Source of the DNA: Dehalococcoidia bacterium | GTDB lineage: Bacteria; Chloroflexota; Dehalococcoidia; Lucifugimonadales; UBA3495 | Direction: 5' to 3' | Length of the DNA: 64,000 bases | Assembly (NCBI GenBank): GCA_965204805.1 | Contig: OZ242013.1 | Coordinates: 2,541,232 to 2,605,231 of the forward strand | In this document: positions 1 to 64,000 of the stretch, piece by piece | Layout of the letters: each line of letters opens with the position of its first letter | Position numbering within the stretch: position 1 is the stretch's first letter | Made by a program: the position numbers and the translations under genes | The notes under the pieces: generated by a model | Database searches by the model: none | The model's input: only the letters and a program-made list of their open reading frames with translations | What the model was told of the DNA's origin: nothing

Positions 1-722
1 GCGGCTCGCAGGTAGGATTGCAGATTCACGAATCCTGCGGCCACGCTATCGAGCTGGACCGGGTGCTGGGTTCGGAGGCGGCATACGCCGGTACGTCGTT
101 TCTGACCACCGAGAAGCTGCGGAACTTCAGCTACGGCTCGGAGCAGGTGAACATTACCGCCGACAGCATCCGGCTGCCGGGGCTGGGATCCTTCGGCTTT
201 GATGACGAGGGAGTTCCGGCGCAGTCAACACCCATCGTGGAGGGGGGGCGGTTCGTAGGCTACCTGATGTCGCGGGAGACGGCGGCAACGCTGGGGCTGG
301 AGTCCAACGGGACGATGCGGGCGTCGTCGTGGAACCGGCTGCCGCTGATTCGGATGACCAACGTCAGCCTGGAGCCGGGTCAGTGGGAGCTGGACGACCT
401 GATTGCCGACACTGACGACGGTATTCTGGTGGACACGAACCGGTCATGGTCCATAGACGACCGAAGGTATAACTTCCAGTTCGGCACCGAGGTTGGGTAC
501 GAAATCAAGCAGGGCAAGCTGGGGCGGCTGCTGCGCAACTGCACCTATACCGGCATCACGCCGGAGTTCTGGAACTCTTGCGACGCCGTATGCAACGCCA
601 ACCACTGGACCATGTGGGGCACTCCCAACTGCGGCAAGGGGCAGCCTGGCCAACTGGGCCACACGGGGCACGGCGCAGCCCCGGCCCGCTTCCGCAACGT
701 GCGCGTGGGGGTGATGCGATGA
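1..722 (+). CDS. tldD: TldD-family metalloprotease, C-terminal part (5' end outside window)
   Basis: The frame is open to the window edge. It has the HESCGH (HExxxH) motif and a TldD/PmbA-like C-terminus. Its stop overlaps the next start (ATGA at 719-722). Confidence 0.8.
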   Translation, partial: GSQVGLQIHESCGHAIELDRVLGSEAAYAGTSFLTTEKLRNFSYGSEQVNITADSIRLPGLGSFGFDDEGVPAQSTPIVEGGRFVGYLMSRETAATLGLESNGTMRASSWNRLPLIRMTNVSLEPGQWELDDLIADTDDGILVDTNRSWSIDDRRYNFQFGTEVGYEIKQGKLGRLLRNCTYTGITPEFWNSCDAVCNANHWTMWGTPNCGKGQPGQLGHTGHGAAPARFRNVRVGVMR

Positions 723-2050
723 TTGGCGAAGATGGGGCCCTCGCCCTGCTGGAACGGGCGCTGTCGCTTTCAACAGCGGAGCAGACAGACATTTACCTGA
801 GCAGCCAGGATTTGGGGTTAACGAGGTTCGCCGGCAATGCCATCCACCAGAACGTATCCCACAGCAACGTAACGCTGAACATCCGCGCCGTGGAGGGGCG
901 GCGACTGGGGCGGGCGACCACCAACGACACCTCGGACGATGGCATACGGCGGGCGATGGAAGCGGCGCGGCGCAACGCCCTGCTGATGCCCGAAGACCCG
1001 GCGTTCCCGGGTCTGCCGGAACCGCAGCCCGCGGCGCGAGTGGCGAGCTGGGACGAATCGGCCGCCGCCTGCTCGCCGCTGACACGGGCGCAGATGGTCG
1101 GGGAGGTCTGCCGACAAGGGGCCGCCGAGGGTCTAGACACTGCCGGGGCCTGCCGGACTGGGGTGCAGGAGATTGCAGTGGTCAGCAGCCGGGGCGTCCG
1201 CGCCTATCATGCCGGAACTTTCGCCGGGCTGATTATCACCACCCGTAGCGACACCTCGGCAGGCTGGGCCAAGGGCGGGTCGTGGCGGCTGGACGAGATT
1301 GACTATCCAACACTGGCACGGGAGGCGGTGGACAAGGCGGTGCGGGGGCGTGACCCGCAGCCGGTAACGCCCGGTGAGTATACGGTGGTGCTGGACCATT
1401 ACGCCGTTGACGACATCCTGGAGGCGCTTTCGCTGTACGGCATGGGGGCGCAGGCGGTGCAGGAAGGGCGGAGCTGGATGTGCGGGATTCAGGGAACGAG
1501 GGCGATGAGCGAGTCGGTGTCCATCTGGGACGACGGCGGGGCACTGGACGGTTGGCCGATGCCTTTCGACGTCGAGGGTATGCCGCGCCGCCGGGTGGAG
1601 TTGGTGGAGAGCGGCGTGGTCAACACGCCGGTGCACAACACCTATACGGCGGCGCAAGATGGCGTTGAGTCCACGGGCCACCAGCAATACTTCGTCGGGC
1701 CGCCCATCGCGTCAAATATATTTATGCGGCCGGGGGATAAGAAGGTGGAAGAGCTAATCGCCTCGACGGAGCGGGGGCTGTACATTACACGGTTCTTCTA
1801 CACCCGGCTGTCGCACAACCGGGGCTGCGTGATGACCGGGATGACCCGCGACGGGACGTTCCTGATTGAGGACGGGGAGCTACGTCATCCGGTGAAAGAC
1901 CTGCGCTTCACACAGTCCTACGTGGACGCCCTGAATTCCGTGGAGGGCGTGGGCGACGAAGCCAAGCGGGTGCTGAACGAGGTCGGCTTCGCCACCCGGG
2001 TTCCGGCGCTGAAGCTGGGCAGTTTCAACTTTACCGGGGTTACAGTGTAA
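719..2050 (+). CDS. pmbA: PmbA/TldE-family protease partner
   Basis: Internal ATG (MIGEDGAL...) of ORF 578..2050 is translationally coupled to tldD. It shows TldD/PmbA family sequence features. Confidence 0.8.
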   Translation: MIGEDGALALLERALSLSTAEQTDIYLSSQDLGLTRFAGNAIHQNVSHSNVTLNIRAVEGRRLGRATTNDTSDDGIRRAMEAARRNALLMPEDPAFPGLPEPQPAARVASWDESAAACSPLTRAQMVGEVCRQGAAEGLDTAGACRTGVQEIAVVSSRGVRAYHAGTFAGLIITTRSDTSAGWAKGGSWRLDEIDYPTLAREAVDKAVRGRDPQPVTPGEYTVVLDHYAVDDILEALSLYGMGAQAVQEGRSWMCGIQGTRAMSESVSIWDDGGALDGWPMPFDVEGMPRRRVELVESGVVNTPVHNTYTAAQDGVESTGHQQYFVGPPIASNIFMRPGDKKVEELIASTERGLYITRFFYTRLSHNRGCVMTGMTRDGTFLIEDGELRHPVKDLRFTQSYVDALNSVEGVGDEAKRVLNEVGFATRVPALKLGSFNFTGVTV

Positions 2051-2054
2051 ACTG

Positions 2055-2348
2055 GTGTCAGAAATCCTGTCGAACCGATTCGCCAACCGGGATACCGAGT
2101 TAGCTTTACGAGGCGGCTATGTCCGATGGCTTCCTCCTGACATCCGCCGCCGGGCGAAAGAGAGTCTCCGGCGCGTGGCTCTGACGCCTTCCCTAGAAAA
2201 CCTGCGTTTCCCGCCTTCCCAACGGCTGGAAGCGCTGAGAGGCGACCGGGAAGGTCAGCACAGCATTCGCATTAACGACCAGTGGCGAGTGTGCTTTACC
2301 TGGACTGCGATGGGCGCCACGGAAATTGAAATTACCGACTACCATTAG
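2055..2348 (+). CDS. higB: HigB-like (plasmid maintenance system killer / RelE-fold) toxin
   Basis: 97 aa with a GTG start. The ...RLEALRGDREGQHSIRINDQWRVCFTW... signature is typical of HigB-family toxins. Confidence 0.8.
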   Translation: MSEILSNRFANRDTELALRGGYVRWLPPDIRRRAKESLRRVALTPSLENLRFPPSQRLEALRGDREGQHSIRINDQWRVCFTWTAMGATEIEITDYH

Positions 2349-2361
2349 GGAGGGATGGGCC

Positions 2362-2742
2362 ATGATTGACCCCGAAATCCTTGTTTCCGAAGATACGCCC
2401 CCAGAAGACTTTGAGCCTATACCTCCCATTCACCCCGGCCGAGATTTGGCGGAAATCATCGGAGAGTTGGAGATTAGCCCGGAGCGGCTGGCGGAAACCA
2501 TCGGAGTTCCTACGGATACCGTCAACGGGATTCTTGAAGGCAATCATCCTATAACCGGCGACATAGCCGTCCGCCTCGGCAAGGCTTTCTATATGTCGCC
2601 GGAGCTCTGGCTTAACCTACAGAAGATGTACGAACTGGAAGAGGCTGAGCTTCACACCGATACCAGCTTCATCGTCCCGCTGGTTCCTCCCCCGGACGAG
2701 GAATTGCTGCGGGCGCCCGTCGCCAAGTTCATCAGCCTCTAA
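2362..2742 (+). CDS. higA: HigA-family HTH (XRE) antitoxin
   Basis: IHPGRDLAEIIGELEISPERLAETIGVP...ITGDIAVRLGKAF is a HigA-type HTH. It lies directly downstream of higB. Confidence 0.8.
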   Translation: MIDPEILVSEDTPPEDFEPIPPIHPGRDLAEIIGELEISPERLAETIGVPTDTVNGILEGNHPITGDIAVRLGKAFYMSPELWLNLQKMYELEEAELHTDTSFIVPLVPPPDEELLRAPVAKFISL

Positions 2743-2781
2743 CTCTCTCCCAACCGCGTCAGTGCAATACATTCTCGGCGG

Positions 2782-3603
2782 TCACTGGCCGTTGGCCTCC
2801 ACTTCAGACAGGAATTGCAGCACTCGCTTGGCGTACTTTTCCGGCTCGTCGGCGTGGGGTTTGCACTCGCCCCACTGGCTGTTGGGGACGTGGCGGTGGG
2901 CCATCTCGGCCACGGCGCGGGGGTGGACGTCGTTGTAGCCGGGCATAATCATCGTTGGGACCCGGATGCTGCTCAGCATTTCCTTGGTGCTGCCGAGGGT
3001 GGGGAAGGGGCCGGCGAATAGGGCGTAGATGGTGTCGCGCATCACCTGAATGAACTCTTCGGTGTCCATCGCTTCGAGGTTCGCGCGGTAGTCGGCGTCG
3101 GTCTGGGCGATTTCTGGGCTGAAGGGGGCGAAGCGGTCGTCGGCGTCGAAGGCGTCTATCACTGCGCCTATGCCGTCGGCGGCGGCTATCTCCATGCTCT
3201 TGAACAGCTTGGAGGTCAGGTAGCCGTCGCAGATGACGCCACCGGCGATGTTGGAGGGGAAGATGGCCCGGACGCGCTCGGGGCGGCGGCAGGCGCACCC
3301 GAAGGATATGGCAGCGCCGAAGGAGCCGCCGCCGAGGTAAGCCTGCTCGATTCCCAGGGCGTCCAGCAGACCAAAGACATCCTCGCATACCATGTCCCAC
3401 GTCTGTACCACCATCGGACTGCGGGATTGGCCGCCGAAGCGCCGGTCGTAGACGATTACGCGGTGCTCTTGGGACAGGGCTTCGATCACCTCTCCGTAGC
3501 TGCTGGCCACGCCCTGTAGCCCGCCGGGCGAGAGGATGATGGGCGGGCCGCTGCCGGTCTCTTGGTAGTACAGTTCCGCGCCGTTTACTTTTGCTGTCGC
3601 CAT
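2782..3603 (-). CDS. alpha/beta-fold hydrolase
   Basis: NGAELYY..GSGPPIILSPGG, the nucleophile-elbow-like GGGSFG motif and the length are typical. The start is taken at MATAKV. Confidence 0.75.
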   Translation of the reverse strand: MATAKVNGAELYYQETGSGPPIILSPGGLQGVASSYGEVIEALSQEHRVIVYDRRFGGQSRSPMVVQTWDMVCEDVFGLLDALGIEQAYLGGGSFGAAISFGCACRRPERVRAIFPSNIAGGVICDGYLTSKLFKSMEIAAADGIGAVIDAFDADDRFAPFSPEIAQTDADYRANLEAMDTEEFIQVMRDTIYALFAGPFPTLGSTKEMLSSIRVPTMIMPGYNDVHPRAVAEMAHRHVPNSQWGECKPHADEPEKYAKRVLQFLSEVEANGQ

Positions 3604-3693
3604 TGTCCGGCCTCCTGTACGCATTTTCCCACGATTTCGGTTGAGGGGGATTATAGGCGTGTCGAAAGTGATAGGCAAAGGTTGACCGGATTT

Positions 3694-4833
3694 ATGGACG
3701 CAACTACCATCGCAGAATCAGCCAGCCGAGATAAGGACAGCTTTATGGCAATCGAGCAGTATGGACCAGCAGTAAGGGACGCCGAAGAAAAGATTCTTTC
3801 GTTCCTGCGGGTCTTCGAGTCCATCCAGGAAAATATGCGCGTGGAGAGGCTGGGCGAGTTTCAGGGACAGTTGCGCGAAGTCGCGCCGGATGGGTTCGCT
3901 GGCGTTATCGCCGGATTAGGGCAAGCCACGCCGCCGGAGCCGCTGCGCCCGTTTCACGACGCCTTTACTGCGGCGATTCGTCATTTGGGCAATACTTCCC
4001 AGACGTTTCTGAACGCCAGCGAAAGCAGCTACTCTCTTGCGGGTTTAGATATGCGACGGGCGCTGTGCCGGGGGCTGAACCTGCTGTACGGTATCCGGGC
4101 GGATACGCCAGTGCTGCAAGAATACTGGCTTCTACCGGAGGCGATGGCGGAGCGGGAGACACTGGAAACGCCCTCTCCGGACGCCGACGCTGCGGTAGGG
4201 GTGATACACCGGAGGCGGGCCGCGCCGCTGGCCGATTACTCGCTGTACGTGCCGGAGAGCTACACGCCGGGTCGGGAGTGGCCGCTGATTGTCTGCCTGC
4301 ACGGGGCTTACGGGCGCGGCGACCATTACATCTGGTCGTGGCTGCGCCCGGCCAAGAGCCGGGGCTATATGCTGCTGGCCCCCAAGTCGCTGGACGTTAC
4401 CTGGTCGATACTGCAACCGGAGCGGGACACCCAGTCGGTGGAGGCGATGCTGGAGGAGGTATGCGGGGAGTATGCGGTGGATCGGGGCCGGGTGTACCTG
4501 TCGGGGCTGTCGGACGGGGGGACGTTCACCTGGCTGCTGGGGCTGGGCCGGCCGGAGCTGTTCGCCGGAATCGCGCCGGTGGCCGGCGATTTTACGGGGA
4601 TGATGGACGATATGCTGCGGCGGAAGCAGGGGTTGGGGCTGCCCATCTGTATCGCGCACGGCGCCCACGACCACATCTTTGCGGTGGAGCCGATACGCAG
4701 GGGCCACGCTCTGCTGCAACGGTTGGGCTACAACGCGCGGTACGAGGAGCTGGCGGACTGGGGGCATTCGTACTGTTCGGGCGTGAACGAGCGGGTAGTT
4801 ATGCCGTGGTTCGAGGGGTTGTCTGAACTGTGA
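3694..4833 (+). CDS. esterase / phospholipase-carboxylesterase-type alpha/beta hydrolase with N-terminal extra domain
   Basis: LIVCLHGAYGRGD...YLSGLSDGGTF (GxSxG-like) ...AHGAHDHIF. The last codons and the stop lie inside repeat copy A. Confidence 0.65.
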   Translation: MDATTIAESASRDKDSFMAIEQYGPAVRDAEEKILSFLRVFESIQENMRVERLGEFQGQLREVAPDGFAGVIAGLGQATPPEPLRPFHDAFTAAIRHLGNTSQTFLNASESSYSLAGLDMRRALCRGLNLLYGIRADTPVLQEYWLLPEAMAERETLETPSPDADAAVGVIHRRRAAPLADYSLYVPESYTPGREWPLIVCLHGAYGRGDHYIWSWLRPAKSRGYMLLAPKSLDVTWSILQPERDTQSVEAMLEEVCGEYAVDRGRVYLSGLSDGGTFTWLLGLGRPELFAGIAPVAGDFTGMMDDMLRRKQGLGLPICIAHGAHDHIFAVEPIRRGHALLQRLGYNARYEELADWGHSYCSGVNERVVMPWFEGLSEL

Positions 4834-4914
4834 TTCGTGTGATTTCGATGATTGCGCTGAATTTCGCGCTACTGAATCAAGGCAATCCCTTAATCACAAA
4901 AATCACAGTTCAGA
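4821..4914. repeat. PAL-GATT palindromic intergenic repeat, copy A
   Basis: GTCTGAACTGTGATT...AATCACAGTTCAGA inverted termini, with GATT/AATC phased every 9 nt. Confidence 0.85.
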
Positions 4915-4982
4915 TTTTTGACATAACCTTGCCTCGCTGGTTAAATGCAACCCACTCCAACAGTAATTGAGACAGGTGAGCT

Positions 4983-6062
4983 ATGAAAGCAGCAGTGATG
5001 CGGGAAGTGAACCGGCCCCTGGAAATCGAGGACGTGGATGTGGCGTCGCCCGGGCCGCGCGAGGTGCTGGTGCGCACCGGGGCTTCGGGGGTCTGCCACA
5101 GCGATTTGCACTTCATCGAGGGGCTGTACTCCACGCCGACGCCGATAATCCTGGGGCATGAGGCGGCCGGGACTATCGAAGCCGTCGGGGAACTGGTGGA
5201 CTACGTGAAGCCCGGCGACCGGGTGATAACCTGCCTGTCGGTCTTCTGCGGCACCTGCGAGCGGTGCACCGAGGGGCGCACGGTGCTGTGCTCCCGGACG
5301 GGGCTGACCCGCGGGCCCAGCGAGACGCCGCGCCTGAGCCAGAACGGGCAGGAGGTGATGCAATTCGCCAACCTGTCGTCCTACGCCGAGCAGATGCTGG
5401 TGCATGAGAACGCTGTGGTGAAGATAGACCGCGACGTGCCTTTCGAGCAACTGGCTCTCATCGGCTGCGGCGCGACCACGGGCTTGGGCGCGGCACTGAA
5501 CACCGCCGCCGTGCGCCCCGGCAGCACCGTGGCGGTCATCGGCTGCGGCGGCGTGGGCCTGAACGCCATCCAGGGGGCGGCGCTGGCCGGGGCGCTGCGC
5601 ATCATCGCCATCGACGCGGTGGAGACCAAGCTGACCCTGGCCCAGGAGTTCGGGGCCACCGAGGTCATTGACGCTTCGGGCGGCGACGTGGTCAGAAAGG
5701 TGCGCGACCTGACCAACGGCGGCGTGGACTACTCCTTTGAGGCCATCGGGAAGAAGGAGACGGCGGAGCAGGCGTTCCATATGCTGCGGGCGGGCGGCAC
5801 GGCCACCATCATCGGGATGATACCGCAAGGCACCAAGATCGAGCTGGACGGGCCGTCGTTCCTGCGGGAGCGGCGCATCCAGGGCAGCAGCATGGGCAGC
5901 AACCACTTCCGCACCGATATGCCGCAGTACGTGGAGTTCTACCTGCAAGGCCGCCTGAAGCTGGACGAGCTGGTGTCACGGCGCCTGGGCCTGGAGGACA
6001 TCAACGACGCCTTCGAGTACATGAAGGAAGGCAGCGTGGCGCGGAGCGTGATTACGTTCTAG
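4983..6062 (+). CDS. zinc-dependent alcohol dehydrogenase family oxidoreductase
   Basis: GVCHSDLH, GHEAAGTIEAVG and GCGGVGL Rossmann motifs. Confidence 0.85.
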   Translation: MKAAVMREVNRPLEIEDVDVASPGPREVLVRTGASGVCHSDLHFIEGLYSTPTPIILGHEAAGTIEAVGELVDYVKPGDRVITCLSVFCGTCERCTEGRTVLCSRTGLTRGPSETPRLSQNGQEVMQFANLSSYAEQMLVHENAVVKIDRDVPFEQLALIGCGATTGLGAALNTAAVRPGSTVAVIGCGGVGLNAIQGAALAGALRIIAIDAVETKLTLAQEFGATEVIDASGGDVVRKVRDLTNGGVDYSFEAIGKKETAEQAFHMLRAGGTATIIGMIPQGTKIELDGPSFLRERRIQGSSMGSNHFRTDMPQYVEFYLQGRLKLDELVSRRLGLEDINDAFEYMKEGSVARSVITF

Positions 6063-6087
6063 GGGCGGACAGTCCGCTGGGCAAGGC

Positions 6088-8358
6088 TTGTCTATGACCT
6101 CTATGTACGAACCCGTGGCCAACACCGACCTGGCGCGGCTGCTGGACGGGATGACCGGGCCGGCGACGGTGGAGCCGGAGCCGCCGGACGTTTTCCCCGG
6201 CGGCAAGCGGCCAGACCTGCTGATTACCGCGCCGGGCCGCAGCCCGGTGGTCATCGAGGCGCGGCAGATGCCCGCGGCCAACCTGGAAGAGGACGCCGCG
6301 GCCCGTTTCGCCCTCAACGCCGTCATCGGCGGGCGGGAGTTGGAGGCGGTCATCGCGTTGCGCTATCCGGCAGGGATGACGGCCCTGAACGCCGACACGC
6401 CGCTGGAGTACGCGGCTCTTACCCGCAAGCCAGACGGCGGACTGGACCGTTTCCCTGAATCGGGCTGGCTGGAGGGCAAGGCGGCGGATTTGGCCGACCT
6501 GGTGCGGCTGGTATCGGTTCCACAGAGCGCCGTTGACGATGCGGCCAACTTCCTGCAAGAGGGCATTGACCACGGGGCGGAAATACTGGACGCGGAAGTG
6601 GACAAGCTGCGCCCCGGCATCGCCAGGGAGATTGCGGGCTTGCTGGGAATGGACAACGTGGCGCAGACCCGCCGGATGGCCTGCGCCATCATCGCCAACG
6701 CGATGGTGTTCCACGAGCGCATCGCCGGAATGCACGACAACATCCGCCCACTGCGGTTCGTCTGCGGGCCGGGCATCGCCAACCCGCAGGAGCAAACGCT
6801 GAACGCCTGGGCCGACATCCTGAAAATCAACTACTGGCCCATCTTCGCCATCGCCAAAGACATCCTGGAACAGTTGCCGCCCGACACGGCAAGGCGGTTG
6901 CTGGACATCCTGCGCGAGACCACCGGGAAGGTGAACGGAACCGGCGTCAACAACGCCCACGACCTCACCGGGCGGGTATTCCAGCGGCTGATTTCCGACC
7001 GCAAGTACCTGGCTACTTTCTACACGCTGCCGCCTTCCGCCGCGCTGCTGGCCCGGCTGGCCGTGGCGAAGTTGAAGGCCCCGGCTGCCGTGGATTCCGG
7101 CTTTCGCCGGAATGACGGGGAATTTGACTGGAGCGACGCAGGGGCTATCGGCGGGCTGCGGATTGGCGACTTCGCCTGCGGCACGGGGGCGCTGCTGTCG
7201 GCGGTGTACGAGCAGATAGCGGCCCGGCACGAACAGGCCGGGGGCGATGCGGCGGCCATCCATCCGGTGATGATGGAGGAGGTCCTGTACGGCTGCGACG
7301 TTATGCCGTCGGCCATTCACATCACCGGCTCCACCCTGTCGGGCATACAGCCCGAAACCGGCTTCGGCCAGTCGCGGCTCTACACCATGCCCTACGGACG
7401 GCAGGACGACGGCAGCGTGAAAATCGGCTCGCTGGAGCTGTTGCAGTCGTCGTCGGTGATGACACTGTTCAACACCAGCGACCCGGCGATGCGCACCGGC
7501 AGCGCGGGGGAGGAAACGGCGGCACAAGTCAACGTTGACGTACCTGATTGGGGCTTCGACCTGGTGATAATGAATCCGCCGTTTACCCGCGCCACTAATC
7601 ACGAAGGGTCTCACGCCGACGTGGTGAATCCCGCTTTCGCCGCATTCAACGCCAGCAAGTCGGATATGGACGATATGGGGAAGCGGCTGAACCAGCTTGG
7701 CAAGAACACCTGCTATCACGGCAACGCGGGCATCGCGTCGGCGTTTGCGGCATTGGGACACAGGAAGCTCAAGCCCGGCGGGGTGTTGGCGCTGGTGCTG
7801 CCCTTGTCCGCCGCCGCCGGACTGTCCTGGCAGGGTTTCCGGGATATGCTGGCGAAAGACTATACCGACTTGACGGTATTGAGCATCGCGGCTGACGGAA
7901 GGGATATGTCCTTTTCGTCGGATACTGGAATGGCGGAATGCCTGGTAATCGCTCGCAAGTGCAAGGCCGGTATCCCACCGGGGAAAAGGGCACGTTTCGC
8001 GTCTTTAAGACGGCGGCCTGCGGGTTTTGCTCCGGCGAAAGCGATAGCGGGGAATATCACGGACGCCGGTTATGTCCGCGAACTAGAAAACGGGCCTTAT
8101 GGCGGCACTCGCCTGACAATCGGCGATAAACTGGAAGGTGAAACGCTGAATGCTCCCGCAAGCGAGTCTTGGGGAAGCGTGCGGTTGTCCGATTACTCGC
8201 TGGCGCAAACTGCCTATGCGCTGTCCAATTCCCAATTGTGGCTGCCCGGCAATCCTGAATCTATTGCAGTGAAAGTTGCAGAGGTGGCGCAATCGGCAAA
8301 ATGGGACTGGTTGACCGCGACATTACTGGCCCGGCTCCGCGCGGCCCCTTCTCCCTGA
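6088..8358 (+). CDS. gamma-class N6-adenine DNA methyltransferase with N-terminal PD-(D/E)xK-like nuclease region (type IIG-like)
   Basis: RPDLLI...VVIEAR near the N-terminus. FYT(LPP) motif X, DFACGTGALL motif I and VIMNPPF motif IV are present. Confidence 0.65.
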   Translation: MSMTSMYEPVANTDLARLLDGMTGPATVEPEPPDVFPGGKRPDLLITAPGRSPVVIEARQMPAANLEEDAAARFALNAVIGGRELEAVIALRYPAGMTALNADTPLEYAALTRKPDGGLDRFPESGWLEGKAADLADLVRLVSVPQSAVDDAANFLQEGIDHGAEILDAEVDKLRPGIAREIAGLLGMDNVAQTRRMACAIIANAMVFHERIAGMHDNIRPLRFVCGPGIANPQEQTLNAWADILKINYWPIFAIAKDILEQLPPDTARRLLDILRETTGKVNGTGVNNAHDLTGRVFQRLISDRKYLATFYTLPPSAALLARLAVAKLKAPAAVDSGFRRNDGEFDWSDAGAIGGLRIGDFACGTGALLSAVYEQIAARHEQAGGDAAAIHPVMMEEVLYGCDVMPSAIHITGSTLSGIQPETGFGQSRLYTMPYGRQDDGSVKIGSLELLQSSSVMTLFNTSDPAMRTGSAGEETAAQVNVDVPDWGFDLVIMNPPFTRATNHEGSHADVVNPAFAAFNASKSDMDDMGKRLNQLGKNTCYHGNAGIASAFAALGHRKLKPGGVLALVLPLSAAAGLSWQGFRDMLAKDYTDLTVLSIAADGRDMSFSSDTGMAECLVIARKCKAGIPPGKRARFASLRRRPAGFAPAKAIAGNITDAGYVRELENGPYGGTRLTIGDKLEGETLNAPASESWGSVRLSDYSLAQTAYALSNSQLWLPGNPESIAVKVAEVAQSAKWDWLTATLLARLRAAPSP
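7092..7120. repeat. G-hairpin repeat (ATTCCGGC-TTTC-GCCGGAAT + GACGGGG) inside the methyltransferase ORF
   Basis: Same family as 25217, 49154-49278 and 62571. Translated in frame as ...SGFRRNDGE... Confidence 0.7.
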
Positions 8359-9011
8359 TCGATCCTAGCTCAACTGCTACTTATCCAGCACTATGGAACC
8401 ACGACGCCAAGAAAGAAAATAGAATGGTTTGTAGTCCAGACTTCCAATTAGAAGTAAGGCCCGGGATGGAAGCCAAAGCTGCAACGGTTTGGACAACTGC
8501 AAGCCACACCCATATCAATCGGGATTTTACTTTTGGTTCACAGGCATTGGCCGTTGCCTTTACAGAACGGGATTCAATAGGCGGCAGAGTGTGGCCGAAT
8601 GTGATTTTCGGAAATGGAAAGTATGACTACGCTTTTACGGTATGGGGCAACAGCACATTGGGTTTGCTGGCCTACTGGTGGCACTCCAGCCGTCAGCAGT
8701 CCAGCAAGGCAAGCATGACCATACGCCAGGCCGAAACGCTGCCCGTCCTGGACTTTCGGGCGCTGAGCGATGAGCAGCTTGCGGTGGCGGAGGGCATTTT
8801 CGACGAGTTCCGGGGGCTGGAGCTGCTGCCGGCGTACTTGGCGGACGCCGACGGGAACCGGGCGCTGCTGGACCGGCGGGTGGTGTGCGAGCTGCTGGGG
8901 CTGGGGGAGGAGGCGTACCGGGGCGTGCGGCGGCTGGCGGCGAAGTGGTGCGCGGAGCCGTCGGTGCACGGGGGCAAGCGGCGGCCGACGGGGGCGGGGT
9001 ATGTGGAGTAG
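8301..9011 (+). CDS. probable C-terminal (target-recognition) part of the 6088 methyltransferase, in a different frame
   Basis: Overlaps the 6088..8358 ORF by 58 nt in another frame. This frame only opens after 8258, and there is no independent RBS. Confidence 0.45.
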   Translation: MGLVDRDITGPAPRGPFSLIDPSSTATYPALWNHDAKKENRMVCSPDFQLEVRPGMEAKAATVWTTASHTHINRDFTFGSQALAVAFTERDSIGGRVWPNVIFGNGKYDYAFTVWGNSTLGLLAYWWHSSRQQSSKASMTIRQAETLPVLDFRALSDEQLAVAEGIFDEFRGLELLPAYLADADGNRALLDRRVVCELLGLGEEAYRGVRRLAAKWCAEPSVHGGKRRPTGAGYVE

Positions 9012-9048
9012 GGGAGTGCACAAAGGGACGTCATTCTGCCCCAAAGTG

Positions 9049-9077
9049 TTGACAAATATAGCAAGAATTAGTAGATT
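9049..9077 (+). promoter_or_regulatory. sigma70-like promoter TTGACA-N17-TAGATT
   Basis: Perfect -35 (9049-9054), 17-nt spacer, -10 at 9072-9077. No CDS lies downstream on this strand. Confidence 0.35.
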
Positions 9078-9085
9078 TGGAGTGT

Positions 9086-9230
9086 AAATCCGCGGAGTGG
9101 TTGGATAAGTCGTCGCGTTTTACGGGATAGACGCCAGACATAGCCGCGGGTTTCCCCAAATCCGTGGAGTGGCCGGGGAAACGCCCATCCCGAGAGCGGG
9201 ATGGGTGCCGGACATAGCCACGGATTTCCC
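9086..9230 (+). ncRNA. candidate structured RNA: two tandem ~72-nt stem-loop units
   Basis: Unit 1 closes AAATCCGCGG/CCGCGGGTTT and unit 2 closes AAATCCGTGG/CCACGGATTT, a compensatory C:G to T:A change. AGTGG and GACATAG are conserved. It ends in CCCTTTTC. Confidence 0.25.
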
Positions 9231-9233
9231 TTT

Positions 9234-9958
9234 TCATCGGTACAAAGACACGGTAAAGGGGGAAGGTTTGTCCGCTTCCCAGAGAGGCCGCTGGTGCGTG
9301 ACTATCGGCTCGTCCGTCGAAACGCCCAGTCTGGTTTTCATATATCCAACCAGGTTTCTCCTTACGTCAGCCCTGCTAGAACTCTGAGGGTACAACCCGT
9401 TTGAGTCCCTCCAGTCAGCTTGAACACACCCCAAAAGCACATCAACCATCTGCAAGAATACCTGTGATTCTGACGAAGCACGAATACACCCGGCGACTTC
9501 TGAAACTGAGCGGAACTCGTCCTCGACCAAGACCGAAGAATTCTTCGGTGGCGGCTGAAAATCAACGATCGCAAACACCGGGCGCTTGAGCCGTTTTTCA
9601 AGCAGATCGCGCCCCAAAGAAATGTATGCCTCCCAAGCATTGTGCCCCCAGCGGGACAAACTGAAACCCGGTTCAGTTCTATCCACCAGCAAGGCGTGAA
9701 ATTCAAAGCAAGGGAAAGAAAAGTACAGATTTAGCAACTCAATGTATTGCGGCAGATTGTGCTTGGCTATTTTTGCGAATTTGTATTCGCGGTGCCAAGA
9801 TTTCTGCGACGCGAGGTCAAAGTGCAACTTATAGAAGCTGTCAGTGACCTTGCCTGGGTCGTTCACAATGAGCAGCCCGATGCCCCAAACACGGGCTGCT
9901 CCCTGATACGGGTGGTCAACACGCCAGTTTCGTCGACGAATGCAGGTAGAACTTTCAT
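9234..9958 (-). pseudogene. DUF3800-family gene with a frameshift
   Basis: The N-terminal MKVLPAFVDETG... (start 9958) is in one frame and stops at 9875-9877. The rest (9234..9866, ...LQMVDVLLG...) is in another frame. The junction is at a G4 run near 9883-9886. Confidence 0.6.
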
Positions 9959-9975
9959 TCGACTACGATACCTTA

Positions 9976-10897
9976 GAAACTATCTCAAAACCCTGAGTTG
10001 CCATTGCCGGCGATACCAGATTAGGGCGCAGGCCAGTTGGATCAGGCCAATGTAGTTGGATGCCTTCTTGTCGTACCGGACCAGAATCGCCCGGCACTTG
10101 GATAGCCAGGCCAGGGTGCGTTCCACCACCCACCGGCGGGCCGGATGGCGTTTCACTCCTGTGGCGTCCAGCTTCTCCTCTCCTATCCGCCGAATGTGGC
10201 CCCGGTACCCGTGCGCCGCCACTGCCTCGTGGCCTGTTGGGTTGTCGTATCCCTTGTCCAGGCACAGATGCTGGGTCCCGGTTCCAGGACGCTCCACCAC
10301 TATGCCATCCAAGGTCATGTCCAGCAGCTTGGTGTCGTGAACATTGGCTCCGGCCACCACCAGGCTCAATGGCCCTCCATCCCGGTCGACCAGGATACTC
10401 CGCTTGCTGCCCGCCTTGCCCCGGTCCGTGGGATTGCGGCCTATTGAATCCCCCCCAAACGGGCCTTGCCCATGGCGCAATCTGCGGCCTGCCACTCCCA
10501 GTCCACACCACCCAGTTCCTCGCACTCCGCGACCAACTCCGCCCAGATGCGCTCCAGCACGCCCAATTCCACCCAGCGCTGGAAAGTGCGGTGAATGGTG
10601 CTGTCGTCCCCCAGTTCCCGGGGCAGGCGGTTCCAGTGGCAGCCGGTGCGCATGCGGAATATGATGCCGTCCAGGATTCGCCTCGGATCAACCCGCTTCC
10701 GTCCCGTAGCCTTGGGAGGGTCCATCTCCAGAATCACCGGGTGAATCTGCTCCCACAAATCGTCTGGAACCTCCCAAATCGTTGCCAAAGTCTCCCTCTT
10801 TCCCCTCATCATCCACCGCCTCACCAAATTTTCCTTCATCCTAACCCAACCGGATTTTCCCTCTCCCCTTCGACCTCTCCTGTTTTGAGATAGTTTC
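9976..10897 (-). mobile_element. IS5-family (IS427/IS1031-like) insertion sequence, 922 bp
   Basis: 16-bp perfect terminal inverted repeats GAAACTATCTCAAAAC (9976-9991 / 10882-10897). TTA direct repeats flank it (9973-9975, 10898-10900). Confidence 0.85.
9980..10839 (-). CDS. IS5-family DDE transposase in two frames (orfA 10441..10839, orfB 9980..~10455)
   Basis: DUF4096-like N-terminus (ILDGIIFRMRTGCHWNRLP). DDE part is NPTDRGK...LDKGYD...VERTLAW. The frames meet at a G7 run (10450-10456). Confidence 0.8.
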
Positions 10898-10975
10898 TTA
10901 GTCATTGGCAAAGAGCAAGGCGAAAACGCCCGGAAATACCGGAAATTGTAGTCTGCATTGCTCGGAATACAGGAT

Positions 10976-11752
10976 TCAGTACCGCCACTCCGGTTCGCGC
11001 TTTTGCAGGAAGGCGGTTATGCCCTCGTGGGCGTCCTCTTTGAGCAGGTTGTCCACCATCACCTGCTGGGCCACGTCGTAGGCGGCGGGGCGGTCGAGTT
11101 CTATCTGGCGGTAGAAGGCGGGCTTGCCTATGGCCAGGGTCTGGGCGCTGGCGGAGGCTATCTGGCGGGCGAGGGCGGATACGTTGGCGTCGAGGTCGCT
11201 GTCGGGGACTACGCGATTGATGAGGCCGATTTCCAGGGCCTCGGAAGACGGGATGGGCGTGCCGGTGAGCAGCATTTCCATGGCCTTCTTGGTGGTGGCT
11301 ACGGAGCGGGCCAAGGCGACGCCGGGGGTGGTGCAGAAGAGGCCAATCTGTACGCCGGGGGTGGCGAAGGAGGCGGACTCAGCGGCCACGGCCAGGTCGC
11401 AGGTGGCGACTAGCTGGCATCCGGCGGCGGTGGCGAGGCCCTGAACCTGGGCAATGACCGGCTTGGGCAGCAGACGGATGGCCTCCATGACCTCGGTGCA
11501 TAGAGCAAAGACGGCGGTGTAGGACTTGGCGTCGCGGTTGATGATTTCGTTCAGGTCGTGGCCGGAGCTGAACACCGGGCCTTCGGAGCGCAGCACCACC
11601 ACGCGGACGGCATCGTCGTCTACGAACTGGCGGAACAGCTCCTTCAGCTCGCCCAGCAGTTCGGTGGACAGGGCGTTGCGGCGTCCGGGGTTGTTGAGGG
11701 TGAGGACGGCAACACCATCCTGCAATTCGTAGCGAACGAGCTGTCCGATCAT
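10976..11752 (-). CDS. enoyl-CoA hydratase/isomerase (crotonase) family protein
   Basis: NPGRRNALS...GPVFSSGHDL...GLATAAGCQL crotonase motifs. Confidence 0.85.
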   Translation of the reverse strand: MIGQLVRYELQDGVAVLTLNNPGRRNALSTELLGELKELFRQFVDDDAVRVVVLRSEGPVFSSGHDLNEIINRDAKSYTAVFALCTEVMEAIRLLPKPVIAQVQGLATAAGCQLVATCDLAVAAESASFATPGVQIGLFCTTPGVALARSVATTKKAMEMLLTGTPIPSSEALEIGLINRVVPDSDLDANVSALARQIASASAQTLAIGKPAFYRQIELDRPAAYDVAQQVMVDNLLKEDAHEGITAFLQKREPEWRY

Positions 11753-11797
11753 TGCGGTCTCCTTGTCGGTTGGTGCTTCGAGTTTACCAGATTTGAT

Positions 11798-12223
11798 TCA
11801 GGGGCGGGAAACGGACAGGGTGGCCAGCATCCGGGCGGTGAGTTGCCCGTCGGCGAAGGCGTCGGCGCGGCAGACGGTGATGCTGCGGCCGGGGCGAAGA
11901 ACCTCGGCGCGGGCGGTGACTTGGCTGCCGGTCGCCGGGGCCAGGAAGTTCAGCTTGTATTCGGCTGGGGACACCAAGTCGCCGGGGGAAGTCAGGCTCA
12001 GGGCGGCCAGGACGCAGGCGTCATCCAGCAGCGCGGCTACGAAGCTGCGATGTATTTCGCCGGGCGCGGCGGCGAGGTCTTCCCGACAGGACAGCGCGAT
12101 TTCCACCACGCCGGGGGAGACGGACGTGAGTTCGCCGCCCCAGCGCGAGGAGGCGGACTCGTCCCAGAAGGCGGCGGATACGCGGCCGGCGTAGGCGGGG
12201 TCTCGGGGCTGGAATTGGGGCAT
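11798..12223 (-). CDS. PaaI-type hotdog-fold thioesterase
   Basis: 141 aa with a hotdog-fold-like pattern (...HRSFVAALLDDA...GRSITVCRA...). Confidence 0.7.
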   Translation of the reverse strand: MPQFQPRDPAYAGRVSAAFWDESASSRWGGELTSVSPGVVEIALSCREDLAAAPGEIHRSFVAALLDDACVLAALSLTSPGDLVSPAEYKLNFLAPATGSQVTARAEVLRPGRSITVCRADAFADGQLTARMLATLSVSRP

Positions 12224-12267
12224 GGGGACTTTGGTCTCTTTGCTCTCTATGATTACTGATGCGGGGA

Positions 12268-12310
12268 CTTCACCCTCACCCTAGCCCTCTCCCTCAAGGG
12301 AGAGGGGATA
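12268..12310. repeat. H-hairpin repeat (ACCCTCACCCTA-leader + CCCTCTCCCTCAAGGGAGAGGG)
   Basis: Member of a family with at least 11 copies in the window. Confidence 0.8.
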
Positions 12311-12325
12311 ATAGAACCGGCGGCT

Positions 12326-13216
12326 CTAGAATTCCACGGCTTCCTTGAAGCGGCGCATCATTTTGATGTGGTCATCAGCGGTTTTCAGCCCGGCACGGCG
12401 GTTTTCGATGGAAAGGTGGGAGGCGCCCATCTTGCGCCAGTCGGCTACTTCTTCGGCCCAGTCCTCGGGGGAGTTGCCGGCGGTCTTGAGGCGGCCGTCG
12501 AGGCCAAGCTCGGAGGGGTCACGTCCGTACTCGGCCATGTAGCCGTGGACCTTGTCCTGCAAAGCGTAGCCGGCTTCGTCGGGGCCGAAGTTGGGGCACC
12601 AGCCGTCAGCGATGCGGGCGACGCGGCGCAGGGCCACGTCGGGCGGGATGGGAGCGGCCGGGCTGCCGACGCCGAGCCAGACCGGGATGGGGCGCTGCAC
12701 CGGCAGGGGGTTGATGCCGGCGTGGGTGATGTCGTGCCATTTGCCGTGGAAGTCCACGGACTCGTTGGTCCAAAGCTGGCGCATCACCTCGATTTGTTCG
12801 ACGCTGCGGGCGCCCCGGTCGTTGAAGTTCATGCCCAGCGCCTCATACTCGACGAAGTTCCAGCCGACGCCGATGCCGAGGCGCAGCCTGCCGCCGCAGA
12901 GGACGTCAATCTCGGCGGCCTGTTTGGCCACCAGCGCGGTCTGACGCTGGGGGAGGATGAGGATGCCGGACATCAGGCCCATGCCGGGGGCAACAGCGGC
13001 CAGGTAGCCCATGGTGGTCAGCGACTCATGCACCACCGACTCGTGGTTGTACATCCCGAAGAGGGGGTGGTCATAGGCGCTGGCGTCGGCACCCAGGACG
13101 TGGTCGGCGATGAACAGGTAGGAGTAGCCCATATCCTGCGCGGCCTGGGCGAAGTCGCGGATGGCGACAACATCAGGCTCGATTTCGGTCTGGGGGAAGA
13201 TGACTCCGATTTCCAT
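12326..13216 (-). CDS. LLM-class F420/flavin-dependent oxidoreductase
   Basis: Luciferase-like TIM-barrel features (ADHVLG..., RLRLGIGVGW). Confidence 0.8.
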   Translation of the reverse strand: MEIGVIFPQTEIEPDVVAIRDFAQAAQDMGYSYLFIADHVLGADASAYDHPLFGMYNHESVVHESLTTMGYLAAVAPGMGLMSGILILPQRQTALVAKQAAEIDVLCGGRLRLGIGVGWNFVEYEALGMNFNDRGARSVEQIEVMRQLWTNESVDFHGKWHDITHAGINPLPVQRPIPVWLGVGSPAAPIPPDVALRRVARIADGWCPNFGPDEAGYALQDKVHGYMAEYGRDPSELGLDGRLKTAGNSPEDWAEEVADWRKMGASHLSIENRRAGLKTADDHIKMMRRFKEAVEF

Positions 13217-13248
13217 GGATACTCCAGTAGGTTGGGATGGGATCGTTC

Positions 13249-13269
13249 AATATCCTAATTTGGGATATT
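13249..13269. promoter_or_regulatory. inverted repeat AATATCC-N7-GGATATT upstream of the HTH-nuclease gene (possible C-box-like operator)
   Basis: Perfect 7-bp arms about 30-50 bp upstream of the 13300 start. Confidence 0.3.
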
Positions 13270-13299
13270 AGAAGGTGTCAACTTATTCTAACTCATATC

Positions 13300-14139
13300 A
13301 TGACTATGATTCCTCCAGACGCCTACGATAGATTTCGGCAGCTACTTATAGAAGCGCGCCAGAAGAGCGGCCTGACTCAGACGGGAGTCGCGGCTCGTTT
13401 AGGCGTTTCTCAATCATTCGTTTCCAAGTATGAACTTGGCGAGCGCCGGTTGGACGTTATTGAACTCCTGCGTATCTCCGACATACTAAACGCCGACGTT
13501 CACGACCTTGTACGGCGAATAGCCGCCGGAGAAGATTCTTCCTCTCATATAAGTATTCTGGAAGAATTAGGGCTGACTGTAACCGAGCTAACCGTACTGA
13601 TACACGAAAACCCTAGCCTGAGGGGTATGGTCGTCGGATATGCCGCTGAACGAAAACTCCAAGACTACCTGCAATCCCGCGATGACATCACCTATATCGG
13701 GAAGCCTGACGACCACGACCGTCAGAATAAAGGCGACCACGTAATCCGATATCGAGGCCATCAGTTCACCATTGAGATTAAATCCCTCCAGACCAGGATG
13801 GTCACCAAAGACGGCGATATTTGGCGCGGGAGAGCGCAAGTTGACGCCAGTGACCGCCGGACGGTGATTTTGGCTGACGGTAGCTCCCTTGAGACGACGC
13901 TGCTGACGGTTGGCGAATTTGACGTGCTGGCGGTCAACTGTTTTGCCTTTGGTCAAGGGTGGAATTTCGTGTTCGCCAAGAACGAGGATTTGCCGCGTAG
14001 CCGATACAGAAACTACACCGATGAAGTTCGCAGACAGCTTATTGCCAGTCTTGTGTCCGTTTCCTGGCCTCCTGAGCCACCGTTTGCCGATAATCTGCTT
14101 ACGGTGCTTGACGATTTGGTCAGTAGCCACGGCAACTGA
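13300..14139 (+). CDS. XRE-type HTH domain fused to PD-(D/E)xK nuclease (putative type II restriction endonuclease with built-in controller domain)
   Basis: N-terminus is LTQTGVAARLGVSQSFVSKYELGERR. The C-terminal part has GDHVIRYRGHQFTIEIKS (D...ExK). Convergent with a DNA methyltransferase. The segment is AT-richer. Confidence 0.55.
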   Translation: MTMIPPDAYDRFRQLLIEARQKSGLTQTGVAARLGVSQSFVSKYELGERRLDVIELLRISDILNADVHDLVRRIAAGEDSSSHISILEELGLTVTELTVLIHENPSLRGMVVGYAAERKLQDYLQSRDDITYIGKPDDHDRQNKGDHVIRYRGHQFTIEIKSLQTRMVTKDGDIWRGRAQVDASDRRTVILADGSSLETTLLTVGEFDVLAVNCFAFGQGWNFVFAKNEDLPRSRYRNYTDEVRRQLIASLVSVSWPPEPPFADNLLTVLDDLVSSHGN

Positions 14140-14142
14140 ACC

Positions 14143-14883
14143 CTAAGCTCGCTTGTTTTCCTTAATGAACACCAGAAAATACGAGTGGTTTTTTCTGGCG
14201 TGTACTTGTTTCTTCAATCTGGCGACAGACGGTTTGCTGGGGCGGACTACGACGAACAGGTCTTTGGCGTAGAAGCCCAGCGACTTGTAATCGTTGATTA
14301 TCTCCACGTGGGTGAGACGCTGGCGGTTGGCACTCACCTCGTCCTGGCACTTCACGATAAGAACGCCGTCGCGTTTAAGCACCCGAAACGCTTCTCGCCC
14401 GGCTTCCCGGTATAGTTCTGTAACAGCATCGTGCCACTTAGCCTTTTCCGGCCTTTCATGGCCGTTGGAGTAGTGTTCCCGGAAGGCCGAATAGCTGCCC
14501 CCGCCCGCTTTCTGACTTGCATCGTTCCGGAAAAAGCCTTCCATATATGGCGGGTCCAGCACTACGCAGTCAATTTCGCCATCAAGATAAGGCAACTCAC
14601 GGCAGTCCACTCCCATTGATATATCCGTAGCACGGACATCGTAGATTCCGTCGCGGACTTTCTGCCAAAAGACGCCCTTTCCCCAAGTTACGTCCGCTAC
14701 GGTTGCTCCCTCCGGTACGTGCAAGCTCATGACTTGGGCGAACACATCGGCATTGCCTCCCACATGAGCGGACAGGGTGACATCGCTGGTAGCGACGCCG
14801 CCCTGCACTCGCCGGTTTCCCTGCATTTCAGGTTGCAACGCCATTCTGAACTGGTTTCCCGCCCTAGCGGTTTCTTCTATCAT
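14143..14883 (-). CDS. DNA methyltransferase (DPPY motif; N6-A or N4-C)
   Basis: [10 protein letters not shown] (SAM-binding-like) followed by [10 protein letters not shown], then [13 protein letters not shown]. Confidence 0.75.
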
Positions 14884-15149
14884 CCGCGGCGCTCCCTGGA
14901 TCTGCGCTCCGCTTCTAGGTAGATCAGGTCATCCTCGGTGTTAAGGAGCAGCTTGTATTTCTTCGGATGGCTGTCGGGGATCTGATAGATTATCTCCAGG
15001 ACTCCTTTGGTCTCCCTGATGGCGCTATCCAAATCCCTCCTGCGGGCCTCGGAAATGTCCAAGTCAACTACTTCCCCTTCAGGTAAGTCCAGCGGCTCCA
15101 GGGGGGTGAAGACCCCGTTGGCGTAATAGGCGCGCACTTTAGCGGACAT
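14880..15149 (-). CDS. small DUF104/AF2212-like (antitoxin-fold) protein, translationally coupled to the methyltransferase
   Basis: The N-terminus [32 protein letters not shown] matches the DUF104 signature. Its stop overlaps the MTase start (ATGA). Confidence 0.5.
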
Positions 15150-15169
15150 GTCAGCCTCCCTCCACCATT

Positions 15170-16354
15170 TTACCCCAGCAGACGGGTTTTCTGCGTCTCG
15201 AACTCCTCGCGGGTGAGGTAGCCCTGGTCCAGAAGGCGGGCCAGGCGTTCCAAGTCGCCTACCAGGGAGGTAGTATTGGCGGCAGGGTCCTGGGCTACTG
15301 AGCGGTCTACTTGGCGCACGTCGGTTACGCCGCATAAGCCCATGGCCACGCTCAGTTCGTTGCGCAAGATTTCGAGGCAGTGGGTGAGGCCCGCTTCGCC
15401 GGCGACGGAGAGTCCCCAGAAGATGGGGCGGCCCACGAAAGTGGCCTTGGCGCCGAGGGCCAAGGCTTTCAGCACATCGGCGCCTTTGCGGACGCCGCCG
15501 TCGAGGTAGACCTCCAGCCGGTCGCCCACGGCGTCGGCGATGGAGGGGAGCATATCTATGGAGCCTTCGGTGCCTTGCAGGGCGTGGCCGCCGTGGTTGG
15601 AGACCACCAGGGCCTCGGCACCGTTCTCGACACAGAGACGGGCGTCCTCGGCGGTCTGGATGCCCTTGACCACCAGCGGCATGGTGGTAATGGAGCGCAG
15701 CCACTCCAGGTCGCGCCAGTTCAGGCCATGCTCGAAGCTCTCGGAGAAGTTGCCCTGATTGGGCAGGTTGGGCAGCTCGATGCCGTCGAAGTTCTTGAGA
15801 ATGCGCTCCTGGTCCAAGATGTAGGCGTAGCGGTATTCGCGCTCGCGGGAGTTTGCGCCGAGGTTGTCCACCGTGAGCATCATGGCGGTGTATCCGGCGT
15901 TTTCGGCGCGGCGCACCAGTATCTCGGTGAGCTCGCGGTCCTGGAAGAAGTAGAGCTGGAACCAGAGCGGGTTGTCGGCCACCTCGGCCACCTCTTCGAT
16001 GCTGTAGCTGGAGGCGGTGCTGAGGCCCATGATGGTGTCGGCGGCAGCGGCGGCGCGGGCCGAGGCCAGTTCGCCAGCCGGGTGGGCGCGCTGGTGGGTG
16101 CCGGTGGGCGCCAGCATCACCGGGAAGCTGATTCGCTGACCAAGAACCTCGGTGGACATATCGCGCTGGCTAACGTCCACCAGGACGCGCGGGCGCAGCT
16201 TGACGGCTTCCATGGCCCGGACGTTGGCAGTGTTTGTGGTCCAGTCGGGGGCGTCCATATCGCCGAAAAGACGGTCGAACAGCGCTTTCGGCATGGTCTC
16301 CTTGGCGCGGGCTTCGTAGTCGTTGATGGTGAGCAGGGCGTTCTGCGTAGTCAT
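15170..16354 (-). CDS. FMN-dependent alpha-hydroxy-acid dehydrogenase/oxidase with C-terminal SHOCT-like tail
   Basis: Glycolate oxidase/LldD-type motifs (VSNHGG, DGGVRKGADV). The tail is LERLARLLDQGYLTREEFETQKTRLLG. Confidence 0.8.
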   Translation of the reverse strand: MTTQNALLTINDYEARAKETMPKALFDRLFGDMDAPDWTTNTANVRAMEAVKLRPRVLVDVSQRDMSTEVLGQRISFPVMLAPTGTHQRAHPAGELASARAAAAADTIMGLSTASSYSIEEVAEVADNPLWFQLYFFQDRELTEILVRRAENAGYTAMMLTVDNLGANSREREYRYAYILDQERILKNFDGIELPNLPNQGNFSESFEHGLNWRDLEWLRSITTMPLVVKGIQTAEDARLCVENGAEALVVSNHGGHALQGTEGSIDMLPSIADAVGDRLEVYLDGGVRKGADVLKALALGAKATFVGRPIFWGLSVAGEAGLTHCLEILRNELSVAMGLCGVTDVRQVDRSVAQDPAANTTSLVGDLERLARLLDQGYLTREEFETQKTRLLG

Positions 16355-16397
16355 GTTTATCTCCTGTTGGACAAATTAACTATTGGGGCAAGAGGCG

Positions 16398-16967
16398 TCA
16401 GTCTAATCCCTCCGTATCGGGCGGAGGAGGGGCACGCAAACGCGAATACAGATACCCGGCCAGGCACAGGGCAGCGACGGCCAGCAGCAGGTTGGCGATT
16501 ACAGGCCCCGTTACACGGCTTACGAACATATAGAGAAGAAAGCCTCCGGTCAATACCGGGAGCATCATGAACAAGACGGCCATTGCTCCGGCGGCCTGTA
16601 AGACAATGGGGCCTAACCGGGGGAACGGGCCGGGCGTTGCAACCTGGCCCTGCTCCACCAGTCCGGATTGCGGGACTCCGGCAACTTCCGACCAGTTCCG
16701 CCGGATACGGAGAAAGAGCAGGACATAGGTAACGCCGCCAACGACGAGGGCATATTGCCAGAAGTCTACAAGGAAGAAGAGAAAGAAGAAGAGCATGGCG
16801 ACGGAGCCGGCGACAAAACCGAGCAGAGCGAATGCTGCTATGGGCAACGCCGACTTGATGGCCTCGCTGTTGGCCTTGACTACGGAACTGGAGCGCACAC
16901 GTTCGAAGAGGCCCAGCAGAACCAGGCCAGCCAGAGCGACTCCAATCCATATTGCGGCTTCAAGCAT
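16398..16967 (-). CDS. multi-pass membrane protein, unknown function
   Basis: Four to five hydrophobic segments and coding-like composition. Confidence 0.5.
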   Translation of the reverse strand: MLEAAIWIGVALAGLVLLGLFERVRSSSVVKANSEAIKSALPIAAFALLGFVAGSVAMLFFFLFFLVDFWQYALVVGGVTYVLLFLRIRRNWSEVAGVPQSGLVEQGQVATPGPFPRLGPIVLQAAGAMAVLFMMLPVLTGGFLLYMFVSRVTGPVIANLLLAVAALCLAGYLYSRLRAPPPPDTEGLD

Positions 16968-17101
16968 CTTTCATGGCCGCAGCGGCCGGAGCGTCAAAGC
17001 GCCCCTAAGAAGTTCCGGCATTCCCAGTCAAGACGTGCCGGAGACCGCGTAAAAGACAATTGTATCAGCAGCCGGGAAACTTTATGGGGAGCCGCGAGGC
17101 G

Positions 17102-18115
17102 TCAGAGGGCGTGCAGGGCGGGAATTACCTCTTTGCCCACGAGGTCTATATGCTCCAGCACCTCGCTCTGGGACATTTCGGGGTAGAACAGGCGGATGGC
17201 TACGTCGGTGAAGCCCATCTGGTGGTAGGCGGCAATCTGCTCAATGCACTCTTCGGGGCCGCCGACCAGGAAGGTATCGTCCATCAGCGTTTCAAGGTCG
17301 CCGGTGACCTTGCGAGTCAACTCGCCGTCGGCGCCGTGCAACCCATGCTGGGCGTATACCTCGTACTTCTTGGCGAAGTTGGCCTGAGCGCGGGACAGGG
17401 CTTCCTCGTGGGTTGGAGCGCAGAAGAACTCTCGGACGATGACCATATCTTCGGGCTTTTCGTGGCCGTTGGCTTCCAGGGTGCGGTGGTAGAGGTCAAT
17501 CTGGTGGCGGATGGACTCATTAGACTGGGCCGGGCCGATGTACAGAATTTCGCCTTCACGCCCGACGCGCTCCACTGCCGGGTCGCTCATGGCGGCTTGC
17601 CAAACCTTGGGGTAGGGCTTCTGGTAGGGACGGGCCGTGGGGCGGGCGCCGGTGACGTGGTAGTAGCGGCCGTGGTGTGTGACCTCGTCCTCAGACCAGA
17701 GGCGGCGCATCAGGTTCATGGCCTCGGTGCAGCGGGCGCCGCGCTGAGACATCTTCGTGCCGAAGGCTTCACATTCCTCGGGGCGGTAGCCCAGACCAAT
17801 GCCGAGGATGAAGCGGCCCTCGGCGATGTGGTCGAGGGTGGCGGCCTGTTCCGCCACGTCCACCGGGTTGAGAAGGGGCAGCAGCAGGACCGAGGTCGCC
17901 AGCTTCATATCGCCCGGTTCCCCGGCCAGGCGGGCCAGAACAGGCCACGGCTGGAAGTGTTGGAAGGGGTCTATCAAGTAGTGGTGCGCCCAGCAGTAGA
18001 TGTCGAAACCGGCGTCCCGTGACGCCCGGAACTGGGCTAGGTGGTTCTGCCACTGCTGCTGCTGGTCTATGGAGTCGCGCTGGACGACGTGGCCCACCTG
18101 GTAGCCTACGCGCAT
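17102..18115 (-). CDS. LLM-class flavin-dependent oxidoreductase
   Basis: Luciferase-like features. The start is taken at MRVGYQ because the longer ORF N-terminus is an H-hairpin repeat. Confidence 0.8.
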   Translation of the reverse strand: MRVGYQVGHVVQRDSIDQQQQWQNHLAQFRASRDAGFDIYCWAHHYLIDPFQHFQPWPVLARLAGEPGDMKLATSVLLLPLLNPVDVAEQAATLDHIAEGRFILGIGLGYRPEECEAFGTKMSQRGARCTEAMNLMRRLWSEDEVTHHGRYYHVTGARPTARPYQKPYPKVWQAAMSDPAVERVGREGEILYIGPAQSNESIRHQIDLYHRTLEANGHEKPEDMVIVREFFCAPTHEEALSRAQANFAKKYEVYAQHGLHGADGELTRKVTGDLETLMDDTFLVGGPEECIEQIAAYHQMGFTDVAIRLFYPEMSQSEVLEHIDLVGKEVIPALHAL

Positions 18116-18121
18116 AAAGGT

Positions 18122-18160
18122 ACACCCCCACCCTAACCCTCCCCCTGAGGGGGAGGGAAT
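18122..18160. repeat. H-hairpin repeat
   Basis: ACACCCCCACCCTAACCCTCCCCCTGAGGGGGAGGGAAT, identical to 34762-34800. Confidence 0.85.
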
Positions 18161-18300
18161 TTTGTCTGACAAATTAGCTCACCCGGCACCGTCTTCCCAT
18201 GAAAGCGGGAATTCAGAGGACGTTGCAAGCGGTGGTCTCACCCCCACCCCCTGCTTTCGCAAGGGCAGGCTCTAACCATCCACCAGAGGGAGAGGGAACG

Positions 18301-19197
18301 TTACTCGCCGACATGGCGGTACTTGACCAGCCGGTGGCCTTCGAGGTTCTGGTTGACGTAGATGTCTCCGTGGGAGTCCACCCAGACGGCGTGGGCGCCC
18401 TGGCCGTGGCCGACCTCGACCGGGCTGCCCCAGCGGGCGAGGATGTCGCCGTCCATGTTCAGGATGGACATGAAGCCGTCCAGCTCCGGCACGAAGATGA
18501 CTTCGTCGGCATCTATGTAGATGTCGCAGGGACGGGCGAGACCCAACCACTGTTCCAGGAAGTTGCCCTGGTCATCGAAAATCTGGATGCGGTTGTTCTC
18601 GCGGTCGGCGACGAAGACGCGCCCGTCGGTGTGAACCCAGACTCCGTGGGGGACGTGGAACTCGCCGTGGCCGGTCTTGCCGGGCTGCCCCCAGGACTCG
18701 ATGAGCTGGCCATCGTTGGTGAAGCGGTGGACGCGGGCGTTGCCATAGCCGTCGGAAATGTACAGGTCGCCATTGGGGTGGATGGCGACGTCGCTGGGGC
18801 TGTTGAAGGGCCCGGCGGCTCTTTCCACTACATCGCTGTAACGGCCCGACCAGCCGGTGTCGGAGGGCTGGTCCCATTCGCCCATGGTCATCAGCAGGTT
18901 GCCTTTGGGGTCGTACTTCAGCACGACGTGGCTGTTTTTAACCGGCATGTACAGGTTCTCGTCGGCGTCAATGTACATACCGTGGGCGTCGGGAAGCTGT
19001 CCCTCGCCCCACGAGGTGAGGAAGTTACCGTCGCGGTCGAGGACTATCAGGGGGTGTTCCCCACGATTGAAGAGATAGACGCGGTCCTGGGAGTCGGTGA
19101 CGATGGCCGTCTGCCCCAGCGCCCAGCCTTCGGGCAGCTTCTCCCAGTTGGGGACCTCTTCGTAGGTGTACTTGCCCTTGCCAACAGTTGCCATCAC
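18301..19197 (-). CDS. NHL-repeat six-bladed beta-propeller protein (PAL-like)
   Basis: Repeated ...D..G.(I/V)YV.D..N.R(I/V)... blades. Confidence 0.7.
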   Translation of the reverse strand: MMATVGKGKYTYEEVPNWEKLPEGWALGQTAIVTDSQDRVYLFNRGEHPLIVLDRDGNFLTSWGEGQLPDAHGMYIDADENLYMPVKNSHVVLKYDPKGNLLMTMGEWDQPSDTGWSGRYSDVVERAAGPFNSPSDVAIHPNGDLYISDGYGNARVHRFTNDGQLIESWGQPGKTGHGEFHVPHGVWVHTDGRVFVADRENNRIQIFDDQGNFLEQWLGLARPCDIYIDADEVIFVPELDGFMSILNMDGDILARWGSPVEVGHGQGAHAVWVDSHGDIYVNQNLEGHRLVKYRHVGE

Positions 19198-19265
19198 GGG
19201 CCTCCTATTTTCAGTGCTTTAGGGTCAGTACGTTGCCAGCGTCGTGATTACTGATTGCTCCGGTG

Positions 19266-19499
19266 TCAGGCCAGCGCATCCCGAATCAGGGCGGCGGCAG
19301 CGGCGGCCAGCAGCCCGCCGCCTATCCCTATCACCGCCCATAACAGCCGGTCTATCCGGCGGTTGGTGTCCGCTTGGGACGCCGCCAAGTCCGATTTCGT
19401 CGCCATTTCCCCTCGAATTTCGGCGATGTCCGCTTTCGTCGCCAAGTGTTCGTGTCCCGCCTCCAGCCGGGCTATGCGTTCTTCGTTACTGATGGCCAT
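19266..19499 (-). CDS. small coiled-coil protein with C-terminal transmembrane anchor
   Basis: 77 aa with heptad-like repeats (LATKADIAEIRGEMATKSDLAA) followed by a hydrophobic tail. Confidence 0.4.
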   Translation of the reverse strand: MAISNEERIARLEAGHEHLATKADIAEIRGEMATKSDLAASQADTNRRIDRLLWAVIGIGGGLLAAAAAALIRDALA

Positions 19500-19553
19500 T
19501 GTTCTTTCTCCAATCTGCGGGCGGGGATCTGACTTGCTGGCAAAATTATGCGC

Positions 19554-20114
19554 CTAATACGTCGTCAGCACGTCAATCACCGCTTGCTCCAACTCACCGG
19601 CGCGGACCGCCACCTGCTCCGGCTTCAATCCACCCAGCGGGTGTGGGAAGCCCAAGGGCCGGAAGTCGCGGCGGCCGAAGGTGTTGGCGTGGCGGAAGGC
19701 CGAGTTCAGGAACGGGTCGGTACACAGCACCACGGTAGGAACGCCCCGGTTTTCGAGGGTCATTGCGTCGTGCACACTGCACGCGGTGCAGGACCCTCAA
19801 TCGGCGATGGCGGTGACAACGAAGTCGCAGCGCACCGCCAGTTGGTCGATGATGTCGTCCGCAGCCGGGCGGGAGTAGACGTACTTGTCCACAGCCAGGG
19901 AGTCGCCGAGTTCCATGTCCCGGTCCAGCAGTTCGCGGACGTTGTGGAGCAACAGGGCCGCGTTGGCCTTGCGGTTGCCCAGGAAGCCGCCGACCTTGCC
20001 GTGCAGGGTGTCGAGACGAGGGGCGGGCCGCCAGCGGTTGGCGGCGTCGGGGTCTATGGGCGACATCAGACCCATCTGTCGCAAGCGTTCTTCTACGTTG
20101 GTTGCGGTGGTCAT
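19554..20114 (-). CDS. candidate selenoprotein (UGSC motif) with in-frame UGA at 19797-19799
   Basis: Two same-frame ORFs are separated by a single TGA, reading ...TAIAD-U-GSCTAC.... A SECIS-like stem-loop lies immediately 3' of the UGA. RBS AAAGGTGAG is upstream of the ATG at 20114. Confidence 0.65.
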
Positions 20115-20131
20115 GTTTTTCTCACCTTTCT

Positions 20132-20224
20132 GTCTGAACTGTGATTTATGGGATTAAGAGATTACCTTGATTTTATATGCTGGAATCAAGGCAATCATAA
20201 AAATCCGACGAATCACAATTCAAT
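20132..20224. repeat. PAL-GATT palindromic intergenic repeat, copy B (more diverged)
   Basis: GTCTGAACTGTGATT...AATCACAATTCAAT. It supplies the stop codon of the 20213..21244 gene. Confidence 0.8.
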
Positions 20225-21244
20225 CTTGCGGGTTACCGCGCGGGAGCCCCAGCCGGGCAGGTAGACCGAGTGGGGGCCGCCTGCGCCGCCAGCTACGAAT
20301 ATGTGGATGCGGTCGGGGGCGCGGACTACCGGCACCATCTGGTCGTCGTCGTCCGGGTCTATGAAGCGGGGCCAGAAGTGCCCTCGGCGGGCGTCACCCT
20401 GGGGCGGGCCGCCGTGCTTCAGCATCCGCACCGGCTTGCGGGCGCGCTCGAACAGGAATTGCCGGATGTCCCGCTTGTTCCAGCCGTCGGCGTGGAGGAA
20501 TTTGGCGTGCTCCGGGCCGATGACGACGAAGGTGTCGCCCATGACGTACATCTGTACGTTGCCGAGGGGGCACATGGTGTCTGCCAGCACGGTCAGGAAG
20601 TCACGGGAGTTGGAAGCGTGGTACATGATGTTGTGCGGCGCCTCGGCAGGAAACACCGTTACAGTGCTGTCGGTGGCGGCGTAACCCATCTCAACGTGCA
20701 TCGGCATCCATGGGTTGGCTGTCTCGTCCTCTGCGACGCAGTAGGTGTAGGCCCCCGGGTGGCCGAAGGTGGCCTTGTTGGTTTCGCCTGGTATTGCGCC
20801 GCCCAGGTTGACCAGCGCCAGCTTGACGGCGCGGCCGATGGTGGCGTTGGCCCGCCAGCCCGAGCCGAAACAGTTATAGCCTCCGTTGATGTCAAGCTGC
20901 TGCACGGCGGGGCCGTTGACGATGAGCAGCGGGGTGTGGATGCCGGTGGAGCACATGACGCCGCGCAGGTTGAAGCGCTCGTCCATCATGGCCTGCAGGG
21001 CAGTGATGACGACGGGCATGTGCTCAGGTACGCAGCCGGCCATCACCGCGTTGACAGCGATGCGCTCCACGGTGGCCCGTCCCCCAAGGGGCGGCAGTTC
21101 GGCTATCAGCTCGTCTCCGCCGCGCCCGGTGTGGGCGACGAAGCGGCGCACCAGGTCCTCGGACGGCGGCACCACAGGTAGGCCGTCGGTCCAGCCGGTC
21201 TCGAACATCAACTCAATGGCGTCGGTAAGTTCGGTTGAAAGCAT
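20213..21244 (-). CDS. conserved protein of unknown function (GWTDGLPVVPPS N-terminal motif)
   Basis: 343 aa with coding-like composition. I recognise no named family. Confidence 0.6.
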   Translation of the reverse strand: MLSTELTDAIELMFETGWTDGLPVVPPSEDLVRRFVAHTGRGGDELIAELPPLGGRATVERIAVNAVMAGCVPEHMPVVITALQAMMDERFNLRGVMCSTGIHTPLLIVNGPAVQQLDINGGYNCFGSGWRANATIGRAVKLALVNLGGAIPGETNKATFGHPGAYTYCVAEDETANPWMPMHVEMGYAATDSTVTVFPAEAPHNIMYHASNSRDFLTVLADTMCPLGNVQMYVMGDTFVVIGPEHAKFLHADGWNKRDIRQFLFERARKPVRMLKHGGPPQGDARRGHFWPRFIDPDDDDQMVPVVRAPDRIHIFVAGGAGGPHSVYLPGWGSRAVTRKIEL

Positions 21245-21288
21245 CTATGACTACTCGCGATTGGATGGGCGCGAAACGGGCCTCTTAC

Positions 21289-22455
21289 TTACTTGCCCTT
21301 GAACTCGGGCATCACTTCCTTTGCGAACCACTCCAGTTGCTCGGTGATCACGCTTTGGGGGGTTCCTACGGGATGGCTTACGCCCACACGGTCTAGCCCG
21401 GGGTACTGCTTCTCGACCGCCTTTAGCTGCTCGATGACCCGGTCCGGCGGGCCGGCCAGGAATGCGCCGCCTTCTACCGCGCCCTGGATGGTGGGCAGAC
21501 CGGCGGTGGGGGCGCGGCTTGGGTCGCCGATGTCGCGGATTTGCTCATCGGACAGACGGCGGGTAAGGCGCAGCGGGCCGAACATCTTGAGGTTTTCCTC
21601 GAAGAAGCCCTGGGCCTCCTCCATAGCCTGCTCCACGCTGGGGGCGAGGTGGAAATGGAAGCCGACGCTGAGGTTGGTTCCGGGCTCGGGTTCCTCGTGG
21701 CCGGCACGAATCATGGCGTCGCGGTAGCCGTAGATGACGTTGTCCATGGCTCCGCCCTCGGCCACGCCGCCGCCAATGATGCCCTTGATGTTGTGCTTGA
21801 CCATGAAATCCAGCGCCCGCTGGGTGCCGCCCTGGATGGGCTGCCAGCACTCGACCGGCAGCTTGGTCGGGCGCGGCACGAGGGTCAATTCCTTGAGGGT
21901 GTAGCCGCGATAAGGCACCTCGGGCGGCAGGGTGTAGTACTTGCCCTGGTGCGACCATGACTCTTCATTGAACGCCTTGAAGATGATTTCGACCTGCTCC
22001 TCGAACATCTCGCGGTTGGCGTCCTGGTCCTGGAGCGGCGAGCCAAAGCTCTCCACCTCGCGGGTGTGGTAGCCCCGGCCTACGCCGAAGATGACGCGGC
22101 CTCCGGTCAGGATGTCGGCGGTGGCGTAGTCCTCGGCCAGCCGCAGCGGATGCCACATGGGGGCGATGTTGAAGCCGCAGCCGAATTTGAGGTTCTTGGT
22201 GACGTGGGCTAGGTGGACGTTGAGCATGATGAGGTTGGGGATGCACTCGTAACCTTCCGGCTGGAAGTGGTGCTCGGCCATCCACATGGTGTCGTAACCG
22301 TTCTCGTCCATGGTCTTGGCGATGGCCTCGGACTTGGGGAAGACCGTGGACAGGTGGTCGTTGTCAAACAGGCGGTCGTTGACCGCGATGCCGCCGTAGC
22401 CGATGTTGGTCATGTCAACGTGGCCGGCGAAGAGGCTGTCGAATTTGGTGATCAT
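21289..22455 (-). CDS. LLM-class flavin-dependent monooxygenase/oxidoreductase
   Basis: Luciferase-like motifs (MAEHHFQPEGY..., VIFGVGRGY). Confidence 0.8.
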   Translation of the reverse strand: MITKFDSLFAGHVDMTNIGYGGIAVNDRLFDNDHLSTVFPKSEAIAKTMDENGYDTMWMAEHHFQPEGYECIPNLIMLNVHLAHVTKNLKFGCGFNIAPMWHPLRLAEDYATADILTGGRVIFGVGRGYHTREVESFGSPLQDQDANREMFEEQVEIIFKAFNEESWSHQGKYYTLPPEVPYRGYTLKELTLVPRPTKLPVECWQPIQGGTQRALDFMVKHNIKGIIGGGVAEGGAMDNVIYGYRDAMIRAGHEEPEPGTNLSVGFHFHLAPSVEQAMEEAQGFFEENLKMFGPLRLTRRLSDEQIRDIGDPSRAPTAGLPTIQGAVEGGAFLAGPPDRVIEQLKAVEKQYPGLDRVGVSHPVGTPQSVITEQLEWFAKEVMPEFKGK

Positions 22456-22480
22456 GGCATCTCCTACCTTAGCTTTGATT

Positions 22481-22576
22481 GTCTGAACTGTGATTTGTGA
22501 GATTTCCGTGATTGCCCTGATTTTCTTGCTCCCGAATCATGGCAATCCCTATAATCACAAAAATCACAGTTCAGAC
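22481..22576. repeat. PAL-GATT palindromic intergenic repeat, copy C (best preserved)
   Basis: GATT at element positions 12, 21, 30 and 39, mirrored by AATC x4. Termini are GTCTGAAC/GTTCAGAC. Confidence 0.9.
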
Positions 22577-23739
22577 TATTCGTAGGGCTGGAGTTGGATT
22601 TCGTGTAGGGCGGGGATGACTTCGCGGCCCAGCAGTTCCACGGAGCGCATTACGTCGGCGTGGTTCATGTCGCCTTCATTGCCGTAGATGTGGAGGTAGC
22701 CGGGGTTCAGACGCTCGATGATGTTGCTGAGCTTGCGGGTTACGGTGTCGGGGCTGCCGACGATTACGTTGTCCACGTCCTGGAGTTCCTGGTAGGTCAT
22801 GCGGCGTCCGAAGCCCCCGGCGCCGGGTAGCTGGCGCTGGATGCGCACCGCCTCGCGGGACTGGTAGCCGGGCGGGTCGTTGTGCTCCACCGGGCCGCGG
22901 TTGCGATGGTTTTCCGTCCACAGGAAGGTTTCGCCGATCCGCTGTGCCTCTTCGTCGGTGTCGGCGCAGAACACTCGCAGCAGGTAGCCGAAATGCTCCG
23001 GGCCGGGGGTAAAGCCGACTTCCTTGGCAGTGTCTATGTAGACACCCTTCAACCCTTCGGTGTAGTCCAGCAGCGAGCCGAGGTTCATGTAGGGGTGCTG
23101 GTGGCGGGCCGCCCAGACAACGCTCTCGGCGCTGGACAGGCCGGGGAACCAGATGGGCGGGTGCGGGTCCTGCACCGGCAGCACCCAGGGGTTCACGGCG
23201 CGGTAGTGGTAGAACTGGCCCTCGTATCGGAAGGGGCCGGGCTGCGTCCAGCATTTGATGATGAGGTCGTGGGCTTCCTCGAAGCGGGCGCGGTTCTCGG
23301 CGGGGATGATGCCCCCGGCCAGGCTCTCGACTGCGGTGCCGCGCACGAAGCCGGAGATGATGCGCCCGTTGGAGAAGCAGTCCAGCATGGCGATTTCCTC
23401 GGCCATGCGGATGGGATCGTTGACCGCGATGACGTTGCCGAGGATGGCAATCTTGGTGTTCTTGGTTATCTTGGAAATGACGGCCGCGTCGAGGTTGACG
23501 GCGGGCTTCATGCACCAGTAGGAGGCGTGATGCTCGTTGGACATGATGCCGTCGAAGCCCACCTCGTCGGCCAGCGCGTACTGCTCGTGGTATTGGTTGT
23601 AGAGTTCGTGGGCCTTCTCCGGGTCGAAGAAGGTGTTGGGGAACCCGAGCCTGCCGGAGTCGTACTGCTCCAGGTCGGCGTCGGTTACGTGGGCGTAGGG
23701 CTGTTCGGAGAACCAGAAAACCTCAATAGTGTCTTTCAT
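22576..23739 (-). CDS. LLM-class flavin-dependent monooxygenase/oxidoreductase
   Basis: Luciferase-like motifs (SNEHHASYW..., GRIISGFVRG). Confidence 0.8.
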   Translation of the reverse strand: MKDTIEVFWFSEQPYAHVTDADLEQYDSGRLGFPNTFFDPEKAHELYNQYHEQYALADEVGFDGIMSNEHHASYWCMKPAVNLDAAVISKITKNTKIAILGNVIAVNDPIRMAEEIAMLDCFSNGRIISGFVRGTAVESLAGGIIPAENRARFEEAHDLIIKCWTQPGPFRYEGQFYHYRAVNPWVLPVQDPHPPIWFPGLSSAESVVWAARHQHPYMNLGSLLDYTEGLKGVYIDTAKEVGFTPGPEHFGYLLRVFCADTDEEAQRIGETFLWTENHRNRGPVEHNDPPGYQSREAVRIQRQLPGAGGFGRRMTYQELQDVDNVIVGSPDTVTRKLSNIIERLNPGYLHIYGNEGDMNHADVMRSVELLGREVIPALHEIQLQPYE

Positions 23740-23860
23740 CGAAGCGGCTCCTGGGAGTTTGCGTAGCTAATTGACAGTCCCGCCATGCAAGACTGTGCCT
23801 GCTTCGCAATCTAGCGATTGGGCGGCGGGGTGTCAAGGATGGGATGCGGGAGCAGGCGCG

Positions 23861-25162
23861 TTACACCACCGCCGCGGGCCTTGCCGCCAGCTCGCGCCCG
23901 GCGCTGCGGGCCACGCCGAACCAGATGGTCACCAGCAGCATCAGCCCTGCCGCGCCGGTTATCGCCCAGCCCCAGCCAGCATTGGCGGCGACGAAGGCCA
24001 GGGGCAGCGCGCCCAGGTAGTGGAAGCCCGGGGTGAAGTGGAGTATGCCCATCACCCGCCCGCGCACTTCCGCCGGGGTAGCCAGTTGCAGGATGGTCGT
24101 TGACAAGGGCCAGACGGTGCCAAGACTCACTATCCCGACGACAAGGAACAAGGCCCAGGCCACCCAGAACGACGTGGACCAGCCGAACAGGGTCAGCATG
24201 ACGGCCATGACCACCAGGCAGGCCAGCAGCCATCGGTATAGCCAGGCCCGGTTCATGAAGGTTATGGCCAGGTTGCCGATCAGAGAGCCAATCCCCGAGG
24301 CCAGCAGCATCACGCCTGCCTGGGTAGCGTCGGAGCCCAGTTGGTCCTTGGCAAAGACGGGCACCACCTGGAGGTGGGACATCCCAAAGCCTCCGAAGGA
24401 GCAGGACAGGACGATGACGGTGAGCAGCACCGGCGTGTTCTTGATGACCGACAGACCGTTAATAAAGTTCTGGAGCAGCGGTTCGCGGGCCGGCGCCGCG
24501 GCGCTGGAAGTCCAGCGTATCGGCATGAGGCAGAGCACGCTTGCGCCGTAGAAAGCCGCGTTGGCTATCAGCCCGGTGCCGATTCCCCATACACTGAAGC
24601 TGTCGGCAATCAGCGGCGGGCCGTCAATGAGGACACCCACCAGCGGCGGACCGATTATCCGTCCGATATGCACCGCCGCGTTGAACTGGGCCACCGCGTC
24701 CAGAAGCGCGCCCTGGCCCACCAGGTCCGACAGCGTGGTGACCCGCGCCGGCTGGTTCAGGGCTTGCAGCACTCCCAGCAAGGCCACCGCCAGGTAGATA
24801 TGCCATACGGCGACCACCTGGGTCAGCGTGAGCACGGCCAGGACGCCAATCAGCGCGCCTACTCCGGCCTGGGTGGCTATCAGCAGGTATTTGCGGTTCA
24901 GCCGGTCGGCTATCACCCCGCCGAAGGGCAGCATGGCGGTGTTGGGTATGCCGTAGAGGAACACCATCACGCCCGTCAACTGGAGAGAGGACCCGGTGAG
25001 CTCCAGCATCAGCCAGATGAGGACCAGGAACTGCATCCCCTGGGCCACCGACTGGGTGGAAGACGCCATCCAATACCAGCGGAAGCCACCAACGCGCCAC
25101 GGGCCCAGCATCCGGCTCCAGTAGGATGGGGCAGCGGGGGTTGGTGAAGAGTTCGCTACCAA
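23861..25162 (-). CDS. MFS transporter
   Basis: About 12 hydrophobic segments and the GG(V/I)IADRxxRK loop motif. Confidence 0.8.
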   Translation of the reverse strand: MVANSSPTPAAPSYWSRMLGPWRVGGFRWYWMASSTQSVAQGMQFLVLIWLMLELTGSSLQLTGVMVFLYGIPNTAMLPFGGVIADRLNRKYLLIATQAGVGALIGVLAVLTLTQVVAVWHIYLAVALLGVLQALNQPARVTTLSDLVGQGALLDAVAQFNAAVHIGRIIGPPLVGVLIDGPPLIADSFSVWGIGTGLIANAAFYGASVLCLMPIRWTSSAAAPAREPLLQNFINGLSVIKNTPVLLTVIVLSCSFGGFGMSHLQVVPVFAKDQLGSDATQAGVMLLASGIGSLIGNLAITFMNRAWLYRWLLACLVVMAVMLTLFGWSTSFWVAWALFLVVGIVSLGTVWPLSTTILQLATPAEVRGRVMGILHFTPGFHYLGALPLAFVAANAGWGWAITGAAGLMLLVTIWFGVARSAGRELAARPAAVV

Positions 25163-25216
25163 GTTGGGATTCCCGATTGTCTTCTCTTTTTCAACGGGGT
25201 CATCCGGTTATTCTAT

Positions 25217-25246
25217 CGTCATTCCTGCCTTTGCAGGAATGACGGG
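25217..25246. repeat. G-hairpin repeat (GTCATTCCTGC-CTTT-GCAGGAATGAC)
   Basis: 11-bp perfect stem between the two MFS genes. Confidence 0.75.
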
Positions 25247-25307
25247 ATAGTTCGCCTCAAAGTCTCACAACGCGATTGCCCTGCTATGATGCTCCATCCT
25301 AGCCTAT

Positions 25308-26609
25308 TCACGTCGCCGCCGGGTGCGCCGCCAGTTCCCGGCCTGTCCTGCGGCCCAGCCCGAAAGTGAGCGTCACCACCAGGCAGACGCCCGCGGCCCC
25401 GGTTATCGCCAGCGGCCAGCCTACTCCGGCGGCGGCCAGCGTCAGGGGCCAGGCCCCCAGGAAGTGCAGGCCCGGCACCAGGTGGAGCACACCCATCACC
25501 CGGCCGCGCACCTCCGCCGGGGATGCCAGTTGCGCTATGGTGGTCGTAAGCGGCCATACCCAGCCGATGGCCACCACACCCACCAGCAGGGTGAACACCC
25601 AGGTCGTCCAGAACCAGCCATCCCAGGATGTCCCGGTCAGGTCATCGAAAGACCCGCTCCAGGCGAACAGCGTCAGCAGAACCACGAAGGTCACCAGGCA
25701 GAACAGCAGCCAGCGGTAGAGCCAGGCCCGGTGCATGAAGGTCAGGGTCATGCTGCCGATGAGCGCCCCTATGCCCGAACCCAGCAGCAGCAGTCCGACC
25801 TCGGACGCGCCGCTGCCGAGCTGCTCCTTGGCAAAGGCGGGCACCACCTGGAGATGCGCCATCCCGAACCCGCCGAAGAAGCAGGTCATCACCAAGACCG
25901 TCAGCAGCAGCGGGGTATCGCGGATGACTGCCAGCCCCTCGCCGATATGGCGCAGCAGCGGCTGGCGACTGGTCTCGGGGTGGCTGTATGTTCCGCGAAC
26001 CATGGCCAGCAGGAGGACGCTGGCCCCGTAGCAGGCGGCGTTCAGGACCAGCACCGCGCCAATGCTCCACTGGTCTATCAGAACCCCGGCCACGGGCGGG
26101 CCAACGATCCGGCCGGCGTGCTGCGCCGCGTTGAACTGGGCCACGGCGTCCAGCAGCCTGTTCTCGCCCACCAGATCGGCGAGCATGGCCAGCCTGGCGG
26201 GCATATTCAACGCCTGCAACACCCCAAGCAGGGCCGCCGCGAGGTATATGTGCCAGAGGGCCACGTTGCCCGTGATGGTGAGCGCGGCCAGCCCGGCAAT
26301 CATGGCCCCCACCATCGCCTGGGTGACCATCAGGAGCTGCTTGCGGTCCATCCGGTCGGCGATGATGCCGCCGGCCAGCAGGAAGGCGATGTTGGGCAGG
26401 CCGTACAGGGATATGGTCAGCCCCAACTGGGTCTTGTCGCCGGTGACCTCCAGCACCAGCCACCCCAGGACCAGGAACTGCATTCCCTGGGACATGGCCT
26501 GGGCCAGCGATCCGGCCCAGTACCAACGGAAAGAAAGAACCTCCCACGGTCCCTTTATCCGGCTCCATACAGAGGGAGAGACCGATGCCGGCGGCCTGTC
26601 GGCTACCAA
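25308..26609 (-). CDS. MFS transporter (tandem paralog of 23861..25162)
   Basis: Same length (433 aa), colinear with its neighbour and clearly similar to it by eye. Confidence 0.8.
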   Translation of the reverse strand: MVADRPPASVSPSVWSRIKGPWEVLSFRWYWAGSLAQAMSQGMQFLVLGWLVLEVTGDKTQLGLTISLYGLPNIAFLLAGGIIADRMDRKQLLMVTQAMVGAMIAGLAALTITGNVALWHIYLAAALLGVLQALNMPARLAMLADLVGENRLLDAVAQFNAAQHAGRIVGPPVAGVLIDQWSIGAVLVLNAACYGASVLLLAMVRGTYSHPETSRQPLLRHIGEGLAVIRDTPLLLTVLVMTCFFGGFGMAHLQVVPAFAKEQLGSGASEVGLLLLGSGIGALIGSMTLTFMHRAWLYRWLLFCLVTFVVLLTLFAWSGSFDDLTGTSWDGWFWTTWVFTLLVGVVAIGWVWPLTTTIAQLASPAEVRGRVMGVLHLVPGLHFLGAWPLTLAAAGVGWPLAITGAAGVCLVVTLTFGLGRRTGRELAAHPAAT

Positions 26610-26673
26610 TGGGAGGTTCTCACAAGTGGACGGTTCATTATGATGATGCGCTGGAATCCATACGGCGCAGCTT

Positions 26674-27030
26674 TCACGAAGCCAGGTCCGGGATGCCCAT
26701 GCTCACGCTGCGGTAGCTGCCGCCTATGGCGCGGGTCTGGTGACCCTGGCCGGTCATGTCCTCGGCCAGCAGCACGTCGCCCGGCTGGAACTGGCGGGTT
26801 GCGCCGTCCCCGCAGATGACCTCCATCTGCCCTTCCAGCACGATGAGGTACTGGCGGCGGGTGGGGTGGTGCCAGTCGCTGAAGCTGTTCTCGGCGGAGC
26901 GGCGGAACACCAGGTCTTCGCCGGGCTTGGTGGCGACTCGCAGCGCGTCATCGCTGGGCATTCCGATGTCCTCGAAGTGCGACTGCCCATCGTCGCCGGT
27001 GTAGATGCGGACCAGCATAAACGTCTCCAT
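26674..27030 (-). CDS. cupin-domain protein
   Basis: Small beta-barrel pattern (WHHPTRRQYLIVLEGQMEV...GDVLLAED). The start is taken at METFMLV. Confidence 0.7.
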   Translation of the reverse strand: METFMLVRIYTGDDGQSHFEDIGMPSDDALRVATKPGEDLVFRRSAENSFSDWHHPTRRQYLIVLEGQMEVICGDGATRQFQPGDVLLAEDMTGQGHQTRAIGGSYRSVSMGIPDLAS

Positions 27031-27085
27031 GTTCAGATTGGCGAGCCTCGGTGGGCGCCAAGGCAAGTATAATCTATGGTGCGCT

Positions 27086-27188
27086 GTCTGAACTGTGATT
27101 TGTTTGATTTGAGGATTTTTGTGATTTTTCTCCTGAGCATCACCAGTAATCCTGAAAATCATTTAATCAAATAAATCACAGTTCAGAC
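27086..27188. repeat. PAL-GATT palindromic intergenic repeat, copy D
   Basis: Lies in the divergent promoter region between the cupin and SDR genes, with the same termini. Confidence 0.85.
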
Positions 27189-27231
27189 ACAAGGGGAGAA
27201 CGAGGAGAGTACCCGACAGGGAGGTATATTT

Positions 27232-27981
27232 ATGACGCGACTGGAAGGACGGACGGCCCTGGTCACCGGGGCGGGACGAAACATCGGGCGGGCCATTGCC
27301 CTGAAGCTGGCGGGCGAGGGGGCCAACGTGGTGGTCAATGCCCGCTCCAACCGCGATGAGGCGGAGGCGGTGGCCGAGGAGGCGCGGGGCCTGGGCGTGG
27401 AGTCCATGGCGGCGCTGGCCGACGTGGCCGACCACGAGCAGGTGTCGCGGATGTTCGCCGCCGCCGCCGAGCGGTTCGGGCAGGTGGACGTGCTGGTCAG
27501 CAACGCCGCCATCCGCCCGCACAAGCCCTTCACCGAGCTGGCGCTGGCCGACTGGGAGCGGGTGCGCGGCGTGGTGCTGGACGGCGCGTTCTACTGCGCC
27601 CGCAACGCCCTGCCGGCGATGCAGGCCAACGGCTTCGGGCGCATCGTGTTCCTCACCGGCGACGGGGCCTGGAACGGCTCGGCGGAGCGTTCCCACGTGT
27701 CGGCGGCCAAGATGGGCATCGTGGGCCTGGCCCGGGGGCTGGCCTCGGAGTTCGCGCCCCACAACGTGCGGGTCAACGTGGTCTCGCCGGGACGCATAGA
27801 CACCAGCCGCGACCTGTCGTGGTATCCGGGGCAGAACATGGCGGACACGGCGGAGATTCCCCTGGGTCGCCTGGGCCACGTGGACGACATCGCCGCCGCC
27901 TGCGTGTTCCTGGCCACAGACGACTGCGGCTTCATCACCGGGCAGACGCTGCACGTGAACGGGGGGACGGCGTATTTCTGA
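27232..27981 (+). CDS. SDR-family oxidoreductase (FabG-like)
   Basis: TGAGRNIGRAIA, NAAI and S...YxxxK-like (SAAKMG) motifs. C-terminus is ITGQTLHVNGG. Confidence 0.9.
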   Translation: MTRLEGRTALVTGAGRNIGRAIALKLAGEGANVVVNARSNRDEAEAVAEEARGLGVESMAALADVADHEQVSRMFAAAAERFGQVDVLVSNAAIRPHKPFTELALADWERVRGVVLDGAFYCARNALPAMQANGFGRIVFLTGDGAWNGSAERSHVSAAKMGIVGLARGLASEFAPHNVRVNVVSPGRIDTSRDLSWYPGQNMADTAEIPLGRLGHVDDIAAACVFLATDDCGFITGQTLHVNGGTAYF

Positions 27982-28043
27982 GGGGCGTCCCAGCATACCT
28001 GCCGTTGCTATACTGTCCTCAAACTTCACGGGCGTGGCTTGAA

Positions 28044-28382
28044 ATGATTGAAACAACGCCGCCGGAAAGCAGCGAAGAGCTCCCGGACCCGGAAACCTAC
28101 GGGGCCGAAGAGCGTCTGGCCGACGCGCTGGAGCAACTCCCTACCCCCGAAATGGTCAGGACATTAGGAGAGTTGCTAAAACCCGACGAACTGCGGGAAG
28201 TGGCCGAAGGGCTGCTGATTGATTGCGCCCAAGCCGTCCGCAAAGGAAATCTCCTGGAAAGCGCTGAGGCCATTAACGGTTGGACTGCGACAGCGGAAGA
28301 GATTATCACGACAAGAGGGCGATTCAGCGCCCTCAAGAAGACAATGGAAGAGATAAGAGCCAAATACCAGAAGACTGAGTAA
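28044..28382 (+). CDS. putative antitoxin-like small acidic protein
   Basis: 112 aa, directly upstream of a RelE/ParE-like ORF. No recognised domain. Confidence 0.35.
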   Translation: MIETTPPESSEELPDPETYGAEERLADALEQLPTPEMVRTLGELLKPDELREVAEGLLIDCAQAVRKGNLLESAEAINGWTATAEEIITTRGRFSALKKTMEEIRAKYQKTE

Positions 28383-28456
28383 AGACTGTTGTTGTCCGGC
28401 CAATATCAAGTAATCATGCTTCCACGACCGCCAGGTTCATCGACCGCCACCCCGAC

Positions 28457-28657
28457 TTGGCGGCCCGCGTCAGCGGCATACTTCAATACCTGTCCGTGAA
28501 TCCATACGCCGGGCCAAGGATTACGCATCTGAAAGGCCGGTTCCACTGTCGCCGCAGGTGGCGGGAAGGCGACTACCGAATCCTCTACGACGTCATTGAA
28601 GACGACCGGGTGGTTGAAATTTTCGACGCGGACAATCGCGGCCAGATTTACAGGTAA
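28457..28657 (+). CDS. RelE/ParE-fold toxin, N-terminus atypical or decayed
   Basis: ...L..NPYAGPRITHLKGRFHCRRRWREGDYRILYDVIEDDRVVEIFDADNRGQIY. The frame is open from about 28400 but has no ATG/GTG before the TTG at 28457. Confidence 0.45.
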   Translation: MAARVSGILQYLSVNPYAGPRITHLKGRFHCRRRWREGDYRILYDVIEDDRVVEIFDADNRGQIYR

Positions 28658-28661
28658 TCTG

Positions 28662-28752
28662 GCCGCCTGCGTGTTCCTGGCCACGGACGACTGCGGCTTC
28701 ATCACCGGGCAGACCATCCACGTGAACGGGGGAACGGCGTACTTCTGAGGGG
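28662..28752 (+). pseudogene. orphan duplicate of the SDR gene 3' end (last ~28 codons plus stop)
   Basis: About 90 bp matching 27895-27985. It encodes AACVFLATDDCGFITGQTIHVNGGTAYF* against ...QTLHVNGGTAYF*. Confidence 0.75.
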
Positions 28753-28771
28753 TACTTGGGAGCCACAATTG

Positions 28772-28800
28772 TTGCATAATCAAATAAATGATTTTATAAT
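28772..28800 (+). promoter_or_regulatory. sigma70-like promoter TTGCAT-N17-TATAAT
   Basis: Consensus -10 and 17-nt spacing, upstream of the 28914 gene. Confidence 0.4.
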
Positions 28801-28831
28801 CTGTTTGATTCAACAATCATCATGCAGCAGG

Positions 28832-28897
28832 GAATATAACGCCACTCGCGCGGCGCGCCCGCTCCCGGCGCGACACGCGGCGAAGGGCGTTATATTC
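28832..28897 (+). promoter_or_regulatory. structured 5' leader: 12-bp stem GAATATAACGCC/GGCGTTATATTC enclosing a 42-nt GC-rich insert
   Basis: Perfect inverted repeat ending 16 nt before the ATG at 28914. Confidence 0.35.
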
Positions 28898-28913
28898 TGC
28901 AAAACGGAAGCGG

Positions 28914-31859
28914 ATGAACCAACAAGCCCGCAAGACCATCGGCGTCGCACTGCTCCTGGCCGCGGCCCTCCTCGCTATTCTGGTTGTTACCGTTCTTTCG
29001 TCCTCGTCCCCGCCCGGAGTTGCCGCGCACGAGTGCGCCCCTGATCCCACCCCGAATCACCAAGACTCCCGTGGGGCGGATTGCGATACTAACGAACACC
29101 GCGACCCTGATCACCAAGCCCCCCGCAAGGTCAACACAGTGGACGGGGGAAGAGACCGGAAGCTGGTGTTCCATGTCAGTGCGGGAGAAGGCAGCAGCTA
29201 CCTTGGCGAAAACGACCAGATCGAATTCATGCTGCCGGGGTTTGACCTGCCAAATAGCATTGACAAAGAACTCATAAAACTTTCCGGCAGCGGTGACCCC
29301 GATGACCAAGACCCTCTCAACCCGTCGTCTGCCACCCCTGGCGTCGGCAATTTACTAACCCTGGCTTTGCCACCTGGGCTTGCAACCAGAATCGGCGCTC
29401 ACGAGTACCTCATCGTTACCATTGAAAAAGGAACCGGTATCCTAACGCCGGAAATTCCCAAAGGGTTCGACGACTCTGATGAAGGATACAGTGTCGGCAT
29501 TACCTTAATCGATAAGGCAAACACCAACAATCCGAGCCGGAGTGATCCTCAGTACGAAAACATCGTAGTGGTCAGGAACCCTGTCAGTTCCACCGTTCCC
29601 AGCGATACGGTGCACGTTGAGCTGGCAACACACACGGAAATGGATCTCAAAAGCGGCGATGAAATCACGGTGGATTTTTCCGGCCCTTCCGCCGATTCTG
29701 ACTTCGTCGTTCCGGCCAGCAGAGTAACCAAAGGCAGGATTAAGATAGACCCCGATGATCCTAATGTCATGCCAAGTTCCTTCCCACCTTCGGATGTCCT
29801 GGTTCAGGGCGCCAGGGTGACACTAACTATTCCGAGAATAGATGAAGCCGAGATAAATTGGGCAGGCGACTACACTATTTCCTTCACCTCCGCCGCCGGC
29901 ATCAAGAACCCCTTTGCCGCCGGTAACCATGTCATAAAGGTTTGGTCCTCTGTCGAGGGAGAAGACAAAGGAGACGATATAACGGCGGTAATACGGCGGA
30001 CAACCACGATAGATACCGAGGAAGGCCCTCGCGGAACTGAGTTCATCCTGACGGGCAAGGGCTACCCACCTGGCACGGTCACCGTCTACCACGACGCCGA
30101 CTGCGACGGGAAAATCGACGCCGGGGAAACCCTGGCTTCCAGGAACACCACGAGGGGCGTGTTTAACGTTGACCTGGTAGCCCGCGAGCCCCGCGAACTG
30201 GATATTCCTGAGTGCCGCCCATTGAATCCCCTTGAGTACCGGGTCAAGGCCAAGGACAGCGAAGGAGTGGACGCTGAGGTGGTTTTCCGCATCGAAAGCG
30301 GTATCCTCTTCGTCCCGGACCCGGCCCAGGTCGGCTCGCCGCTGAAAATCACCATCTCGGACTGGAAGAACCCCAATGAGCACGTGGCCGTCGTCAATAT
30401 TGCCGGTGAACCGGCCTACGTCACGGGCGTGAAAGCGTATAGCAACTGCATCGACTATACCGGCGAATTCAGGGCGAACGACGACCGCGTGATGTCCCTT
30501 GAGGTCCTGGTTCCTGTGCACGTGCCGCCGGGGGAGCAGACGGTTGCGCTCTATGACCATGGAGAGTTGGTGAATTATCTGGTAGATGAAAAAGGCAAAT
30601 ATGTGCTCGATGATGAAGACAACAAGATTCAATACACCGAGGTTGTGGATGTGTGCTCCGACCTGCCTTCAAACAAAAAAAGGGGAAGCAGGGTTGACAG
30701 CAATTTGGTGGCTGAGCTGAAGGAGGAGCCGTCGCCACCAATAATCAAGGCAACCGTCAAGATAGTGGAGCAGAACTTGACGCTGACCCCGGACACGGCG
30801 GCGCGGGGGCAGAAGGTCACCATTACCGCCACCGGGTTCACCCGGGCCGCAAGGGGAGAGGACCACATCAGGTCGGTGTGGATCGGGGGCGTGAGGGTTC
30901 CCGACGACCATTCAGAGTTCGAGGTGGGAACCAACCGCGACATCGCTTTCACCGTCACCGTCCCGCTGGACGTTGCCGACGGGCCCAATGAGGTGCTGAT
31001 AGAAGGCGCAGACCACACCCTGGGCCAAGCGACGCTGGAGATACCGAAAGCGTCCATCACCCTCGCCCCGCCGCAGGGACAGCGAGGCACGGAGCTTACG
31101 GTGACCGGCAGCGGCTTCGTCGCCAAGGAAGCGGTGCTGCTGTCCTACCACAGCGGGGCGCTTATCACGTCCGCAACCACCGAACTGGCAAGTTCAGGGA
31201 TACTGGCCGATGCCCAGGGCGGGTTTGAGTTGCCTTTCAAGGTGCCGGTCACCGCCGAGGTGGGATTGAGCCACCTGGTCACTGCGGTGAGCAAGGCGGA
31301 TACCCCCGCAGCGGTCAGGGCCGAGGCCAGCCACCTGGTCACCCGGACCGACATCACGACCACGCCCGGTTCGGTATCGCCGGGCGATCACCTGGCCATC
31401 AGCGCCCGTCGCATGCCGCCCTTCACGCTGGTCGGCCCCATAAAAATCGCCAGCATACCCCTCAGCCTCCCTCCCGGAGTCGCCACTGATGAAGACGGCT
31501 CCTTCGAGACGAAGGTCCTGATTCCCCATATCGAATATGGAGACCATACCCTGCTGGTCCAGGTGGCCGGGGTGATAATTCCCCACGTAGTCGAGGTGGC
31601 CCCCCCACCCCTCAGCGGCCCGCCCGGCCAGGTGTTCAAATACCCAATCAGGAGCGGGACATTATCAACGGTATGGCACTACGACAACGCCACCCAGTTG
31701 TGGAGCCTGTTCGACCCATTGCTCAATGGGGAGATGGCGGAACTGAACGACCTGACGGAGGTCGGCAGCGGCGACATAGTGTGGGTCAATGTGAGCGAAC
31801 CGCTGTTCTTCCAGGGGAACAGTCTGAAGTCCGGCTGGAACCTGGTCAAGCTGGAGTAG
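28914..31859 (+). CDS. large secreted/anchored surface protein with IPT/TIG-like Ig-fold repeats
   Basis: N-terminal TM/signal (IGVALLLAAALLAILVV). Repeated G(Q/P)(K/R)GTE(L/F).(V/L)TG.GF units. Confidence 0.6.
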   Translation: MNQQARKTIGVALLLAAALLAILVVTVLSSSSPPGVAAHECAPDPTPNHQDSRGADCDTNEHRDPDHQAPRKVNTVDGGRDRKLVFHVSAGEGSSYLGENDQIEFMLPGFDLPNSIDKELIKLSGSGDPDDQDPLNPSSATPGVGNLLTLALPPGLATRIGAHEYLIVTIEKGTGILTPEIPKGFDDSDEGYSVGITLIDKANTNNPSRSDPQYENIVVVRNPVSSTVPSDTVHVELATHTEMDLKSGDEITVDFSGPSADSDFVVPASRVTKGRIKIDPDDPNVMPSSFPPSDVLVQGARVTLTIPRIDEAEINWAGDYTISFTSAAGIKNPFAAGNHVIKVWSSVEGEDKGDDITAVIRRTTTIDTEEGPRGTEFILTGKGYPPGTVTVYHDADCDGKIDAGETLASRNTTRGVFNVDLVAREPRELDIPECRPLNPLEYRVKAKDSEGVDAEVVFRIESGILFVPDPAQVGSPLKITISDWKNPNEHVAVVNIAGEPAYVTGVKAYSNCIDYTGEFRANDDRVMSLEVLVPVHVPPGEQTVALYDHGELVNYLVDEKGKYVLDDEDNKIQYTEVVDVCSDLPSNKKRGSRVDSNLVAELKEEPSPPIIKATVKIVEQNLTLTPDTAARGQKVTITATGFTRAARGEDHIRSVWIGGVRVPDDHSEFEVGTNRDIAFTVTVPLDVADGPNEVLIEGADHTLGQATLEIPKASITLAPPQGQRGTELTVTGSGFVAKEAVLLSYHSGALITSATTELASSGILADAQGGFELPFKVPVTAEVGLSHLVTAVSKADTPAAVRAEASHLVTRTDITTTPGSVSPGDHLAISARRMPPFTLVGPIKIASIPLSLPPGVATDEDGSFETKVLIPHIEYGDHTLLVQVAGVIIPHVVEVAPPPLSGPPGQVFKYPIRSGTLSTVWHYDNATQLWSLFDPLLNGEMAELNDLTEVGSGDIVWVNVSEPLFFQGNSLKSGWNLVKLE

Positions 31860-31931
31860 ACCGGCCAGAGGGCGGTTGCGAACTCCAGCAGCGAGAGGAT
31901 TGGGGCATAGGCGCGTTTTTTGATGCCACGA

Positions 31932-31966
31932 TCTCACCCTAACCCTCTCCCTCAAGGGAACGAGGA
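31932..31966. repeat. H-hairpin repeat (degenerate right arm)
   Basis: CACCCTAACCCTCTCCCTCAAGGGAACGAGG. Confidence 0.6.
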
Positions 31967-31968
31967 CT

Positions 31969-32643
31969 TTAGCGGAAGCGGAACTCTTTCAGGTTGGGCG
32001 ATACGTTCAGCCTGGCCCCGGTGAGTTCCTGGATTTCCTCGGGGTTCCAGCCGGGGGCGTTCTCCACCAGCTCGAAGCCGTCGGGGGTGATGGTGAACAG
32101 GCCCAGGTCGGTGACCAGCATCTTGACCACGCCGGGGGCGGTGATGGGGAGCTTGCAGCGCTTGAGCAGGCGGGGCTCGCCCTCGCGGGTGGTGTGCTCC
32201 ATGGCGATGAAGACGCGCTTGGCGCAGGCCGCCAGGTCCATGGCGCCGCCGATGCCGCCGCCCTTGCGGGTGGGGATGCGCCAGTTGGCGAAGTCGCCGT
32301 TCTCCGCCACCTCGTAGGCGCCCATCACCGTAACGTCAATCATGCCGCCGCGAATCATCATGAAGGAATCGGCGTGATGCACAATCGCCATGCCCTCCAG
32401 GGGCGTCACGTGCTGCCCGCCGGCGTTGACCAGGTGCCGGTCTTCGTGGCCCTCTGCGGCCAGCGGGCCGTAGCCCACAACGCCGTTCTCCGAGTGATTG
32501 ATGATTTCCCGCGAAGGGTCAACGTAGTTGGAGCAGAGGGTGGGCATTCCCACGCCCAGGTTGACGATCCAGCCGTCCTGGAACTCCATCGCCAGGCGGT
32601 CGCACATCTGCTGGCGGGTCAGCTTCGTCTTTTCGGCGGTCAT
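31969..32643 (-). CDS. scoB: 3-oxoacid CoA-transferase subunit B
   Basis: Class I CoA-transferase beta-subunit motifs (NLGVGMPT, SENG). Confidence 0.85.
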   Translation of the reverse strand: MTAEKTKLTRQQMCDRLAMEFQDGWIVNLGVGMPTLCSNYVDPSREIINHSENGVVGYGPLAAEGHEDRHLVNAGGQHVTPLEGMAIVHHADSFMMIRGGMIDVTVMGAYEVAENGDFANWRIPTRKGGGIGGAMDLAACAKRVFIAMEHTTREGEPRLLKRCKLPITAPGVVKMLVTDLGLFTITPDGFELVENAPGWNPEEIQELTGARLNVSPNLKEFRFR

Positions 32644-32666
32644 TTCAATGCTCCTTAGGGGGACGT

Positions 32667-33383
32667 CTAAAGCCCCGGCTTGGCGCCGGACCAGATGCCG
32701 TCCTCGGGGATTCTTACGATGCGGTCTACGTAGATGCCGGAGACGTGGACCTGGTCGGGGTCTATCTCCCCGATTTCCACCACGTCGTTCTCAACCTCGA
32801 CGATGGTGGTCGCGGCGGCCATGGCCATGATGGGGTTGAAGTTGCGCTGGGAAAGGCGGAACTGGAGGTTGCCGAACTTGTCAGCCTTCCAGGCGCGAAC
32901 CAGGGCATAGTCGGCGTGGAGGGGGTATTCGAGGACGTAGGTGCGGCCGTTAATCTCGCGGTGTTCCTTGCCCTCGGCCAGCTCGGTGCCTACCGACGTG
33001 GGCGTGTAGAACCCGCCGATGCCGGCGGCGGCGATACGGATGCGCTCGGCCAGGGTGCCCTGCGGCACCAGCTCGGCGTCCACCAAGCCCTCGTTGTACA
33101 TCCGCACGAAGGGGGTGACCATCGAGGGGTGCGTCGGGGCGGTGAAGGCGCAGACCATCTTCTTGACCTGCCCCGCCTCGACCAGGGTGCCGACGTCCAC
33201 CAGCTCGTCGAGGGTGCCGGCATTGTTTGAGATGCAGGTGAGTTCCCTGGCGCCCTGGCGGTTGACGGCGGCCAGGAGGTTGCGTGGAACGCCGACGCCG
33301 GAGAAGCCGGGGCACATGATGGTGGAGCCGTCGGGGATGTCGGCCACCGCCTCATCCATGGTGGCGTACACCTTGTTCTTCAT
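32667..33383 (-). CDS. scoA: 3-oxoacid CoA-transferase subunit A
   Basis: MKNKVYATMDEAVADIPDGSTIM.PGF.G.G.P typical N-terminus, adjacent to subunit B. Confidence 0.85.
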   Translation of the reverse strand: MKNKVYATMDEAVADIPDGSTIMCPGFSGVGVPRNLLAAVNRQGARELTCISNNAGTLDELVDVGTLVEAGQVKKMVCAFTAPTHPSMVTPFVRMYNEGLVDAELVPQGTLAERIRIAAAGIGGFYTPTSVGTELAEGKEHREINGRTYVLEYPLHADYALVRAWKADKFGNLQFRLSQRNFNPIMAMAAATTIVEVENDVVEIGEIDPDQVHVSGIYVDRIVRIPEDGIWSGAKPGL

Positions 33384-33627
33384 GGGCGCGTACCTTCCAG
33401 ATAGATTACCGCCCCGTATCAAGTACGGGGTGGCGTTCCTTCACGGGAATGACGGGGAATGACGGCAGGGTAATTGAGACAAATACTAGCTCAGAGAGCG
33501 GCGGCGCGCCACATTTTATCACGGCGGCACGGAGCGGCGGCATGGTCAAAGGCCCGCGCCCCTTGACAACAGAAGAGGTTAGGCCAAAATATCCAAAGAG
33601 CAATCGACCCATAGAGGAGTCTTTAAT

Positions 33628-34686
33628 ATGGTAGCAACCAATCATCTAACCTATACCTACGTCGGTATGGCCGGCGAGGGAGACTTCATCGGCGAGGGCG
33701 GGATTTTCCGCCAGGCCGACGGCCAGGACGGCTGGGACGACATTTCCGCCGGGCTGCCCGGCGAGCCGCAGGTGCGGGCGCTGTTGCTGAAAGCGGACAA
33801 CTCCGCCGTGGTGTTTGCGGGCACGCAGGACGGCGTGTACCGGAGCGCGGACCGGGGATCGAGCTGGCAGCGGCTTCCGGACCCGGCCGAGGGACGCGAG
33901 GTGTGGTCGCTGGCGGCCCATCCGTCGAACCCCAACACCATTTTCGTCGGCTACGAACCCTGCGCCATCGCCCGCTCGCAGGACGGGGGCGAGACCTGGC
34001 AGGAAATGGACACCAGCAAGGTCATCTACCCCCACATCACCACCTACATGCCGCCGCTGGGCAAGCGGGTCATCGGCATATCAATTGACCCGGTGGACTC
34101 GAACAACGTGTACGCAGCCATCGAGGTGGGCGGCCTGCTGGCCAGCCGCGACGGCGGGGAGACCTGGGCGCAGCTGATGGACGGCCCGTATCTCCGCAAC
34201 AACACCCTGGACCTTCACGAGGTTGTGGTGAGCTCGGCGGACCACGACACCGTGCAGATTGCCACGCAGATAGCGATGTTCCGGGGAAAGAACAACGGGA
34301 CGCGCTGGGAGCACGTTCAGGTGGACGATATGTTCCCGGGCGGCTCCTACTGCCGCGACCTGGCCGTGGCGCCGGACGACCCGAACACCATCTACCTGGC
34401 ATCGGGAGCCGGCGGCGGCGCGGCCCCGCCGGATACGGTGCCGGAAGGGGCGCTGTTCCGCAGCCGGGACGTGGGCGAGACCTGGGAGCGGCTGGACCTG
34501 GGCGACGTTCCGCCGGGACGTATGATGCAGGTCGCTATCGACCCCGCCGCGCCGTCGCGCATCAGTTGCGCGTCGTATTCGGGCGAGGTCTACAGCAGTC
34601 ACGACGGCGGGCAGACCTGGAGCAAGACGATGCTGCCGGTGGAGTCCACGCGGTCGCTGCACATCTACCCGATGGTCTGCGGTTAA
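33628..34686 (+). CDS. BNR/Asp-box repeat beta-propeller protein (Ycf48/sialidase-like fold)
   Basis: Five S.D.G.(S/T)W motifs (SADRGSSW, SQDGGETW, SRDGGETW, SRDVGETW, SHDGGQTW). Confidence 0.7.
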   Translation: MVATNHLTYTYVGMAGEGDFIGEGGIFRQADGQDGWDDISAGLPGEPQVRALLLKADNSAVVFAGTQDGVYRSADRGSSWQRLPDPAEGREVWSLAAHPSNPNTIFVGYEPCAIARSQDGGETWQEMDTSKVIYPHITTYMPPLGKRVIGISIDPVDSNNVYAAIEVGGLLASRDGGETWAQLMDGPYLRNNTLDLHEVVVSSADHDTVQIATQIAMFRGKNNGTRWEHVQVDDMFPGGSYCRDLAVAPDDPNTIYLASGAGGGAAPPDTVPEGALFRSRDVGETWERLDLGDVPPGRMMQVAIDPAAPSRISCASYSGEVYSSHDGGQTWSKTMLPVESTRSLHIYPMVCG

Positions 34687-34703
34687 TTGACGCCTCCCCT
34701 TTG

Positions 34704-34800
34704 TCCTCTCCCTCTTGAGGGGAGGCCGGGATGGGGGTGAACCGTCGAGGAAAAGCGGGCCACACCCCCACCCTAACCCTCCCCCTGAGGGGGAGGGAAT
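34704..34800. repeat. two H-hairpin repeats (34704-34724 and 34761-34800)
   Basis: CCTCTCCCTCTTGAGGGGAGG, and a copy identical to 18122-18160. Confidence 0.8.
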
Positions 34801-35443
34801 GCCGATACCGAGGAGGGCCGGTTTGGCGACCTCTGCACTGACCAGAGCCACCTATCGCGTTACAGAAGATGTGCTGGCGGATATGGTGCTGGAAAAAAGC
34901 GAATTTCCCAGTGACTTCCAGACGCACCAGATAGTCCGGGAAGGAGAACTGGACAACGAGCAGTTGGCCCGCAACGGGTTTGCCGGCAGCACGGCCCAAC
35001 GCTTCCAGGAAGCGGGCCGGGTAACAGGCACCATGCGGGAACTGGGGCCGACGTCGAACATGGGGATGTCCGACGGCTTTGACTTCATGGCGGCGTCGGT
35101 GGTGCATCTCTTCGACAACCCGGAATCGGTGAGCCAGTGGATGCACGAAATCTTCCTCAAGGACTTCGAGGACCACGTGGGCGACAGCGTCGGGCAGGGG
35201 CATCAACTGGTTGCGGCGACCCGCGTGGCCACCGACGGCTTCTTCGACGAATCGGTGGCCCTCCACGTACTGCAGGGCGGCCCAACGGGGCTGATTTCCT
35301 CGACGGTGGTTGATTTCCGTCTGGGGCGCCTGCTGGGGGTGGCTTTCATCGGTACGATAGGCGACCACCGGCGACCGGAGTTGACGATGCAGATCGGGCG
35401 GGCGCTGGAGAAGCGCATGGCCGCGGTGGTGCTGGGGGTGTAG
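34799..35443 (+). CDS. hypothetical protein
   Basis: Coding-like composition. The start is chosen after the repeat-derived N-terminus. Confidence 0.4.
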   Translation: MPIPRRAGLATSALTRATYRVTEDVLADMVLEKSEFPSDFQTHQIVREGELDNEQLARNGFAGSTAQRFQEAGRVTGTMRELGPTSNMGMSDGFDFMAASVVHLFDNPESVSQWMHEIFLKDFEDHVGDSVGQGHQLVAATRVATDGFFDESVALHVLQGGPTGLISSTVVDFRLGRLLGVAFIGTIGDHRRPELTMQIGRALEKRMAAVVLGV

Positions 35444-35446
35444 GCG

Positions 35447-35722
35447 ATGGCGGCCAATGATATGACCGCACCGGAAGGACAGGCGAAGCGCTGGGAGAAG
35501 TACATAGACGAGGAATCCAGGCGCAATGTGCCAGTGCTACGCGAGAAGGGGTATTCGGTATGGTCGGTGGTTCGCAGCTACATATCCTGTGAGAAAGACA
35601 TAGACAGTACATTGGCTGATTACGGCGGCGACTTGACCATCGAGGAACTGGATGCTGTCCTGTCCTACTATCGCGCCAGACCCGAAGACATCGACCAGAA
35701 GCTGACAGAGATTTTCATGTAG
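35447..35722 (+). CDS. DUF433-domain protein (antitoxin-like)
   Basis: ...GYSVWSVVRSY......DYGGDLTIEELDAVLSYYRARPEDID matches the DUF433 pattern. Confidence 0.65.
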   Translation: MAANDMTAPEGQAKRWEKYIDEESRRNVPVLREKGYSVWSVVRSYISCEKDIDSTLADYGGDLTIEELDAVLSYYRARPEDIDQKLTEIFM

Positions 35723-36128
35723 ATGGCGCGCTTATATCTGGACGAGGATATATCCCGGGACACGGAACGAACACTGGCCCAGTATGGACATGACGTCGTC
35801 CATGCGGTTGATGCAGGAAATCTCTCCACCTCCGATCCTGAGCATATCAAGTTTGCTGCAGAAGCCGGTAGAACACTGGTTACCTAATAACCGCAGGGAC
35901 TTCCGACAAGCTCACCAAATCTGGGTCGCCATGAACACATGGACGGATTTTAACCCGGCGCACGCTGGCATATTGACTCCATGAGGCCAGATTTCCAATG
36001 TCCAGTGGGCTCAATTGGTTCACGAGTTGGTGAGTAGCCTTCCAAGCTCATACGGCCATCCAAATCTTTATAATCAGATGTGGGAGTGGCAGAGACAACA
36101 ACGACAGTGGTTGAGGTTTGGATGGTAA
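35723..36128 (+). pseudogene. DUF5615 (PIN-like, Mut7-C type) toxin partner, disrupted
   Basis: MARLYLDEDISRD...GHDVVHAVDAG...AEAGRTLVT stops at 35885-35887. It continues in another frame as NNRRDF..., then has an in-frame TGA at 35982-35984. Confidence 0.6.
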
Positions 36129-36211
36129 CTGCGTTTGCAAAGGCGAAATCGTGGACCTCTTTTGCGACTGATGCCCACCCTGGGGAATGTAATCGCAAAT
36201 TTAGAGCTGTC

Positions 36212-37282
36212 CTACCCCTCGCGCACCAGCCGCGCCGCTTCGTCGCCCATCTGGGCCGTGCTGGCGCTGCCGCCCAGGTCGGCGGTTAGCACCCGACGCT
36301 CCTCCAGGCAGCGGGCCACTGCCCCGTCCACCCGCGCCGCCGCTTCCGGCTCGCCCAAGTGGTCCAGCATCATGGCGACGGCGGAGATGGTGGCCAAGGG
36401 GTTGGCGATGCCCTTGCCCATTATGTCGAAGGCCGCGCCGTGGACCGGCTCGAAGAGGGACGGGTGCGCCTTGTCGGGGTTGATGTTGGCGCTGGGGGCC
36501 AGGCCCATGCTGCCCGACACCACCGCTGCGATGTCGGAAAGGATGTCGGCGAACAGGTTGGAGGCCACCACCACGTCGAAGTCCTCGGGCCAGCGCACGA
36601 AGTCCATGCAGGCCCGGTCCACCAGCAGGGACTCGGTCTCCACCTGCGGGTAGTCTGCGGCCACATCCTCGAAGACCTCGTCCCAGAAGACCATGCCGAA
36701 GGACTGGGCGTTGGACTTGGTGACCGAGGTCACCTTGTTACGCCTGTTGCGGCGGACGCAGTGCTCGAAGGCGGCGCGGATGATGCGCTCGGTGCCGCGG
36801 CGAGTGAAGACGTTGGTCTGGATGACGGTTTCGTGGGGCGTTCCGGTATTCAGGCGCCCGCCCACCGGGGCATACTCGCCCTCGGTGTTCTCGCGGAAGA
36901 TGACCATGTCGATGTCGCCGGGCTGCTTGTTGGCCAGGGGTGACGTCACGCCTGGGTAGAGGTAGGCCGGGCGCACGCAGATACCCTGGTCGAAACCCCG
37001 GCGCATGGGGAGCAGGAGGCCGTGAAGGGTGATGTGGTCGGGAATGTTGGGGTCGCCCACCGCGCCGAACAGGATGGCGTCGAAACCAGAAAGCTGCTCC
37101 AGGCCATCCTCGGGCATCAGGCGGCCAGTCTCGCGGTAGTAGTCGCTGCCCCAGGGGAATTCGGTGAAACGGAAGGCCGGGCCGTCGGAGGAGGCCAGCG
37201 CCTCAAGGACCTTGCGGCCCTCGGCGATAACCTCCGGGCCCACGCCGTCGCCGCCAATTACTGCCAGGTTGTATTCCGTCAT
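36212..37282 (-). CDS. isopropylmalate/tartrate/isocitrate dehydrogenase family enzyme
   Basis: AVIGGDGVGPEV N-terminus, NLFADILSD and GSMGLAPSAN motifs. Confidence 0.85.
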   Translation of the reverse strand: MTEYNLAVIGGDGVGPEVIAEGRKVLEALASSDGPAFRFTEFPWGSDYYRETGRLMPEDGLEQLSGFDAILFGAVGDPNIPDHITLHGLLLPMRRGFDQGICVRPAYLYPGVTSPLANKQPGDIDMVIFRENTEGEYAPVGGRLNTGTPHETVIQTNVFTRRGTERIIRAAFEHCVRRNRRNKVTSVTKSNAQSFGMVFWDEVFEDVAADYPQVETESLLVDRACMDFVRWPEDFDVVVASNLFADILSDIAAVVSGSMGLAPSANINPDKAHPSLFEPVHGAAFDIMGKGIANPLATISAVAMMLDHLGEPEAAARVDGAVARCLEERRVLTADLGGSASTAQMGDEAARLVREG

Positions 37283-37338
37283 CGTCTTGCCGTCCTTGCG
37301 TTTCGGTGATTGTGCCTTTCTGAAAGAACCAAGAGGAC

Positions 37339-37375
37339 GCCCTCACCCTGACCCGCTCCCTCCGGGATAGGGGAT
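37339..37375. repeat. H-hairpin repeat (diverged)
   Basis: GCCCTCACCCTGACCCGCTCCCTCCGGGATAGGGGAT. Confidence 0.55.
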
Positions 37376-37420
37376 TTGTCACACACCCTTTTTAGTTAGG
37401 GAAGGGATTGAGTTTCCGGC

Positions 37421-37786
37421 TCAGCGCCTGCTCTCGCCTTCGCAGGCGGGGCATCGATGGGTCTGCTTCCACCGTTTGCCGCAGTGAAAGCAGGGCAGTC
37501 CCAAGATCCTGACTGCCCAAGGAGTGGACTTGGCCCAGGTCTGCCAACCGCACCGGCAAATGTAATGATGTCTGTCCGGCCCGGCCTGCAAGTAAATCTC
37601 TCCGTACTGGATGCGTTTTTGCCAGCAGGAGTCGCACAGGTCCCTGACGGAATGAGTATTGGACTCCGGGGTGCTGACTTCTCGTGATTCCCCGCAATCC
37701 GGGCACACGATGCGGTAGGCCCCATCATCGCGTTGGACCGGGAGCTCTGCTTCTGCGGGTTGCTGACTATCCGACGTTGACGTCAT
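37421..37786 (-). CDS. cysteine-rich zinc-ribbon protein, unknown function
   Basis: CPDC...CDSC...CRC...CFHC...CPAC pairs in 121 aa. Confidence 0.45.
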   Translation of the reverse strand: MTSTSDSQQPAEAELPVQRDDGAYRIVCPDCGESREVSTPESNTHSVRDLCDSCWQKRIQYGEIYLQAGPDRHHYICRCGWQTWAKSTPWAVRILGLPCFHCGKRWKQTHRCPACEGESRR

Positions 37787-37918
37787 GGCTCTTCTCCCTG
37801 GTCCCGAAATGGGACCCCTACGGGTTCCCCAGCGTCACTACACCGGGTCCTCAGCTTCGAGGACTATACTCGGCGACTTGAATATGCCCGATTATAGCCG
37901 TTGCTTTTTGAGATTACT

Positions 37919-38848
37919 TCACCCTGAGAAGACGGTCTGGACACCTCCGCCCAGCAACCGGAAGTGATAGACGTTTTCGGCATCGGGAAAAGCCTGCTGG
38001 GCCTTGATGTAAGTGGACTTGCCGCGACGCTCGGTGGCGTCGAGCAGCACGCCGGTTACTCCCTCGTTCTGCCCGCCATTGACGCCGGCGGCGCCGACTT
38101 CACGGGCGAACTCGGCCACGTCCTCCAGCCTTGGACGGGGCAGGACCCGGCTGGCGGCCTCGGCGGCGATGGTGGCCCCCTGCCCCACCAGGGCAGGGCT
38201 TTTTTCAGCCACCCCTCTGCGAATCAGACTCAACGCCTCCTCGGTCAGGGCGTCCACGAGTCGCCATTGCTGGGAATTACCGTCTAGGTCGGAGCGGGTG
38301 GCGCCCCCGAAATCGAGCGCCACGATTTCCATGGGAGGCGGCGGGCCGATGGACTGCCTCACCATCCCGGCGCGGTGGTCGAACAGGGCGAGGCCCGGCA
38401 TCATCACGCCGCCGGTGGGTTCGATGGACAGGGCAATTTGAGCGATGTCATAGGGGCTGAGTTCCTCGCCCAAGGCGAGGGCGGTGGCGGCAATGGCGGC
38501 AGACAGGTCGGCGCTGCTGCTTCCCAGCCCCCTGCCCCGCGGAATGGGGCTGCTGACTCGCACGTCGGCGCGGACCTTGGCTTGCCGAAGGTGCGCCAGC
38601 GTGCGCCGCACTGCCGCCACGGTCTTTTCGCAGCCCTCGGTCACGCTGACGCCCGGGCCGCCCGCACTCAACTCCACCCGCACGCGGGAGAAAAAGTCCA
38701 CAGGACAACTCACCGAGAAGGGCATTTCCCCCAGTACACCCTGAGCCAGGACGCCGCAGACACCCGGAGCGCGGGCCGTGGCGGAGCCGATGACACCGTT
38801 ACCGGCATCGGGCGCTGATTCGCCGATGGAGTCGCTATTGCCGCTCAC
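37919..38848 (-). CDS. GHMP-family kinase (PduX-like L-threonine kinase candidate)
   Basis: PRGRGLGSSSADLSAAIAA GHMP motif. Adjacent to a CobC-like phosphatase. Confidence 0.65.
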   Translation of the reverse strand: MSGNSDSIGESAPDAGNGVIGSATARAPGVCGVLAQGVLGEMPFSVSCPVDFFSRVRVELSAGGPGVSVTEGCEKTVAAVRRTLAHLRQAKVRADVRVSSPIPRGRGLGSSSADLSAAIAATALALGEELSPYDIAQIALSIEPTGGVMMPGLALFDHRAGMVRQSIGPPPPMEIVALDFGGATRSDLDGNSQQWRLVDALTEEALSLIRRGVAEKSPALVGQGATIAAEAASRVLPRPRLEDVAEFAREVGAAGVNGGQNEGVTGVLLDATERRGKSTYIKAQQAFPDAENVYHFRLLGGGVQTVFSG

Positions 38849-38850
38849 GG

Positions 38851-39516
38851 TTACTCTCCCGCTACGGTAGGTCGAGAAGCGCCCACGCTAGCCGCAAACC
38901 GGGCATCCAGACCGGCGAGGTGGGACCCGTCGTTGAACAGGCGGAGGACAGCGTTGTCATGGTAGGTATCTACAATGGTCAGGGTGCAGTTTCCGAATAA
39001 GAAGCGCCAGTTTGCGTCCATGGACATTCCCAGCAAGGCCATCATTGCGGCCCGCAGGGAGCCGCCGTGCCCCACAACCAGCACGTTGTCTGGAAGGTGA
39101 CGCTCCTTAATCTCGTTGATGACGGCGGTCATACGGGCGCTGACTCCCCGGGTGGACTCGCCGCCTTCGGGGGCATAGTCCAGGTCTTTGGCAATGTAGC
39201 CTGGATATTCGGAAGGGTAGCGAGCGCGGAGTTCGGCCTCGGTCAGACCCTCGAAGGCGCCCTTGTGGTACTCGCGCAGGCGGGGCGTGGGATGGAGAGG
39301 AATGTTGCGGCCTTTGAGGATTACCTCGGCGGTATCATAGGCACGGCTCAAGTCACTGGAGTAGCCGGCATCAAGCGCGACGGACTCCAGCCGTTGGCCC
39401 AGAAGCCGGGCCTGCTCCAAACCGCGTCCAGAGAGGCCAACATCGGTATGCCCCTGGATTCGGCCCTCGCTGTTCCAGACGGTCTCACCATGCCGGACAA
39501 TATAAAGTTTACCCAT
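38851..39516 (-). CDS. histidine phosphatase family protein (CobC/alpha-ribazole phosphatase-like)
   Basis: The RHGETVWN catalytic motif and a later HGG are present. Confidence 0.8.
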   Translation of the reverse strand: MGKLYIVRHGETVWNSEGRIQGHTDVGLSGRGLEQARLLGQRLESVALDAGYSSDLSRAYDTAEVILKGRNIPLHPTPRLREYHKGAFEGLTEAELRARYPSEYPGYIAKDLDYAPEGGESTRGVSARMTAVINEIKERHLPDNVLVVGHGGSLRAAMMALLGMSMDANWRFLFGNCTLTIVDTYHDNAVLRLFNDGSHLAGLDARFAASVGASRPTVAGE

Positions 39517-39624
39517 CGCTTCCTGCTGGATTCAGGATACTTCTCCGAATTGCCCACCATTCTAACACGCCCAACGTCTCTAAAAATCGAATCGGCTTTT
39601 GCTTAAATTTCCTTCTACTTTATA

Positions 39625-39653
39625 TTGACACGTAAATTGGCTATCCCTACACT
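39625..39653 (+). promoter_or_regulatory. sigma70-like promoter TTGACA-N17-TACACT
   Basis: Perfect -35 with 17-nt spacing, about 60 nt upstream of the 39715 start. Confidence 0.35.
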
Positions 39654-39714
39654 ATGTTGACACTATGGGTGTACGATACCCGGTAATATCCTGCCCCTGC
39701 TACGAGGTGAGAAT

Positions 39715-39945
39715 ATGCCTCCACGAAGGTCCAGGGCCAAGAAAGAAGACGCGCCGGCGATGCCCGTACTGACCGCCTATTGCACCAAGCTGCGCAAGAA
39801 GGTGGAAATGGACCAGATAGAACTGGTCATCATGAAGAACGGCCGACCAGCCGCCAAGGGCGTCGCCAAGGAAGACCCCAGCCTGTCGGTGTTCCGAATT
39901 CTCAGCAAGGCAGAAGCCGAAGAACTGGCCAAGGCTCTGTCCTAA
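39715..39945 (+). CDS. small basic protein (DUF5679-like topology, Cys ligands absent)
   Basis: 76 aa with its own promoter and terminator. ...AYCTKLRKKVEMDQIELVIMKNGRPAAKG... Confidence 0.5.
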   Translation: MPPRRSRAKKEDAPAMPVLTAYCTKLRKKVEMDQIELVIMKNGRPAAKGVAKEDPSLSVFRILSKAEAEELAKALS

Positions 39946-40019
39946 CCTCCGGTTCAAGCCGGGCTATCGGGCTGCGCCGAAGACTCTCTGGCCCATAAGC
40001 CTTCCGGGGACAGTTATGC

Positions 40020-40049
40020 GAAGACGGCGTGAATTCCACGTCTTCTTTT
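40020..40049 (+). terminator. rho-independent terminator
   Basis: GAAGACG-N12-CGTCTTC followed by TTTT. Confidence 0.6.
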
Positions 40050-40458
40050 GCTGGAGAGGTGTCCTCTGCTCACGCCTCCATCAACAGGTTTTGAATCCGA
40101 ATCAACCAAGTCAGCGGCCGGGGCCCCTTCCCCTCGGCCGTTGTCATTGTTAAGTGAGCGGGTTAACCTTGGCAGGACCGTGTGATTGCATACCGCCCGC
40201 AGAAAATCGGCCAGCACCTGGGCCTGTGGGATAATTCATTGGACGAATAACGAGGAAAACTTTAAATTGCCGGACATAAACGGTTGAATTACCGCACGGG
40301 TATTAGTAATATGTTGCGGACGCTTCGCGCAGAAGCCGGGCGTTGCATTGTGTCCTGCGCAGCAAACGCCGAGATATGAGGCTAAGGCCCAAAAATCGCG
40401 AAGCTGGTAACTGGGAACCCGGCCTTTTGGAGACCACATCTTTTTTGGAGCCACTTCG

Positions 40459-42459
40459 ATGAGCTTAATTCAACGTAATGCTGTCCCACTGTTTGTTTTA
40501 ATGGCGGTAATCGCCGTGGGAGTCGGGGTGTTCTTTTCCACCAGCCCCTTCGCCTTCGGTGAAGAGCCGGTGGGTTGCGACGCCGCCGCCGTCGGTATTT
40601 CCATATACACCACCGACGAGGAAGGCAACCCGGTGACGGTGGTGTCCAATGGGGATGTGGTTACCTACCGGGTCACCCTGTCCATACCGGAGCTGCCTGC
40701 GGGCGAAACCGCCTGTAACTATCTGGGCGGCACGCTATCGGTTACCTTGCCCGACGGCTCTACAGTGTTGGTCGCCGGTCCGGAAGACCCGGAGGGCGGC
40801 ATTCCGACGGTACAAACAGGGTCGCCCTTCACTGCTGATGCCGTGGCCTACACCATCAACCAGAACGACGCTAATAACGGTGAGTTGACCGTCCGCGCCG
40901 ATTACTCCGGCGGCTCCTCCCTCAGCGTGGCGGAAGGCGAACAGGCCCCCGAAGCCTCCGCTTCCGTCTCCAACGTGCTGCGCATGACGCCGCCTTCCAT
41001 CGCCATCGAAAAGATTACGACGACGCCAATAATTTTCTTCGGTCAGACCGCGGGCTTCAACATCACGGTAATCAACACCGGCGGCTACGATTTGACCAAC
41101 GTAACCGTTACCGACACGCAGGTAGCGTCCTGCGACGGGATGAATTTCGGAACCTTGGCAGTCGGAGAGGAAAGGTCCGGCACGTGTACGGCGCTGCTTG
41201 ATGGCGACATCACCAATGAAGCCCAGGCAACGGCCTCAGTTCCCGGCGGCCCCCCTGTGGGCATGGAAACGGTTTCTTCCAACCTGGACACCGCTTCCGT
41301 AAGCGTGGAAGGCCTGACCATCGGGATCGTTGTCGATACCACCACTCCGCACATCAGGGTAGGGAACCAGGGCGAGGTCGCCATCACGGTCATCATGCCT
41401 CCTCAAACGGCAGTCAACGATGTTACCGTCACCGTGGCGGAGGCCCCTCAGTGCGATAGCTTCTGGGACGTCCTGCCTGCAGGCGCGGAGGAGACTTACA
41501 CCTGTGTGGTCGAATCCGATCCGGCCATTGAGGGCAGTCTGCCCCTGGGCACAACCACGATAACCGGTACAGTGACCGGCTCCGTTCCCGACGTGCCCCT
41601 GGCCGCCGAGGACTCGGTGGATGTGTCGGTCTTCAGCCCCGGGCTGTACATCACCATAGACCCTGAGGAGCAGACCATTCGCAGCGGCGATTTGGCCGCC
41701 TTCACGGTCAACGTCAGCAATCAGGGCGACGATATTCTCTCCAACGTGGTGGTGACCAACGAGACGGTTCCCGATTGTGCCGCTACCTTCGCGACTATGG
41801 TGCCGGGAGAGGTCCAGACCTACGACTGCGTCAGCGATGGCGTCTCAGATGACATGACCACTACCGTCAACGTCGTGGCGACTGCCGCAGACGGGGCCCC
41901 GGAGGAAGCCGCGGATTCGGCCAACGTCATTATCCTGCGGCCCAGCACCGCCATTGAAGTGTCCGAGGTCAACACCATGGTGCTGCGGCTGGTGGTACAG
42001 ACTCTGAGGGTCACTGAAACCAATGACGGCGACTCCGCGTTGACCAACATCTGCGTGGAATTTGATCCTACCGGATCCATCCTGCCCTACCAGGCCATGG
42101 ACTCCATGATGGGTGAAGGCATGGAAATGGAAGGGGAAGGCATGGAAGAAGGGGAGGCCATGATGGAGGCTGACCCCTGTGCCAAACACACGCCCGGCGT
42201 TATGGTCCTTACCCAGGAATCAGTAGAATACGTGGGCGGTGACACCGGCGACGACGGCATCATGGATGTCGGCGAGACCTGGGAATGGCGTGTGGTTACG
42301 GTGGGAGTTGCCGGCAACTACGTAGGGTTGTCCGAAGGCGCCGAGAGCATGAACTTCGTAGCCATCGGGCACGGCACCGACATCCTGGGCGGCGACGTAA
42401 CCTATCCCAGCGACGTGGAAGAACTCGCCCAAATCGAAGTGCCGATAGTAGCCCGCTAA
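40459..42459 (+). CDS. secreted/anchored surface protein with DUF11-type (TIGR01451-like) repeats and a Met/Glu-rich segment
   Basis: N-terminal TM. Units such as FNITVINTGGYDLTNVTVTD and FTVNVSNQGDDILSNVVVTN. MDSMMGEGMEMEGEGMEEGEAMME near residue 545. Confidence 0.6.
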   Translation: MSLIQRNAVPLFVLMAVIAVGVGVFFSTSPFAFGEEPVGCDAAAVGISIYTTDEEGNPVTVVSNGDVVTYRVTLSIPELPAGETACNYLGGTLSVTLPDGSTVLVAGPEDPEGGIPTVQTGSPFTADAVAYTINQNDANNGELTVRADYSGGSSLSVAEGEQAPEASASVSNVLRMTPPSIAIEKITTTPIIFFGQTAGFNITVINTGGYDLTNVTVTDTQVASCDGMNFGTLAVGEERSGTCTALLDGDITNEAQATASVPGGPPVGMETVSSNLDTASVSVEGLTIGIVVDTTTPHIRVGNQGEVAITVIMPPQTAVNDVTVTVAEAPQCDSFWDVLPAGAEETYTCVVESDPAIEGSLPLGTTTITGTVTGSVPDVPLAAEDSVDVSVFSPGLYITIDPEEQTIRSGDLAAFTVNVSNQGDDILSNVVVTNETVPDCAATFATMVPGEVQTYDCVSDGVSDDMTTTVNVVATAADGAPEEAADSANVIILRPSTAIEVSEVNTMVLRLVVQTLRVTETNDGDSALTNICVEFDPTGSILPYQAMDSMMGEGMEMEGEGMEEGEAMMEADPCAKHTPGVMVLTQESVEYVGGDTGDDGIMDVGETWEWRVVTVGVAGNYVGLSEGAESMNFVAIGHGTDILGGDVTYPSDVEELAQIEVPIVAR

Positions 42460-42498
42460 CCCCAACCCGTTCCGGGCCAAGGCAAAAGGATTCCTAGT

Positions 42499-42522
42499 GG
42501 CCGGAGGTTGAAGCCTCCGGCC
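42499..42522 (+). terminator. GC-rich hairpin (GGCCGGAGG-N6-CCTCCGGCC), weak U-tract
   Basis: Lies 40 nt after the stop of the 40459 gene. Confidence 0.4.
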
Positions 42523-42595
42523 TCTCGCTTTGTTCCGGGAAACTTGCCCCTGCAACTTACTCTTCTGGAGCCAGGCCTCTCATCTCCCCGGGTCT

Positions 42596-42635
42596 TTTGA
42601 TTCTCCCTCTCCCTTGAGGAGAGGGAGAATCAAAA
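42596..42635. repeat. H-hairpin repeat variant with perfect 18-bp stem
   Basis: TTTTGATTCTCCCTCTCC-CTTGAG-GAGAGGGAGAATCAAAA. Confidence 0.8.
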
Positions 42636-42757
42636 GGACCCTGTCCCATCCACATCTGCCGCTGACAGGTCCACTGTCTTGCTGGTATCATTTGGCGGCA
42701 ATCAACGCTGTCCGCTTTGTCCAGGGTCTTTGCCATCAACACCCAGCGGGAGGCTTC

Positions 42758-43657
42758 ATGTCTCAGAACGAACCCATAGTCTTCCTCAACGGAGAATTAG
42801 TGCCGGAATCGCAGGCCGGCATTCCCATCCGCGACCGGGGCTTCATATACGGGGACGCGGTATTTGACGCCGCCCGGACCTTCAACGGCGTGCCCTTCAA
42901 GCTGGCGGAGCACGTCAGGCGGCTCTACGACTCCCTGCGCTACGTCCGCATCGACCCCGGAATTGGCATGGGAGAAATGGAGGAGTGGTCTCGGAAGGTC
43001 GTGGAGCACAACTACCCGCTGCTGCCTCCCGGCCAGGATATGTGGGTAATGCAGCGGATTACCCGTGGGGTCGAAGGAGGGGAATCAACCCCCACGGTGC
43101 TCATAGAGACCCACGCCATTCCCTTCGTGTCGCGGGCGCCGCTGTACCGCGACGGAGCCCGGGTTACCACCCCGTCGGTGCCCCGTGTACCACCCCGCTT
43201 CATGAGCCCCAGGGCCAAGACGCACAACTATCTGAACCTGGTGCTGGGGGACCTGGAGGCCCAGGGAACGGACCCGGGCTCCTGGGCCGTGCTGCTGGAC
43301 GAGGCAGGCAACCTGACCGAGGGACGCGGCTCCAACATCTTCCTAGTGAAGGACGGCACGGTCGCCACCCCCAAGGGGCAGTACGTTCTGGAAGGCATCA
43401 CGCGCCGCACCGTGCTGGACCTGGCCGACGGGCTGGGATTGGATACGGCGGAGCGCGACCTGGACCTGTTCGACGCCTACACCGCCGACGAGGCGTTTCT
43501 CACCTCCACCAGCCTGTGCATCTGCCCGGTTTCGTCGGTCAACGGGGCGACCATCGGGAGCGGACGACCGCCCGGGCCGGTGACTCGGCAACTGATGCAG
43601 GCATTCAGCGACCTAGCGGGGATGGACTTCGAGGAGCAGTACCTGGCGCACCTGTAA
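42758..43657 (+). CDS. class IV aminotransferase (branched-chain / D-amino-acid type)
   Basis: NGELVPE...RGFIYGD..F.. N-terminus and EGRGSNIF..KDG motifs. Confidence 0.85.
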   Translation: MSQNEPIVFLNGELVPESQAGIPIRDRGFIYGDAVFDAARTFNGVPFKLAEHVRRLYDSLRYVRIDPGIGMGEMEEWSRKVVEHNYPLLPPGQDMWVMQRITRGVEGGESTPTVLIETHAIPFVSRAPLYRDGARVTTPSVPRVPPRFMSPRAKTHNYLNLVLGDLEAQGTDPGSWAVLLDEAGNLTEGRGSNIFLVKDGTVATPKGQYVLEGITRRTVLDLADGLGLDTAERDLDLFDAYTADEAFLTSTSLCICPVSSVNGATIGSGRPPGPVTRQLMQAFSDLAGMDFEEQYLAHL

Positions 43658-43660
43658 AAA

Positions 43661-43775
43661 TCCCCTCTCCCTCTGGGGGAGGGCAAGGGTGGGGGCGTTT
43701 CCCTCGGACGGAAAGTTTGCTCATACCAGGATTTCACCCTCACCCCAACCCTCTCCCTCAAGGGAGAGGGAGAAT
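43661..43775. repeat. two H-hairpin repeats in opposite orientation (43661-43696, 43733-43775)
   Basis: CCCCTCTCCCTCTGGGGGAGGGCAAGGGTGGGGG and CACCCTCACCCCAACCCTCTCCCTCAAGGGAGAGGGAGAAT. Confidence 0.8.
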
Positions 43776-43793
43776 ACACCGTAAGGGGGGATT

Positions 43794-44699
43794 ATGGCTG
43801 ACTTGCTACCTGGAATTGTGGAATCGGGCGCGGAAGCGCAGCAGCTTGCCACAGGCTTCGGGTTCACCGAAGGACCACTGTGGAATCCTGACGGCTATTG
43901 GCTGTTCGTGGACATTCGCGCCTCTCTGGTGCACCGGATGACCCCGGACGGACGGACTTCGGTTTACCGCGACAACAGCGGCGGCTCTAACGGCCTGACC
44001 TTTGACCTGGCCGGCAACCTCATCCTGTGCGAGGGCGACAACCGGCAGCTTGCCCGGCGCAATGCCGACGGCTCGTATACCGCCATCGCCACCCACATCG
44101 GCAGCCAGCGCATCAACCGGCCCAACGACGTGGTGGGGCGCTCCGACGGCTCGCTGTACTTCACCGACCCCAGCGGACGCCTCACCGCCGAGGAGCGGGA
44201 ACTGGACTTCAGCGGCGTTCACCGCGTATCCCTCACCGGCAGCCACACCGTCGCCACCCGCGACACGGAGTATCCCAACGGCCTCGCCTTCTCCCCCGAC
44301 GAAAGCGCGCTGTACGTCGCCATCACCAGGTTGAACGATGACTGTATCGGCCAGAAGGAACGGGGGGAGGTCTGCGCGCACCAGTTCATACGCGCCTTTG
44401 ATGTCGCCGCCGACGGCTCGCTCAGCAACAACAGGCTGTTCGCCACCATGCACTCCGCCGAAGACGGGGTACCCGATGGCATGAAGGTGGACGTGGAGGG
44501 CCGGGTGTATTGCACGGGGCCGGGCGGATGCTGGGTTTTCGACGACCGGGGCAATCTAAGGGGTATCATCCGACTGCCGGAGATAACGGCCAACTGCGCC
44601 TGGGGCGGCGACGACAACCGCACCATGCTGTTCACCGCCCGCACCTCGGTCTACTCCCTGCGGATGACCACCCCCGGCACAGCCATTCCGACGGGATAG
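43794..44699 (+). CDS. SMP-30/gluconolactonase/LRE-family protein
   Basis: GFTEGPLWNP, NRPNDVV and PDGMKVD motifs. Confidence 0.8.
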   Translation: MADLLPGIVESGAEAQQLATGFGFTEGPLWNPDGYWLFVDIRASLVHRMTPDGRTSVYRDNSGGSNGLTFDLAGNLILCEGDNRQLARRNADGSYTAIATHIGSQRINRPNDVVGRSDGSLYFTDPSGRLTAEERELDFSGVHRVSLTGSHTVATRDTEYPNGLAFSPDESALYVAITRLNDDCIGQKERGEVCAHQFIRAFDVAADGSLSNNRLFATMHSAEDGVPDGMKVDVEGRVYCTGPGGCWVFDDRGNLRGIIRLPEITANCAWGGDDNRTMLFTARTSVYSLRMTTPGTAIPTG

Positions 44700-44731
44700 G
44701 GCAGGAAACATGGCGCGGTCTTACCCAGCGA

Positions 44732-44760
44732 ACCACCCTCTCCCTCAAGGGAGAGGGAAT
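44732..44760. repeat. H-hairpin repeat
   Basis: ACCACCCTCTCCCTCAAGGGAGAGGGAAT. Confidence 0.8.
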
Positions 44761-44780
44761 TTTTACGGCGGGACGAGATT

Positions 44781-45914
44781 ATGAACGAGTACGACGCCAT
44801 CGTCATCGGCGTGGGCGGGATGGGCAGCGCCGCGCTGTACCATCTGGCGCGGCGGGGCTGGCGGGCACTGGGGCTGGAGCAGTTCGACGTGCCTCACGAG
44901 ATGGGCTCGTCCCACGGCTATTCCCGCATGATTCGCTACACCCTGCAAGAGCATCCTTCATACGTGCCGCTGGTGCGCCGGGCCTACGAGCTGTGGCACC
45001 AACTGGAGAACGCCTCGCGGGAGCGGCTGCTGGTGACCACCGGCTCAATCAGGGCGGGGTACGCCGAGGACGAGTATTTTCAGGGCGCAATCGCGGCCTG
45101 TGAGGAGCACCATATCCCTTACGAAGTGCTGACCGGCCCGGAGACCAGCCGACGGTTCCCCGGCTATAATTTCGACCACGACTTATCCGCCGTGTACCAG
45201 GCCGACGGGGGTTTCCTGCTGCCGGAGCGGTGCATCGTGAACCACGTGAACGCCGCATTGGAAGCCGGCGCCGAGGTCCACGGGCGCGAGCGGGTGCTGG
45301 ACTGGGAGCCGTCCGGCGAGGGGGTAGTTGTCCGCACTGCCCGCGACAGCTACCGGGCGGCGCGGCTGGTCGTGTCGGCAGGCGCCTGGGCCGCCAAGGT
45401 GGCGCCGGCGCTGGCGCAGTATGCAGTGGCGGAGCGGCAGGTGCTGGGCTGGTTCCAGCCGGAGAAGCCGGAGCTGTTTCGGACCGACACATTCCCGGTA
45501 TTCGGACTCTATGTTGAGGAAGGGCGGTTCTATGGCTTCCCGGTCTACGGAGTGCCGGGCTTCAAGGTGGGGCGTTCACACCATCTGCACCAGACCGTCG
45601 ACCCCGACATGCTGGACAGAGACATTTACGCGGAGGACGAGGAGCTTCTGCGAAACTTCGTCGAGCGTTACTTCCCGGCAGCGGCCGGGCCGGCGCTTTC
45701 TTTGAAAGCCTGTATGTTCACCAACTCCCCGGACGGGCACTTCATCATCGACCTGCACCCGGAGTATCCGCAGGTTTCGCTGGCTTCGGGATTCTCCGGC
45801 CACGGCTTCAAGTTCGCCAGCGTCATCGGCGAAGTGATGGCCGATCTGGCCATGTTCGGAGAGACGCCCCATGACCTGTCGCTGTTCCGGCTGGGACGGT
45901 TCGTCGAGGAGTGA
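44781..45914 (+). CDS. FAD-dependent N-methyl-amino-acid oxidase (monomeric sarcosine oxidase / SolA-like)
   Basis: YDAIVIGVGGMGSAALYHLARRG dinucleotide fold. Typical length of about 375 aa. Confidence 0.8.
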   Translation: MNEYDAIVIGVGGMGSAALYHLARRGWRALGLEQFDVPHEMGSSHGYSRMIRYTLQEHPSYVPLVRRAYELWHQLENASRERLLVTTGSIRAGYAEDEYFQGAIAACEEHHIPYEVLTGPETSRRFPGYNFDHDLSAVYQADGGFLLPERCIVNHVNAALEAGAEVHGRERVLDWEPSGEGVVVRTARDSYRAARLVVSAGAWAAKVAPALAQYAVAERQVLGWFQPEKPELFRTDTFPVFGLYVEEGRFYGFPVYGVPGFKVGRSHHLHQTVDPDMLDRDIYAEDEELLRNFVERYFPAAAGPALSLKACMFTNSPDGHFIIDLHPEYPQVSLASGFSGHGFKFASVIGEVMADLAMFGETPHDLSLFRLGRFVEE

Positions 45915-45989
45915 GGGCCGTTTAAAGGTCAACCGCCATTGGTGATTGTGTTAGACTGGTTTGGCCAGTCAAACAGGCGCGGGAGCACG

Positions 45990-46850
45990 ATGGACTTTCT
46001 TTCCGTTGACCACCAGCCGGACCGCAAGCTGACCACTCTGCTGATTGCCTTCAGCGGCTGGGCCGACGCCGCAGAGGGGGCCACCAGCGCGGTGAAGTTC
46101 CTCAAGCGCAAGCTGAAAGCGCAGAAGTTCGCCGAGTTCGATCCGGAGGAGTTCTACGACTTTACCCAGACCCGGCCCACTTCCACTCGCACCCGCGACG
46201 GCAAACGGCACATCCACTGGCCGGCCAACGAGTTCTTCCACCTGGACAACCCCGACACCGGGGACGGGTTGATGATCTTCATGGGAGTAGAACCCAACCT
46301 GCGCTGGCGCACCTACTCGCAGGGCGTGGCCAGGCTGGCCCATGAGCAGGGGGTGGAGACCGTCATCCATATCGGCGCGCTGCTGGATGCGGTTCCGCAC
46401 ACCCGGCCGGTCAAGCTCAGCGGCACGGCGACGCGGCCCGACCTGTCGGAGTTCCTGGAAGGACGGGAGATCCGCTCCTCCAACTATCAGGGGCCGACGG
46501 GCATCAGCTCCTCGGTAATGGACGCCTGCGTCAAGCAGGGGCTGGGCTACTCATCCATCTGGGGACACACGCCCCATTACCTGCAGGCGGCGCCCAATTA
46601 CCGGGTGGCCTACTCGCTGTTACAGCCCCTCACCCGACTGCTGCATCTGCCGCTGGACCTGGAGGAGTTGCGGGGGGCCGCCACCAAGTTCGACGAAGAG
46701 GTCGCCCGCGCCGTGCAGGCAGATGAGCAAATCGGCTCCTACGTCGGCAAGCTGGAGGGGCAGTACGACGAGAAGGCCACCGAGAGCAGCAATCTCGACC
46801 CGGAAGAGTTGCTGCGCGACGTAGAGAGGTTCCTGCGGGGTGAGCGGTAG
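45990..46850 (+). CDS. PAC2 (proteasome assembly chaperone 2-like) family protein
   Basis: LLIAFSGWADA...GPTGISS pattern. Confidence 0.7.
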   Translation: MDFLSVDHQPDRKLTTLLIAFSGWADAAEGATSAVKFLKRKLKAQKFAEFDPEEFYDFTQTRPTSTRTRDGKRHIHWPANEFFHLDNPDTGDGLMIFMGVEPNLRWRTYSQGVARLAHEQGVETVIHIGALLDAVPHTRPVKLSGTATRPDLSEFLEGREIRSSNYQGPTGISSSVMDACVKQGLGYSSIWGHTPHYLQAAPNYRVAYSLLQPLTRLLHLPLDLEELRGAATKFDEEVARAVQADEQIGSYVGKLEGQYDEKATESSNLDPEELLRDVERFLRGER

Positions 46851-47019
46851 ACTGGCATCGCTTTGCCCATTTTGGTCGAGTTCGGGGCAATTCTCCGGGA
46901 TCGTTAAACTCTGACTTCGCCCACATAATAACTGATACTGGAATAGTTGTTTCAGAGATTAACGAATCTCGTATAGCGCTAATTCAGGAGTGTCACGGAG
47001 TGTCGTCCCGGCACTCCCC

Positions 47020-47048
47020 TTGACAAAGCTCAGGGAAATCAATATAAG
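47020..47048 (+). promoter_or_regulatory. sigma70-like promoter TTGACA-N17-TATAAG
   Basis: Upstream of the ABC transporter operon. Confidence 0.4.
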
Positions 47049-47128
47049 TCTTGGACTAAGGTCACACTCCCGGCGGCAGGCCAGTCCCGTTCGGGGGTGT
47101 AATTGTGTGTATCCTGAAAGGAGAGGAA

Positions 47129-49120
47129 GTGATAAACCCAAGAACTGTTTTCTCAAAACTCTGGCTTCCCATTGTGTTGGCGCTCTCGCTGGCGCTGATA
47201 GTGGCCTGCGGCTCCGCGGAAGAGCCAGAGGCTACGCAAGCGCCGGCGGCTACGGCAGCGCCGGCGGCCACTGCGGCTCCCGCTGCAACCGCTGCTCCCG
47301 CAGCTACCACGGCGCCAGCAGCCACCGCGGCCCCCGCAGCCACCACAGCTCCCGCAGCTGGCGCGCAAGCCGCGGCTACCCCGGTGCCCCCCACCTCGAC
47401 ACCCAGGCCCGCGCCCACCAGGGCGGCTCCGGCGGAACACGTGCCGACCGGCGTGATGAACTACGGAGTCAAGGAGACTGGCGTATTCGAGGGACATCCC
47501 AGGTTCATGTCCAGCCCGCGCGTCCAGTATTCCGCCGTGAGCTTCGGCGAGTCTATGGTCGCCATCCAGCAGGACCTGTCTCCCGGGCCATTGCTGGCCG
47601 CAGAGTGGGACATATCCGACAACGGACAGTTCTGGACCTTCAAGGTCCGGGATGACGTGGAGTTCCATCACAAGTGCGGCGCGTCAGGCACCGAGAGCTG
47701 CGGCAACCTGACCATCCACGACGTGCTGTGGAGCTACAAGGAATGGCACGAAGGTTCCCTTAACGCCCGCGCCGGTATCATCGGCAACTTCTGGGTCGGC
47801 AAGGCCGGCGGCTCCCAGACGATAGACGATGATTACACCGTGCTGATCGACACCGGCGGGCCCTGGCTCCGTGAGCGGGCCTTCGAGTTCATGCGCCACC
47901 TGGGCGGTGTCAGCACCACCATCGTGAGTATGCAGCAGACCCGGGACAAGTTCGAAAACGCCGGGCACAACTGGGACGACCGTTATAGTGAACCCGGCGT
48001 GGCAACCGAGGAATACGAGGCCGCCGCGAAAGAGGCCAGCAAGGACATCTCCGCCACCGGCCCGTGGCAGGTGGATTCCCACGACAGCGGGCGCGTCTGG
48101 CGCTTCCGGGCCATGGAGAACCACTGGCGGCAGACTCCGTATTTCGCCGAATTCAATATGTGGTCCATCCCCGAGGAGGCCACGCGGATCGCAGGTTTCC
48201 AGGCGGGTGAACTGGACATCATGGAGATGTCTTTCGACTCCCTGGACGCCGTCCAGGCGGTGGAGGGCACTGAGATCATCGCTTGGCCCAACGCCGGACA
48301 GGCCGGCCTGAACATCTACGGCCAGACCTATGGCGTGGACAAAGAAGGCAATCCCTACGAACACCTGGACTGCAACAACGCCTGGGTGTCGTGCGACGAA
48401 GACCCCACTTCAGAGGAATGGCTGAACGCGGTCAAGGTCAAGAAGGCCATGGCCATCGCCATTAACCGTCAGGAGATAGTGGATACTCTGCTCTCCGGCT
48501 TTGGTCAGCCCCTCTACATGAGGGACTGGATGGGGCACGAAGAGAAGGCTGACCCCCGTTGGGTCCACGAGTACGACCCTGAAATGGCGAAGCAACTGCT
48601 GGCGGAGGCCGGGTACGGGCCCGACAACAAGTTCACCATCACCCTGGTTCCGGCCATCCGCGGGGCGCCCGCCGAGGTTGAAGCGTGTCAAGCGGTGGCT
48701 GGGTACTGGGAGGAAGTCGGCATCAATGTTGACCTCCAGAGCATTCCCTACGCCACCATCAGGCCGGAGCTGATTACCCGCACGTTCCAGGGCGCGACCT
48801 GCCACACCGTCAGCCAGCGCCTTACACCGGCCATTGGCGCCAGCAACTACGAGAATAACTCTACCTTCAGCTACGGCACGGAACACCCGTGGATGCAGGA
48901 GAACATTGTCGACCTGATTGAAGAAACCGATCCGGTGCTGGTTGCCGAGAAGGAGCGCAAGGTCTACGGCTGGTTCTATGACAACGTTATGGCCTTCGCC
49001 CTCTACTCCCACGACGGCATCTGGCCCGTTGGAGCGAGGCTCGACCCCGAGTGGCGGCCCATTGACTTCAGTGAAGTCCGGTCTCCCTCTGGCTTCGAGT
49101 ACATCAAGCACCGGCAATAA
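47129..49120 (+). CDS. ABC transporter substrate-binding lipoprotein, family 5 (peptide/nickel type)
   Basis: GTG start after AAAGGAGAGG, lipobox LIVACGS and an Ala/Pro/Thr-rich linker, followed by an SBP_bac_5-like body. Confidence 0.8.
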   Translation: MINPRTVFSKLWLPIVLALSLALIVACGSAEEPEATQAPAATAAPAATAAPAATAAPAATTAPAATAAPAATTAPAAGAQAAATPVPPTSTPRPAPTRAAPAEHVPTGVMNYGVKETGVFEGHPRFMSSPRVQYSAVSFGESMVAIQQDLSPGPLLAAEWDISDNGQFWTFKVRDDVEFHHKCGASGTESCGNLTIHDVLWSYKEWHEGSLNARAGIIGNFWVGKAGGSQTIDDDYTVLIDTGGPWLRERAFEFMRHLGGVSTTIVSMQQTRDKFENAGHNWDDRYSEPGVATEEYEAAAKEASKDISATGPWQVDSHDSGRVWRFRAMENHWRQTPYFAEFNMWSIPEEATRIAGFQAGELDIMEMSFDSLDAVQAVEGTEIIAWPNAGQAGLNIYGQTYGVDKEGNPYEHLDCNNAWVSCDEDPTSEEWLNAVKVKKAMAIAINRQEIVDTLLSGFGQPLYMRDWMGHEEKADPRWVHEYDPEMAKQLLAEAGYGPDNKFTITLVPAIRGAPAEVEACQAVAGYWEEVGINVDLQSIPYATIRPELITRTFQGATCHTVSQRLTPAIGASNYENNSTFSYGTEHPWMQENIVDLIEETDPVLVAEKERKVYGWFYDNVMAFALYSHDGIWPVGARLDPEWRPIDFSEVRSPSGFEYIKHRQ

Positions 49121-49153
49121 GCTGCCGCATACGGCAGGGCAACAGCAATGCAC

Positions 49154-49278
49154 ATTCGGGAATGACGGGGAAGCTGACCATAGAGCTTCCCCGTCGTTCC
49201 CGCGAAGGCGGGAATCCATAAGCAGGCGTACCAACGTATTTGTGAGACTTTGGATTCCCGCCTTCGCGGGAATGACGC
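49154..49278. repeat. cluster of G-hairpin repeats
   Basis: GGGAATGACGGGGAAGC...GCTTCCCCGTCGTTCCCGCGAAGGCGGGAATCC and GGATTCCCGCCTTCGCGGGAATGACGC. Confidence 0.8.
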
Positions 49279-49297
49279 ATACGGGATTTAGAGGGAT

Positions 49298-50215
49298 ATG
49301 CAGAGATATCTAGTCCGCCGGTTGGTCCTGGCCATCGTCACTCTGTTGGCTGTCTCGCTCATCATTTTCATACTGAGCCGGTCTGCGGGTGATCCGGTCT
49401 CTCTGATGCTGGACGAATACTCCACGCAGGAAGACATAGACCGGATGATGGCCAAGCTGGGCACCGACAAGCCCTACTATCAACAGTACTTCATATTCCT
49501 GCGGGACGCTTTCCGCGGGGATTTCGGGATGTCCATCAAGGAAGGGCGCCCGGTTACCGAAGTCATCCTGGAACGCACCCCCGCCACGTTGTACCTGGGA
49601 GTGACCGCCTTCGTCGTCTCATTGCTGGTGGGCATTCCGCTGGGAATACTGTCGTCAATCAAGCGAGGGAGCCTGATAGACCAGGCTGGAAAAATTGTCG
49701 CGCTGCTGGGCCAGTCGGCGCCGCCCTTCTGGCTCGGGATAATGCTGATTATCTTCTTTGCCGTGTCCATAGAATTGTTCCCGCCCTACGGACGGGACGA
49801 CTGGAACAGCATCGTACTGCCGGCCGTCACCCTGGGCTGGTATTACGCTGCGGCCAACCTGCGGCTGGTGCGCTCGGCAATGCTGGACGTTCTGGATTCC
49901 GAGTACATCAAGCTGGCCCGGGCCAAGGGCGTGCCCTACTGGGGCATCGTGATGCGCCATGCCTTCCGCAACGCCCTGATCCCGCCCCTGACCTTCGCGG
50001 GCGTCACCCTGGGCGCGCTGGTCACCGGCTCGCTGGTGGTGGAAACGGTGTTCGCGTGGCCCGGCCTGGGTCATCTGGCGATAAGCGCGCTCTACGCCTT
50101 CGACTATCCGCTGCTGCAAGGGGTGGTGGTAGTCTTCACGCTACTCTACGTCCTGGTCGCCTTCGCAGTGGACGTGCTTTACGCCTACATAGACCCCCGT
50201 ATCCGGTACGCATAG
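49298..50215 (+). CDS. ABC transporter permease (DppB/OppB-like)
   Basis: Starts MQRYLVRRL.., with a typical BPD_transp_1 core. Confidence 0.85.
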   Translation: MQRYLVRRLVLAIVTLLAVSLIIFILSRSAGDPVSLMLDEYSTQEDIDRMMAKLGTDKPYYQQYFIFLRDAFRGDFGMSIKEGRPVTEVILERTPATLYLGVTAFVVSLLVGIPLGILSSIKRGSLIDQAGKIVALLGQSAPPFWLGIMLIIFFAVSIELFPPYGRDDWNSIVLPAVTLGWYYAAANLRLVRSAMLDVLDSEYIKLARAKGVPYWGIVMRHAFRNALIPPLTFAGVTLGALVTGSLVVETVFAWPGLGHLAISALYAFDYPLLQGVVVVFTLLYVLVAFAVDVLYAYIDPRIRYA

Positions 50216-50232
50216 GCAGGTAAGAGGGCATT

Positions 50233-51300
50233 ATGGCCGTCAACGCAACAACCGATGTTCTGACACCTGCCGGCAGCGGCTTTGGAGCGCGGCTGACCGG
50301 GGTCTATCGCGCCTTCCGGCGCTGGCCGGTGATACCCGTGCTTCTGCTAGGGCTGGTCGTTTTCGCCGGCATCGCCGCGCCCTGGATTTCCCCTCACGAC
50401 CCCGACAAGCAGTCGCTGCCCGAGCGAAAGTTGCCTCCCTTCTGGTACGAGGCGAAAACGGAAATCGCCACCAAGACGGTGGTGCAGCGGGTTCTGCCCG
50501 GACAGGACGACCAGATTTCCCTAGCGGACGCTCAGGCAGTAAACCCCGACGTCCAGATCGGCGATTCCATCGAAGTCGAGGACGTGACCCGTACGGGCGG
50601 CAGCAGCAAGTACTGGCTGGGCACCGACCAGTTGGGGCGGGACATACTCTCCCGCATAATCTACGGCGCCCGCATTTCCCTGCTGGCCGCCGCTGTGACC
50701 CTGGGCGTCGGCGGTTCCATCGGCGTGCTGCTGGGGCTGGTGGCAGGCTGGTACGGTGGGGTGGTCGACGAGGCTATCATGCGCTTCGTGGACATACTGC
50801 TGGCCATCCCCCTGGTGTTGATCGCCCTGGCGATGGTGGCCACTTTGGGACAATCGCTGACCATCATCGTGGCGGTGCTTACGATATTCATCTGGCCGCG
50901 CTTCGCCCGCCAGTTGCGGGGCGAGGTGCTGCAACTGAAGAATATGGACTTCGTGGCGCTGGCCAGGGTGGCCGGGGCCTCCGTCCCCAGGATTCTGTTC
51001 GTTCACATATTCCCGGGGACGATAAACACCCTGATAGTGGTGGCTACCCTACAGGTGGGCATCGTGATTCTGCTGGAAGCCACGCTCTCGTTCCTGGGCG
51101 CGGGCGTGCCGCCGCCAACGGCCACCTGGGGCGGCATGGTGTCGGACGGACGGAATCACCTGGCCGGGGGGTTCGAGACCGGCTCATGGTGGATTTCCAC
51201 CTTCCCCGGTATCGCCATCGTGCTGACCGTTATGTCGCTGAACCTCTTCGGCGACTGGCTGCGCGACAAGCTCGACCCACGGCTGCGGCAGATAGAGTAG
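50233..51300 (+). CDS. ABC transporter permease (DppC/OppC-like)
   Basis: GTDQLGRDILSRIIYGARISL motif. Confidence 0.85.
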   Translation: MAVNATTDVLTPAGSGFGARLTGVYRAFRRWPVIPVLLLGLVVFAGIAAPWISPHDPDKQSLPERKLPPFWYEAKTEIATKTVVQRVLPGQDDQISLADAQAVNPDVQIGDSIEVEDVTRTGGSSKYWLGTDQLGRDILSRIIYGARISLLAAAVTLGVGGSIGVLLGLVAGWYGGVVDEAIMRFVDILLAIPLVLIALAMVATLGQSLTIIVAVLTIFIWPRFARQLRGEVLQLKNMDFVALARVAGASVPRILFVHIFPGTINTLIVVATLQVGIVILLEATLSFLGAGVPPPTATWGGMVSDGRNHLAGGFETGSWWISTFPGIAIVLTVMSLNLFGDWLRDKLDPRLRQIE

Positions 51301-51379
51301 GCCCTGTCCGTGAAGGGGCGCACGGCTGTGCGCCCCTACTGCTATAATGGGACAACATACACAAAGGCCAAAGAGCATT

Positions 51380-52369
51380 ATGACAACCGAAGTAGCAACC
51401 GAGCGCGAAGTAGTCCTGAAGGTCGATGACCTGCGGACCTACTTCACGACCCGATGGGGAACGGTCAAGGCAGTGGACGGCATCAGCTTCGACCTGCGCC
51501 GGGGTGAGACGCTGGGCATCGTCGGCGAGTCCGGCTCCGGCAAGTCGGTGACCATGCTGTCGCTGATGCGCCTCATCCCCATGCCGCCGGGCCGCATCGT
51601 GTCGGGGAGCATCGAGCTGGACGGCGAAGACCTGCTGAAGCTGTCCGAAACCGAGATGAACCGGGTCCGGGGCAGCAAGATAGCACTCATCATCCAGGAC
51701 CCCATGACCTCGCTGAACCCGGTGTTCACCATTGGCAACCAGGTATCGGAAGCCATCAAGATTCACCAGGACATTCCGAAGCGGTCGGTGATGGAGCAGG
51801 CCCTCTCGGTGCTGCGGAAGGTGAACATCCCAGCCGCCGAATCGCGGATGCGCGACTACCCCCACCAGATGAGCGGCGGAATGCGGCAGCGCGTGGTGGG
51901 CGCCATCGGCATCTCCTGCCAGCCGCAGGTGCTCATCGCCGACGAACCGACCACCTCGCTGGATGTCACCATCCAGGCGCAGTACCTGGCCCTGCTGAAA
52001 GAATTGCAGCGGGATTCCAACGTGGCGCTCATCTTCATCACCCACGACTTCGGCATCGTCGCCAAGATGTGCGACCGGGTGGCGGTGATGTATGCCGGGC
52101 GCATCGTTGAGCAGGGCAGCGTCCGCGACATTTTCAACCGCCCGTCGCACCCCTACACCGAGGCGCTGCTGGCCTCGGTGCCCAAGATGGAAGAGGATGT
52201 GGACCGGCTGTACTCCATAGAAGGCCAGCCGCCCACGCTCCACGACCTGCCTCCCGGATGCCCCTTCGCCCCTCGCTGTCAATACGTGATGGACCAGTGC
52301 CGCGAGGAATACCCCACCCGCGTAACGGTAGGCGAAGGCCACGACGCTTCATGCTGGCGGTTAAGCTGA
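51380..52369 (+). CDS. ABC transporter ATP-binding protein (DppD/OppD-like)
   Basis: Walker A GESGSGKS, signature SGGMRQR and Walker B LIADEPT. The start is uncertain (51347 or 51380). Confidence 0.85.
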
Positions 52370-52370
52370 T

Positions 52371-53384
52371 ATGACGACTGCAATCGCTCCAGATAACACA
52401 TCCTCCTCAGCCAACGGCAGCGGGGCGCTGCTGGAAGCCGTGGGGCTGAAAAAGCACTTCCCCGTGACCAAGGGCCTGCTCATCAGCAAGACCACCGGCC
52501 ACATCAAGGCGGTGGACGGCGTTTCCTTCGAGCTGCGCCCCGGCGAGACGCTGGGCATCGTGGGCGAGTCGGGCTGCGGCAAAAGCACCACCGCCAAGAT
52601 GATGCTGATGCTGGAAGATCCTACGGAAGGCTCCATCCGCTTCGAGGGTAAAGAGATACGGGACGCCGACCCGGAGACGCGGCGGGAATACCGCCGCTCG
52701 GTGCAGGCAGTGTTCCAGGACCCGTGGAGTTCCCTGAACCCGCGGATGCGGGTGAGGGACCTCATCGCCGAGCCGATGGTCATCAACTGGGACATCAGCC
52801 GGGGACAGATCCAGGAACGGGTTCTCAAGCTGCTCACCGACGTGGGCCTGAGCGCATATCACGCCAACCTGTATCCCCACGAGTTCTCCGGCGGACAGCG
52901 CCAGCGCCTGGCGATTGCCCGCGCCCTGGCCCTCAACCCCAAGGTCATCGTGCTGGACGAGCCGGTTTCCGCGCTGGACGTGTCCATCCGCGCCCAGATA
53001 ATGAACCTGCTGAAAGACCTGCAGTCGGAGTACAACGTCAGCTATATGCTCATCGCCCACCACCTGGCGACGGTGCGCTATATGTGCACCTGGGTGGCGG
53101 TGATGTACCTGGGCCGCATAGTCGAGCTGTCACCGGTGAAGGACCTGTTCGAGAATCCTTCGCACCCGTACACCAAGGCGCTGATGTCGGCGGCCCTGCC
53201 GTCACACCCCGATACAGTGCAGGAAGAGATGATCCTGACCGGCGAGGTGCCCTCGCCGCTGAACCCGCCGGAGGGCTGCCACTTCCACACCCGCTGTCCC
53301 TTCGTCATGGACCACTGCGGCGTGCAGGAGCCGCAGGTGAAGGAAGTTTCCCCCGGCCACACCGTCGCCTGCCACCTGTTCTAA
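52371..53384 (+). CDS. ABC transporter ATP-binding protein (DppF/OppF-like)
   Basis: [16 protein letters not shown] and [10 protein letters not shown] motifs. Confidence 0.85.
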
Positions 53385-53863
53385 ATTGTTGGCGTCGATT
53401 CCATTGTCGTCAGTCCAATTTGGCAGGATGCGTTCATTTGAATACAAGAAGAATGCCCCTCCTCGCTGCTGACGGGAGTATGTAGCGGCTTAAACCGGAC
53501 CTGCGCTTAGCTTGAGAAGACGCCTGGGGGAACTCCCGCAGTGAAACCTCCCGGCTATCGGCCCGTCACAACGCCAAGAAGGTCCTCTGGTGTCCGGCTC
53601 GGATTCCACAGGCTGTCCACCATCCTCCTTACCACGGTGTCCAAGTCTTCGGTAATGCCCAGGATGGCCCCGCTGAGGCGGGCCAGACAGTTCCGCTTCT
53701 TCCGCTCTCTCCGGTCCAATCGCTGCCCCATTGGCCCGGCAAAACTCCGGTGGCCGCCACTTCACCGGCCACGGCATTCCGCGCCGTCAAGGCCATTCCG
53801 ACGCAATTTCCTAAACGTTACAAGAAGTCATATAATTATTACTAAAATTCACACTTATGTTAC

Positions 53864-56049
53864 ATGACTGGTGATATAGTGGACTTGTCCGGCAGTGAGG
53901 CTGGAGCCGGGCTTGGCTGCTGCCCTAGCCCTGGCTCAAACCTGGCCTGGGGAGTTGCCCGCTATGCGCCCTTTTTCACCCCCCCCCCCCCGACTTTCGC
54001 TGGGATTCTTCTTCTTGCGCTGATTCTTGCCGGATTGCTGGCAGCCTGCGGCTCGGATGCGCCGCAGGCCACAGAACAGCCCACTGCTGTCGCGCCTCCG
54101 GTGACCGCCGCCACATCACCGTCGCCGGTGCCAACGGCAACACCCACGCCGACGCCCCGGCCTGCGGCAACGTCCGCGCCTGAACCAACCGCCGCCCCCG
54201 CTCCTACACCGTCGCCCACTCCCGCGCCAACCCCTACCCCTACGCCAACGGCCACTCCAGCTCCTACGGCTACCCCTGCTCCGACACTCACGCCGACACC
54301 TTCACCAACAGCTACCCCTGCTCCGACGCCAACCGCCATGCCCACGCCCACGCAGACACCAGTGCCGACACCTTCACCGACAACTACTCCGGCCCCGACG
54401 CCAACGGCCACGCCTGCGCCAACGACCACACCCACGCCCACGCAGACACCGGCGCCGACATCCACCCATATCCCCAAGGAGCAGCGCGATGCGAACGATT
54501 ACATCGTCTGGAAAATCGGTAGTGGGGTTAGCCCCGGGGCGGAGGCCGAGGCCAGGGCCGTCGTCTATGCCATGCATGACTTTGCCGTCAGCAACGGTCT
54601 GCCCCGAATCGATGGCCCTATAACCATCTTCCTCTACCACAACCTCGATGCCTTGGAGGCTGAATTTGAGGCATCTACCGGGCTTCAGTCTGAGAATTGG
54701 TTCTGGCCGGGTTTTAGGGATGGGAGGACTCCCATAACCTCCAGAAGAGATTTCATTGCAGTGAACACGTCGGCAAGCTATTACCAGGGTGTTTCGCGAG
54801 ATGAACGGGCAAGGCTATTGGCTGAAGGACTGTTTGATGCTCTGCGCCGCGCGTTGACCGGAATATGGGAGGGCGCTCCATGGGACGCTGTAAGCCGTGA
54901 GGGTCCTGTGTGGTTGTGGCATGGCGCCAGCCGTTTTTTTGCTTGGCAGTCGACCAAGACGCTGGGGCAGGAGTCATGCGACCTGTCCAGGAACCGCTTT
55001 GCCACATTACCGCAATCAGCAGACGAGACACTCAGCGAGTTGGAAACCTTGGCGGGCTTCGATTATCAGGGGGGCACTCCGCGTACGGGTTTCTCGCGGT
55101 GGAGTTGCTTTCGGAGCGGGCAGGCAAGGAGTCCATATTCGCCTATTTTGCATCGCTCAAGACCGGAGGCACCTGGCAGGATGCGTTCGAGCGGGCTTTC
55201 GGAATGACCGTGGATGAGTTCTACCAACTGTTCGAGGAGCGCCGTACGGCCGGATTTCGCCAGCCACGTTGCCCGACGCTGCCACCGCTGGTCACCTTGC
55301 CGGGTTCTCCGGAGTATGTGAAATGGGAGATTGGTTCCGGCGTCCCGCAGGAGTATGTCCATGACTCGGTCGAGGGTGTCCGGCTGATGCACGAATATGC
55401 CGAGTCTCTGGGTATGCCTGAGATAGAAACGGAGTTCACTGCCCACCTGTACTACGACCAGATTGAGCTGATAGCCGCCTACCAAGCCGCAACAGGAGGC
55501 GATGGGAATTGGGTTCCTGAGGGATCTAACGCTGTAGCTTACGGCTCTGGCTTTTTCACGAATACTCTGCGTTGGGAAGAGCGAAAGACATCCTCCGACG
55601 ATCGGAAGAAGATTTCCGCGCATGAGTTGTTTCATGTCTTCCAGTCTCACGTGTCGTTGAATCGCTCACGAGAGGCGACGTGGCTGTCGGAAGGTACCGC
55701 AGAGTTTCTTGCTTTCAGGGCTTTGGACGCGGTAGATGTGGTCGACTATGCTGTAGAACGAAGTTCGCGTAGGGGATTCGTAGAGATCGCGCGACGTGTA
55801 GAAAGACCTCTGAAAGAGATGGAAGAAGGGCATAAAGCCATCCAGTATGACTATTCCCTACTGGCGGCGGAACTCTTGGCGTCACGGACCGGAGAAAAAT
55901 CGCTCTTCCGATTTCTAGAGATCCAGAGTACTAGTGGGACCTGGCAGGAGGCGTTCCAAACCGCCTTCGGGATGACCGTAGAGGAGTTCTACGAGTTGTT
56001 CGAGGAACACCGCGCCGCGGGATTCCCCGAGGTGGAGATACCCAAGTGA
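53864..56049 (+). pseudogene. two-module metalloprotease-like lipoprotein, split by a frameshift at a G6 run (55069-55074)
   Basis: Lipobox LLAACGS and a long PT-rich linker. Module A has a degenerate AEGLFD and module B an intact HELFH. Both modules end ...W(Q)(D/E)AF..AFGMTV(D/E)EFY.LFEE(R/H)R(T/A)AGF. Confidence 0.55.
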
Positions 56050-56065
56050 AGCCGCGCCAGTCCGT

Positions 56066-56117
56066 AAGGAAGTCTCTCCAGGCCACACCGTCGCCTGCCA
56101 TCTGTTCTAAGTTCTTA
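56066..56117 (+). pseudogene. orphan duplicate of the dppF-like gene 3' end
   Basis: Encodes [14 protein letters not shown], identical to the end of 52371..53384. The coding differences are synonymous. Confidence 0.7.
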
Positions 56118-56133
56118 ACACACAGCGCGACAG

Positions 56134-56757
56134 TCAACTCCACTGCGGGGGCTTGGCGAGGACGTATCCGTCGGGCTTGACTACCCTATCGGGCAGCAGG
56201 CTGGCGCTAATCCGGCGTCGGCCTATGACAAACGACGCGTTTACCGCCTGGTTGAGACGTATGGAAACACGATTCGGCGGGAAGGCCGCAATAACTCGTT
56301 TTTCCTGGTATCGGCGGCGGATGGCCTCTATCGGCCCGGCCAAGTCACTGTCGCCTGAGATAACAATCGCAGTGTCAAAGGCATCGTCCTGAGCGTCGCA
56401 CATCAGTTCAACGGCAATGTTTACGTCGGTCATTTTTTCTTCGTAAGTTTCCTGTGCCACGCCACATTGTCGGCAGAATACGCGCTTGGGCAGGAAATAC
56501 CCATAATGAATATACAAGCCAGGGAGAGTTTCCAGCGCTTCCAAGTACGTCTGTTGCCGCTCTGATTGCTCGGGGTCATAGGCCAGCCGTATAACCCTGG
56601 CGGTAAAATATCTGACCGTCATCAATTGTTGCCCGTATTGGAGCAGGTTCTCAGCCAGACGGCGCAAGTCCAGACAGTAGTATCGCCGCCAGCCCTTGGA
56701 CTTGAGGCCGTAGTAAAGGTTAAACCCGTCAACGTATACCGATACGCGCTGCATCAT
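56134..56757 (-). CDS. NYN-domain (LabA/DUF88-like) predicted RNase
   Basis: RVSVYVDGFNLYYG...IVISGDSDL motifs. Confidence 0.75.
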   Translation of the reverse strand: MMQRVSVYVDGFNLYYGLKSKGWRRYYCLDLRRLAENLLQYGQQLMTVRYFTARVIRLAYDPEQSERQQTYLEALETLPGLYIHYGYFLPKRVFCRQCGVAQETYEEKMTDVNIAVELMCDAQDDAFDTAIVISGDSDLAGPIEAIRRRYQEKRVIAAFPPNRVSIRLNQAVNASFVIGRRRISASLLPDRVVKPDGYVLAKPPQWS

Positions 56758-56785
56758 TGTTATCTCTGCAAGCGAAAAATTTGGA

Positions 56786-56814
56786 TTGACATGAAGCAAC
56801 GATTTAGTTATTAT
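56786..56814 (+). promoter_or_regulatory. sigma70-like promoter TTGACA-N17-TATTAT
   Basis: Perfect -35 with 17-nt spacing and a 5/6 -10. Confidence 0.4.
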
Positions 56815-56820
56815 ATCTGT

Positions 56821-56883
56821 ACCCCCCTAGCGATGGCATCGCTAGGCTGACGCTCCCTCTGCGAGGGGGCGTTTCTCTTTTTT
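56821..56883 (+). ncRNA. candidate ~65-nt sRNA or leader: two hairpins plus U-tract
   Basis: CCTAGCGAT-GGC-ATCGCTAGG, then ACGCTCCCTC-TGC-GAGGGGGCGT followed by TTCTCTTTTTT. Confidence 0.3.
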
Positions 56884-56938
56884 ACCTGTTGGAACCCGAA
56901 CCTTGAAGCCGCCGCCGCCCCGGTGCTAGAATCTGGCA

Positions 56939-57754
56939 ATGCCGACGCAGGCACAGACGAAGAAGCAGCGCCGCAGCCCAACCATGTCGCCGGTCCGCAT
57001 CGCCCAGGCCGTCGAGCTGATGGCGCAGGAGTACGGGCCCTTCGAGGCGGAGCGGCGGCTGCCCCCAACCGACGAGATGGTGTTCACCATCCTGTCGCAG
57101 CATACGTCGGACATCAATTCGGGCCGCGCCTACAACCGGCTGATGGAGCGGTTCGGAACGCTGGAAGCGGTGGCCAGGGGCGACGTGGCCGAAATCGAAG
57201 AGGCCATCGCGCCCGGGGGACTGGCCAAGGTCAAGGCCCCCCGAATCAAGGAAGTCCTGGGGAAGGTGCTGGAACTAAACGGCGGGTCGCTGGACCTGTC
57301 CTTCCTGCGGGAGATGCCGCTGGCCGAGGCGAAGGCGTGGCTGCGGCAACTGCCGGGCATCGGCCCCAAGTCCACCGGCATCGTCCTCAACTTCTCCCTG
57401 GGTATGCCAGCCATGGCCATAGACACCCACATCTTCCGGGTGTGTCAGCGGCTCCGCGCCATAGACGCCAGGACCAACGCCGACAAGGCCCACGACGTTA
57501 TGGAAGCCAAGGTGCCGCCCGAGGAAGTGTTCAACTTCCACGTGGCCTTCATCAACCACGGGCGACGGGTCTGCAAGGCGCAGCGTCCCCTCTGCGAGTC
57601 GTGCGTTGTGGGCGGGATGTGCCCGTCGCGCAAGAAAATGATGACTAAATCCGCCGCCACGGAAAACGGAGCCAAGTCCGCCCGCGCGTCCAGAAGCGCC
57701 CAGAGTGGGCCCGGCCCGATGCCCCATATTCCCCCGCAGACGGGTTCAGAATAA
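56939..57754 (+). CDS. nth: endonuclease III-family HhH-GPD base-excision glycosylase
   Basis: HhH (LPGIGPKST), a catalytic-region D and FeS cluster CKAQRPLCESCVVGGMC. The start is uncertain (56939 or 56984). Confidence 0.8.
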   Translation: MPTQAQTKKQRRSPTMSPVRIAQAVELMAQEYGPFEAERRLPPTDEMVFTILSQHTSDINSGRAYNRLMERFGTLEAVARGDVAEIEEAIAPGGLAKVKAPRIKEVLGKVLELNGGSLDLSFLREMPLAEAKAWLRQLPGIGPKSTGIVLNFSLGMPAMAIDTHIFRVCQRLRAIDARTNADKAHDVMEAKVPPEEVFNFHVAFINHGRRVCKAQRPLCESCVVGGMCPSRKKMMTKSAATENGAKSARASRSAQSGPGPMPHIPPQTGSE

Positions 57755-57803
57755 ATAGGATATTCGTAAAGAAAGCAGGACTGCGACAAGGAGGGCCAGG
57801 AAA

Positions 57804-58835
57804 GTGAAGGTTGGAATCATCAATGTCACCGGGTACTCAGGCTCAGAGTTGGCCCGCATCCTGCGTCGCCATCCAGAAGTGGAAATCGCGTCGGTCACTG
57901 GCCGGAGCGCCGCCGGGCAGAAGCTGGGTGAGGTGTTCCCTCACCTGGAAAGCCTGGACCTCACCATCGAGCCGGAACTGAGCGGTAGCCTGGACCTGGT
58001 CTTCTCGGCCCTGCCGCACAAGGCGAGCGCCGAAGCCTGCTTCCCGGTGCTGGACCAGGGCGTCAAGGTAGTGGACATCAGCGCCGACTTCCGCCTGAAG
58101 CGCGCCGACGAATACGAGGAATGGTACGGGGTGGAACACCAGAAGCCGTCGCTGCTGGAGGAGGCGGTGTACGGGCTGACCGAGCTGCACCGCGACGAGA
58201 TTCGCGCCGCCCGGCTGGTGGCCAACCCCGGCTGCTACCCCACCAGCGCCATCCTGGCCCTCGCCCCGGCGGTGGCAGCGGGAGTCATCAGCCCCGACAT
58301 CATCGTGAGCAGCCTGTCCGGCGTGTCGGGCGGCGGGCGCAGCCTCACTATGACCAACCATTTCTCGGAGGTCAATGAGAACGCCTTCGCCTACGCAGTC
58401 AACGGACACCGGCACCTGCCTGAGATTACGCAGGAACTGAATCCCTTGACCGGACAGCAGTTGAGGGTGACTTTCCAGGTGCATCTGATACCAATGACGA
58501 GGGGAATCTTCAGCTCCTGCTACGCTCCGCTGGCCAACCCCGACGCTTGGGTGGGCGACGAGGGGAAGCAGCGCCTGGTGGACATCTACCGCGACTACTA
58601 CGCCGACCACCCCTTCGTGAAGGTGGTGTCGGCCCCGCCGCAGACCAAGCAGACGCTGGGCAACAATATGTGCCTGCTGCACCCGGTCATTGACAGCCGC
58701 ACCGGCCGCCTGACCGTGTTCAGCGTGCTGGACAACCTGGTGAAGGGCGCGGCGGGCCAGGCAGTGCAGAACATGAACCTGATGGCCGGTTTCCCCGAAG
58801 ACACGTCGCTGGACGAACTGGCGGTATACCCGTAG
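57804..58835 (+). CDS. argC: N-acetyl-gamma-glutamyl-phosphate reductase
   Basis: Starts GTG. N-terminus is GIINVTGYSGSEL.R.L..HP, and the NPGCYPTS active-site motif is present. Confidence 0.9.
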   Translation: MKVGIINVTGYSGSELARILRRHPEVEIASVTGRSAAGQKLGEVFPHLESLDLTIEPELSGSLDLVFSALPHKASAEACFPVLDQGVKVVDISADFRLKRADEYEEWYGVEHQKPSLLEEAVYGLTELHRDEIRAARLVANPGCYPTSAILALAPAVAAGVISPDIIVSSLSGVSGGGRSLTMTNHFSEVNENAFAYAVNGHRHLPEITQELNPLTGQQLRVTFQVHLIPMTRGIFSSCYAPLANPDAWVGDEGKQRLVDIYRDYYADHPFVKVVSAPPQTKQTLGNNMCLLHPVIDSRTGRLTVFSVLDNLVKGAAGQAVQNMNLMAGFPEDTSLDELAVYP

Positions 58836-58876
58836 CATACGACGGCCGGGTGTGCTAGACTGAAAGGGTACTGAGT

Positions 58877-58954
58877 GCCCCGGTCGTCTAGCCAGGTCAG
58901 GATGCCACCCTTTCAAGGTGGAGATCAGGGGATCGAAGCCCCTCCGGGGTACCA
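58877..58954 (+). tRNA. tRNA-Glu: tRNA-Glu (anticodon UUC), CCA encoded
   Basis: Cloverleaf folded by eye. Anticodon arm is CCACC-CTTTCAA-GGTGG and T-arm is GGGGATCGAAGCCCC. Close to canonical tRNA-Glu. Confidence 0.9.
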
Positions 58955-58967
58955 ACCTCGAAATGCG

Positions 58968-59002
58968 AATCCACGCCACCGCAAGGGGCGTGGATTGCTT
59001 TT
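58968..59002 (+). terminator. rho-independent terminator after tRNA-Glu
   Basis: AATCCACGCC-N9-GGCGTGGATT followed by GCTTTT. Confidence 0.6.
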
Positions 59003-59082
59003 AGAACCTTCCTCGTTTTGCCTCAGATATTCGTTTCGTTCCCGCCACATATCCATGCATTAGTGTTCGGCTTCGATAGCCA

Positions 59083-59400
59083 ATGGATTACGAAGTCCGC
59101 TTGTCGGAACCGGCAATTGCCATGCTCTTGAAAATCCCAGATGCGGCTACCCGGCGACTGGTTTCGGAACGTATCAACCTGCTTGCCAGAGACCCGGAAA
59201 GGCAAGGCGGATTTCTCAAAGGAGGGCTATCCAGATACCGGAAGTGCCGAGCCGCAGGGAGACGCTACCGAATTCTTTATCGAATAGATGAAACCACTTC
59301 AACGGTGATTGTGACGGCAATAGGGGCCAGGAATCCGGGAGAACCGGATGACATATACAGAATTGCCAATCAACTGTTACAGGAAGGCTTGTTGGAATAG
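59083..59400 (+). CDS. RelE/ParE-family toxin
   Basis: ...RYRKCRAAGRRYRILYRIDETTSTVIVTAIGARN... signature. Confidence 0.8.
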   Translation: MDYEVRLSEPAIAMLLKIPDAATRRLVSERINLLARDPERQGGFLKGGLSRYRKCRAAGRRYRILYRIDETTSTVIVTAIGARNPGEPDDIYRIANQLLQEGLLE

Positions 59401-59414
59401 CCCAAGGCTGAGGT

Positions 59415-59744
59415 GTGGCAATGTCCTCTTCAATCTACACGTTAACCAGTGCAATGGCGCTTAAAGCAGCCAAAAACCGGTTCTCTCAACTGCCTCGCCG
59501 CGTGAACGATTCCCAGACGGTAATCCCCATCACCCGTCAAGGACGCCCGGTTATGGCGCTTATGTCTTGGGAAATGTTCGAGTCCCTAGTGGATACCATC
59601 GAAATACTGTCCGACCCGGAGCTTATGTCCCAGATAAACGAAAGCGAAAAGGCCATTGCCGAAGGCAGAACAGTTCCGTTCAGCGAGGTTCTGGCGGAGC
59701 TGGGCATCAACCTCGACCGCACCCCCTTAGAAAGTGGCGAGTAA
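59415..59744 (+). CDS. Phd/YefM-family antitoxin (encoded after the toxin)
   Basis: ...VIPITRQGRPVMALMSWEMFESLVDTIEILSDPELM.... Confidence 0.75.
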   Translation: MAMSSSIYTLTSAMALKAAKNRFSQLPRRVNDSQTVIPITRQGRPVMALMSWEMFESLVDTIEILSDPELMSQINESEKAIAEGRTVPFSEVLAELGINLDRTPLESGE

Positions 59745-59869
59745 CCGGTAAATTTGTTCCAGAAACAGGACATTGGCTTGGTCAATGGCCTGTTTTCATT
59801 CGTATATGGACTGCATCTGAAATTTTTGGACATCATGGTAATCAATGTCCAACTCGGTGTCGTGACAAT

Positions 59870-60364
59870 ATGATCGCCACCTGGCAGCAGTTCGCGGCCC
59901 AATCCCCGGAGCTGGCGGCGCTGGGCGAGACGCAGTTCGCCCGCACCGGGCTGGCGCTGGTGGGGACGCTGCGGCGCGACGGCTGGCCGCGCATCTCGCC
60001 GGTGGAGCCGTTCATCGTGGACGGCCTGCTCTACCTGGGGATGATGTGGCGGTCGGTGAAGGCCCTTGACCTGCTGCGCGACCCGCGCTGCGTGGTGCAC
60101 AGCACAGTATCCGACCGCGACGGGACGGAGGGCGAGTTCAAGGTCTACGGGCGGGCCGTTGAGGTGACTGACCTTGAGGAGCGTCGGCGGTTCGGCGATG
60201 CCGTGTACGCCGCCATCGGCTTCCGGCCCGAAGAGCCGGAGTTCCACTGCTTCGCCATCGCCATCGAAAGCGTCGCCTTCTCCCAACTCCGCGATGGCGA
60301 GTTTCACCGCCAAGTCTGGAAGGCGAATGATAGACGCAAAGACGCAGAGACGCAAAGAAAATAG
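59870..60364 (+). CDS. pyridoxamine 5'-phosphate oxidase-like (split beta-barrel, possibly F420/FMN-binding) protein
   Basis: ...GTLRRDGWPRISPVEPFIVDGLLYLGMM..S.K..DL..DPR pattern. Confidence 0.65.
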   Translation: MIATWQQFAAQSPELAALGETQFARTGLALVGTLRRDGWPRISPVEPFIVDGLLYLGMMWRSVKALDLLRDPRCVVHSTVSDRDGTEGEFKVYGRAVEVTDLEERRRFGDAVYAAIGFRPEEPEFHCFAIAIESVAFSQLRDGEFHRQVWKANDRRKDAETQRK

Positions 60365-60402
60365 ATAAAGTCTTTGCGCCATTGCGTCCTTGCGTCAAAA
60401 AC

Positions 60403-61419
60403 TTAGTCGAAAACGAACACGCACTTGCCGGTGGTGGCGCCGTCGAAGGTCTGGAAGGCTTCGATGGCTTGGTCCAGACCGTAGCGATGGGTTATCAGCC
60501 GGTCCAACGGGGCCTTGGTGTCCACAAAGAAGCGGGCGATTTCGATGAGTTCGGCCTTGCTGAAAGTCCAGGAGCCGTAGACGGTCAGCACCTTGAAGAT
60601 AACGTCGCGGTTGAAGTCTATCTCCGCCGGGCCGCCTACGCCAACGTAGCAGGCGCGGGCGAAGGGGCGCAGGCACGAGAGCGTCTGCTGCCGCGCGATG
60701 GGGTTACCAGAGGTTTCCAGCGCCGCCGTCGCGCCCTGGCCGCCGGTTAGGTCTCGTATGGCCTGCACAGGGTCGTTGGCGGCGGCGTTGATGGTGTGGT
60801 CTGCGCCCAGTTCCGTCGCCAACCGCAGCCGCTCGTCCATAACATCAATAGCGATGACGCGGGCTCCCATAGCCTTGGCCGACAGTGTTCCGCTGAGTCC
60901 CACCGGCCCTTGGCCGAACACAGCGACGATGTCCTTGCCGGAAACATCCATCTTGTTCAGCCCGTTCCAGGCGGTACCGGTGCCGCAGGATATGGCCGCG
61001 CCTTCCTCGAAGGACAGTTCGTCGGGCAGATGCACCAAGGTACGCGACGGACAAATCATGTAGTCGGCGTTGGCCCCGTGGCCAGTGCCGCCGCCGAAGG
61101 TGACGTGACCGTTGGGGCAAAGCTGCTCGTAACCCATGGAGCAGATTTCGCAGACGCCGCAGCCCTCGTAGTGATGGCACATCACCCGGTCGCCCAGCTT
61201 GAGGCCCGGAGGGGCGCCCGGCCCCAGCTCTTCGATAACGCCGCAGGGTTCGTGGCCCGTAATCATGTCCGTCGGCTCGGCGTCACGGTAGCGGTGCAGG
61301 TCGGTGCCGCACAGGCCGGAGGCGCGAATCCGCAGCACCGCCTCGCCCGGCCCGGCGTGGGGATCGGGGAACTCCTGTATCTCCGCCTCCCGGTTGCCCT
61401 TGAACGTGACTCCGCGCAT
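60403..61419 (-). CDS. zinc-dependent alcohol/sorbitol/threonine dehydrogenase family oxidoreductase
   Basis: GLCGTDLH, GHEPCG and the structural-zinc Cys cluster CGVCEIC, plus GQGPVGL. Confidence 0.85.
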   Translation of the reverse strand: MRGVTFKGNREAEIQEFPDPHAGPGEAVLRIRASGLCGTDLHRYRDAEPTDMITGHEPCGVIEELGPGAPPGLKLGDRVMCHHYEGCGVCEICSMGYEQLCPNGHVTFGGGTGHGANADYMICPSRTLVHLPDELSFEEGAAISCGTGTAWNGLNKMDVSGKDIVAVFGQGPVGLSGTLSAKAMGARVIAIDVMDERLRLATELGADHTINAAANDPVQAIRDLTGGQGATAALETSGNPIARQQTLSCLRPFARACYVGVGGPAEIDFNRDVIFKVLTVYGSWTFSKAELIEIARFFVDTKAPLDRLITHRYGLDQAIEAFQTFDGATTGKCVFVFD

Positions 61420-61547
61420 GATGTTCTCCCATATCAAAATGGATGGGCAGATGATACCAAAGGCAACCGGACCAGGAAATGACGATGGCAGGGGGACGCA
61501 GCATGGGTTGCAGACTTATAATGGCAAAACAGCGGAGGGTGCTAATT

Positions 61548-62150
61548 ATGACGATGCTGAAACCTCGCTCCGGGATGCGGCTGACCGCCGAAGAGTTTAT
61601 GGAGCTGCCCGATACATGGGACAGGCGGAAGATGGAGCTGGACGAGGGAGTTCTGTATATTATGCCGCGCCCACGGAGAGTCCACGGATTTTTTCAACTC
61701 AAGCTGGCTTTTCCGGTTGACCAATACCTTGACAGTTTCGACGAGCCGCCAGCGGAACTGATGATGGACTTCATTGTCGCACTGTCCTTGGAAAGTCGTG
61801 TTTTGCTGGCGCCGGACCTATGCATCGTCCTGCGAGGAAATCCGGTTGTCCTCACTGACCGCATGGTAGAAGGTGCCCCCGACATAGCGATTGAGGTGCT
61901 CTCATCCGACCGCAACCGAGACTTGGTTCGCAAGCGGCAACAGTACGGCGAAGCGGGTGTTCAGGAATACTGGATTTTCGACCCTCGCAACGATACCGCC
62001 ACGCTCCTGGAACTGCGCGACGGCGGGTATATTGAGAGGGCCGTATTGACCGCCGATGACATACTGACTACGGGGCTGCTTCCTGGCCTTGCCATACCAC
62101 TGGCCGACGTGGTTCACCACCGCCGCCGCCCGGCGGATAACGGCGACTGA
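61548..62150 (+). CDS. Uma2-family (DUF820) PD-(D/E)xK endonuclease
   Basis: ...KMELDEGVLYIMPRP...APDLCIVL...PDIAIEVLS...Y...GV.EYWIFDP. Confidence 0.8.
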   Translation: MTMLKPRSGMRLTAEEFMELPDTWDRRKMELDEGVLYIMPRPRRVHGFFQLKLAFPVDQYLDSFDEPPAELMMDFIVALSLESRVLLAPDLCIVLRGNPVVLTDRMVEGAPDIAIEVLSSDRNRDLVRKRQQYGEAGVQEYWIFDPRNDTATLLELRDGGYIERAVLTADDILTTGLLPGLAIPLADVVHHRRRPADNGD

Positions 62151-62301
62151 ATCACGCATCGCTATAACCTCCCGCCCTCTCAAGCGGCCGCTTTGCCGTC
62201 CTTATTAGCTGGTATGCCCACTCCCTTTGGATGTATGATAGGGGCGTCCCGCTAAATGGCGGATAGACTTATCCCACAGCCGCATTTCGAGATTTATTCC
62301 T

Positions 62302-62844
62302 TTGGAAAAACTGTCCGGCCTGCAAGTCCTGGTCTCCGTGGATGAGCCTTACGAAGGCGAAATCAGCTCCGCATGGCTGGAAGACGCGGCGCGGGCAGGG
62401 CTGGCCGCAGCGGGGATTGTGGATGAAGCCGAGGTCAGCCTGCTCATCACCGGCGACGAAACAGTACGCGCCCTGAATGCGGAGTACCGGGGACTGGACG
62501 AGACCACCGACGTGCTGTCGTTCTCCACCGAACATCCGGGGCATTGGGAAGGCGAAGGGGACGGCCCGCCGGATTCCCGCTTTCGCGGGAATAACGAGAA
62601 AGATGACGACTTCGTCCTGCCGCCGGGTTTGCCTCAACCGCTGGGAGAAATCATCGTTTCGTGGCCGCAGGCGCAGCGGCAGGCCGGCGAGCATGGAGTG
62701 AGCTCCTTACAGGAACTGGCTCACTTGGTGGTTCACGGCGCTCTGCACCTGGTGGGCTATGACCATGTGGAGCCTGAAGAAGCCGCGCTGATGCAGGCGC
62801 GGGAAAGGGAAGCGCTAACCGCCCTCGAACTGGCCCTCTCATAA
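62302..62844 (+). CDS. ybeY: rRNA maturation RNase YbeY, with an enlarged internal loop
   Basis: TDVLSF ... LGEIIVS ... HLVVHGALHLVGYDH motifs. TTG start. Confidence 0.85.
   Translation: MEKLSGLQVLVSVDEPYEGEISSAWLEDAARAGLAAAGIVDEAEVSLLITGDETVRALNAEYRGLDETTDVLSFSTEHPGHWEGEGDGPPDSRFRGNNEKDDDFVLPPGLPQPLGEIIVSWPQAQRQAGEHGVSSLQELAHLVVHGALHLVGYDHVEPEEAALMQAREREALTALELALS
62571..62598. repeat. G-hairpin repeat inside ybeY
   Basis: GGATTCCCGC-TTTC-GCGGGAATAACGAG, translated in frame as DSRFRGNNE. Confidence 0.7.
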
Positions 62845-62877
62845 TAGGGCAAAGGGAATGACGGAGTCGCCGCTGCC

Positions 62878-64000
62878 ATGACGTCGCAGGTCTACTACCG
62901 CAAGTGGCGTCCCTCCAGCTTCAACGAGCTGGCCGGGCAGGAGCATGTGTCCACTACCCTGCGCCAGTCGGTGCGGCTGGGGCGGATTTCCCATTCCTAC
63001 CTGTTCTGCGGGCCGCGCGGCTGCGGTAAGACCACCACTGCCCGCATCATCGCCAAGGCGGCCAACTGCCTAGACCTTCAGGACGGCGACCCCTGCAACG
63101 CCTGCGCCGTCTGCCAGGCCATCAACGAAGGCCGCTTCATGGACATCATCGAACTGGACGCGGCCAGCAACCGGGGCATCGACGAGATACGCGACATCCG
63201 CGACAAGGTGAACTTCGCGCCGGTGCAGGGCCGCCGCAAGGTCTACATCATAGACGAAGCCCATATGCTCACTGACGCCGCTTCCAACGCCTTCCTGAAA
63301 ACGCTGGAAGAGCCGCCGGAACACGTCATCTTCGTTCTCTGCACCACCGAGGCCCATCGCATCCTGCCCACCATCATCTCCCGCTGCCAGCGGCTGGACT
63401 TCCGGCGCATCCCGTCTGAAACGGTGTTCGGACGGCTGTCGGAAATCGCCGACGCCGAGGGAGTGGCCGTGGAGCCGGAGGCGCTGCGTATCATCGCCCG
63501 TTACGCTTCCGGCAGCCTGCGCGACGCCGAGAACCTGCTGGAGCAGCTTGTAGTTTCCTGCCCCGATGGCGTGACCGCGCCGCAGGTGGAGCAGCTCCTC
63601 GGCATGGGCAGTGACGAAACGGCCCTGGAACTGGTCAAGTACCTGCTGCTGGGCAACACCACGGCCTCGCTCTCCGCCGTGAACCGGGCGGCGTGGGAGG
63701 GCAGCGACCTGCGGCAGTTGCACCGTCAGACCTCCGACCTGCTGCGCGGGTTCATGCACCTGCAATGGGGATCCGAGGACGCCGTGGACCTGCCGGAACA
63801 TGTGCGGGCGCAGTTGAAGGAACTGGTGGGCCAGCAACCGCCCTGGCGAATCGTCCACGCCCTGAAGGTGTGGGGCGTGGTCAATATGCGCTACGATGCG
63901 CCCTCCACGCTGCCGCTGGAGCTGGCGGTGGTGGAGATTTGCGAGGAAGCGGCGGCGCCGGCCCCTCCAGCGGAAGCGCCGCCGCCTTCACCCCAGCCCT
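62878..64000 (+). CDS. dnaX: DNA polymerase III subunit gamma/tau (3' end outside window)
   Basis: MTSQVYYRKWRPSSFNELAGQEHV...YLFCGPRGCGKTTTARI...KVYIIDEAHML. The frame is open to the window end. Confidence 0.9.
   Translation, partial: MTSQVYYRKWRPSSFNELAGQEHVSTTLRQSVRLGRISHSYLFCGPRGCGKTTTARIIAKAANCLDLQDGDPCNACAVCQAINEGRFMDIIELDAASNRGIDEIRDIRDKVNFAPVQGRRKVYIIDEAHMLTDAASNAFLKTLEEPPEHVIFVLCTTEAHRILPTIISRCQRLDFRRIPSETVFGRLSEIADAEGVAVEPEALRIIARYASGSLRDAENLLEQLVVSCPDGVTAPQVEQLLGMGSDETALELVKYLLLGNTTASLSAVNRAAWEGSDLRQLHRQTSDLLRGFMHLQWGSEDAVDLPEHVRAQLKELVGQQPPWRIVHALKVWGVVNMRYDAPSTLPLELAVVEICEEAAAPAPPAEAPPPSPQP

Follow-up and report, generated by a model that had tools for sequence, protein, structure and literature searches.

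The window, a 64-kb stretch of Dehalococcoidia DNA, carries on its minus strand at 19554..20114 one reading frame, which counts 186 sense codons before its terminal TAG and is broken once by an internal stop. Translation of the minus strand from 20114 to 19554 places this sole internal stop at 19799..19797, where TGA forms codon 106. When the codon is read through, its context is ...RCDFVVTAIAD-U-GSCTACSVHDAMTLENRGVPTVVLCTDPF..., and the peptide across it is AIAD-U-GSCTACSVHDAMTLENR. The putative selenocysteine (Sec106) and Cys109 delimit a U-G-S-C redox motif at 19788..19799. A Shine-Dalgarno-like AAAGGUGAG can be read at 20121..20129, and the ATG at 20114 begins 6 nt later. A mechanical list of open reading frames cuts the gene in two, at 19797..20114 (105 aa) and 19554..19775 (73 aa). 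The initial annotation had proposed that these two ORFs share a frame, are parted by one TGA and together encode a read-through protein of ~186 aa; its coordinates proved exact and its translation agrees with ours.

The flanking genes lie on the same strand. Immediately upstream, at 20213..21244, is a gene for a 343-aa protein of an unannotated family, recognisable by the motifs DGLPVVPP, NAVMAGC and RANATIGRA, which we call the partner. Downstream, at 18301..19197, is a gene for an NHL-repeat beta-propeller. Further neighbours within the window include three LLM-class oxidoreductases and two MFS transporters.

The read-through protein belongs to a family that already has a name. With the stop replaced by Cys, it matches the Pfam model PF24696 ('UGSC family') at 152.4 bits against a cutoff of 25 (E 1.7e-44) over residues 18-184, so that the match crosses the stop. 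With U replaced by C, it also passes the NCBIfam model NF041046 ('UGSC family (seleno)protein'), if marginally, at 126.3 bits against a curated cutoff of 125. The initial annotation had pointed to a RefSeq family of this name, and the two matches bear this out. The 'UGSC-containing protein' was described among the most abundant selenoprotein families in the Global Ocean Sampling (GOS) data (Zhang & Gladyshev, PLoS Genet 2008, PMC2398784). There it occurred mostly in the Sec form (255 Sec, 21 Cys), was found fused with a domain named Unknown_1, and was suggested to have a Trx-like fold (PMC2398784). A 2026 review places UGSC under NF041046 and describes nearly all such families, UGSC included, as functionally uncharacterised (PMC13188914).

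The window protein shares with the published UGSC family (PMC2398784) its size, its D-U-G-S-C motif, the alternation of Sec and Cys at the same column, a preponderance of Sec over Cys, and a bacterial SECIS (bSECIS) straight after the UGA. Its 186 aa fit the family's single domain of ~170-200 aa, and among homologues the U/C-G-S-C motif sits at a conserved column where Sec and Cys alternate. No essential difference separates it from the family, although a third Cys (U-G-S-C-x-x-C) is particular to its own and related clades. The gene adds one more member to a selenoprotein family that is already known, published and modelled. Since the family has been in print since 2008, the novelty of the gene call is low, and the call itself is routine.

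Related loci show how the UGA codon has been treated by selection. A scan with one genome per species yielded a close set of 80 loci, all from Dehalococcoidia/SAR202/Chloroflexota MAGs, with proteins 70-98% identical and a tblastn match that passes through the stop. The codon aligned to the UGA is TGA in 80/80 of these loci and is never TAA, TAG or a sense codon. Beyond it the frame stays open for 78-85 further codons, and the true terminators vary between TAG, TAA and TGA. Nine distant metagenomic loci of the Sec form, at 35-49% identity, likewise have TGA at this column (9/9), followed by G-S-C, which brings the total to 89/89. Differences between the close loci and the window at codon positions 1/2/3 are 0.18/0.10/0.39 upstream of the stop and 0.11/0.06/0.33 downstream of it, a coding substitution signature on both sides. 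The Asp codon preceding the UGA is GAT in all 79 distinct coding sequences. An in-frame UGA kept in orthologues, with conserved coding sequence beyond it, is the pattern by which a bacterial selenoprotein is recognised.

Full-length relatives came from an exhaustive HMMER search queried with the unaltered last 80 residues of the protein; a low-complexity artefact (P0125) and a frameshifted call (P0026) were left out. These relatives measure 175-212 aa, and all those inspected read ...G-D-C-G-S-C-T-S..., with Cys in the place of the UGA. A 49-sequence alignment at 22-43% identity gives the family consensus D-[U/C]-G-S-C. In the numbering of P0142, a Cys-form relative, C102 is invariant and D98, C99 and G100 are nearly so. 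Homologues therefore run on past the codon, as the initial annotation supposed: the downstream coding pattern of the close loci and the Cys (D-C-G-S-C) of the full-length relatives both say so. That annotation had also described a U-x-x-C motif overlapping a CxxC. The U-G-S-C part stands. The final Cys of U-G-S-C-T-A-C in the window protein shows no conservation among the 49 sequences, and the CxxC is a clade-specific trait.

These comparisons bear on the simplest competing account, in which two products are made: a 105-aa protein would end at the UGA, and the downstream 73-80 codons would be translated from an internal GTG or ATG or left untranslated. Public gene calls give exactly these two ORFs, and some termination product is to be expected alongside Sec insertion, which to our knowledge is never fully efficient. 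However, any internal start would come only after the residues G-S-C-T-A-C-S that follow the stop, and these residues show protein-level conservation and hold the family's invariant Cys. The Cys homologues are continuous single chains, and the profile match is unbroken across the stop. The stop itself is always TGA, never TAA or TAG, over 89 loci, and the GTG at 19775 has no preceding Shine-Dalgarno sequence. We regard a pair of separate products as very improbable.

The message just beyond the UGA has a second conserved property, a hairpin. Its core, at 19769..19783, is a 6-bp stem (CGUGCA/UGCACG) with the apical loop GUG, and the loop lies 19 nt past the UGA. Around this core an outer stem pairs 19800-19792 with 19761-19753, including GAGGGUC (19798-19792) with GACCCUC (19761-19755). 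The full local stem-loop, outer stem and inner hairpin together, spans 19753..19800 at -25.1 kcal/mol, and its outer part is specific to the window's clade. For the 58-nt segment around this stem-loop the folding energy is -25.1 kcal/mol (z = -3.43), a value that none of 200 dinucleotide shuffles reached. Within a 151-nt context the hairpin is retained, although the overall z is only -1.62.

The consensus for bSECIS elements (bSECISearch; PMC13188914) calls for a loop of 3-9 nt on a stem of 4-16 bp, G within the first two loop positions and usually then G or U, 16-37 nt between UGA and loop, and an MFE of -7.5 kcal/mol or less. The initial annotation had claimed the geometry of a bacterial SECIS, and the element falls within all four published constraints: its 3-nt loop begins G-U, its upper stem has 6 bp, its spacing is 19 nt, and its MFE is below -7.5. 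Even the inner hairpin forced alone in context reaches -7.6 kcal/mol. The lower, outer stem is where the window element departs from the consensus, being not conserved between clades. The E. coli fdhF SECIS element has a bulged U, and the window hairpin is without one.

The two parts of the element differ in their conservation. Among 57 distinct close sequences the inner hairpin is 99.4% paired. The outer helix is 89% paired, with two of its pairs broken in 22 and 33 of the 57 sequences and no compensatory change, and other clades form alternative outer pairings. The inner hairpin CGUGCA-GUG-UGCACG (19783-19769), which the initial annotation described, is foldable and conserved in orthologous loci. 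The outer stem GAGGGUC/GACCCUC is present in the window sequence as it said, but does not share that conservation.

Since the coding region around the element is itself conserved, synonymous sites are the useful test of selection on the RNA. In 79 distinct coding sequences, codons 111-115 (GCG TGC AGT GTG CAC) show no synonymous variation. Codon entropy averages 0.91 bits over the gene but 0.10 bits over residues 108-116. The latter value is the lowest of 178 sliding windows, the next-lowest elsewhere in the gene being 0.56, and none of 100,000 random draws is as low. The U of the loop is the wobble base of a Ser codon, AGU. The gene's N-terminal ORF and its neighbours have a GC3 of ~0.85, yet every one of the 89 Sec forms has this U.

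The nine distant loci have this hairpin at the same position, often lengthened to 8-10 bp, with loops of GUG, GUU, GUC or GUA. One of their pairs has changed in a compensatory way, from G-C to U-A in L090, and another four changes leave a wobble pair. Given a mixed alignment of close and distant sequences, RNAalifold returns as consensus exactly this 6-bp hairpin, CGUGCA/UGCACG. Covariation is modest, 19 of 500 shuffles matching the observed score. Within the 80 close loci the hairpin displays no covariation, because it is invariant there. The peptide C-S-V-H by itself determines part of the stem, and one Cys-form gene with this same peptide retains the stem, with GCG as its loop. In the other two of the three Cys-form genes the hairpin is lost, with forced energies of -2.5 and -4.1 kcal/mol. 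No Rfam family matched the hairpin, and no SECIS family was found either over the whole window at gathering thresholds or over the local region at E<=10; the one miRNA match was judged to be chance.

A downstream hairpin also matters for another account, in which the UGA is read through without Sec, by near-cognate insertion of Trp, Cys or Arg. Downstream hairpins can also promote generic read-through, and this one could act as such a stimulator. The same account draws on the absence of any Sec-machinery gene from the DNA searched. ARAGORN found no tRNA-Sec in the 64-kb window, where the only tRNA is a tRNA-Glu at 58877. A motif scan of the window found no SelB- or SelD-type motifs, and Pfam models assigned none of its 20 largest otherwise unassigned genes to SelA, SelB or SelD. 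In 1.05 Mb of related-locus DNA, ARAGORN again found no tRNA-Sec, and tblastn with an E. coli SelD sequence as query found no SelD-like gene. These negative results apply to the DNA covered and carry no information on the rest of the genome. A literature search turned up nothing specific on Sec in SAR202.

Against read-through without Sec stands the identity of the column, which is a redox-active Cys in all Cys homologues of an established Sec/Cys family. The hairpin, moreover, fits the geometry and loop motif of SelB-type bSECIS elements, and selenoproteins have been reported in Chloroflexi (PMC1794560). TGA is also the normal terminator of 21 of the 56 mapped window genes (TAG closes 19 and TAA 16), which implies that UGA has undergone no global reassignment in the source genome. 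A de novo search of the window for further genes with in-frame TGA gave 203 candidates and was too noisy at 62% GC. On balance, we give insertion of an ordinary amino acid very little credence, about as little as two separate products. A pseudogene, or a sequencing or assembly error, is the least probable origin of the stop: one in-frame stop in one sequence does resemble a nonsense mutation, but 89 independent assemblies, whose proteins range from 35-98% identity, share the TGA, and purifying selection acts on either side of it, so that these comparative sequence data already refute an error or a pseudogene.

Judged from the sequence comparisons above, the protein belongs to the UGSC family and its in-frame UGA almost certainly specifies selenocysteine. 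The fuller reading is also very likely: the locus would hold one gene for a ~186-aa UGSC-family selenoprotein, with UGA106 read as Sec, a SECIS hairpin downstream, and a flavodoxin-like domain bearing the D-U-G-S-C motif. The UGA at codon 106 would be decoded as selenocysteine, and the mRNA hairpin would be the bacterial SECIS through which SelB, carrying Sec-tRNA(Sec), is brought to the ribosome.

The fold was approached through P0142, the closest full-length Cys form, which is 40% identical to the window protein. Its AlphaFold2 (AF2) model has a pLDDT of 94.9 and the layout beta-alpha-beta-alpha-beta-[C-G-S-C]-alpha-beta-alpha, which puts the motif where the third strand turns into the next helix. 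When this model was compared with the PDB by Foldseek, the best matches were flavodoxin-like domains and FMN azoreductases, at TM 0.39-0.49, and the thioredoxin fold was absent from the top 50 matches. The model and the Foldseek result together do not support the Trx-like fold suggested in 2008, and the predicted fold of UGSC is flavodoxin-like rather than thioredoxin-like. Sequence and profile searches of the PDB with the UGSC protein and with the 343-aa partner found no significant relatives. An ArsA P-loop match in these searches reflects only the resemblance of a strand-loop-helix.

UGSC can also be compared with the thioredoxin-fold selenoproteins that carry UxxC or CxxU motifs (Trx-like, Prx-like and SelW-like). 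It is of the same small redox type, with Sec and a resolving Cys spaced two residues apart at a helix N-terminus. Fusion and neighbourhood link it to a thioredoxin-reductase-like flavoprotein, which suggests similar recycling. It differs from them in its predicted beta-alpha-beta architecture, flavodoxin/Rossmann-like, with the motif after the third strand.

A recurrent companion of UGSC is the partner gene. It lies upstream on the same strand in 79 of the 80 close loci and upstream in eight of the nine distant Sec loci. In the three Cys forms examined it is adjacent as well, on the downstream side in L093 and on the upstream side in L091 and L092. The downstream NHL-repeat gene is syntenic in 80/80 close loci and absent from the distant ones. 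In P0247 (561 aa) and P0262 (541 aa) a Cys-UGSC domain is fused to a partner-like domain, which is 43% (P0247) or 36% (P0262) identical to the whole 343-aa protein. Such fusions are a classic kind of link between two proteins, and the partner domain is possibly the published 'Unknown_1'.

The partner family itself comprises >7,900 sequence clusters with only 'hypothetical' names, and the protein has no Pfam or NCBIfam model and no PDB relative. Its AF2 model has a pLDDT of 79 and a pTM of 0.83. The best structural match, class I fumarate hydratase, was rejected as too weak at TM 0.29. Cys71, in N-A-V-M-A-G-C-x-P-E, is the only universally conserved Cys, and the other invariant residues are D20, N92, T100, N133, R138, E172, H246 and R269. 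An Fe-S cluster in the partner was considered and dropped because just one Cys is universally conserved.

UGSC is also fused to a thioredoxin-reductase-like Pyr_redox_2 module in P0218, to NifU-like CxxC domains in P0201 and P0267, and to a short-chain dehydrogenase/reductase (adh_short) domain in P0164. The Cys locus L092 is arranged in the order partner, UGSC, CoA-transferase III and Pyr_redox_2. Neighbours in other loci include CoA-transferases, enoyl-CoA hydratase, and TRAP, TctC and MFS transporters.

A resemblance to the Sec-containing B subunits of glycine and proline reductases may also be present. The GrdB model TIGR01917 gives sub-threshold matches in 27 of 49 diverse UGSC members (best E 2.6e-5), and GrdF, GrdH, PrdB or TIGR01918 give such matches in 8-20 of the 49. 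No other family recurs in more than two. The window protein scores 16.8 bits against a GrdB/PrdB-type family model, far below its cutoff of 602, and none of the 49 members matches the Pfam GRDB model. We also used hhalign, with five GOS PrdB/GrdB reads from the supplement of PMC2398784 as template. It sets C-G-S-C over the U-P-V-C of PrdB/GrdB, so that the Sec positions and the Cys positions coincide, and the UGSC strand 'E..G-V-P-T-V' over 'E...I-P-T-V', with E 5.9e-4 and a probability of only 29% on this five-read template.

In UGSC as in selenoprotein B (GrdB, GrdF, GrdH, PrdB; TIGR01917, TIGR01918, TIGR04483; PF07355), a hydrophobic beta-strand leads into the U-x-x-C, and a helix and an 'E..G-[IV]-P-T-V' strand come after it. 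UGSC is, however, ~180 aa long, not ~430 aa. Near UGSC there is no GrdA, GrdE or PrdA-type pyruvoyl partner; its partner is instead the unrelated 343-aa protein. The profile and alignment matches hint weakly at a relationship between UGSC and GrdB/PrdB, and we infer that UGSC may contain a GrdB/PrdB-like active-site module.

Among aquatic selenoprotein families UGSC ranks with the most abundant, and it is an orphan family. The leads on its function are the partner gene, the fusions (with the partner, with a thioredoxin-reductase-like flavoprotein and with NifU-like domains), the flavodoxin-like fold and the GrdB/PrdB-like Sec site. In the chemistry that these suggest, Sec106 would most likely be the attacking nucleophile and Cys109 the resolving residue, giving a selenenylsulfide, as proposed for the U-x-x-C of GrdB/PrdB. 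Gene fusions and neighbourhoods suggest that UGSC probably acts with the 343-aa upstream protein and is probably re-reduced by the thioredoxin-reductase-like flavoprotein.

We tentatively speculate that the two proteins form a two-component redox enzyme of organic-acid or osmolyte catabolism, with UGSC as its selenium-bearing redox subunit and its electrons drawn from a flavoprotein disulfide reductase; we lean somewhat against this proposal even as we put it forward. A more specific version is a shade more doubtful. In it, UGSC and the 343-aa protein would constitute a two-component selenium-dependent reductase, mechanistically akin to the selenoprotein B site of glycine and proline reductases, recycled by a thioredoxin-reductase-like flavoprotein and acting on a substrate of the organic-acid or osmolyte type in marine SAR202/Dehalococcoidia and other aquatic bacteria.

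The practical point to come out of this locus is an annotation fix for the whole Dehalococcoidia/SAR202 lineage. Standard gene callers do split the gene, as the initial annotation had anticipated, and leave database entries for a ~105-aa N-terminal and a ~75-aa C-terminal fragment. In essentially all Dehalococcoidia/SAR202 assemblies seen, public databases carry the gene as such a ~105-aa N-terminal piece and a C-terminal piece of ~65-90 aa, each either unnamed or named 'hypothetical protein'.

Immediately upstream of the UGSC selenoprotein-family gene (20114..19554, minus strand) lies a 343-residue partner (20213..21244, minus strand), whose family comprises more than 7,900 clusters at 90% identity. 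The family has no relative in Pfam, NCBIfam or the PDB, and its members are all named 'hypothetical protein'. The motifs DGLPVVPP, NAVMAGCxPE, RANATIGRA, PEHA and VAGG are under strong conservation, and the partner could serve to define a new domain family. In the complete genome OZ244112.1, the partner-UGSC locus is present twice (L023 and L025) at chromosomal positions far apart; the SECIS-region sequences of these two loci are identical.

Among loci in which UGSC carries Cys, L092 (ERZ27256346 contig, 835-4835) encodes, in order, the partner, UGSC(Cys), a family III CoA-transferase and a thioredoxin-reductase-like flavoprotein. This gene order parallels the architecture of P0218, a protein in which UGSC is fused to a thioredoxin-reductase-like Pyr_redox_2 module. 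A second Cys-form gene (L091, 186-728) retains the SECIS-like stem, with a GCG loop in place of GUG. Either a recent Sec-to-Cys conversion left this stem behind, or the stem simply follows from encoding the peptide C-S-V-H.

The spacer between partner and UGSC (20115-20212) contains a near-perfect palindrome of approximately 85 nt, with a folding energy of -36.5 kcal/mol and a GC content of 34%, compared with 62% for the genome. Related sequences occur at further intergenic sites in the window (4875-4914 and 27171-27189) and in several related genomes (including those of L008, L006, L004 and L013), and most relatives lack the palindrome at the spacer position. It has the appearance of a small, dispersed REP/MITE-like element and overlaps a sigma-70-like promoter match (20223-20194, minus strand).

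Just 3′ of UGSC, a 77-residue ORF (19266-19499, minus strand), whose N-terminus resembles a coiled coil and whose C-terminal segment is hydrophobic, has no family match and is found in just 8 of the 80 related loci. Three larger plus-strand ORFs, of 981 (28914-31859), 423 (3562-4833) and 447 residues (53864-55207), have no Pfam match at E<=1e-5; the last, which overlaps another candidate gene (54910-56049), is possibly spurious. The UGSC locus is flanked by three minus-strand paralogues of LLM-class (luciferase-like, FMN/F420) oxidoreductases (17102-18172, 21289-22455 and 22576-23739). The window also encodes two MFS transporters (23861-25162 and 25308-26609) and an FMN-dependent alpha-hydroxy-acid dehydrogenase-like gene (15170-16354). 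Paralogue expansion of the kind displayed by this oxidoreductase set is typical of SAR202.

What the first reader, a model, noticed from the sequence alone, without database searches (positions are those of the whole stretch)
22481..22576. PAL-GATT: ~95-105 bp palindromic intergenic repeat with strictly 9-nt phased GATT submotifs (4 copies)
The copies are at 4821-4914, 20132-20224, 22481-22576 and 27086-27188. The termini GTCTGAACTGTGATT ... AATCACAGTTCAGAC are inverted repeats.

Inside the left arm, GATT recurs every 9 nt. In copy C it sits at element positions 12, 21, 30 and 39. The right arm mirrors this with AATC x4 at the same 9-nt spacing. Copy A keeps the phase, with one unit mutated to GAATT. 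The central 10-20 nt is variable.

The copies sit only in short intergenic gaps next to oxidoreductase genes. In copies A and B the arm GAA(C/T)TGTGA provides the last codons and the stop of the upstream gene (...GLSEL*, ...KIEL*). Copy D occupies a divergent promoter region.

The long hairpin potential fits a REP/MITE-like element, an mRNA 3' stabiliser or a terminator. The phased short motif looks more like an array of protein-binding sites. I do not recognise it as a described element.
Basis: seen in the sequence. Interest (0 to 1): 0.7.

Follow-up and report, generated by a model that had tools for sequence, protein, structure and literature searches.

The report
Gene-less copies of a nuclease-gene cassette
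The four ~95-bp palindromes are real, and they match the two arms of a ~465-bp unit found in at least eleven bacterial phyla that carries a single small uncharacterised nuclease gene, a unit that looks mobile and that I could not find described anywhere.

Summary
Four copies carry the tips GTCTGAACTGTGATT / AATCACAGTTCAGAC (8 tip hits against 0.76 expected by chance). Their arms hold TGATT units every 9 nt, though copies B and D have one 8-nt step.

The element is not local. These span Dehalococcoidia, Bacteroidota, Desulfobacterota, Thiotrichaceae, Nitrospirae, Armatimonadota, Leptospiraceae, Cyanobacteria, Patescibacteria, Ignavibacteria and Latescibacterota.

The same arms flank a ~130-aa GxxExxY protein gene (PF13366, PD-(D/E)XK nuclease fold, function unknown). 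Its start codon lies in the innermost ATGATT unit and its stop in the outer tip. Of 80 loci chosen only by this protein, about 58 had arms the model detected, and most of the rest had variant arms visible by eye.

The window copies are therefore gene-less, MITE-like derivatives. Spacers show no covariation and the two strands fold equally well, so the palindromy reflects repeated motifs, probably protein-binding sites, not a selected RNA hairpin. There is no fixed target duplication, no Rfam match and no literature match.

That the nuclease moves the element is an inference. No such gene lies in the window or in 224 kb of related Dehalococcoidia DNA.

The parts
4821..4915 (.). Copy A. Left arm has GATT at element positions 12, 21 and 30, then GAATT. 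Right tip is AATCACAGTTCAGAT. Lies between two plus-strand genes.
4821..4833 (+). Left tip of copy A supplies the last codons and the stop of the upstream esterase-like ORF 3562-4833 (..G L S E L *, TGA at 4831-4833).
   Evidence: The same 13-nt overlap occurs in 13 copies elsewhere.
20132..20225 (.). Copy B. Left arm spacing is 9-8-9. Right tip is degenerate (AATCACAATTCAATC). Lies between two minus-strand genes. Present at the orthologous site in two related Dehalococcoidia genomes.
20213..20225 (-). Right tip of copy B, read on the minus strand, supplies ..K I E L * of ORF 20213-21244 (-).
22481..22576 (.). Copy C, the reported one. Both arms have 9-9-9 spacing and both tips are perfect. 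Lies between two minus-strand luciferase-like monooxygenase genes. The stop codon of ORF 22576-23739 (-) overlaps the tip by 1 nt. The start of gene 21289-22455 (-) is 26 nt beyond the other tip.
27086..27188 (.). Copy D. Both arms have 9-8-9 spacing and both tips are perfect. Lies in the divergent gap between the cupin gene (-, probable start 27030) and the SDR gene (+, ATG 27232). A TATAAT conserved in relative L078 lies at about 27069, just upstream.

Best explanation
The four window elements are gene-less, non-autonomous derivatives of a compact cassette of about 462-473 bp.

Structure of the full cassette (shown):
- A left arm: the tip GTCTGAAC followed by about four TGATT units spaced 8-9 nt apart.
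- One gene for a ~125-130-aa GxxExxY protein with a PD-(D/E)XK nuclease fold.
- A mirror-image right arm.
- The gene's start codon is the innermost ATGATT unit of the left arm. Its C-terminal tail and its stop codon (in the ..AATCATAGTTCAGAC variant tip) are encoded by the right arm.
- The left tip carries stop codons in two reading frames (GTC TGA and G TCT GAA CTG TGA). In many cassettes the downstream host ATG follows the right tip within 1-4 nt.
- The cassette sits co-directionally between genes of an operon.
- In the window only the two arms and a 10-20-nt variable centre remain.

Inferred:
- The stop codons in the tip and the closely following start codon should leave translation of the neighbouring genes intact.
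- The phased TGATT units and the tip are the cis-acting ends, bound as an inverted array by the cassette's own nuclease.
- That nuclease, or a relative supplied in trans, moves both full and gene-less copies by a mechanism that leaves no fixed target duplication.
- In place, a gene-less copy is probably a near-neutral passenger that puts an imperfect ~40-bp stem into the operon transcript.
For: The family is real and widespread:
By my arithmetic about 2 hits are expected by chance in 596 Gb.
- Bases that the pattern did not require are also conserved: the outer GTCT at 72-95%, and the second GATT at +9 in 72-78% of arms.
- The hosts span at least 11 phyla.

Link to the gene:
- Four hairpin-selected loci (L006, L014, L023, L044) carry a gene hard against the arms. 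It matches TIGR04256 at 1.2e-40 and PF13366 at 3.6e-39.
- Protein termini are arm-encoded. MITMINEQ corresponds to ATGATTNNNATGATT, and ..KSxESxKSNKS(QFRQ) corresponds to AAATCA..AATAAATCACAGTTCAGACAA.
- L113 1475-1936 is a clean 462-bp left arm-gene-right arm unit.
- All five proteins looked up by exact sequence are arm-flanked.
- In 80 loci selected only by protein, the arm HMM hits beside about 58 genes. Most of the 22 misses have variant arms by eye, such as GTCTGAAC-CTTT/CGAT/CCAC-GATT.
- Relatives of 48-63% identity also have arm-encoded tails or variant arms (L158; P0165 ..NPGSDK and P0243 ..KSADSD).

The protein looks like an active enzyme:
- The residues that align with the PD-(D/E)XK catalytic motif (E35, D74, E84, K86) are invariant.

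Horizontal spread:
- The Saprospiraceae and Leptospiraceae proteins are 85% identical.
- More than 8000 close relatives exist, and the top 120 clusters are 87-92% identical to the query.
- The family comprises 14,549 clusters at 50% identity.
- A 2012 survey lists PF13366 as function unknown with 'multiple transfers' (PMC3424549).

Binding-site array rather than a selected hairpin.

The arms are constrained:
- Between orthologous copies of B, the arms are 41/42 and 37/42 identical while the loop is 5/10.

Turnover among relatives:
- Copy C is replaced, and site D is occupied by a different family member, in L078.
Against: - No GxxExxY gene lies in the window, or in 224 kb of Dehalococcoidia loci that hold 74 arms. 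A mobilising enzyme in this lineage is therefore unshown.
- No binding, cleavage or transposition by GxxExxY has been shown anywhere. PDB sequence search, PADLOC and the literature give nothing.
- The structure model was too poor to use (pLDDT 48.6).
- There is no consistent target-site duplication. Most units have none, and four have duplications of 21-40 bp. No known transposition chemistry fits this.
- The direction of derivation is not established. The hairpin could have lost the gene, or an older hairpin could have captured it.
- Copy B has stayed at one site in three genomes that are about 85% identical, so movement is at best rare here.
Confidence: 0.6

Rival explanations
1. The arms are the mobile or recombining entity, but another enzyme that I did not identify moves them. 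GxxExxY would then be a passenger, for example a defence or addiction gene that rides in the loop. Alternatively the cassette spreads mainly by hitch-hiking in restriction-modification operons.
For: - GxxExxY units sit overwhelmingly in R-M operons alongside other typical island genes. Flank counts are Methylase_S 19, RhuM 9, HSDR_N 8, HsdM_N 6 and DUF1016 4.
- Dehalococcoidia carry many hairpins, with no such gene seen in the DNA sampled.
- No transposase activity is known for this family.
Against: - In the hairpin-selected loci GxxExxY was the only gene found lying between a pair of arms. A generic cassette boundary would be expected to carry varied cargo.
- Arm variants track protein subfamilies.
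- No recombinase or transposase family recurs near the 112 loci.
Confidence: 0.25
2. The hairpins act mainly at the RNA level for the host. They would be an intercistronic stem that directs RNase III processing, stabilises the transcript or couples translation, kept by selection at each site.
For: - The fold is strong.
- Copies lie between co-directional genes, directly after stop codons and 18-69 nt before start codons.
- Orthologous copy B has conserved arms.
Against: - No compensatory changes are seen.
- The two strands are equally stable: sense is more stable in 10 units, antisense in 12, p = 0.47.
- Copies also occur between convergent genes (26) and divergent genes (10).
- There is no Rfam family.
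- The identical 15-nt tip across 11 phyla is not what a structure-defined RNA element shows.
Confidence: 0.07
3. The repeats are operator arrays for a host transcription factor that co-regulates the neighbouring oxidoreductase genes.
For: - The motifs are short, phased and in inverted orientation.
- Copy D lies just downstream of a conserved TATAAT.
- All four neighbours in the window are redox or hydrolase genes.
Against: - The same element, with the same tip, sits beside unrelated genes in distant phyla.
- Three of the four window copies lie inside operons, after stop codons.
- The element flanks and partly encodes a mobile nuclease gene.
Confidence: 0.03
4. The elements are attC-like recombination sites of an integron-like gene-cassette system.
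For: - They are imperfect palindromes of 80-105 bp at the 3' ends of genes.
- The tips GTCTGAAC / GTTCAGAC resemble the attC core sites RYYYAAC / GTTRRRY apart from one extra base (the consensus is from my own knowledge).
- In Symbiothrix L041, toxin-antitoxin pairs lie between copies.
Against: - The tips do not fit the attC consensus.
- The sequence, not the structure, is what is conserved.
- No integrase recurs near the loci.
- Copies are scattered among housekeeping operons, not arrayed.
- Rfam, searched down to E = 10, returned no attC-like match.
Confidence: 0.03

Closest known systems
Bacterial MITEs (for example Correia/CREE of Neisseria, ERIC, RUP, Nezha)
   Same: Short, gene-less, many copies, terminal inverted repeats, intergenic and co-transcribed with operons. 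They share their ends with a longer gene-carrying form.
   Different: - No fixed-length target duplication.
- The arms are built from 8-9-nt phased subrepeats.
- The 15-nt tip is identical across at least 11 phyla, whereas MITEs are usually lineage-specific.
- The partner gene is not a known transposase family.
REP/BIME elements with RAYT (TnpA-REP, an IS200/IS605-like Y1 transposase)
   Same: A single small gene flanked by the same palindromic repeats that are dispersed gene-less through the genome. No target duplication. Preference for gene 3' ends.
   Different: - REPs are 20-40 nt with a GTAG-type head and are species-specific. This element is about 90 nt with phased TGATT units.
- The flanked protein is PF13366 (PD-(D/E)XK fold), not an HUH/Y1 enzyme.
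Eukaryotic Foldback (FB) transposons
   Same: Long inverted arms made of short tandem subrepeats. Many copies consist of arms only, and a minority carry coding sequence in the centre.
   Different: They are eukaryotic, far larger, and leave a fixed target duplication. They share no sequence or protein with this element. The comparison rests on my own knowledge, not on a test made here.
Free-standing homing endonuclease genes, including the PD-(D/E)XK enzyme I-Ssp6803I, and the PD-(D/E)XK Rpn/YhgA-like 'putative transposases' (PDDEXK_2)
   Same: A small selfish nuclease gene that spreads horizontally and inserts between genes. There is precedent for PD-(D/E)XK enzymes promoting DNA movement (PDDEXK_2 is listed as a putative transposase in PMC3424549).
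   Different: Homing genes lack inverted-repeat arms, do not leave gene-less derivatives, and stay at one homologous site. This element sits at many unrelated sites.
Integron attC sites and gene cassettes
   Same: An imperfect palindrome of similar size at the 3' end of a gene, with a similar-looking 7-8-nt core at each end.
   Different: The core differs by one base. Sequence rather than structure is conserved. There is no integrase and no array.
Rickettsia palindromic elements (RPE)
   Same: Palindromic elements of about 100 bp that are compatible with translation of the host genes they enter.
   Different: RPEs insert in frame inside genes and are translated as part of the host protein. This element ends the upstream gene with its own stop codon. 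No nuclease partner is known for RPEs (my own knowledge).

Membership tests
GxxExxY-cassette arms (family defined here) | Outer tip GTCTGAAC, followed after 3-4 nt by GATT | tested here: met
   Seven of the eight window tips match with at most 1 mismatch. The right tip of copy B has 3 mismatches.
GxxExxY-cassette arms (family defined here) | About four TGATT units per arm at 8-9-nt spacing, with the arms in inverted orientation | tested here: met
   The arm HMM gives E 4e-12 to 1e-4 for all eight window arms.
GxxExxY-cassette arms (family defined here) | The same arms flank and partly encode a PF13366 gene elsewhere | tested here: met
   TGTGATT-type arms, as in the window, flank the gene in L006 and L023 and encode the ..NKSQFRQ tail of P0063.
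GxxExxY-cassette arms (family defined here) | A PF13366 gene present in the same genome as the gene-less copies | tested here: inconclusive
   None in the window or in 224 kb of Dehalococcoidia loci. Whole genomes could not be scanned.
MITE | Short, non-coding, terminal inverted repeats, multiple dispersed copies | tested here: met
MITE | Target-site duplication of fixed length | tested here: not met
   None at the four window copies. Elsewhere there is mostly none, and occasionally 21-40 bp.
MITE | Ends shared with an autonomous IS that encodes a recognised transposase | tested here: inconclusive
   The ends are shared with a gene-carrying unit, but its protein has no known transposase function.
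REP / RAYT | 20-40-nt palindrome with a conserved GTAG-type head, plus a Y1/HUH transposase flanked by REPs | tested here: not met
   The element is about 95 nt with phased TGATT units. The flanked gene is PF13366. No Y1-like cluster was found among 1789 flanking ORFs.
Integron attC | Core sites RYYYAAC / GTTRRRY, structure conserved but sequence not, and an IntI integrase or cassette array | tested here: not met
   The tips carry one extra base. Sequence is conserved with no covariation. No integrase recurs. Rfam gives no match.
Intrinsic terminator | GC-rich stem followed by a T-run | tested here: not met
   No terminator-like site at any copy. The stems are AT-rich, and only copy A is followed by a run of Ts.
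Any Rfam family | Score at or above the family's gathering threshold | tested here: not met
   Only a tRNA elsewhere in the window. At E up to 10, only miRNA-precursor noise at 13-21 bits against thresholds of 38-200.
Structured cis-regulatory RNA | Compensatory base changes, and strand-specific G-U tolerance | tested here: not met
   82.0% of cells pair against 83.4% in shuffles, and 486 of 500 shuffles are at least as high. Sense against antisense is 10 to 12, p = 0.47.

The most novel reading that the evidence does not exclude
This is a previously undescribed class of prokaryotic mobile element: a ~465-bp foldback cassette whose only gene is a ~125-aa PD-(D/E)XK nuclease. The nuclease recognises 8-9-bp-phased TGATT arrays in its own arms and moves the cassette, and thousands of gene-less 90-bp derivatives, without a fixed target duplication. 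It inserts at operon junctions and is built not to disturb translation of the neighbouring genes. It has crossed between at least eleven phyla.
Probability: 0.4. Interest if true: 0.9.

Novelty: new variant of a known kind. Interest (0 to 1): 0.78.

Why it matters
- It would give a first functional context to GxxExxY/PF13366. This is a very large protein family (14,549 clusters at 50% identity) that has been listed as 'function unknown' since at least 2012.
- It would add a PD-(D/E)XK-fold enzyme with phased-repeat ends to the short list of machineries that generate MITE/REP-like repeats.
- The cassette layout is unusual. The tip carries stop codons in two frames, the arms carry start codons, and the neighbour's start codon follows within 1-4 nt. 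This offers a testable model of how a selfish gene can live inside operons, especially restriction-modification operons, without harming them.
- In practice, these repeats will seed spurious ORF extensions. Arm-encoded tails such as KSxESxKS and NKSQFRQ are already present in protein databases. They may also break assemblies in Dehalococcoidia, Bacteroidota and Thiomargarita genomes.
- A 15-nt tip shared across phyla is a convenient marker of horizontal transfer.

Tried and rejected
- Rfam at gathering scores and at E up to 10: nothing relevant.
- Paper library, searched for tip strings, GxxExxY, PF13366, PDDEXK with MITE, and hsdS/hsdR with inverted repeats: no description.
- Autonomous partner sought as tip-to-tip pairs more than 140 nt apart in the 112 loci: only the GxxExxY cases, solo arms and nested tips.
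- Terminator or promoter reading: no terminator-like site at any copy. One weak sigma-70-like match lies inside copy B.
- RNA-structure reading: no covariation and no strand asymmetry.
- Conventional target-site duplication: absent.
- Idea that L137 shows an in-frame insertion splitting one gene: rejected. The two flanking ORFs each start with their own methyltransferase N-terminal motif, so they are two separate genes.
- Phage or plasmid vector: no hairpin copies in 2.9 M viral contigs, one diverged cassette in a viral contig, and one weak plasmid hit.
- Structure prediction of the protein: pLDDT 48.6 from a shallow alignment, so unusable. No fold search was run.
- PDB sequence search and PADLOC: no hits. 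PHROGs: one weak hit to an unknown-function family (E 0.007).
- Clean empty site in relatives: not obtained. At site C, L078 holds a different repeat and keeps ..AGAC. At site D it holds a diverged family member.

Full report
**1. The observation**

The four copies are at 4821-4915 (A), 20132-20225 (B), 22481-22576 (C) and 27086-27188 (D).
- The tip GTCTGAACTGTGATT, with up to 3 mismatches, occurs 8 times against 0.76 expected.
- Three GATT at 9-nt spacing, with up to 1 mismatch, occur 8 times against 0.06 expected.
- An HMM built from 254 arms found elsewhere detects exactly these eight arms in the window and nothing else.
- Each copy folds far better than its shuffles, with z-scores of -6.2 to -8.9.

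Three corrections apply.
- B and D have a 9-8-9 step pattern, not strict 9-9-9.
- The KIEL* stop of copy B belongs to a minus-strand gene.
- The oxidoreductase neighbourhood reflects what this window happens to encode. It is not a property of the element.

**2. Setting in the window**

A, B and C each lie between two co-directional genes.
- The tip supplies the stop of the upstream gene in A (13-nt overlap, ..GLSEL*) and in B (..KIEL*).
- In C the stop codon abuts the tip, with a 1-nt overlap.
- The next gene starts 69, 18 and 26 nt beyond the other tip.

D lies between a cupin gene on the minus strand and an SDR gene on the plus strand. No copy has a terminator-like site.

**3. The family outside the window**

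I scanned one genome per species (596 Gb) for GAACTGTGATT-N55-85-AATCACAGTTC. By my arithmetic about 2 hits are expected by chance.

Features that the pattern did not require are conserved too.
- The outer GTCT is present at 72-95% per position.
- The next GATT is at +9 in 72-78% of arms.
- Further units lie at +17/18 and +26/27.

The hosts are Dehalococcoidia/Chloroflexi (about 32 loci, including at least 10 loci on the 4.3-Mb chromosome OZ242027.1), many Bacteroidota (including cultured Spirosoma oryzae DSM 28354), Desulfobacterota, Thiotrichaceae/Thiomargarita, Nitrospirae, Chthonomonadaceae, Leptospiraceae, Chamaesiphon, Patescibacteria, Ignavibacteria and Latescibacterota.

Across the 137 copies every gene-orientation context occurs. 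Convergent, co-directional and divergent pairs number 26, 44 and 10. In 30 cases the tip supplies the upstream ORF's stop codon, with overlaps of 1, 6 or 13 nt. No copy was found in 2.9 M viral contigs.

**4. The partner gene**

I clustered 1789 flanking ORFs. One small protein recurred hard against the arms in four loci from different lineages: L006, L014, L023 and L044. It is a GxxExxY protein, matching TIGR04256 at 1.2e-40 and PF13366 PDDEXK_3 at 3.6e-39.

A homologue search returned more than 8000 proteins at E < 1e-10, which is the scoring cap. The top 120 clusters are all 87-92% identical to the query.

The protein termini are translations of the arms.
- N-terminal MITMINEQ corresponds to ATGATT-NNN-ATGATT.
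- The C-terminal ..KSxESxKSNKS(QFRQ) corresponds to AAATCA..GAATCA..AATAAATCACAGTTCAGACAA.

L113 1475-1936 shows the clean unit of 462 bp. The left arm is GTCTGAACTATGATT-TTTGTGATT-AAATGATT-ACTATGATT, then the ORF, then the right arm ending ..AAATCATAGTTCAGAC.

Two mixed forms also occur: left arm-gene-[complete hairpin] and [complete hairpin]-gene-right arm.

**5. An unbiased test of the link**

All five proteins looked up by exact sequence were arm-flanked.

I then fetched 80 metagenome loci chosen only by protein similarity.
- The arm HMM hit beside about 58 of the genes.
- Most of the 22 misses have variant arms visible by eye, with GTCTGAAC followed by CTTT, CGAT or CCAC and then GATT.
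- I therefore estimate that about 90% or more of this subfamily is arm-flanked.
- Simple units measure 462-473 bp.

More distant relatives show the same thing.
- L158 is 63% identical and has GTCTGAATCAGGATT-type arms.
- Representatives of 48-58% identity have tails such as ..NPQNPGSDK and ..KSAKSADSD, which are arm translations ending in the tip.

The residues aligning with the PD-(D/E)XK catalytic motif are invariant. The family is large: 14,549 clusters at 50% identity have E of 1e-3 or better. It has no solved structure by sequence search, no defence-system model and no described function.

**6. Where the cassettes sit**

About 85% of flanking ORFs are co-directional with the cassette gene. 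Flank domains are dominated by restriction-modification genes and typical island genes, alongside housekeeping genes:

| Pfam family | Flanking ORFs (of 129) |
|---|---|
| Methylase_S | 19 |
| RhuM | 9 |
| HSDR_N | 8 |
| HsdM_N | 6 |
| N6_Mtase | 5 |
| DUF1016 | 4 |
| ResIII | 4 |

The host's downstream ATG often follows the right tip within 1-4 nt, as in ..TAGTTCAGACAATG. In L137 the called downstream gene starts at an ATG inside the arm.

From this layout I infer that the cassette does not disturb its neighbours: it ends the upstream gene, translates its own, and hands over to the next.

**7. Hairpin or binding-site array?**

I took 18 copies that share one register and tested a full-arm pairing.
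- It gives 82.0% paired cells against 83.4% in column shuffles. 486 of 500 shuffles are at least as high.
- Spacer columns are mostly unpaired, in 9 to 13 of the 18 sequences.
- Within-copy complementarity of spacers is only slightly above between-copy complementarity.
- In 22 oriented full units the sense strand is more stable in 10 and the antisense in 12 (p = 0.47).

The palindromy therefore comes from the same conserved 5-nt unit repeated in both arms. This is what an inverted array of protein-binding sites looks like, and not what a structure-selected RNA looks like.

The arms are nonetheless constrained. Orthologous copy B has arms 41/42 and 37/42 identical to L078, but a loop only 5/10 identical. 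The flanking genes are about 88% identical.

**8. Mobility evidence and its limits**

For movement:
- Dispersal to unrelated sites in many phyla.
- 85% protein identity between Saprospiraceae and Leptospiraceae.
- Nested tips and tandem arrays.
- Differences among three syntenic Dehalococcoidia genomes. Copy C is replaced by another repeat in L078, and site D holds a diverged family member there.

Limits:
- No clean empty site was recovered.
- Target duplications are absent in most cases, but are 21-40 bp in four (L113, L006, L159, L180). No known chemistry explains this.
- No GxxExxY gene lies in the window or in 224 kb of Dehalococcoidia loci.

**9. Conclusion**

Shown:
- The window elements belong to a very widespread arm family.
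- The same arms flank and partly encode a conserved PD-(D/E)XK-fold gene.
- The gene-less form is a MITE-like derivative or relative of that cassette.

Inferred:
- The nuclease binds the phased TGATT units and moves both forms.
- In place, the gene-less copies are near-neutral passengers.

Neither Rfam nor the searchable literature describes this element. I file it as a new variant of the MITE/REP kind. There is a substantial chance that the cassette is a mobile-element class of its own.

Noticed in passing
window 12253-12308, 18122-18160, 18261-18299, 31911-31966, 34745-34800, 37337-37375, 43717-43772, 44704-44757: A second, GC-rich repeat family with the core CACCCTAACCCTCTCCCTCAAGGGAGAGGG (a short hairpin). 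The copies at 18122 and 34762 are identical over 39 nt. In relative L078 this family occupies the site where the window has PAL-GATT copy C.
   Followed up: partly
window 7092-7117, 25219-25244, 33429-33454, 49192-49277, 62571-62596: A third repeat family, GGATTCCCGCCTTCGCGGGAATGACG. It includes an inverted pair 49192-49218 / 49251-49277 that is 96% complementary.
   Followed up: no
window 27895-27985 and 28662-28752: A 91-nt stretch covering the 3' end and stop of the SDR gene next to copy D is repeated 767 nt downstream at 93% identity (D9). It could be a second SDR gene end or a remnant.
   Followed up: no
window 47222-47383 and 54122-54463: Ala/Pro/Thr-rich coding repeats with a 9-nt period, likely low-complexity linkers in two large ORFs (D1/D2).
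   Followed up: no
L082 ~4215-4440, L097 ~300-400, L109 5786-5926: Another palindromic element, AGGAGTTACGCAGTTGG..CCAACTGCGTAACTCCT, sits nested at the same position inside the left arm of PAL-GATT copies in several Dehalococcoidia genomes. Sometimes it carries the GC-rich repeat inside it in turn.
   Followed up: partly
L058 11-661 and L020 49-352, 6736-7094 (Thiotrichaceae MAG): Head-to-tail arrays of near-identical copies. L058 has 7 copies with period 95 and a constant 14-nt spacer. L020 has period 107, plus a run of left tips every 66 nt.
   Followed up: partly
L041 3253-4996 (Candidatus Symbiothrix dinenymphae): Two PIN-type toxin/antitoxin gene pairs on the opposite strand lie between successive element copies, giving a cassette-array look.
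   Followed up: no
L113 1441-1474 and 1937-1970; L006 ~573-612 and ~1185-1227; L159; L180: Long direct duplications (34, about 40, 21 and 25 bp) of the upstream gene's 3' end abut both tips of some cassettes. Most cassettes have none.
   Followed up: partly
L137 1640-1705: The called start codon of the downstream Eco57I-like methyltransferase gene lies inside the element, and its first 22 codons are arm sequence (..NQKNHSSD|VNYNPDV..).
   Followed up: partly
proteins P0147, P0156, P0173, P0185 and others: Some GxxExxY relatives are about 260-270 aa with two matched stretches, so tandem two-domain versions of the nuclease exist.
   Followed up: no

Follow-up and report, generated by a model that had tools for sequence, protein, structure and literature searches.

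Integrative elements that enter the 3′ ends of genes carry a replacement end for their target, as in the islands of tRNA genes and the streptococcal ICE and CIME elements at fda, and the classic att signature consists of direct repeats, one copy of which completes the target gene. Toxin-antitoxin (TA) pairs are also carried as gene cassettes by chromosomal integrons, while the concerted evolution of a gene fragment, via ectopic gene conversion from a functional copy, is a general phenomenon. Searching the literature for TA insertions accompanied by a duplicated gene end returned no relevant paper. The locus described here lies in a 64,000-nucleotide stretch of Dehalococcoidia DNA, the whole of which is termed the window, and would constitute a natural example of a selfish two-gene module entering a useful gene at its end while leaving that gene intact. 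Its features are as follows:

27085..27189, no strand: MITE-like palindromic (inverted) repeat with 42-nt arms, between the cupin gene and the SDR gene
27232..27981, plus strand: SDR gene, encoding an intact FabG-like short-chain dehydrogenase of 249 aa (Pfam adh_short_C2, 199.7 bits)
27895..27985, plus strand: repeat copy 1, i.e., the final 84 nt of SDR, TGA, and GGGG (from alignment)
27986..28043, plus strand: cassette leader with the conserved motif GTTGCTATACTG, 5′ of the antitoxin-like ORF (from conservation)
28044..28382, plus strand: antitoxin-like ORF encoding an acidic protein of 112 aa (pI 4.5)
28392..28657, plus strand: predicted RelE/ParE-superfamily toxin gene, frameshifted (from alignment and translations)
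28662..28752, plus strand: repeat copy 2, the orphan SDR 3′ end, with an open frame and stop codon and without a start codon of its own
28753..28913, no strand: native downstream spacer of GC 0.50, containing a hairpin with 18-nt arms (28832-28897) and a palindrome rich in AT
28914..31859, plus strand: secreted hypervariable protein of 981 aa with a faint TIG domain, being other cargo of the variable interval
31969..32643, minus strand: 3-oxoacid CoA-transferase subunit B gene, convergent with SDR (TIGR02428, 262 bits; synteny)

A sequence-only reading of this DNA had proposed that the 3′ end of SDR is duplicated, and both a repeat search and pairwise alignment recovered a real direct repeat of 91 nt (27895-27985 vs. 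28662-28752), identical at 85 of 91 bases and with a start-to-start spacing of 767 between copies; the runner-up direct repeat within the surrounding 4 kb measures 29 nt at 72% identity. Base-by-base comparison yielded six mismatches (27918, 27948, 27949, 27951, 27966, and 27975), five of them in third codon positions of the SDR frame (P = 0.018), and returned the same four synonymous changes plus one L>I (CTG>ATC) that the earlier reading had listed, with TGAGGGG following the last sense codon in both aligned copies, also as it had stated. The claim of codon-structured differences thus holds weakly for the pair in the window (5/6, P = 0.018) and strongly across lineages (12/14, P = 8e-5; see below). 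The orphan translates as AACVFLATDDCGFITGQTIHVNGGTAYF* and begins 4 nt past the toxin stop codon (28655-28657). Separating the copies are 676 nt (27986-28661) that hold the acidic 112-aa ORF and the RelE/ParE-like gene, with a cassette GC of 0.56 vs. 0.715 for SDR. Pairwise alignment detected no homology outside the repeat on either side, the post-SDR and post-orphan sequences being unrelated; native sequence after the orphan, with the cassette after SDR, fits an insertion and not the duplication of a block.

On the left flank, SDR matches an NCBIfam FabG subfamily (222 bits) and has orthologues in 80 loci (loci are given L numbers here), while on the right the CoA-transferase subunit B gene is, by synteny, the conserved border of a variable interval. 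The spacer at 28753..28913 is common to the window and L094, its nearest relative, and the "GGGAGCC" of this spacer in the window has homologous counterparts in the spacers that follow SDR or the orphan in L001, L086, and L089. As a separate observation, the MITE-like repeat at 27085..27189 lies outside the duplication and marks the left edge of an SDR deletion in L086-88 (alignment with L086 and L087); its terminal 15-mer GTCTGAACTGTGATT occurs 7 times in the window vs. 0.06 expected.

The arrangement is widely shared among relatives. The toxin-stop/orphan junction is identical in 13 further loci of related Dehalococcoidia, from other assemblies and several independent samples, in which the gene order cupin-SDR-antitoxin-toxin-orphan was found again. 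Everywhere the orphan starts at the same SDR position (nhmmer model positions 28-33), 4-9 nt past the toxin stop, and the cassettes of these 13 loci are 82-95% identical to that of the window. In a fourteenth locus, L090, the TA pair follows the big protein gene and an orphan is not detectable; identity there is 75.5% for the TA pair, 78.4% for SDR, 75.0% for cupin, and 77.7% for CoA-transferase, such that cassette divergence roughly follows that of the flanking genes. All 15 copies with readable context (the window and 14 loci) sit in the SDR-to-CoA-transferase interval, a count that leaves out the distant toxin homologues P0040 and P0041. The cassette turned up in this single interval alone. 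No cassette relatives were found in viral contigs or plasmids, exact-protein look-ups of the window SDR and antitoxin returned no match, and a metagenome scan with the 16-mer ACAATCGCGGCCAGAT gave chance matches alone, none being related among the 80 loci listed.

The empty site that the earlier reading had suggested looking for is present: in L001, from which the orphan and the cassette are both missing, the SDR stop codon is joined directly to the sequence that trails the orphan in L089. In L009, L010, and L013, SDR is directly convergent with the CoA-transferase gene. The L001 SDR end is not the hybrid expected from a crossover between L089-like repeats, and there is no evidence of excision, with neither a circular form nor a donor seen. 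The insertion is not recent, and the cassette bears no sign of present mobility.

The L090 layout, without a significant orphan, implies at least one rearrangement or a second insertion. Repeated accretion, with a fresh duplication each time, was considered and dropped; the possible SDR-end remnants on both flanks of the L090 TA pair were not significant against shuffles, the best being an 11-nt match to one of four references that was reached by 25 of 2000 shuffles.

With respect to the module itself, the antitoxin-like ORF (28044-28382) and the toxin gene (28392-28657) are co-oriented across a 9-nt gap, a layout retained in 14 related loci. AlphaFold predicts an all-helical antitoxin-like protein (pLDDT 82.5). 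This protein has no Pfam, NCBIfam, or PDB sequence match, its model has no Foldseek structural match at E<1, and no recognisable DNA-binding or antitoxin domain emerged from these sequence and structure searches; it has 22 homologues only, 68-92% identical, with the toxin having 20. The toxin is basic (pI 9.6), is 88-89 aa long in its intact form in relatives, and carries a conserved R..Y motif at its C-terminal end. It scores below the cut-offs of Pfam ParE_toxin PF05016 (17-22.6 bits vs. 23) and TIGR02385 (20.1 bits vs. 27.9), while a PDB profile search reached RelE at E = 0.016. Its predicted structure (pLDDT 72) has M. tuberculosis RelE1/RelE2 as best Foldseek match (prob 1.0, TM 0.6-0.65, E only 4e-3), and also superposes on T. 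thermophilus RelE and YoeB. The module is thus predicted to pair an unclassified acidic helical protein with a divergent RelE-fold toxin. Ahead of it, the leader motif GTTGCTATACTG is kept in the window, L084, L086, L087, and L090, making 27986..28043 a presumed promoter or operator; a sigma-70 consensus scan gave no match, and promoter and terminator scans gave nothing useful.

Both cassette genes noted by the earlier reading are in place, with one correction: the toxin reading frame of the window is broken, a 1-nt deletion lying between 28427 and 28428. This deletion is absent from seven aligned relatives, and the toxin frame is uninterrupted in 14 of 14 related loci (tblastn), making the frameshift unique to the window among 15 copies. 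The frameshift could be a sequencing error; if genuine, the toxin has just been inactivated in the window and the module is therefore on its way out. The idea that the orphan is translated as an extension of the toxin was rejected, as the frames differ and the fused class of loci (below) breaks the frame of the orphan.

The orphan itself exists in several states: (i) full length in the window and L086-89, (ii) decayed in L094, (iii) fused into the start of the next gene in eight loci, and (iv) missing along with the cassette in L001. Differences between full-length orphans are concentrated in third codon positions, for the window vs. L089 (12/14, P = 8e-5) as well as for L087 vs. L089 (12/16, P = 8e-4), so that these orphans look recopied from functional SDR ends and not neutrally decaying. 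The L089 orphan shares the rare GGGTTTGTG (FV) variant with its own SDR gene. In L086-88, for which SDR is deleted, the orphans have acquired 2-3 amino-acid changes. Short or decayed orphans (L081-85 and L091-94) carry the common lesions CCG and +ACCA, and their likeness to their own SDR is lost. The contig of L094 is labelled 3x coverage, and its odd orphan may stem in part from errors or a chimeric consensus. Divergence between the window and L094 is patchy, at 0-1 vs. 7-9 substitutions per 100 nt, a pattern suggestive of frequent recombination. We infer that recombination is the cause of orphan preservation. In the three full-orphan lineages, an ORF overlapping the 3′ end of the toxin gene runs in frame and without a break into the orphan, so that direct selection on a translated product is conceivable.

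The orphan of the window differs from functional SDR ends of relatives (L094 and L081) at 4-5 positions, compared to 6-11 for the functional end of the window itself, and it is equally close to the SDR ends of other genomes and to its own SDR. The attached SDR end, and not the orphan, is the more derived copy in the window, contrary to the earlier view of the orphan as an odd or foreign allele. When the window SDR was compared segment by segment with 13 alleles, no clear donor emerged for its 3′ third. Trees of the orphan fragment, which the earlier reading had recommended building, did not resolve, there being signal in 84-87 nt only. Intragenomic conversion is inseparable from allelic exchange.

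We consider the most probable account to be a single old insertion of the module at the SDR 3′ end, the orphan having later been overwritten from functional SDR ends. The chromosome would have acquired the module a single time in the distant past, at the very 3′ terminus of SDR, with duplication of the final 84 nt of the gene along with its stop codon. The upstream copy would keep SDR complete, with the downstream copy stranded between the toxin stop and the DNA that had originally lain downstream of the gene. In a single step, this could have come about if a circular DNA bearing a copy of the SDR end had recombined with that end by one crossover. The module would thereafter have been resident in a clade of uncultured Dehalococcoidia, diverging roughly with its flanking genes. 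The full-length orphan, though not a gene, would have been rewritten time and again through homologous recombination with functional SDR ends, the donor being either the copy located 767 nt upstream (gene conversion) or the allele of another strain (allelic exchange). That would account for the almost exclusively silent differences between orphan and working copy. Upon losing its partner or its length, the orphan would degenerate, through amino-acid changes (with SDR deleted), indels, or fusion into the next gene. The simplest origin, albeit unproven, is one crossover inside the SDR end, and the mechanism is conjectural given that no circular form, integrase, or donor has been seen. To this extent, the Campbell-type origin put forward from the sequence survives as the simplest one-step route, separated from its recent, mobile, and foreign-allele components.

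The same repeats could in principle descend from a tandem SDR paralog or local duplication, with the TA pair landing between the copies and a deletion leaving the last 87 nt, and duplications do occur at this gene: L008 has a 2.5-kb tandem duplication that leaves a 250-nt SDR fragment, and in L002 a tandem duplication of 70 nt extends across the SDR stop codon. These are independent events, however, and 14 of 14 orphans start at the same codon right after the toxin stop, with no lineage having a longer fragment there, which speaks against the truncated paralog entertained in the earlier reading. As this route also needs three events vs. one, we hold it to be rather improbable.

A second alternative to the single old insertion is the recent Campbell-type insertion of a small circular TA cassette, still mobile, that brought in part of a foreign SDR allele. 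A single crossover would yield precisely this structure, the codon-structured differences imply that both copies came from functional alleles, an empty site exists, and the GC of the cassette is low. Recency and mobility are nonetheless difficult to reconcile with a junction common to 13 other loci, with cassettes 82-95% identical, and with their confinement to one interval and absence from the viral contigs and plasmids searched; moreover, it is the orphan and not the attached copy that is nearest to the alleles of relatives. We thus regard a recent arrival as very unlikely.

The chance seems equally slim that the locus is a decayed integrase-driven island with the SDR 3′ end as its att site, of a cis-mobilisable-like kind and maybe one of several accreted cassettes. 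Direct repeats of which the upstream copy completes SDR, along with an empty site in relatives, agree with such an island, as does the SDR-to-CoA-transferase interval, which is a variable hot spot with cargo that differs among relatives, including a giant secreted protein, proteases, and an OLD-like ATPase with DUF3226. Yet no integrase or recombinase was present in the Pfam annotation of the ~5-kb flanks of those related loci that were inspected, and ten ORFs taken from low-GC patches of the window included none either, in agreement with the earlier remark that an integrase is lacking. Furthermore, no other cargo block in the scanned loci is trailed by a significant SDR-end remnant, an nhmmer profile search for such remnants having returned just the 250-nt fragment of L008 and a 28-nt piece in L002. 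Finally, a collapsed or chimeric assembly join, named beforehand as a refuting outcome and backed only by the general risk of metagenome assembly, can practically be discounted because the arrangement recurs in independent assemblies (L086-88, L089, and L094), including Mb-scale contigs.

A more speculative proposal is that the orphan is not debris and is instead a maintained part of a cassette-exchange site, i.e., a "homology handle" that functions without an integrase. The orphan would then serve as the left-hand crossover point for DNA from TA-less strains, SDR ends being under conserving selection in all strains, and the CoA-transferase genes would provide the right arm. Hypervariable secreted-protein or defence cargo would be swapped with the TA pair kept, and a functional allele would replace the orphan at every swap. 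A nearest-neighbour test spoke weakly to this proposal, with half of the L086-88 orphan and the big protein being closest to L014, at only 71% for the protein, and we consider such a role quite doubtful.

Related genomes display successive stages in the life of such an insertion, namely (i) an empty site, (ii) a full orphan, (iii) an orphan decaying after loss of its donor, and (iv) an orphan recycled into the start codon of a neighbour, to which the window would add a last stage, with the toxin itself starting to die. The locus also adds a predicted RelE-fold toxin with an unclassified helical partner, known only from one Dehalococcoidia lineage. It is nevertheless a tidy case of a known type of event, and neither a new system nor a new mechanism.

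As in RelBE-type type II TA modules (RelE/ParE superfamily, PF05016, TIGR02385), two small co-oriented genes lie 9 nt apart, an acidic upstream partner (pI 4.5) precedes a basic downstream one (88 aa, pI 9.6), and the predicted toxin model superposes on RelE1/RelE2, T. thermophilus RelE, and YoeB; unlike in those modules, sequence scores lie under the family cut-offs (22.6 vs. 23; 20.1 vs. 27.9), searches with the upstream protein hit no antitoxin family or fold, and the window toxin is frameshifted. Integron TA cassettes similarly place a TA pair of well under 1 kb, presumed to bear its promoter, in a variable gene array, but here no IntI occurs in the annotated flanks and the repeat on either side is a host gene end. 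Relative to ICE/CIME-like elements, the insert is only 676 nt, lacks an integrase in its annotated flanks, and is found at one locus, co-diverging with its host and with no evidence of excision; shared with them are repeats that flank the insert, an upstream copy that completes SDR, a downstream copy stranded before native DNA, and empty sites in relatives. With ectopic gene conversion, the difference is that tracts are not mappable in 87 nt and that exchange with the SDR ends of other strains explains the data equally well. The likeness is that the orphan frame is open, that copies of different lineages differ at silent sites, that in L089 a lineage-specific variant is clearly common to the orphan and its cis gene, and that orphan decay begins once the donor is gone or too little homology is left.

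The 3' end of the SDR gene, which encodes a FabG-like short-chain dehydrogenase, stands twice in the window as a direct repeat of 91 nt (repeat search and pairwise alignment); 85/91 bases agree, and the copies lie 767 nt apart. The features concerned are:

27232-27981: SDR gene, intact, 249 aa (adh_short_C2, 199.7 bits)
27895-27985: repeat copy 1, i.e., the last 84 coding bases of the SDR gene, its TGA stop and GGGG
28044-28382: antitoxin-like ORF, 112 aa, acidic, pI 4.5
28392-28657: RelE/ParE-superfamily toxin gene, starting nine bases 3' of the antitoxin-like ORF
28662-28752: repeat copy 2, the orphan, beginning 4 nt past the stop of the toxin-like gene

The reading frame of the orphan is still open (AACVFLATDDCGFITGQTIHVNGGTAYF and a stop). 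Of the six mismatches between copies (27918, 27948, 27949, 27951, 27966 and 27975), five occupy third codon positions, amounting to four synonymous changes and one L>I replacement. Homology stops sharply at both flanks, and the next direct repeats within the surrounding 4 kb reach at most 29 nt at 72% identity. The repeat was thus accurately described in the earlier sequence-only reading, and it lies far beyond chance.

The 676-nt insert between the copies (27986-28661; GC 0.56 versus 0.715 in the SDR gene) contains two genes. The 112-aa antitoxin-like protein gave zero sequence matches in Pfam, NCBIfam and PDB, and its confident, all-helical model (pLDDT 82.5) returned no structural neighbour; a putative antitoxin role is suggested only by position, size and charge. 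The toxin falls just below the cut-off for PF05016 (22.6; cut-off 23) and below that for TIGR02385 (20.1; cut-off 27.9), and matches a PDB RelE over its full length at E=0.016. Its structure, modelled from homologues (pLDDT 72), is closest in superposition to Mycobacterium tuberculosis RelE1 and RelE2, Thermus thermophilus RelE, and YoeB (probability 1.0, TM 0.6-0.65). "Toxin-antitoxin" is a fair label for the pair. In the window, one base is missing from the toxin gene between 28427 and 28428; seven relatives aligned there have one additional G and an open frame of 88-89 aa, and the frame is uninterrupted in 14/14 related loci. The window copy of the toxin gene has thus either become a pseudogene recently or contains a sequencing error.

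Close relatives of the SDR protein (84-97% identity) occur in long-read Dehalococcoidia MAGs, in a syntenic order of two MFS transporters, a cupin, the SDR gene, a variable interval, and convergent genes for 3-oxoacid CoA-transferase B and A; in L009, L010 and L013, the SDR gene directly adjoins the transferase gene. Homologues of the antitoxin-like protein number only 22 among 5.8 billion clusters (68-92% identity), and those of the toxin 20. The same interval hosts the pair in all 14 loci with readable context, 13 of which have it directly after the SDR end or its former place. An assembly artefact is rejected, as the arrangement recurs in loci from several independent samples. In the orphan-bearing loci (the window and 13 others), the SDR-like sequence begins at the identical SDR position in 14/14, 4-9 nt past the toxin stop (nhmmer matches start at model positions 28-33), a constancy that points to one founding event. 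Identity to the window cassette declines from 95% in L094, its nearest relative, to 75.5% in L090, roughly as it does for the flanking genes (SDR 78.4%, cupin 75.0% and transferase 77.7% in L090), a parallel that marks the insertion as ancient relative to this clade. No relatives of the pair were found in viral contigs or plasmids and no second copy within the window, nor did these contigs, plasmids and the 14 related loci give any sign of present-day cassette movement. The event is thus neither recent nor the sign of an active cassette, and in the readable contexts the pair is a long-standing occupant of this one interval.

As for its origin, the layout runs from the SDR gene with its end copy through the cassette and second end copy into native downstream DNA. 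The empty site anticipated in the sequence-only reading exists in the related locus L001, which lacks both cassette and orphan though it lies inside the pair-bearing clade in SDR and cupin trees; downstream of its SDR stop runs the sequence found after the orphan in L089. This arrangement would result from one crossover, via homologous recombination or a recombinase, in which a circle with its own copy of the SDR end recombined with the one in the chromosome. We infer such a single-crossover origin in preference to truncation of a tandem paralog. The latter has local precedent in independent duplications at the same gene end, i.e., a 2.5-kb tandem duplication in L008 of the SDR 3' 250 nt, a protease gene and the transferase 3' end (copies 76-79% identical), and one in L002; however, it would require three events at the present locus, and in none of the lineages is the fragment after the toxin longer than the orphan. 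In L008, the duplicated segments are 6506-6750 versus 9060-9307 and 8855-9019 versus 11384-11548, the second copy being pseudogenised; that of L002 (6724-6863) is a 70-nt tandem repeat that spans the SDR stop. The Campbell-type insertion first proposed is plausible for an ancient origin, not for a recent event. Pfam annotation of the ~5-kb flanks, for the related loci consulted, shows no integrase, nor is there one among ten ORFs from the low-GC patches of the window (9000-10900, 13000-15700, 55000-57000 and 59000-60400; 0.52-0.56 versus 0.62 overall). These patches hold ORFs without any family (9.2-10.9 kb), an HTH_3 protein, a partial N6_N4 DNA methylase and an AF2212-like small protein (13.2-15.7 kb), and an NYN-domain protein (56.1-56.8 kb).

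Since that event, the orphan has met several fates. It is full length with an open frame in the window, L086-88 and L089, the last having lost the stop codon. In L094 it is full length and degenerate (L>P, a 3-nt insertion and further indels), part of which may be error as the contig is labelled 3x coverage. In L081-85 and L091-93, decayed orphans have their first lesions in common (CCG and GACGAACCATG) and are joined to the gene for a giant secreted protein just past the toxin stop (e.g., L083 3615-3690); the annotated ATG of that gene, inside GACGAACCATG, and its first codons align with orphan sequence. A dead gene end thus appears to have been recycled as the new start of a secreted-protein gene. 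In L090, the pair follows the big protein gene with no significant SDR remnant flanking it. L086-88 have kept cassette and orphan and lost the SDR gene, through a deletion that begins at the right-hand end of a palindromic element and reaches approximately to the SDR stop codon (~4968-5043 in these three contigs from one sample, equivalent to window 27190-27981). A deletion flush with the palindromic terminus suggests a transposon-type adjacent deletion. The element, an intergenic repeat of ~95-105 bp with termini GTCTGAACTGTGATT...AATCACAGTTCAGAC, looks like a MITE or REP-type element. Its terminal matches in the window number 7 against 0.06 expected, with copies at:

4821-4915: palindromic repeat
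20132-20146: one terminus
22481-22576: palindromic repeat
27086-27188: palindromic repeat

The copy between cupin and SDR genes is present in L085, L086-88 and L094, and absent there in L084.

Neutral drift since the founding event predicts orphan differences spread evenly over codon positions. Contrary to this, full-length orphans differ mostly at codon position 3: 12 of 14 differences between window and L089 orphans (P 8e-5), 12 of 16 between L087 and L089 orphans (P 8e-4), and 5 of 6 between the window SDR end and orphan (P 0.018). The peptide encoded by the window orphan is identical to the clade consensus, and the orphan lies 4 and 5 differences from the functional SDR ends of L094 and L081, respectively, versus 6-11 between the window's own SDR end and any relative; the attached copy (with ACA and ACGCTG) is the more derived. 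In L089, orphan and SDR gene have in common the rare GGGTTTGTG (Phe-Val) variant. L086-88 orphans, without an SDR gene in cis, show two or three amino-acid changes, and short or fused orphans resemble one another, not the SDR genes of their own genomes. The most economical reading is that full-length orphans would be repeatedly overwritten from functional SDR ends, either through exchange with other strains or by gene conversion in which the copy 767 nt upstream serves as donor; decay would begin upon loss of donor or of homology. At 87 nt, the fragment is too short to tell conversion from strain exchange, and its trees are unresolved. Window and L094 diverge patchily, with stretches of 0-1 substitutions per 100 nt and 7-9 elsewhere, indicating either that homologous recombination is frequent in the population or that the low-coverage L094 consensus is chimeric; the mosaic spans window 26600-29000 versus L094 3558-5990, with 7-9 per 100 nt at 27300-27399 and 27800-27999.

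Elsewhere, the variable interval carries giant secreted proteins (as at window 28914-31859), trypsin-like proteases, an unrelated 1.8-kb block, or an OLD-like ATPase with a DUF3226 gene, and behaves like a defence or accessory hot spot. The window secreted protein (981 aa, signal peptide, faint TIG domain) is hypervariable, with 65-82% identity between genomes whose flanking genes match at 90-99%, and about 550 to 1350 aa in relatives. Just upstream of its start lies an inverted repeat (28832-28897; 18-nt arms GAATATAACGCCACTCGC / GCGAAGGGCGTTATATTC, 30-nt loop), preceded by an AT-rich palindrome (28770-28825) related to the MITE-like element's inner part. OLD-like AAA_15/AAA_21 ATPases lie at the interval's right edge (L087 8669-10431, L088 8771-10438, L090 5665-6774, L092 8552-10320), adjoining the CoA-transferase genes in L090 and, accompanied by DUF3226/TOPRIM, occupying the window's CoA-transferase position in the other three. 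The orphan half and big protein of L086-88 are both nearest those of L014 (protein 71%), a hint that the orphan might act as a homology handle for exchanging adjacent hypervariable cargo.

Both cassette insertion and orphan are known kinds of event rather than a new system. The insertion signature matches that of islands at tRNA genes and of ICE and CIME elements at fda, all of which integrate into the 3' ends of genes and restore these; they are defined by an integrase, however, and neither an integrase nor mobility is seen for the window cassette. It is likewise known that conversion from a functional copy can preserve a non-coding fragment. In its behaviour, the pair resembles type II modules of the RelBE type, the partner protein being unclassified; it does not reach the curated sequence thresholds of such modules, but membership is likely by predicted fold.

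Follow-up and report, generated by a model that had tools for sequence, protein, structure and literature searches.

Two accessory islets flanked by duplicated core-gene 3' ends in a sponge-associated Chloroflexi genome: probable insertions at gene-end hotspots

Introduction

ICEs and IMEs integrate at the 3' ends of protein-coding genes, and CIMEs keep attL and attR without the integration genes (PMC5704250). Duplicated 3' fragments of the target gene likewise mark past integrations in the tycheposon islands of Prochlorococcus, as partial tRNA genes (bioRxiv 10.1101/2020.12.28.424599), and in the ssrA islands of Dehalococcoides (PMC3146451). The two islets described here, in which accessory genes lie between two copies of a core-gene end, fit this pattern, the usual attL/attR-type mark of recombination within a gene end, and the layout is of a known kind.

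Other processes also invite comparison. Transposon target-site duplications typically span 2-14 bp, are identical when made, and are bounded by inverted-repeat ends and accompanied by a transposase. In the cases of homology-facilitated illegitimate recombination and of minimal mobile elements known to us, the outcome is a clean replacement or a deletion in the recipient, and we know of none that retains a duplicate of a gene end. The two processes, the second being the exchange of cassettes through conserved flanks, were reportedly set out by de Vries and Wackernagel and by Saunders and Snyder in 2002.

Both islets lie in one window, by which we mean the whole 64-kb stretch of DNA analysed. 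The host is a sponge-associated Chloroflexi genome. An earlier note on this DNA had read the pair as the work of a recurrent mechanism that targets gene termini. Here, we compare both islets with loci from related genomes (designated by L numbers) and weigh the ways in which they may have arisen.

Results

The dppF islet begins in an intact dppF-like ABC ATPase gene on the forward strand (52371-53384; Pfam ABC_tran, 2.9e-37; oligo_HPY, 3.6e-18), the product of which is 98% identical to its counterpart in L001. Its last 45 nt, comprising 14 codons and the stop (53340-53384, copy 1), recur on the same strand at 56066-56110 (copy 2), where no gene body lies 5' of them and the gene end is an orphan. 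The repeat, which the earlier note had placed at 53340-53391 and 56066-56117, is real; 53340-53390 and 56066-56116 are 88% identical across 51 nt, and the meaningful unit is the 45 nt, as the likeness stops at the stop codon and the 4/6 matches directly after it are at chance level. Both copies translate into the same 14-residue peptide, and their four differences (GTT/GTC, TCC/TCT, CCC/CCA and CAC/CAT) are all third-position and synonymous, just as had been claimed. Copy 1 differs from the closest relative, L001, at 1/42 coding positions and in the stop codon. Polarised against L001 and L002, the four differences are too few sites to name the native copy.

The inserted block opens with a leader of 479 nt (53385-53863) that has no codon-position G+C signal in any frame, confirming the non-coding stretch of about 480 bp seen before. 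It has no match in Pfam, NCBIfam (searched with its ORFs) or Rfam, and no blastn or tblastx relative among 93 loci. An AT-rich, promoter-like stretch is found within or near the leader, at about 53800-53870. The cargo gene that follows (53964-56049, forward strand, stop codon at 56047-56049) encodes a two-module MA-clan metalloprotease-like lipoprotein, with a lipobox signal peptide, a PT-rich linker (about 54050-54460), a module A without HExxH and a module B with HELFH. Its match to Peptidase_MA_2 (5.7e-6, 26.7 bits) is below the gathering cut-off of 32.4. The identification made in the earlier note stands, although the gene is broken by two homopolymer frameshifts and apparently inactivated: a C13 tract (53979-53991) puts the ATG at 53964 out of frame, and a G6 run (55069-55074) splits the ORF. 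The homologues, which have one to three modules, are intact; they form 54 clusters, all but one in ENA, with a best identity of 62-73%. Those in L081 and L082 are located among transposases and resolvase fragments. We also compared these two loci for shared flanks around the homologues, and they have coding similarity only. The description of the block as AT-richer holds for the enzyme-like part (53-59% G+C vs 62-65% in the dpp genes) and for the third codon positions of the ORF (0.62 vs 0.86 in dppF), but not for the PT-linker stretch (54000-54600), which has 66-69% G+C.

The protease stop codon and the orphan are separated by a spacer of 16 nt (56050-56065), rather than the 17 nt given earlier, and the right edge of this spacer is the junction. 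The orphan adjoins an NYN-domain gene on the reverse strand (56134-56799; Pfam NYN, 5.1e-16; third-position G+C 0.62), convergent with dppF. This gene is itself accessory, with a counterpart in only one (L011, 76% protein identity) of 26 syntenic relatives. Look-ups for exact copies of the DppF and NYN proteins of the window gave no match. The gap between dppF and endoIII is closed by an intrinsic terminator on the forward strand (56849-56883; an 11-pair stem followed by a T-run in the terminator scan), and the same element is found 3' of the cargo in L001 and L011. The cargo genes are located between the dppF stop codon and this terminator.

Synteny of dppF, endoIII and asd is kept in 26 related Dehalococcoidia genomes, none of which has the protease block. 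In all of them endoIII lies 40-973 nt past the dppF stop codon, and the gap is empty (40-231 nt), spans 451 nt with no identified gene (L014), or holds a PaREP1-like gene (L001, L002 and L008) or the NYN gene (L011). Neither an orphan dppF end nor a larger element was found at these 26 loci. In L011 the intact dppF end adjoins the NYN gene directly, as the orphan does here, and 56066-56880 of the window aligns with 10988-11807 of L011, namely the intact dppF tail plus the NYN gene. A foreign block of about 2.7 kb has been inserted within the last 14 codons of dppF, leaving the gene intact and its old end orphaned downstream. Because L011 has dppF directly before NYN, the orphan represents a dppF end that has kept its NYN neighbour, not the remnant of a second operon. 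Judging by its absence from L001, at 92% nucleotide identity, the dppF islet appears to be young.

The flank beyond the islet looks mosaic. The 5' end of endoIII (56920-56990) is 87-91% like L011 and L016 and 67-81% like L001, and from about 57000 on L001 is the closest to the window (93-95%). This switch near 56990-57000 would be as expected from homologous cassette exchange, although a change in the lineage of L001 would explain it equally well. A sliding comparison (120-nt identity, 14 relatives), which has little power as the nearest relative is 8% diverged, found no break of the sort that foreign DNA in the 3' portion of dppF would leave.

The second islet, correctly described before as having the same layout, follows an SDR gene (27232-27981; Pfam adh_short_C2, 7.2e-59). 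The functional SDR end (27895-27985, copy 1) recurs as an orphan at 28662-28752 (copy 2), 5' of a large surface-protein gene (28914-31859); both copies are on the forward strand and are 93% identical across 91 nt. The cargo between them (28044-28657, forward strand) consists of an antitoxin gene (28044-28382) and a ParE/RelE-like toxin gene (about 28390-28657). The toxin match to ParE_toxin (1.8e-4) reaches 22.5 bits against a cut-off of 23 and the antitoxin has no Pfam match, while gene size and order fit a type II toxin-antitoxin (TA) module. The toxin gene is frameshifted here, having a 1-nt deletion near 28425 by comparison with those of L086 and L083; L086 and L091 have an intact ORF, while L083 carries a nonsense codon of its own.

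The SDR-TA-orphan layout, with one conserved junction between toxin and orphan, occurs in nine independently assembled contigs (six ENA assembly records), and the same orphan with the same left junction is present in L083 and L086-L091. Other loci lack the TA cassette: in L093 the SDR stop codon is followed after 39 nt by the large surface-protein gene, and in L084 and L092 the SDR gene runs straight into a CoA-transferase gene. Together with the empty dppF sites, these loci bear out the view that accessory genes were gained at core-gene 3' ends. The SDR locus of L085 carries different cargo (DUF3226 and AAA_15). In L083, L086 and L087 the large gene is present as another allele, which interrupts the orphan 29 nt in and forms a further imprecise junction at this hotspot. 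The 14 SDR-tail loci from relatives hold only the same small TA unit and no larger element. The islet is old, a single ancient insertion inherited by a whole clade.

The gene ends of this islet show signs of gene conversion or concerted evolution. Orphans differ from one another at 16-19/87 positions in two of three pairs, and at 11/87 between the window and L088; the differences from the functional tail of the same genome are fewer (6/87 in the window, 9/87 in L091). The orphan of the window differs from the functional tail of L083 at only 3/87 positions. All full-length orphans carry TAC, while the functional tails carry TAT, except that of L093 (TTT).

To place both pairs against a background, the last 120 nt of each of 47 gene tails were aligned to the following 7 kb. 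Only two pairs are outliers, SDR with a score of 76 and dppF with one of 36; the background is at most 19, except for one pair of tandem paralogues at 25.5. No second dppF tail peptide occurs in 80 related loci, and comparing these loci (about 1.6 Mb) with themselves by BLAST yielded no convincing tail-orphan pair, only intergenic repeats and paralogues. Nor did we find a boundary motif common to both islets. One candidate present in both repeats, CCWGGCCAC, was rejected as within chance expectation by our estimate. At the dppF and SDR hotspots, relatives carry other cargo with clean boundaries and no orphan. The proposal of a recurrent, dedicated mechanism targeting gene termini is not borne out by these results: the two events are far apart in time, share no boundary motif, and have no further case in the related loci searched.

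The observation that no recombinase is encoded locally holds, as no such domain is present in about 60 scanned ORFs across the window. Neither in the islets nor elsewhere in the 64 kb was an integrase, or a recognisable fragment of one, found, and the only mobility gene of the window is an IS4/5 transposase gene (9980-10911). The islets themselves have neither terminal inverted repeats nor a transposase.

The divergence between the copies is of a coding type in both islets, with synonymous changes making up 4/4 of the differences in the dppF tail and 5/6 in the SDR tail. If the orphan had drifted alone, the probability of such a pattern would be 0.006 and 0.007, respectively, or 0.036 and 0.056 if the functional copy changed too. 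The synonymous differences do not by themselves prove a donor allele that had already diverged at insertion, since conversion or allele turnover, as in the SDR islet, can give the same pattern.

Discussion

We tentatively favour an origin of the islets as two independent recombination scars at hotspots directly after core-gene stop codons, with recombination between hotspot alleles as the preferred cause. The candidate routes could be homologous plus illegitimate recombination between such alleles, or a decayed integrative element. In this clade, the spacers between a core-gene stop codon and the next gene or terminator hold interchangeable accessory genes, which would normally be exchanged cleanly via homologous recombination in the conserved flanks. 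In both islets, one exchange junction may have fallen inside the core gene, within the last 14 codons of dppF and the last 29 of the SDR gene. The outcome would be two allelic gene ends in one chromosome, one ending an intact gene and one an untranslated orphan, each orphan still joined to the gene that is its neighbour in relatives, NYN in the one case and the large surface-protein gene in the other.

As to the enzymology, and which copy came from outside, we infer a likeliest route in which two hotspot alleles recombine, one of them perhaps carried in on DNA of a related lineage. A homologous crossover would have formed one side; the other, with only 45-90 nt of gene-end flank, would have been joined illegitimately. 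Such an event would be of the type of homology-facilitated illegitimate recombination or, in equivalent terms, a single crossover of the Campbell type within the short homology of the tails, and would not require a locally encoded recombinase. The orphan would then persist as a passive relic, which later exchanges might shorten and in which gene conversion might replace part of the sequence with that of the functional end. TA cargo may favour survival of the structure, because deletion between the repeats would take the antitoxin away.

Several points count against this origin. No donor layout was seen among the loci compared, neither dppF followed directly by the protease block nor SDR with TA but no orphan. 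No clear microhomology (3-10 nt) was seen at either junction when 56050-56070 and 28650-28670 were inspected alongside the sequence that precedes copy 1. The junctions are also tidy, 5-16 nt past the last cargo stop, which would fit a compact element with a defined end as well. In the documented cases of homology-facilitated illegitimate recombination known to us, recipient DNA is usually lost and not duplicated. Finally, a direct repeat of a gene end is the textbook mark of site-specific integration (PMC5704250), and the prior favours that rival.

Decayed site-specific integrative elements of the CIME kind are accordingly the alternative to consider first, although we regard them as somewhat unlikely. 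The attP site would have mimicked the gene 3' end for a tyrosine or serine recombinase, attL being the functional hybrid end and attR the orphan; later, the integrase and most of the element would have been deleted and the cargo left behind. Direct repeats flank the insert, one of them restoring the 3' end of the target gene, and dppF and SDR are both full-length. CIMEs that keep attL and attR without integration genes are known (PMC5704250), and the partial tRNA scars of tycheposon islands offer a parallel. The cargo, a TA module and a secreted protease, is typical of mobile elements, the protease homologues in L081 and L082 are among transposases and resolvase fragments, and the cargo genes are decaying by frameshifts. 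The 479-nt non-coding stretch beside copy 1 could even mark a lost integrase gene. However, neither islet nor the window holds an integrase or a fragment of one, there is no larger element or other orphan at these sites in the 26 dppF and 14 SDR-region loci, and the TA unit would be just about 680 nt long. No arm is conserved among the orphans of the SDR islet, and their common marker (TAC vs TAT) is at the end predicted to be host-derived. It also seems odd that the dppF islet, young as it appears, should already be without its integrase.

A more general reading was also considered, in which cassettes are gained without a local recombinase because the incoming DNA carries 45-90 nt of a core-gene tail. 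A single crossover would make a self-restoring insertion, the ends would evolve in concert, loop-out would be possible, and TA cargo would be stabilising. In sponge-symbiont Dehalococcoidia, these "gene-tail cassettes" would then be a general means of gene flux that has been overlooked, with orphans as the sole footprint. We think this unlikely.

A duplication that arose in situ, when replication or repair switched templates, seems slightly less probable again. Synthesis would have continued beyond the stop codon, taken a copy of the cargo from another place and returned to the original template 45-90 nt upstream, giving ends that were initially identical and diverged later. This requires no recombinase and no donor whose gene end matches, and would fit the arbitrary lengths of the duplications (45 and 91 nt). 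The near-identity of the window's SDR orphan to the functional tail of L083 (3/87) would also fit an originally identical pair in which copy 1 changed. However, free drift of the young dppF orphan should give mostly non-synonymous changes, yet 4/4 are synonymous (P 0.006, or 0.036 under the mixed model). Moreover, the copies differ by 8.9%, as much as the window and L001 do over dppD-dppF (about 8%), though L001 is without the insert.

An assembly artefact, such as a chimeric join of two strain variants in the metagenome assembly, is very improbable. The dppF islet was indeed seen in this window only, its junction 24- and 26-mers had no match in JGI metagenome contigs (two scans), and the homopolymer frameshifts of the cargo might result from a variable region having been covered at low depth. 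Against this, the sister layout at SDR has the same junction in nine independently assembled contigs, no k-mer is shared at 56065/56066 that could drive a false join, and the left part of the orphan differs from copy 1, so that it is not a collapsed or duplicated read path. Weakest of all, and already contradicted, is the deletion remnant of a second peptide-ABC operon (or second SDR gene) downstream of the cargo, the operon having been named in the earlier note as the refuting scenario: the clade does contain tandem paralogous dpp operons (in L018 the second set lies upstream), but none of the 26 relatives has one between dppF and endoIII, and the orphan starts exactly where the match to the intact tail plus NYN of L011 starts. 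The same argument applies to SDR when set against L093.

Read as recombination scars at hotspots, the islets would be two dated examples of accessory genes entering very short post-stop spacers in compact symbiont genomes while the upstream gene stays unbroken. They also show that a displaced gene end can survive for long, partly refreshed by gene conversion. Orphan gene ends may be useful markers for the order of events at hotspots, as well as a trap for annotation pipelines. The results give no indication of a new enzyme, nor of a new class of mobile element. Should a homology-only route of integration be proven, it would matter for models of gene flow in lineages without obvious mobile elements.

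How far, then, do the islets resemble known systems? As in transposon target-site duplication, direct repeats of the target surround the insert, but here the repeats are 45 and 91 nt long, 91-93% identical, allelic, and without element ends. Tycheposon and ssrA islands share with them a duplicated 3' fragment of the target gene at a hotspot and the persistence of degenerate remnants, although those islands have tRNA or tmRNA targets and dedicated recombinases, while here the ends are protein-coding and no recombinase was found. The window has a tRNA-Glu hotspot of its own (after 58954), where, unlike in tycheposon-type scars, no partial tRNA-Glu copy was found past the TA cassette downstream of the tRNA. 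Like ICEs, IMEs and CIMEs, the islets place accessory DNA between direct repeats, one the working end of an undisrupted housekeeping gene and the other an orphan. They depart from these elements in having no integrase remnant, no full-length relative at the 26 dppF and 14 SDR loci, tiny units (0.7 and 2.7 kb) and, in the SDR islet, orphans without a conserved element arm. Unlike the cases of homology-facilitated illegitimate recombination and of minimal mobile elements known to us, they retain a gene-end duplicate, and junction microhomology is not evident. With both they share foreign genes between conserved genes, no element-encoded recombinase and alternative cargo in relatives, and they may likewise have one or both junctions set by homology of the core flank.

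Duplicated gene ends in the window

The dppF-like gene ends in a 45-nt stretch, 14 codons and the stop (53340-53384, + strand), that recurs on the same strand at 56066-56110, 16 nt past the stop of a protease-like ORF. This second copy is an orphan, a gene end with no gene body upstream. The two copies differ at four positions, and similarity stops at the stop codon. When the last 120 nt of 47 window genes were each aligned to their own 7 kb downstream, only two pairs rose above background: the dppF pair (score 36) and the end of an SDR gene (27895-27985 and 28662-28752; score 76). Background scores were at most 19, except for one tandem-paralogue pair at 25.5. As just these two pairs exceed it, both islets are real and not chance resemblances. 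The earlier note had reported both duplications and held that all differences between the dppF copies are synonymous; the scan confirms the former, and all four differences are indeed synonymous third-codon changes.

The dppF islet

DppF shares 98% protein identity with L001, a locus from a sponge-derived Chloroflexi MAG (92% for dppD-dppF DNA), and 75-95% with dozens of Dehalococcoidia/SAR202-type MAGs. The order dppABCDF - endoIII - asd is kept in 26 of the closest relatives, with tRNA-Glu next in most; in L018 (1-11033), this conserved dppF-endoIII junction is preceded by a tandem pair of dpp-type operons. Most of the relatives examined have nothing between the dppF stop and endoIII (40-231 nt); L014 has 451 nt there, in which no gene was identified, and L011 has an NYN-domain gene. 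In the three closest relatives the site is taken by a PaREP1-family gene (~135 aa; Pfam 31 bits; L001 2120-2790, L002 11015-11555, L008 11018-11515), against protease block, orphan and NYN gene (56134-56799, - strand) in the window. Neither the protease block nor a second dppF tail occurs in any of the 80 fetched loci, and junction k-mers of this islet found no match in JGI metagenome contigs. A terminator closing the gap (56849-56883, + strand) is common to the window, L001 and L011, and hence the cargo is placed after the dppF stop and ahead of this conserved terminator.

Window positions 56066-56880 align with L011 10988-11807, which comprises that locus's intact dppF tail, 25 nt and the convergent NYN gene. 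The orphan is therefore a dppF end that has kept the neighbour seen in L011, and ~2.7 kb (a 479-nt leader and the protease gene) separates it from the dppF gene body. Copy 1 agrees with the nearest relative's tail at three of the four variable sites and the orphan at one, although four sites are too few to tell the incoming copy from the resident one. On the far side, the first ~17 codons of endoIII and the sequence upstream (56920-57000) are 87-91% identical to L011 and L016, vs 67-81% to L001, the closest relative genome-wide; beyond ~57000, L001 is closest (93-95%). This switch in affinity could mark a recombination breakpoint adjoining the hotspot; a change in the L001 lineage would fit equally. 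Among the cases against its reading, the earlier note had named that the fragment is the deletion remnant of a second peptide-ABC operon. No second operon was found at this position in any relative (26 syntenic), which rules out the scenario.

The leader at the start of the block shows no sign of coding and matched nothing in the databases. The protease-like gene encodes a lipoprotein (signal peptide and lipobox, PT-rich linker) with two modules of a small family comprising 54 clusters, all but one from ENA, with a best identity of 62-73%. The number of modules per family member ranges from one to three; every module has a terminal ...TWQEAF..AFGMTVEEFYELFEEHRAAGFP, and HExxH occurs in some. 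Judged from its reading frame, the window gene is apparently inactive. The sole homopolymer of at least 9 bases in 64 kb, a C13 tract (53979-53991), lies 15 nt past the natural ATG (53964) and puts it one base off the reading frame; a consensus error, decay or slipped-strand phase variation could each account for this. The ORF is further split by a second frameshift, in a G6 run (55069-55074). Third-position G+C is 0.62, vs 0.80-0.93 in core genes. Homologues elsewhere are surrounded by transposase and resolvase fragments, with no shared non-coding flanks.

The SDR islet across relatives

Through SDR orthologues and antitoxin homologues, we gathered 14 SDR-region loci from relatives. L083, L086, L087 and L091 have the same order as the window: SDR, toxin-antitoxin (TA) cassette, orphan, large surface-protein gene. 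These contigs were assembled independently, ruling out an assembly artefact for this architecture. In L088-L090 (one assembly record; 3880-4900), TA, orphan and large gene remain and SDR has been cleanly lost, the deletion running from the palindromic repeat upstream of it as far as the SDR stop; the orphan thus outlives its source gene. Elsewhere, SDR is followed by 39 nt and the large gene, without the TA cassette (L093), by CoA-transferase genes directly (L084, L092), or by DUF3226 and AAA_15 cargo (L085).

The toxin/orphan junction is identical in all loci carrying both, as expected if it arose in a single ancient event and was passed down in a clade with SDR genes 91-97% identical. The orphan is full-length in the window and, with its stop codon lost, in L091; a different large-gene allele cuts it after about 29 nt in L083 (2001-2045) and L086/L087 (4615-4660), where it directly abuts the ATG of the large gene. 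The N-termini of the large protein differ sharply among lineages, and the overall pattern suggests that its alleles are often replaced with imprecise junctions. The ParE/RelE-like toxin (28383-28657) is frameshifted in the window by a 1-nt deletion at about 28425, has an independent nonsense codon in L083 (TGG to TAG, about 1900), and is intact in L086 (4346-4615) and L091. These separate lesions show that the toxin decayed repeatedly, with the antitoxin still intact.

Orphan and functional tail differ at 6/87 positions in the window and 9/87 in L091, fewer than the 16 that separate the window and L091 orphans; the L088 orphan differs from that of L091 at 19 and from that of the window at 11. 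Every full-length orphan has TAC, and every functional tail TAT, except L093 (TTT). Together, this fits a single origin followed by gene conversion mid-repeat.

Divergence of the copies

If only the orphan drifted, the probability of 4/4 synonymous changes is 0.006 for dppF, and that of at least 5/6 is 0.007 for SDR; if the functional copy also gained synonymous changes, these become 0.036 and 0.056. Such low values imply that the two ends came from two functional alleles, or that they exchange sequence. A two-allele origin is the simpler reading for the dppF islet, which is young (absent from L001); in the old SDR islet gene conversion clearly contributes.

Other islets and repeats

A third low-G+C islet (58955-59800), downstream of tRNA-Glu (58877-58954), contains a toxin-antitoxin pair, ParE (59083-59400) and Phd/YefM (59415-59744). 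No partial tRNA-Glu copy was found flanking it, and relatives have other content there, or only part of the pair (L010, L022). Defence and selfish genes are numerous in the window, mostly with third-position G+C of about 0.55-0.72, below core. They include a HigB-like toxin with a partner ORF (2055-2742), an Eco57I-like restriction-modification protein (6088-8358; 0.79, near the core range), an HTH regulator adjoining an N6/N4 DNA methylase (13237-14883) and a Uma2 nuclease (61479-62150). Two intergenic repeat families are also present: a hairpin-forming CACCCTAACCCTCTCCCTCAAGGGAGAGGG type (six copies; 12267, 18119, 31925, 34759, 37334, 43731) and a palindromic CTGTCTGAACTGTGATTT type (three copies; 20130, 22479, 27084), the latter also at the SDR deletion edge in L088-L090.

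Origin of the islets

No domain of an integrase, a resolvase or any other recombinase emerged from a scan of ~60 window ORFs, and the sole mobility gene found was an IS4/5 transposase (two ORFs, 9980-10911), bearing out the earlier note on this point. The note had also suggested checking the boundaries for a common motif; the two islets share none. Relatives have exchanged cargo cleanly at the same hotspots, and the L083 group has a second imprecise junction at the SDR hotspot. Given these observations and the apparently mosaic NYN-side flank, we tentatively favour recombination between two alleles of one hotspot, in which one junction would be homologous and the other illegitimate or of very short homology.

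A decayed site-specific element, of the CIME-like kind, is the textbook cause of such a layout (PMC5704250), comparable to partial tRNA scars, and is only somewhat less probable than the favoured reading. The evidence against it is all negative: neither islet has an integrase remnant, no full-length relative occupies the dppF or SDR site among the loci examined, and there is no conserved element arm. In-situ template switching fits the 4/4 synonymous dppF pattern poorly.

The earlier note's interpretation is thus partly supported. The gains at gene 3' ends are genuine, independent of each other and with no recombinase encoded nearby, but the dedicated terminus-targeting mechanism that the note proposed is not supported. 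Both islets resemble a familiar type of scar, left at hotspots of the ordinary sort.
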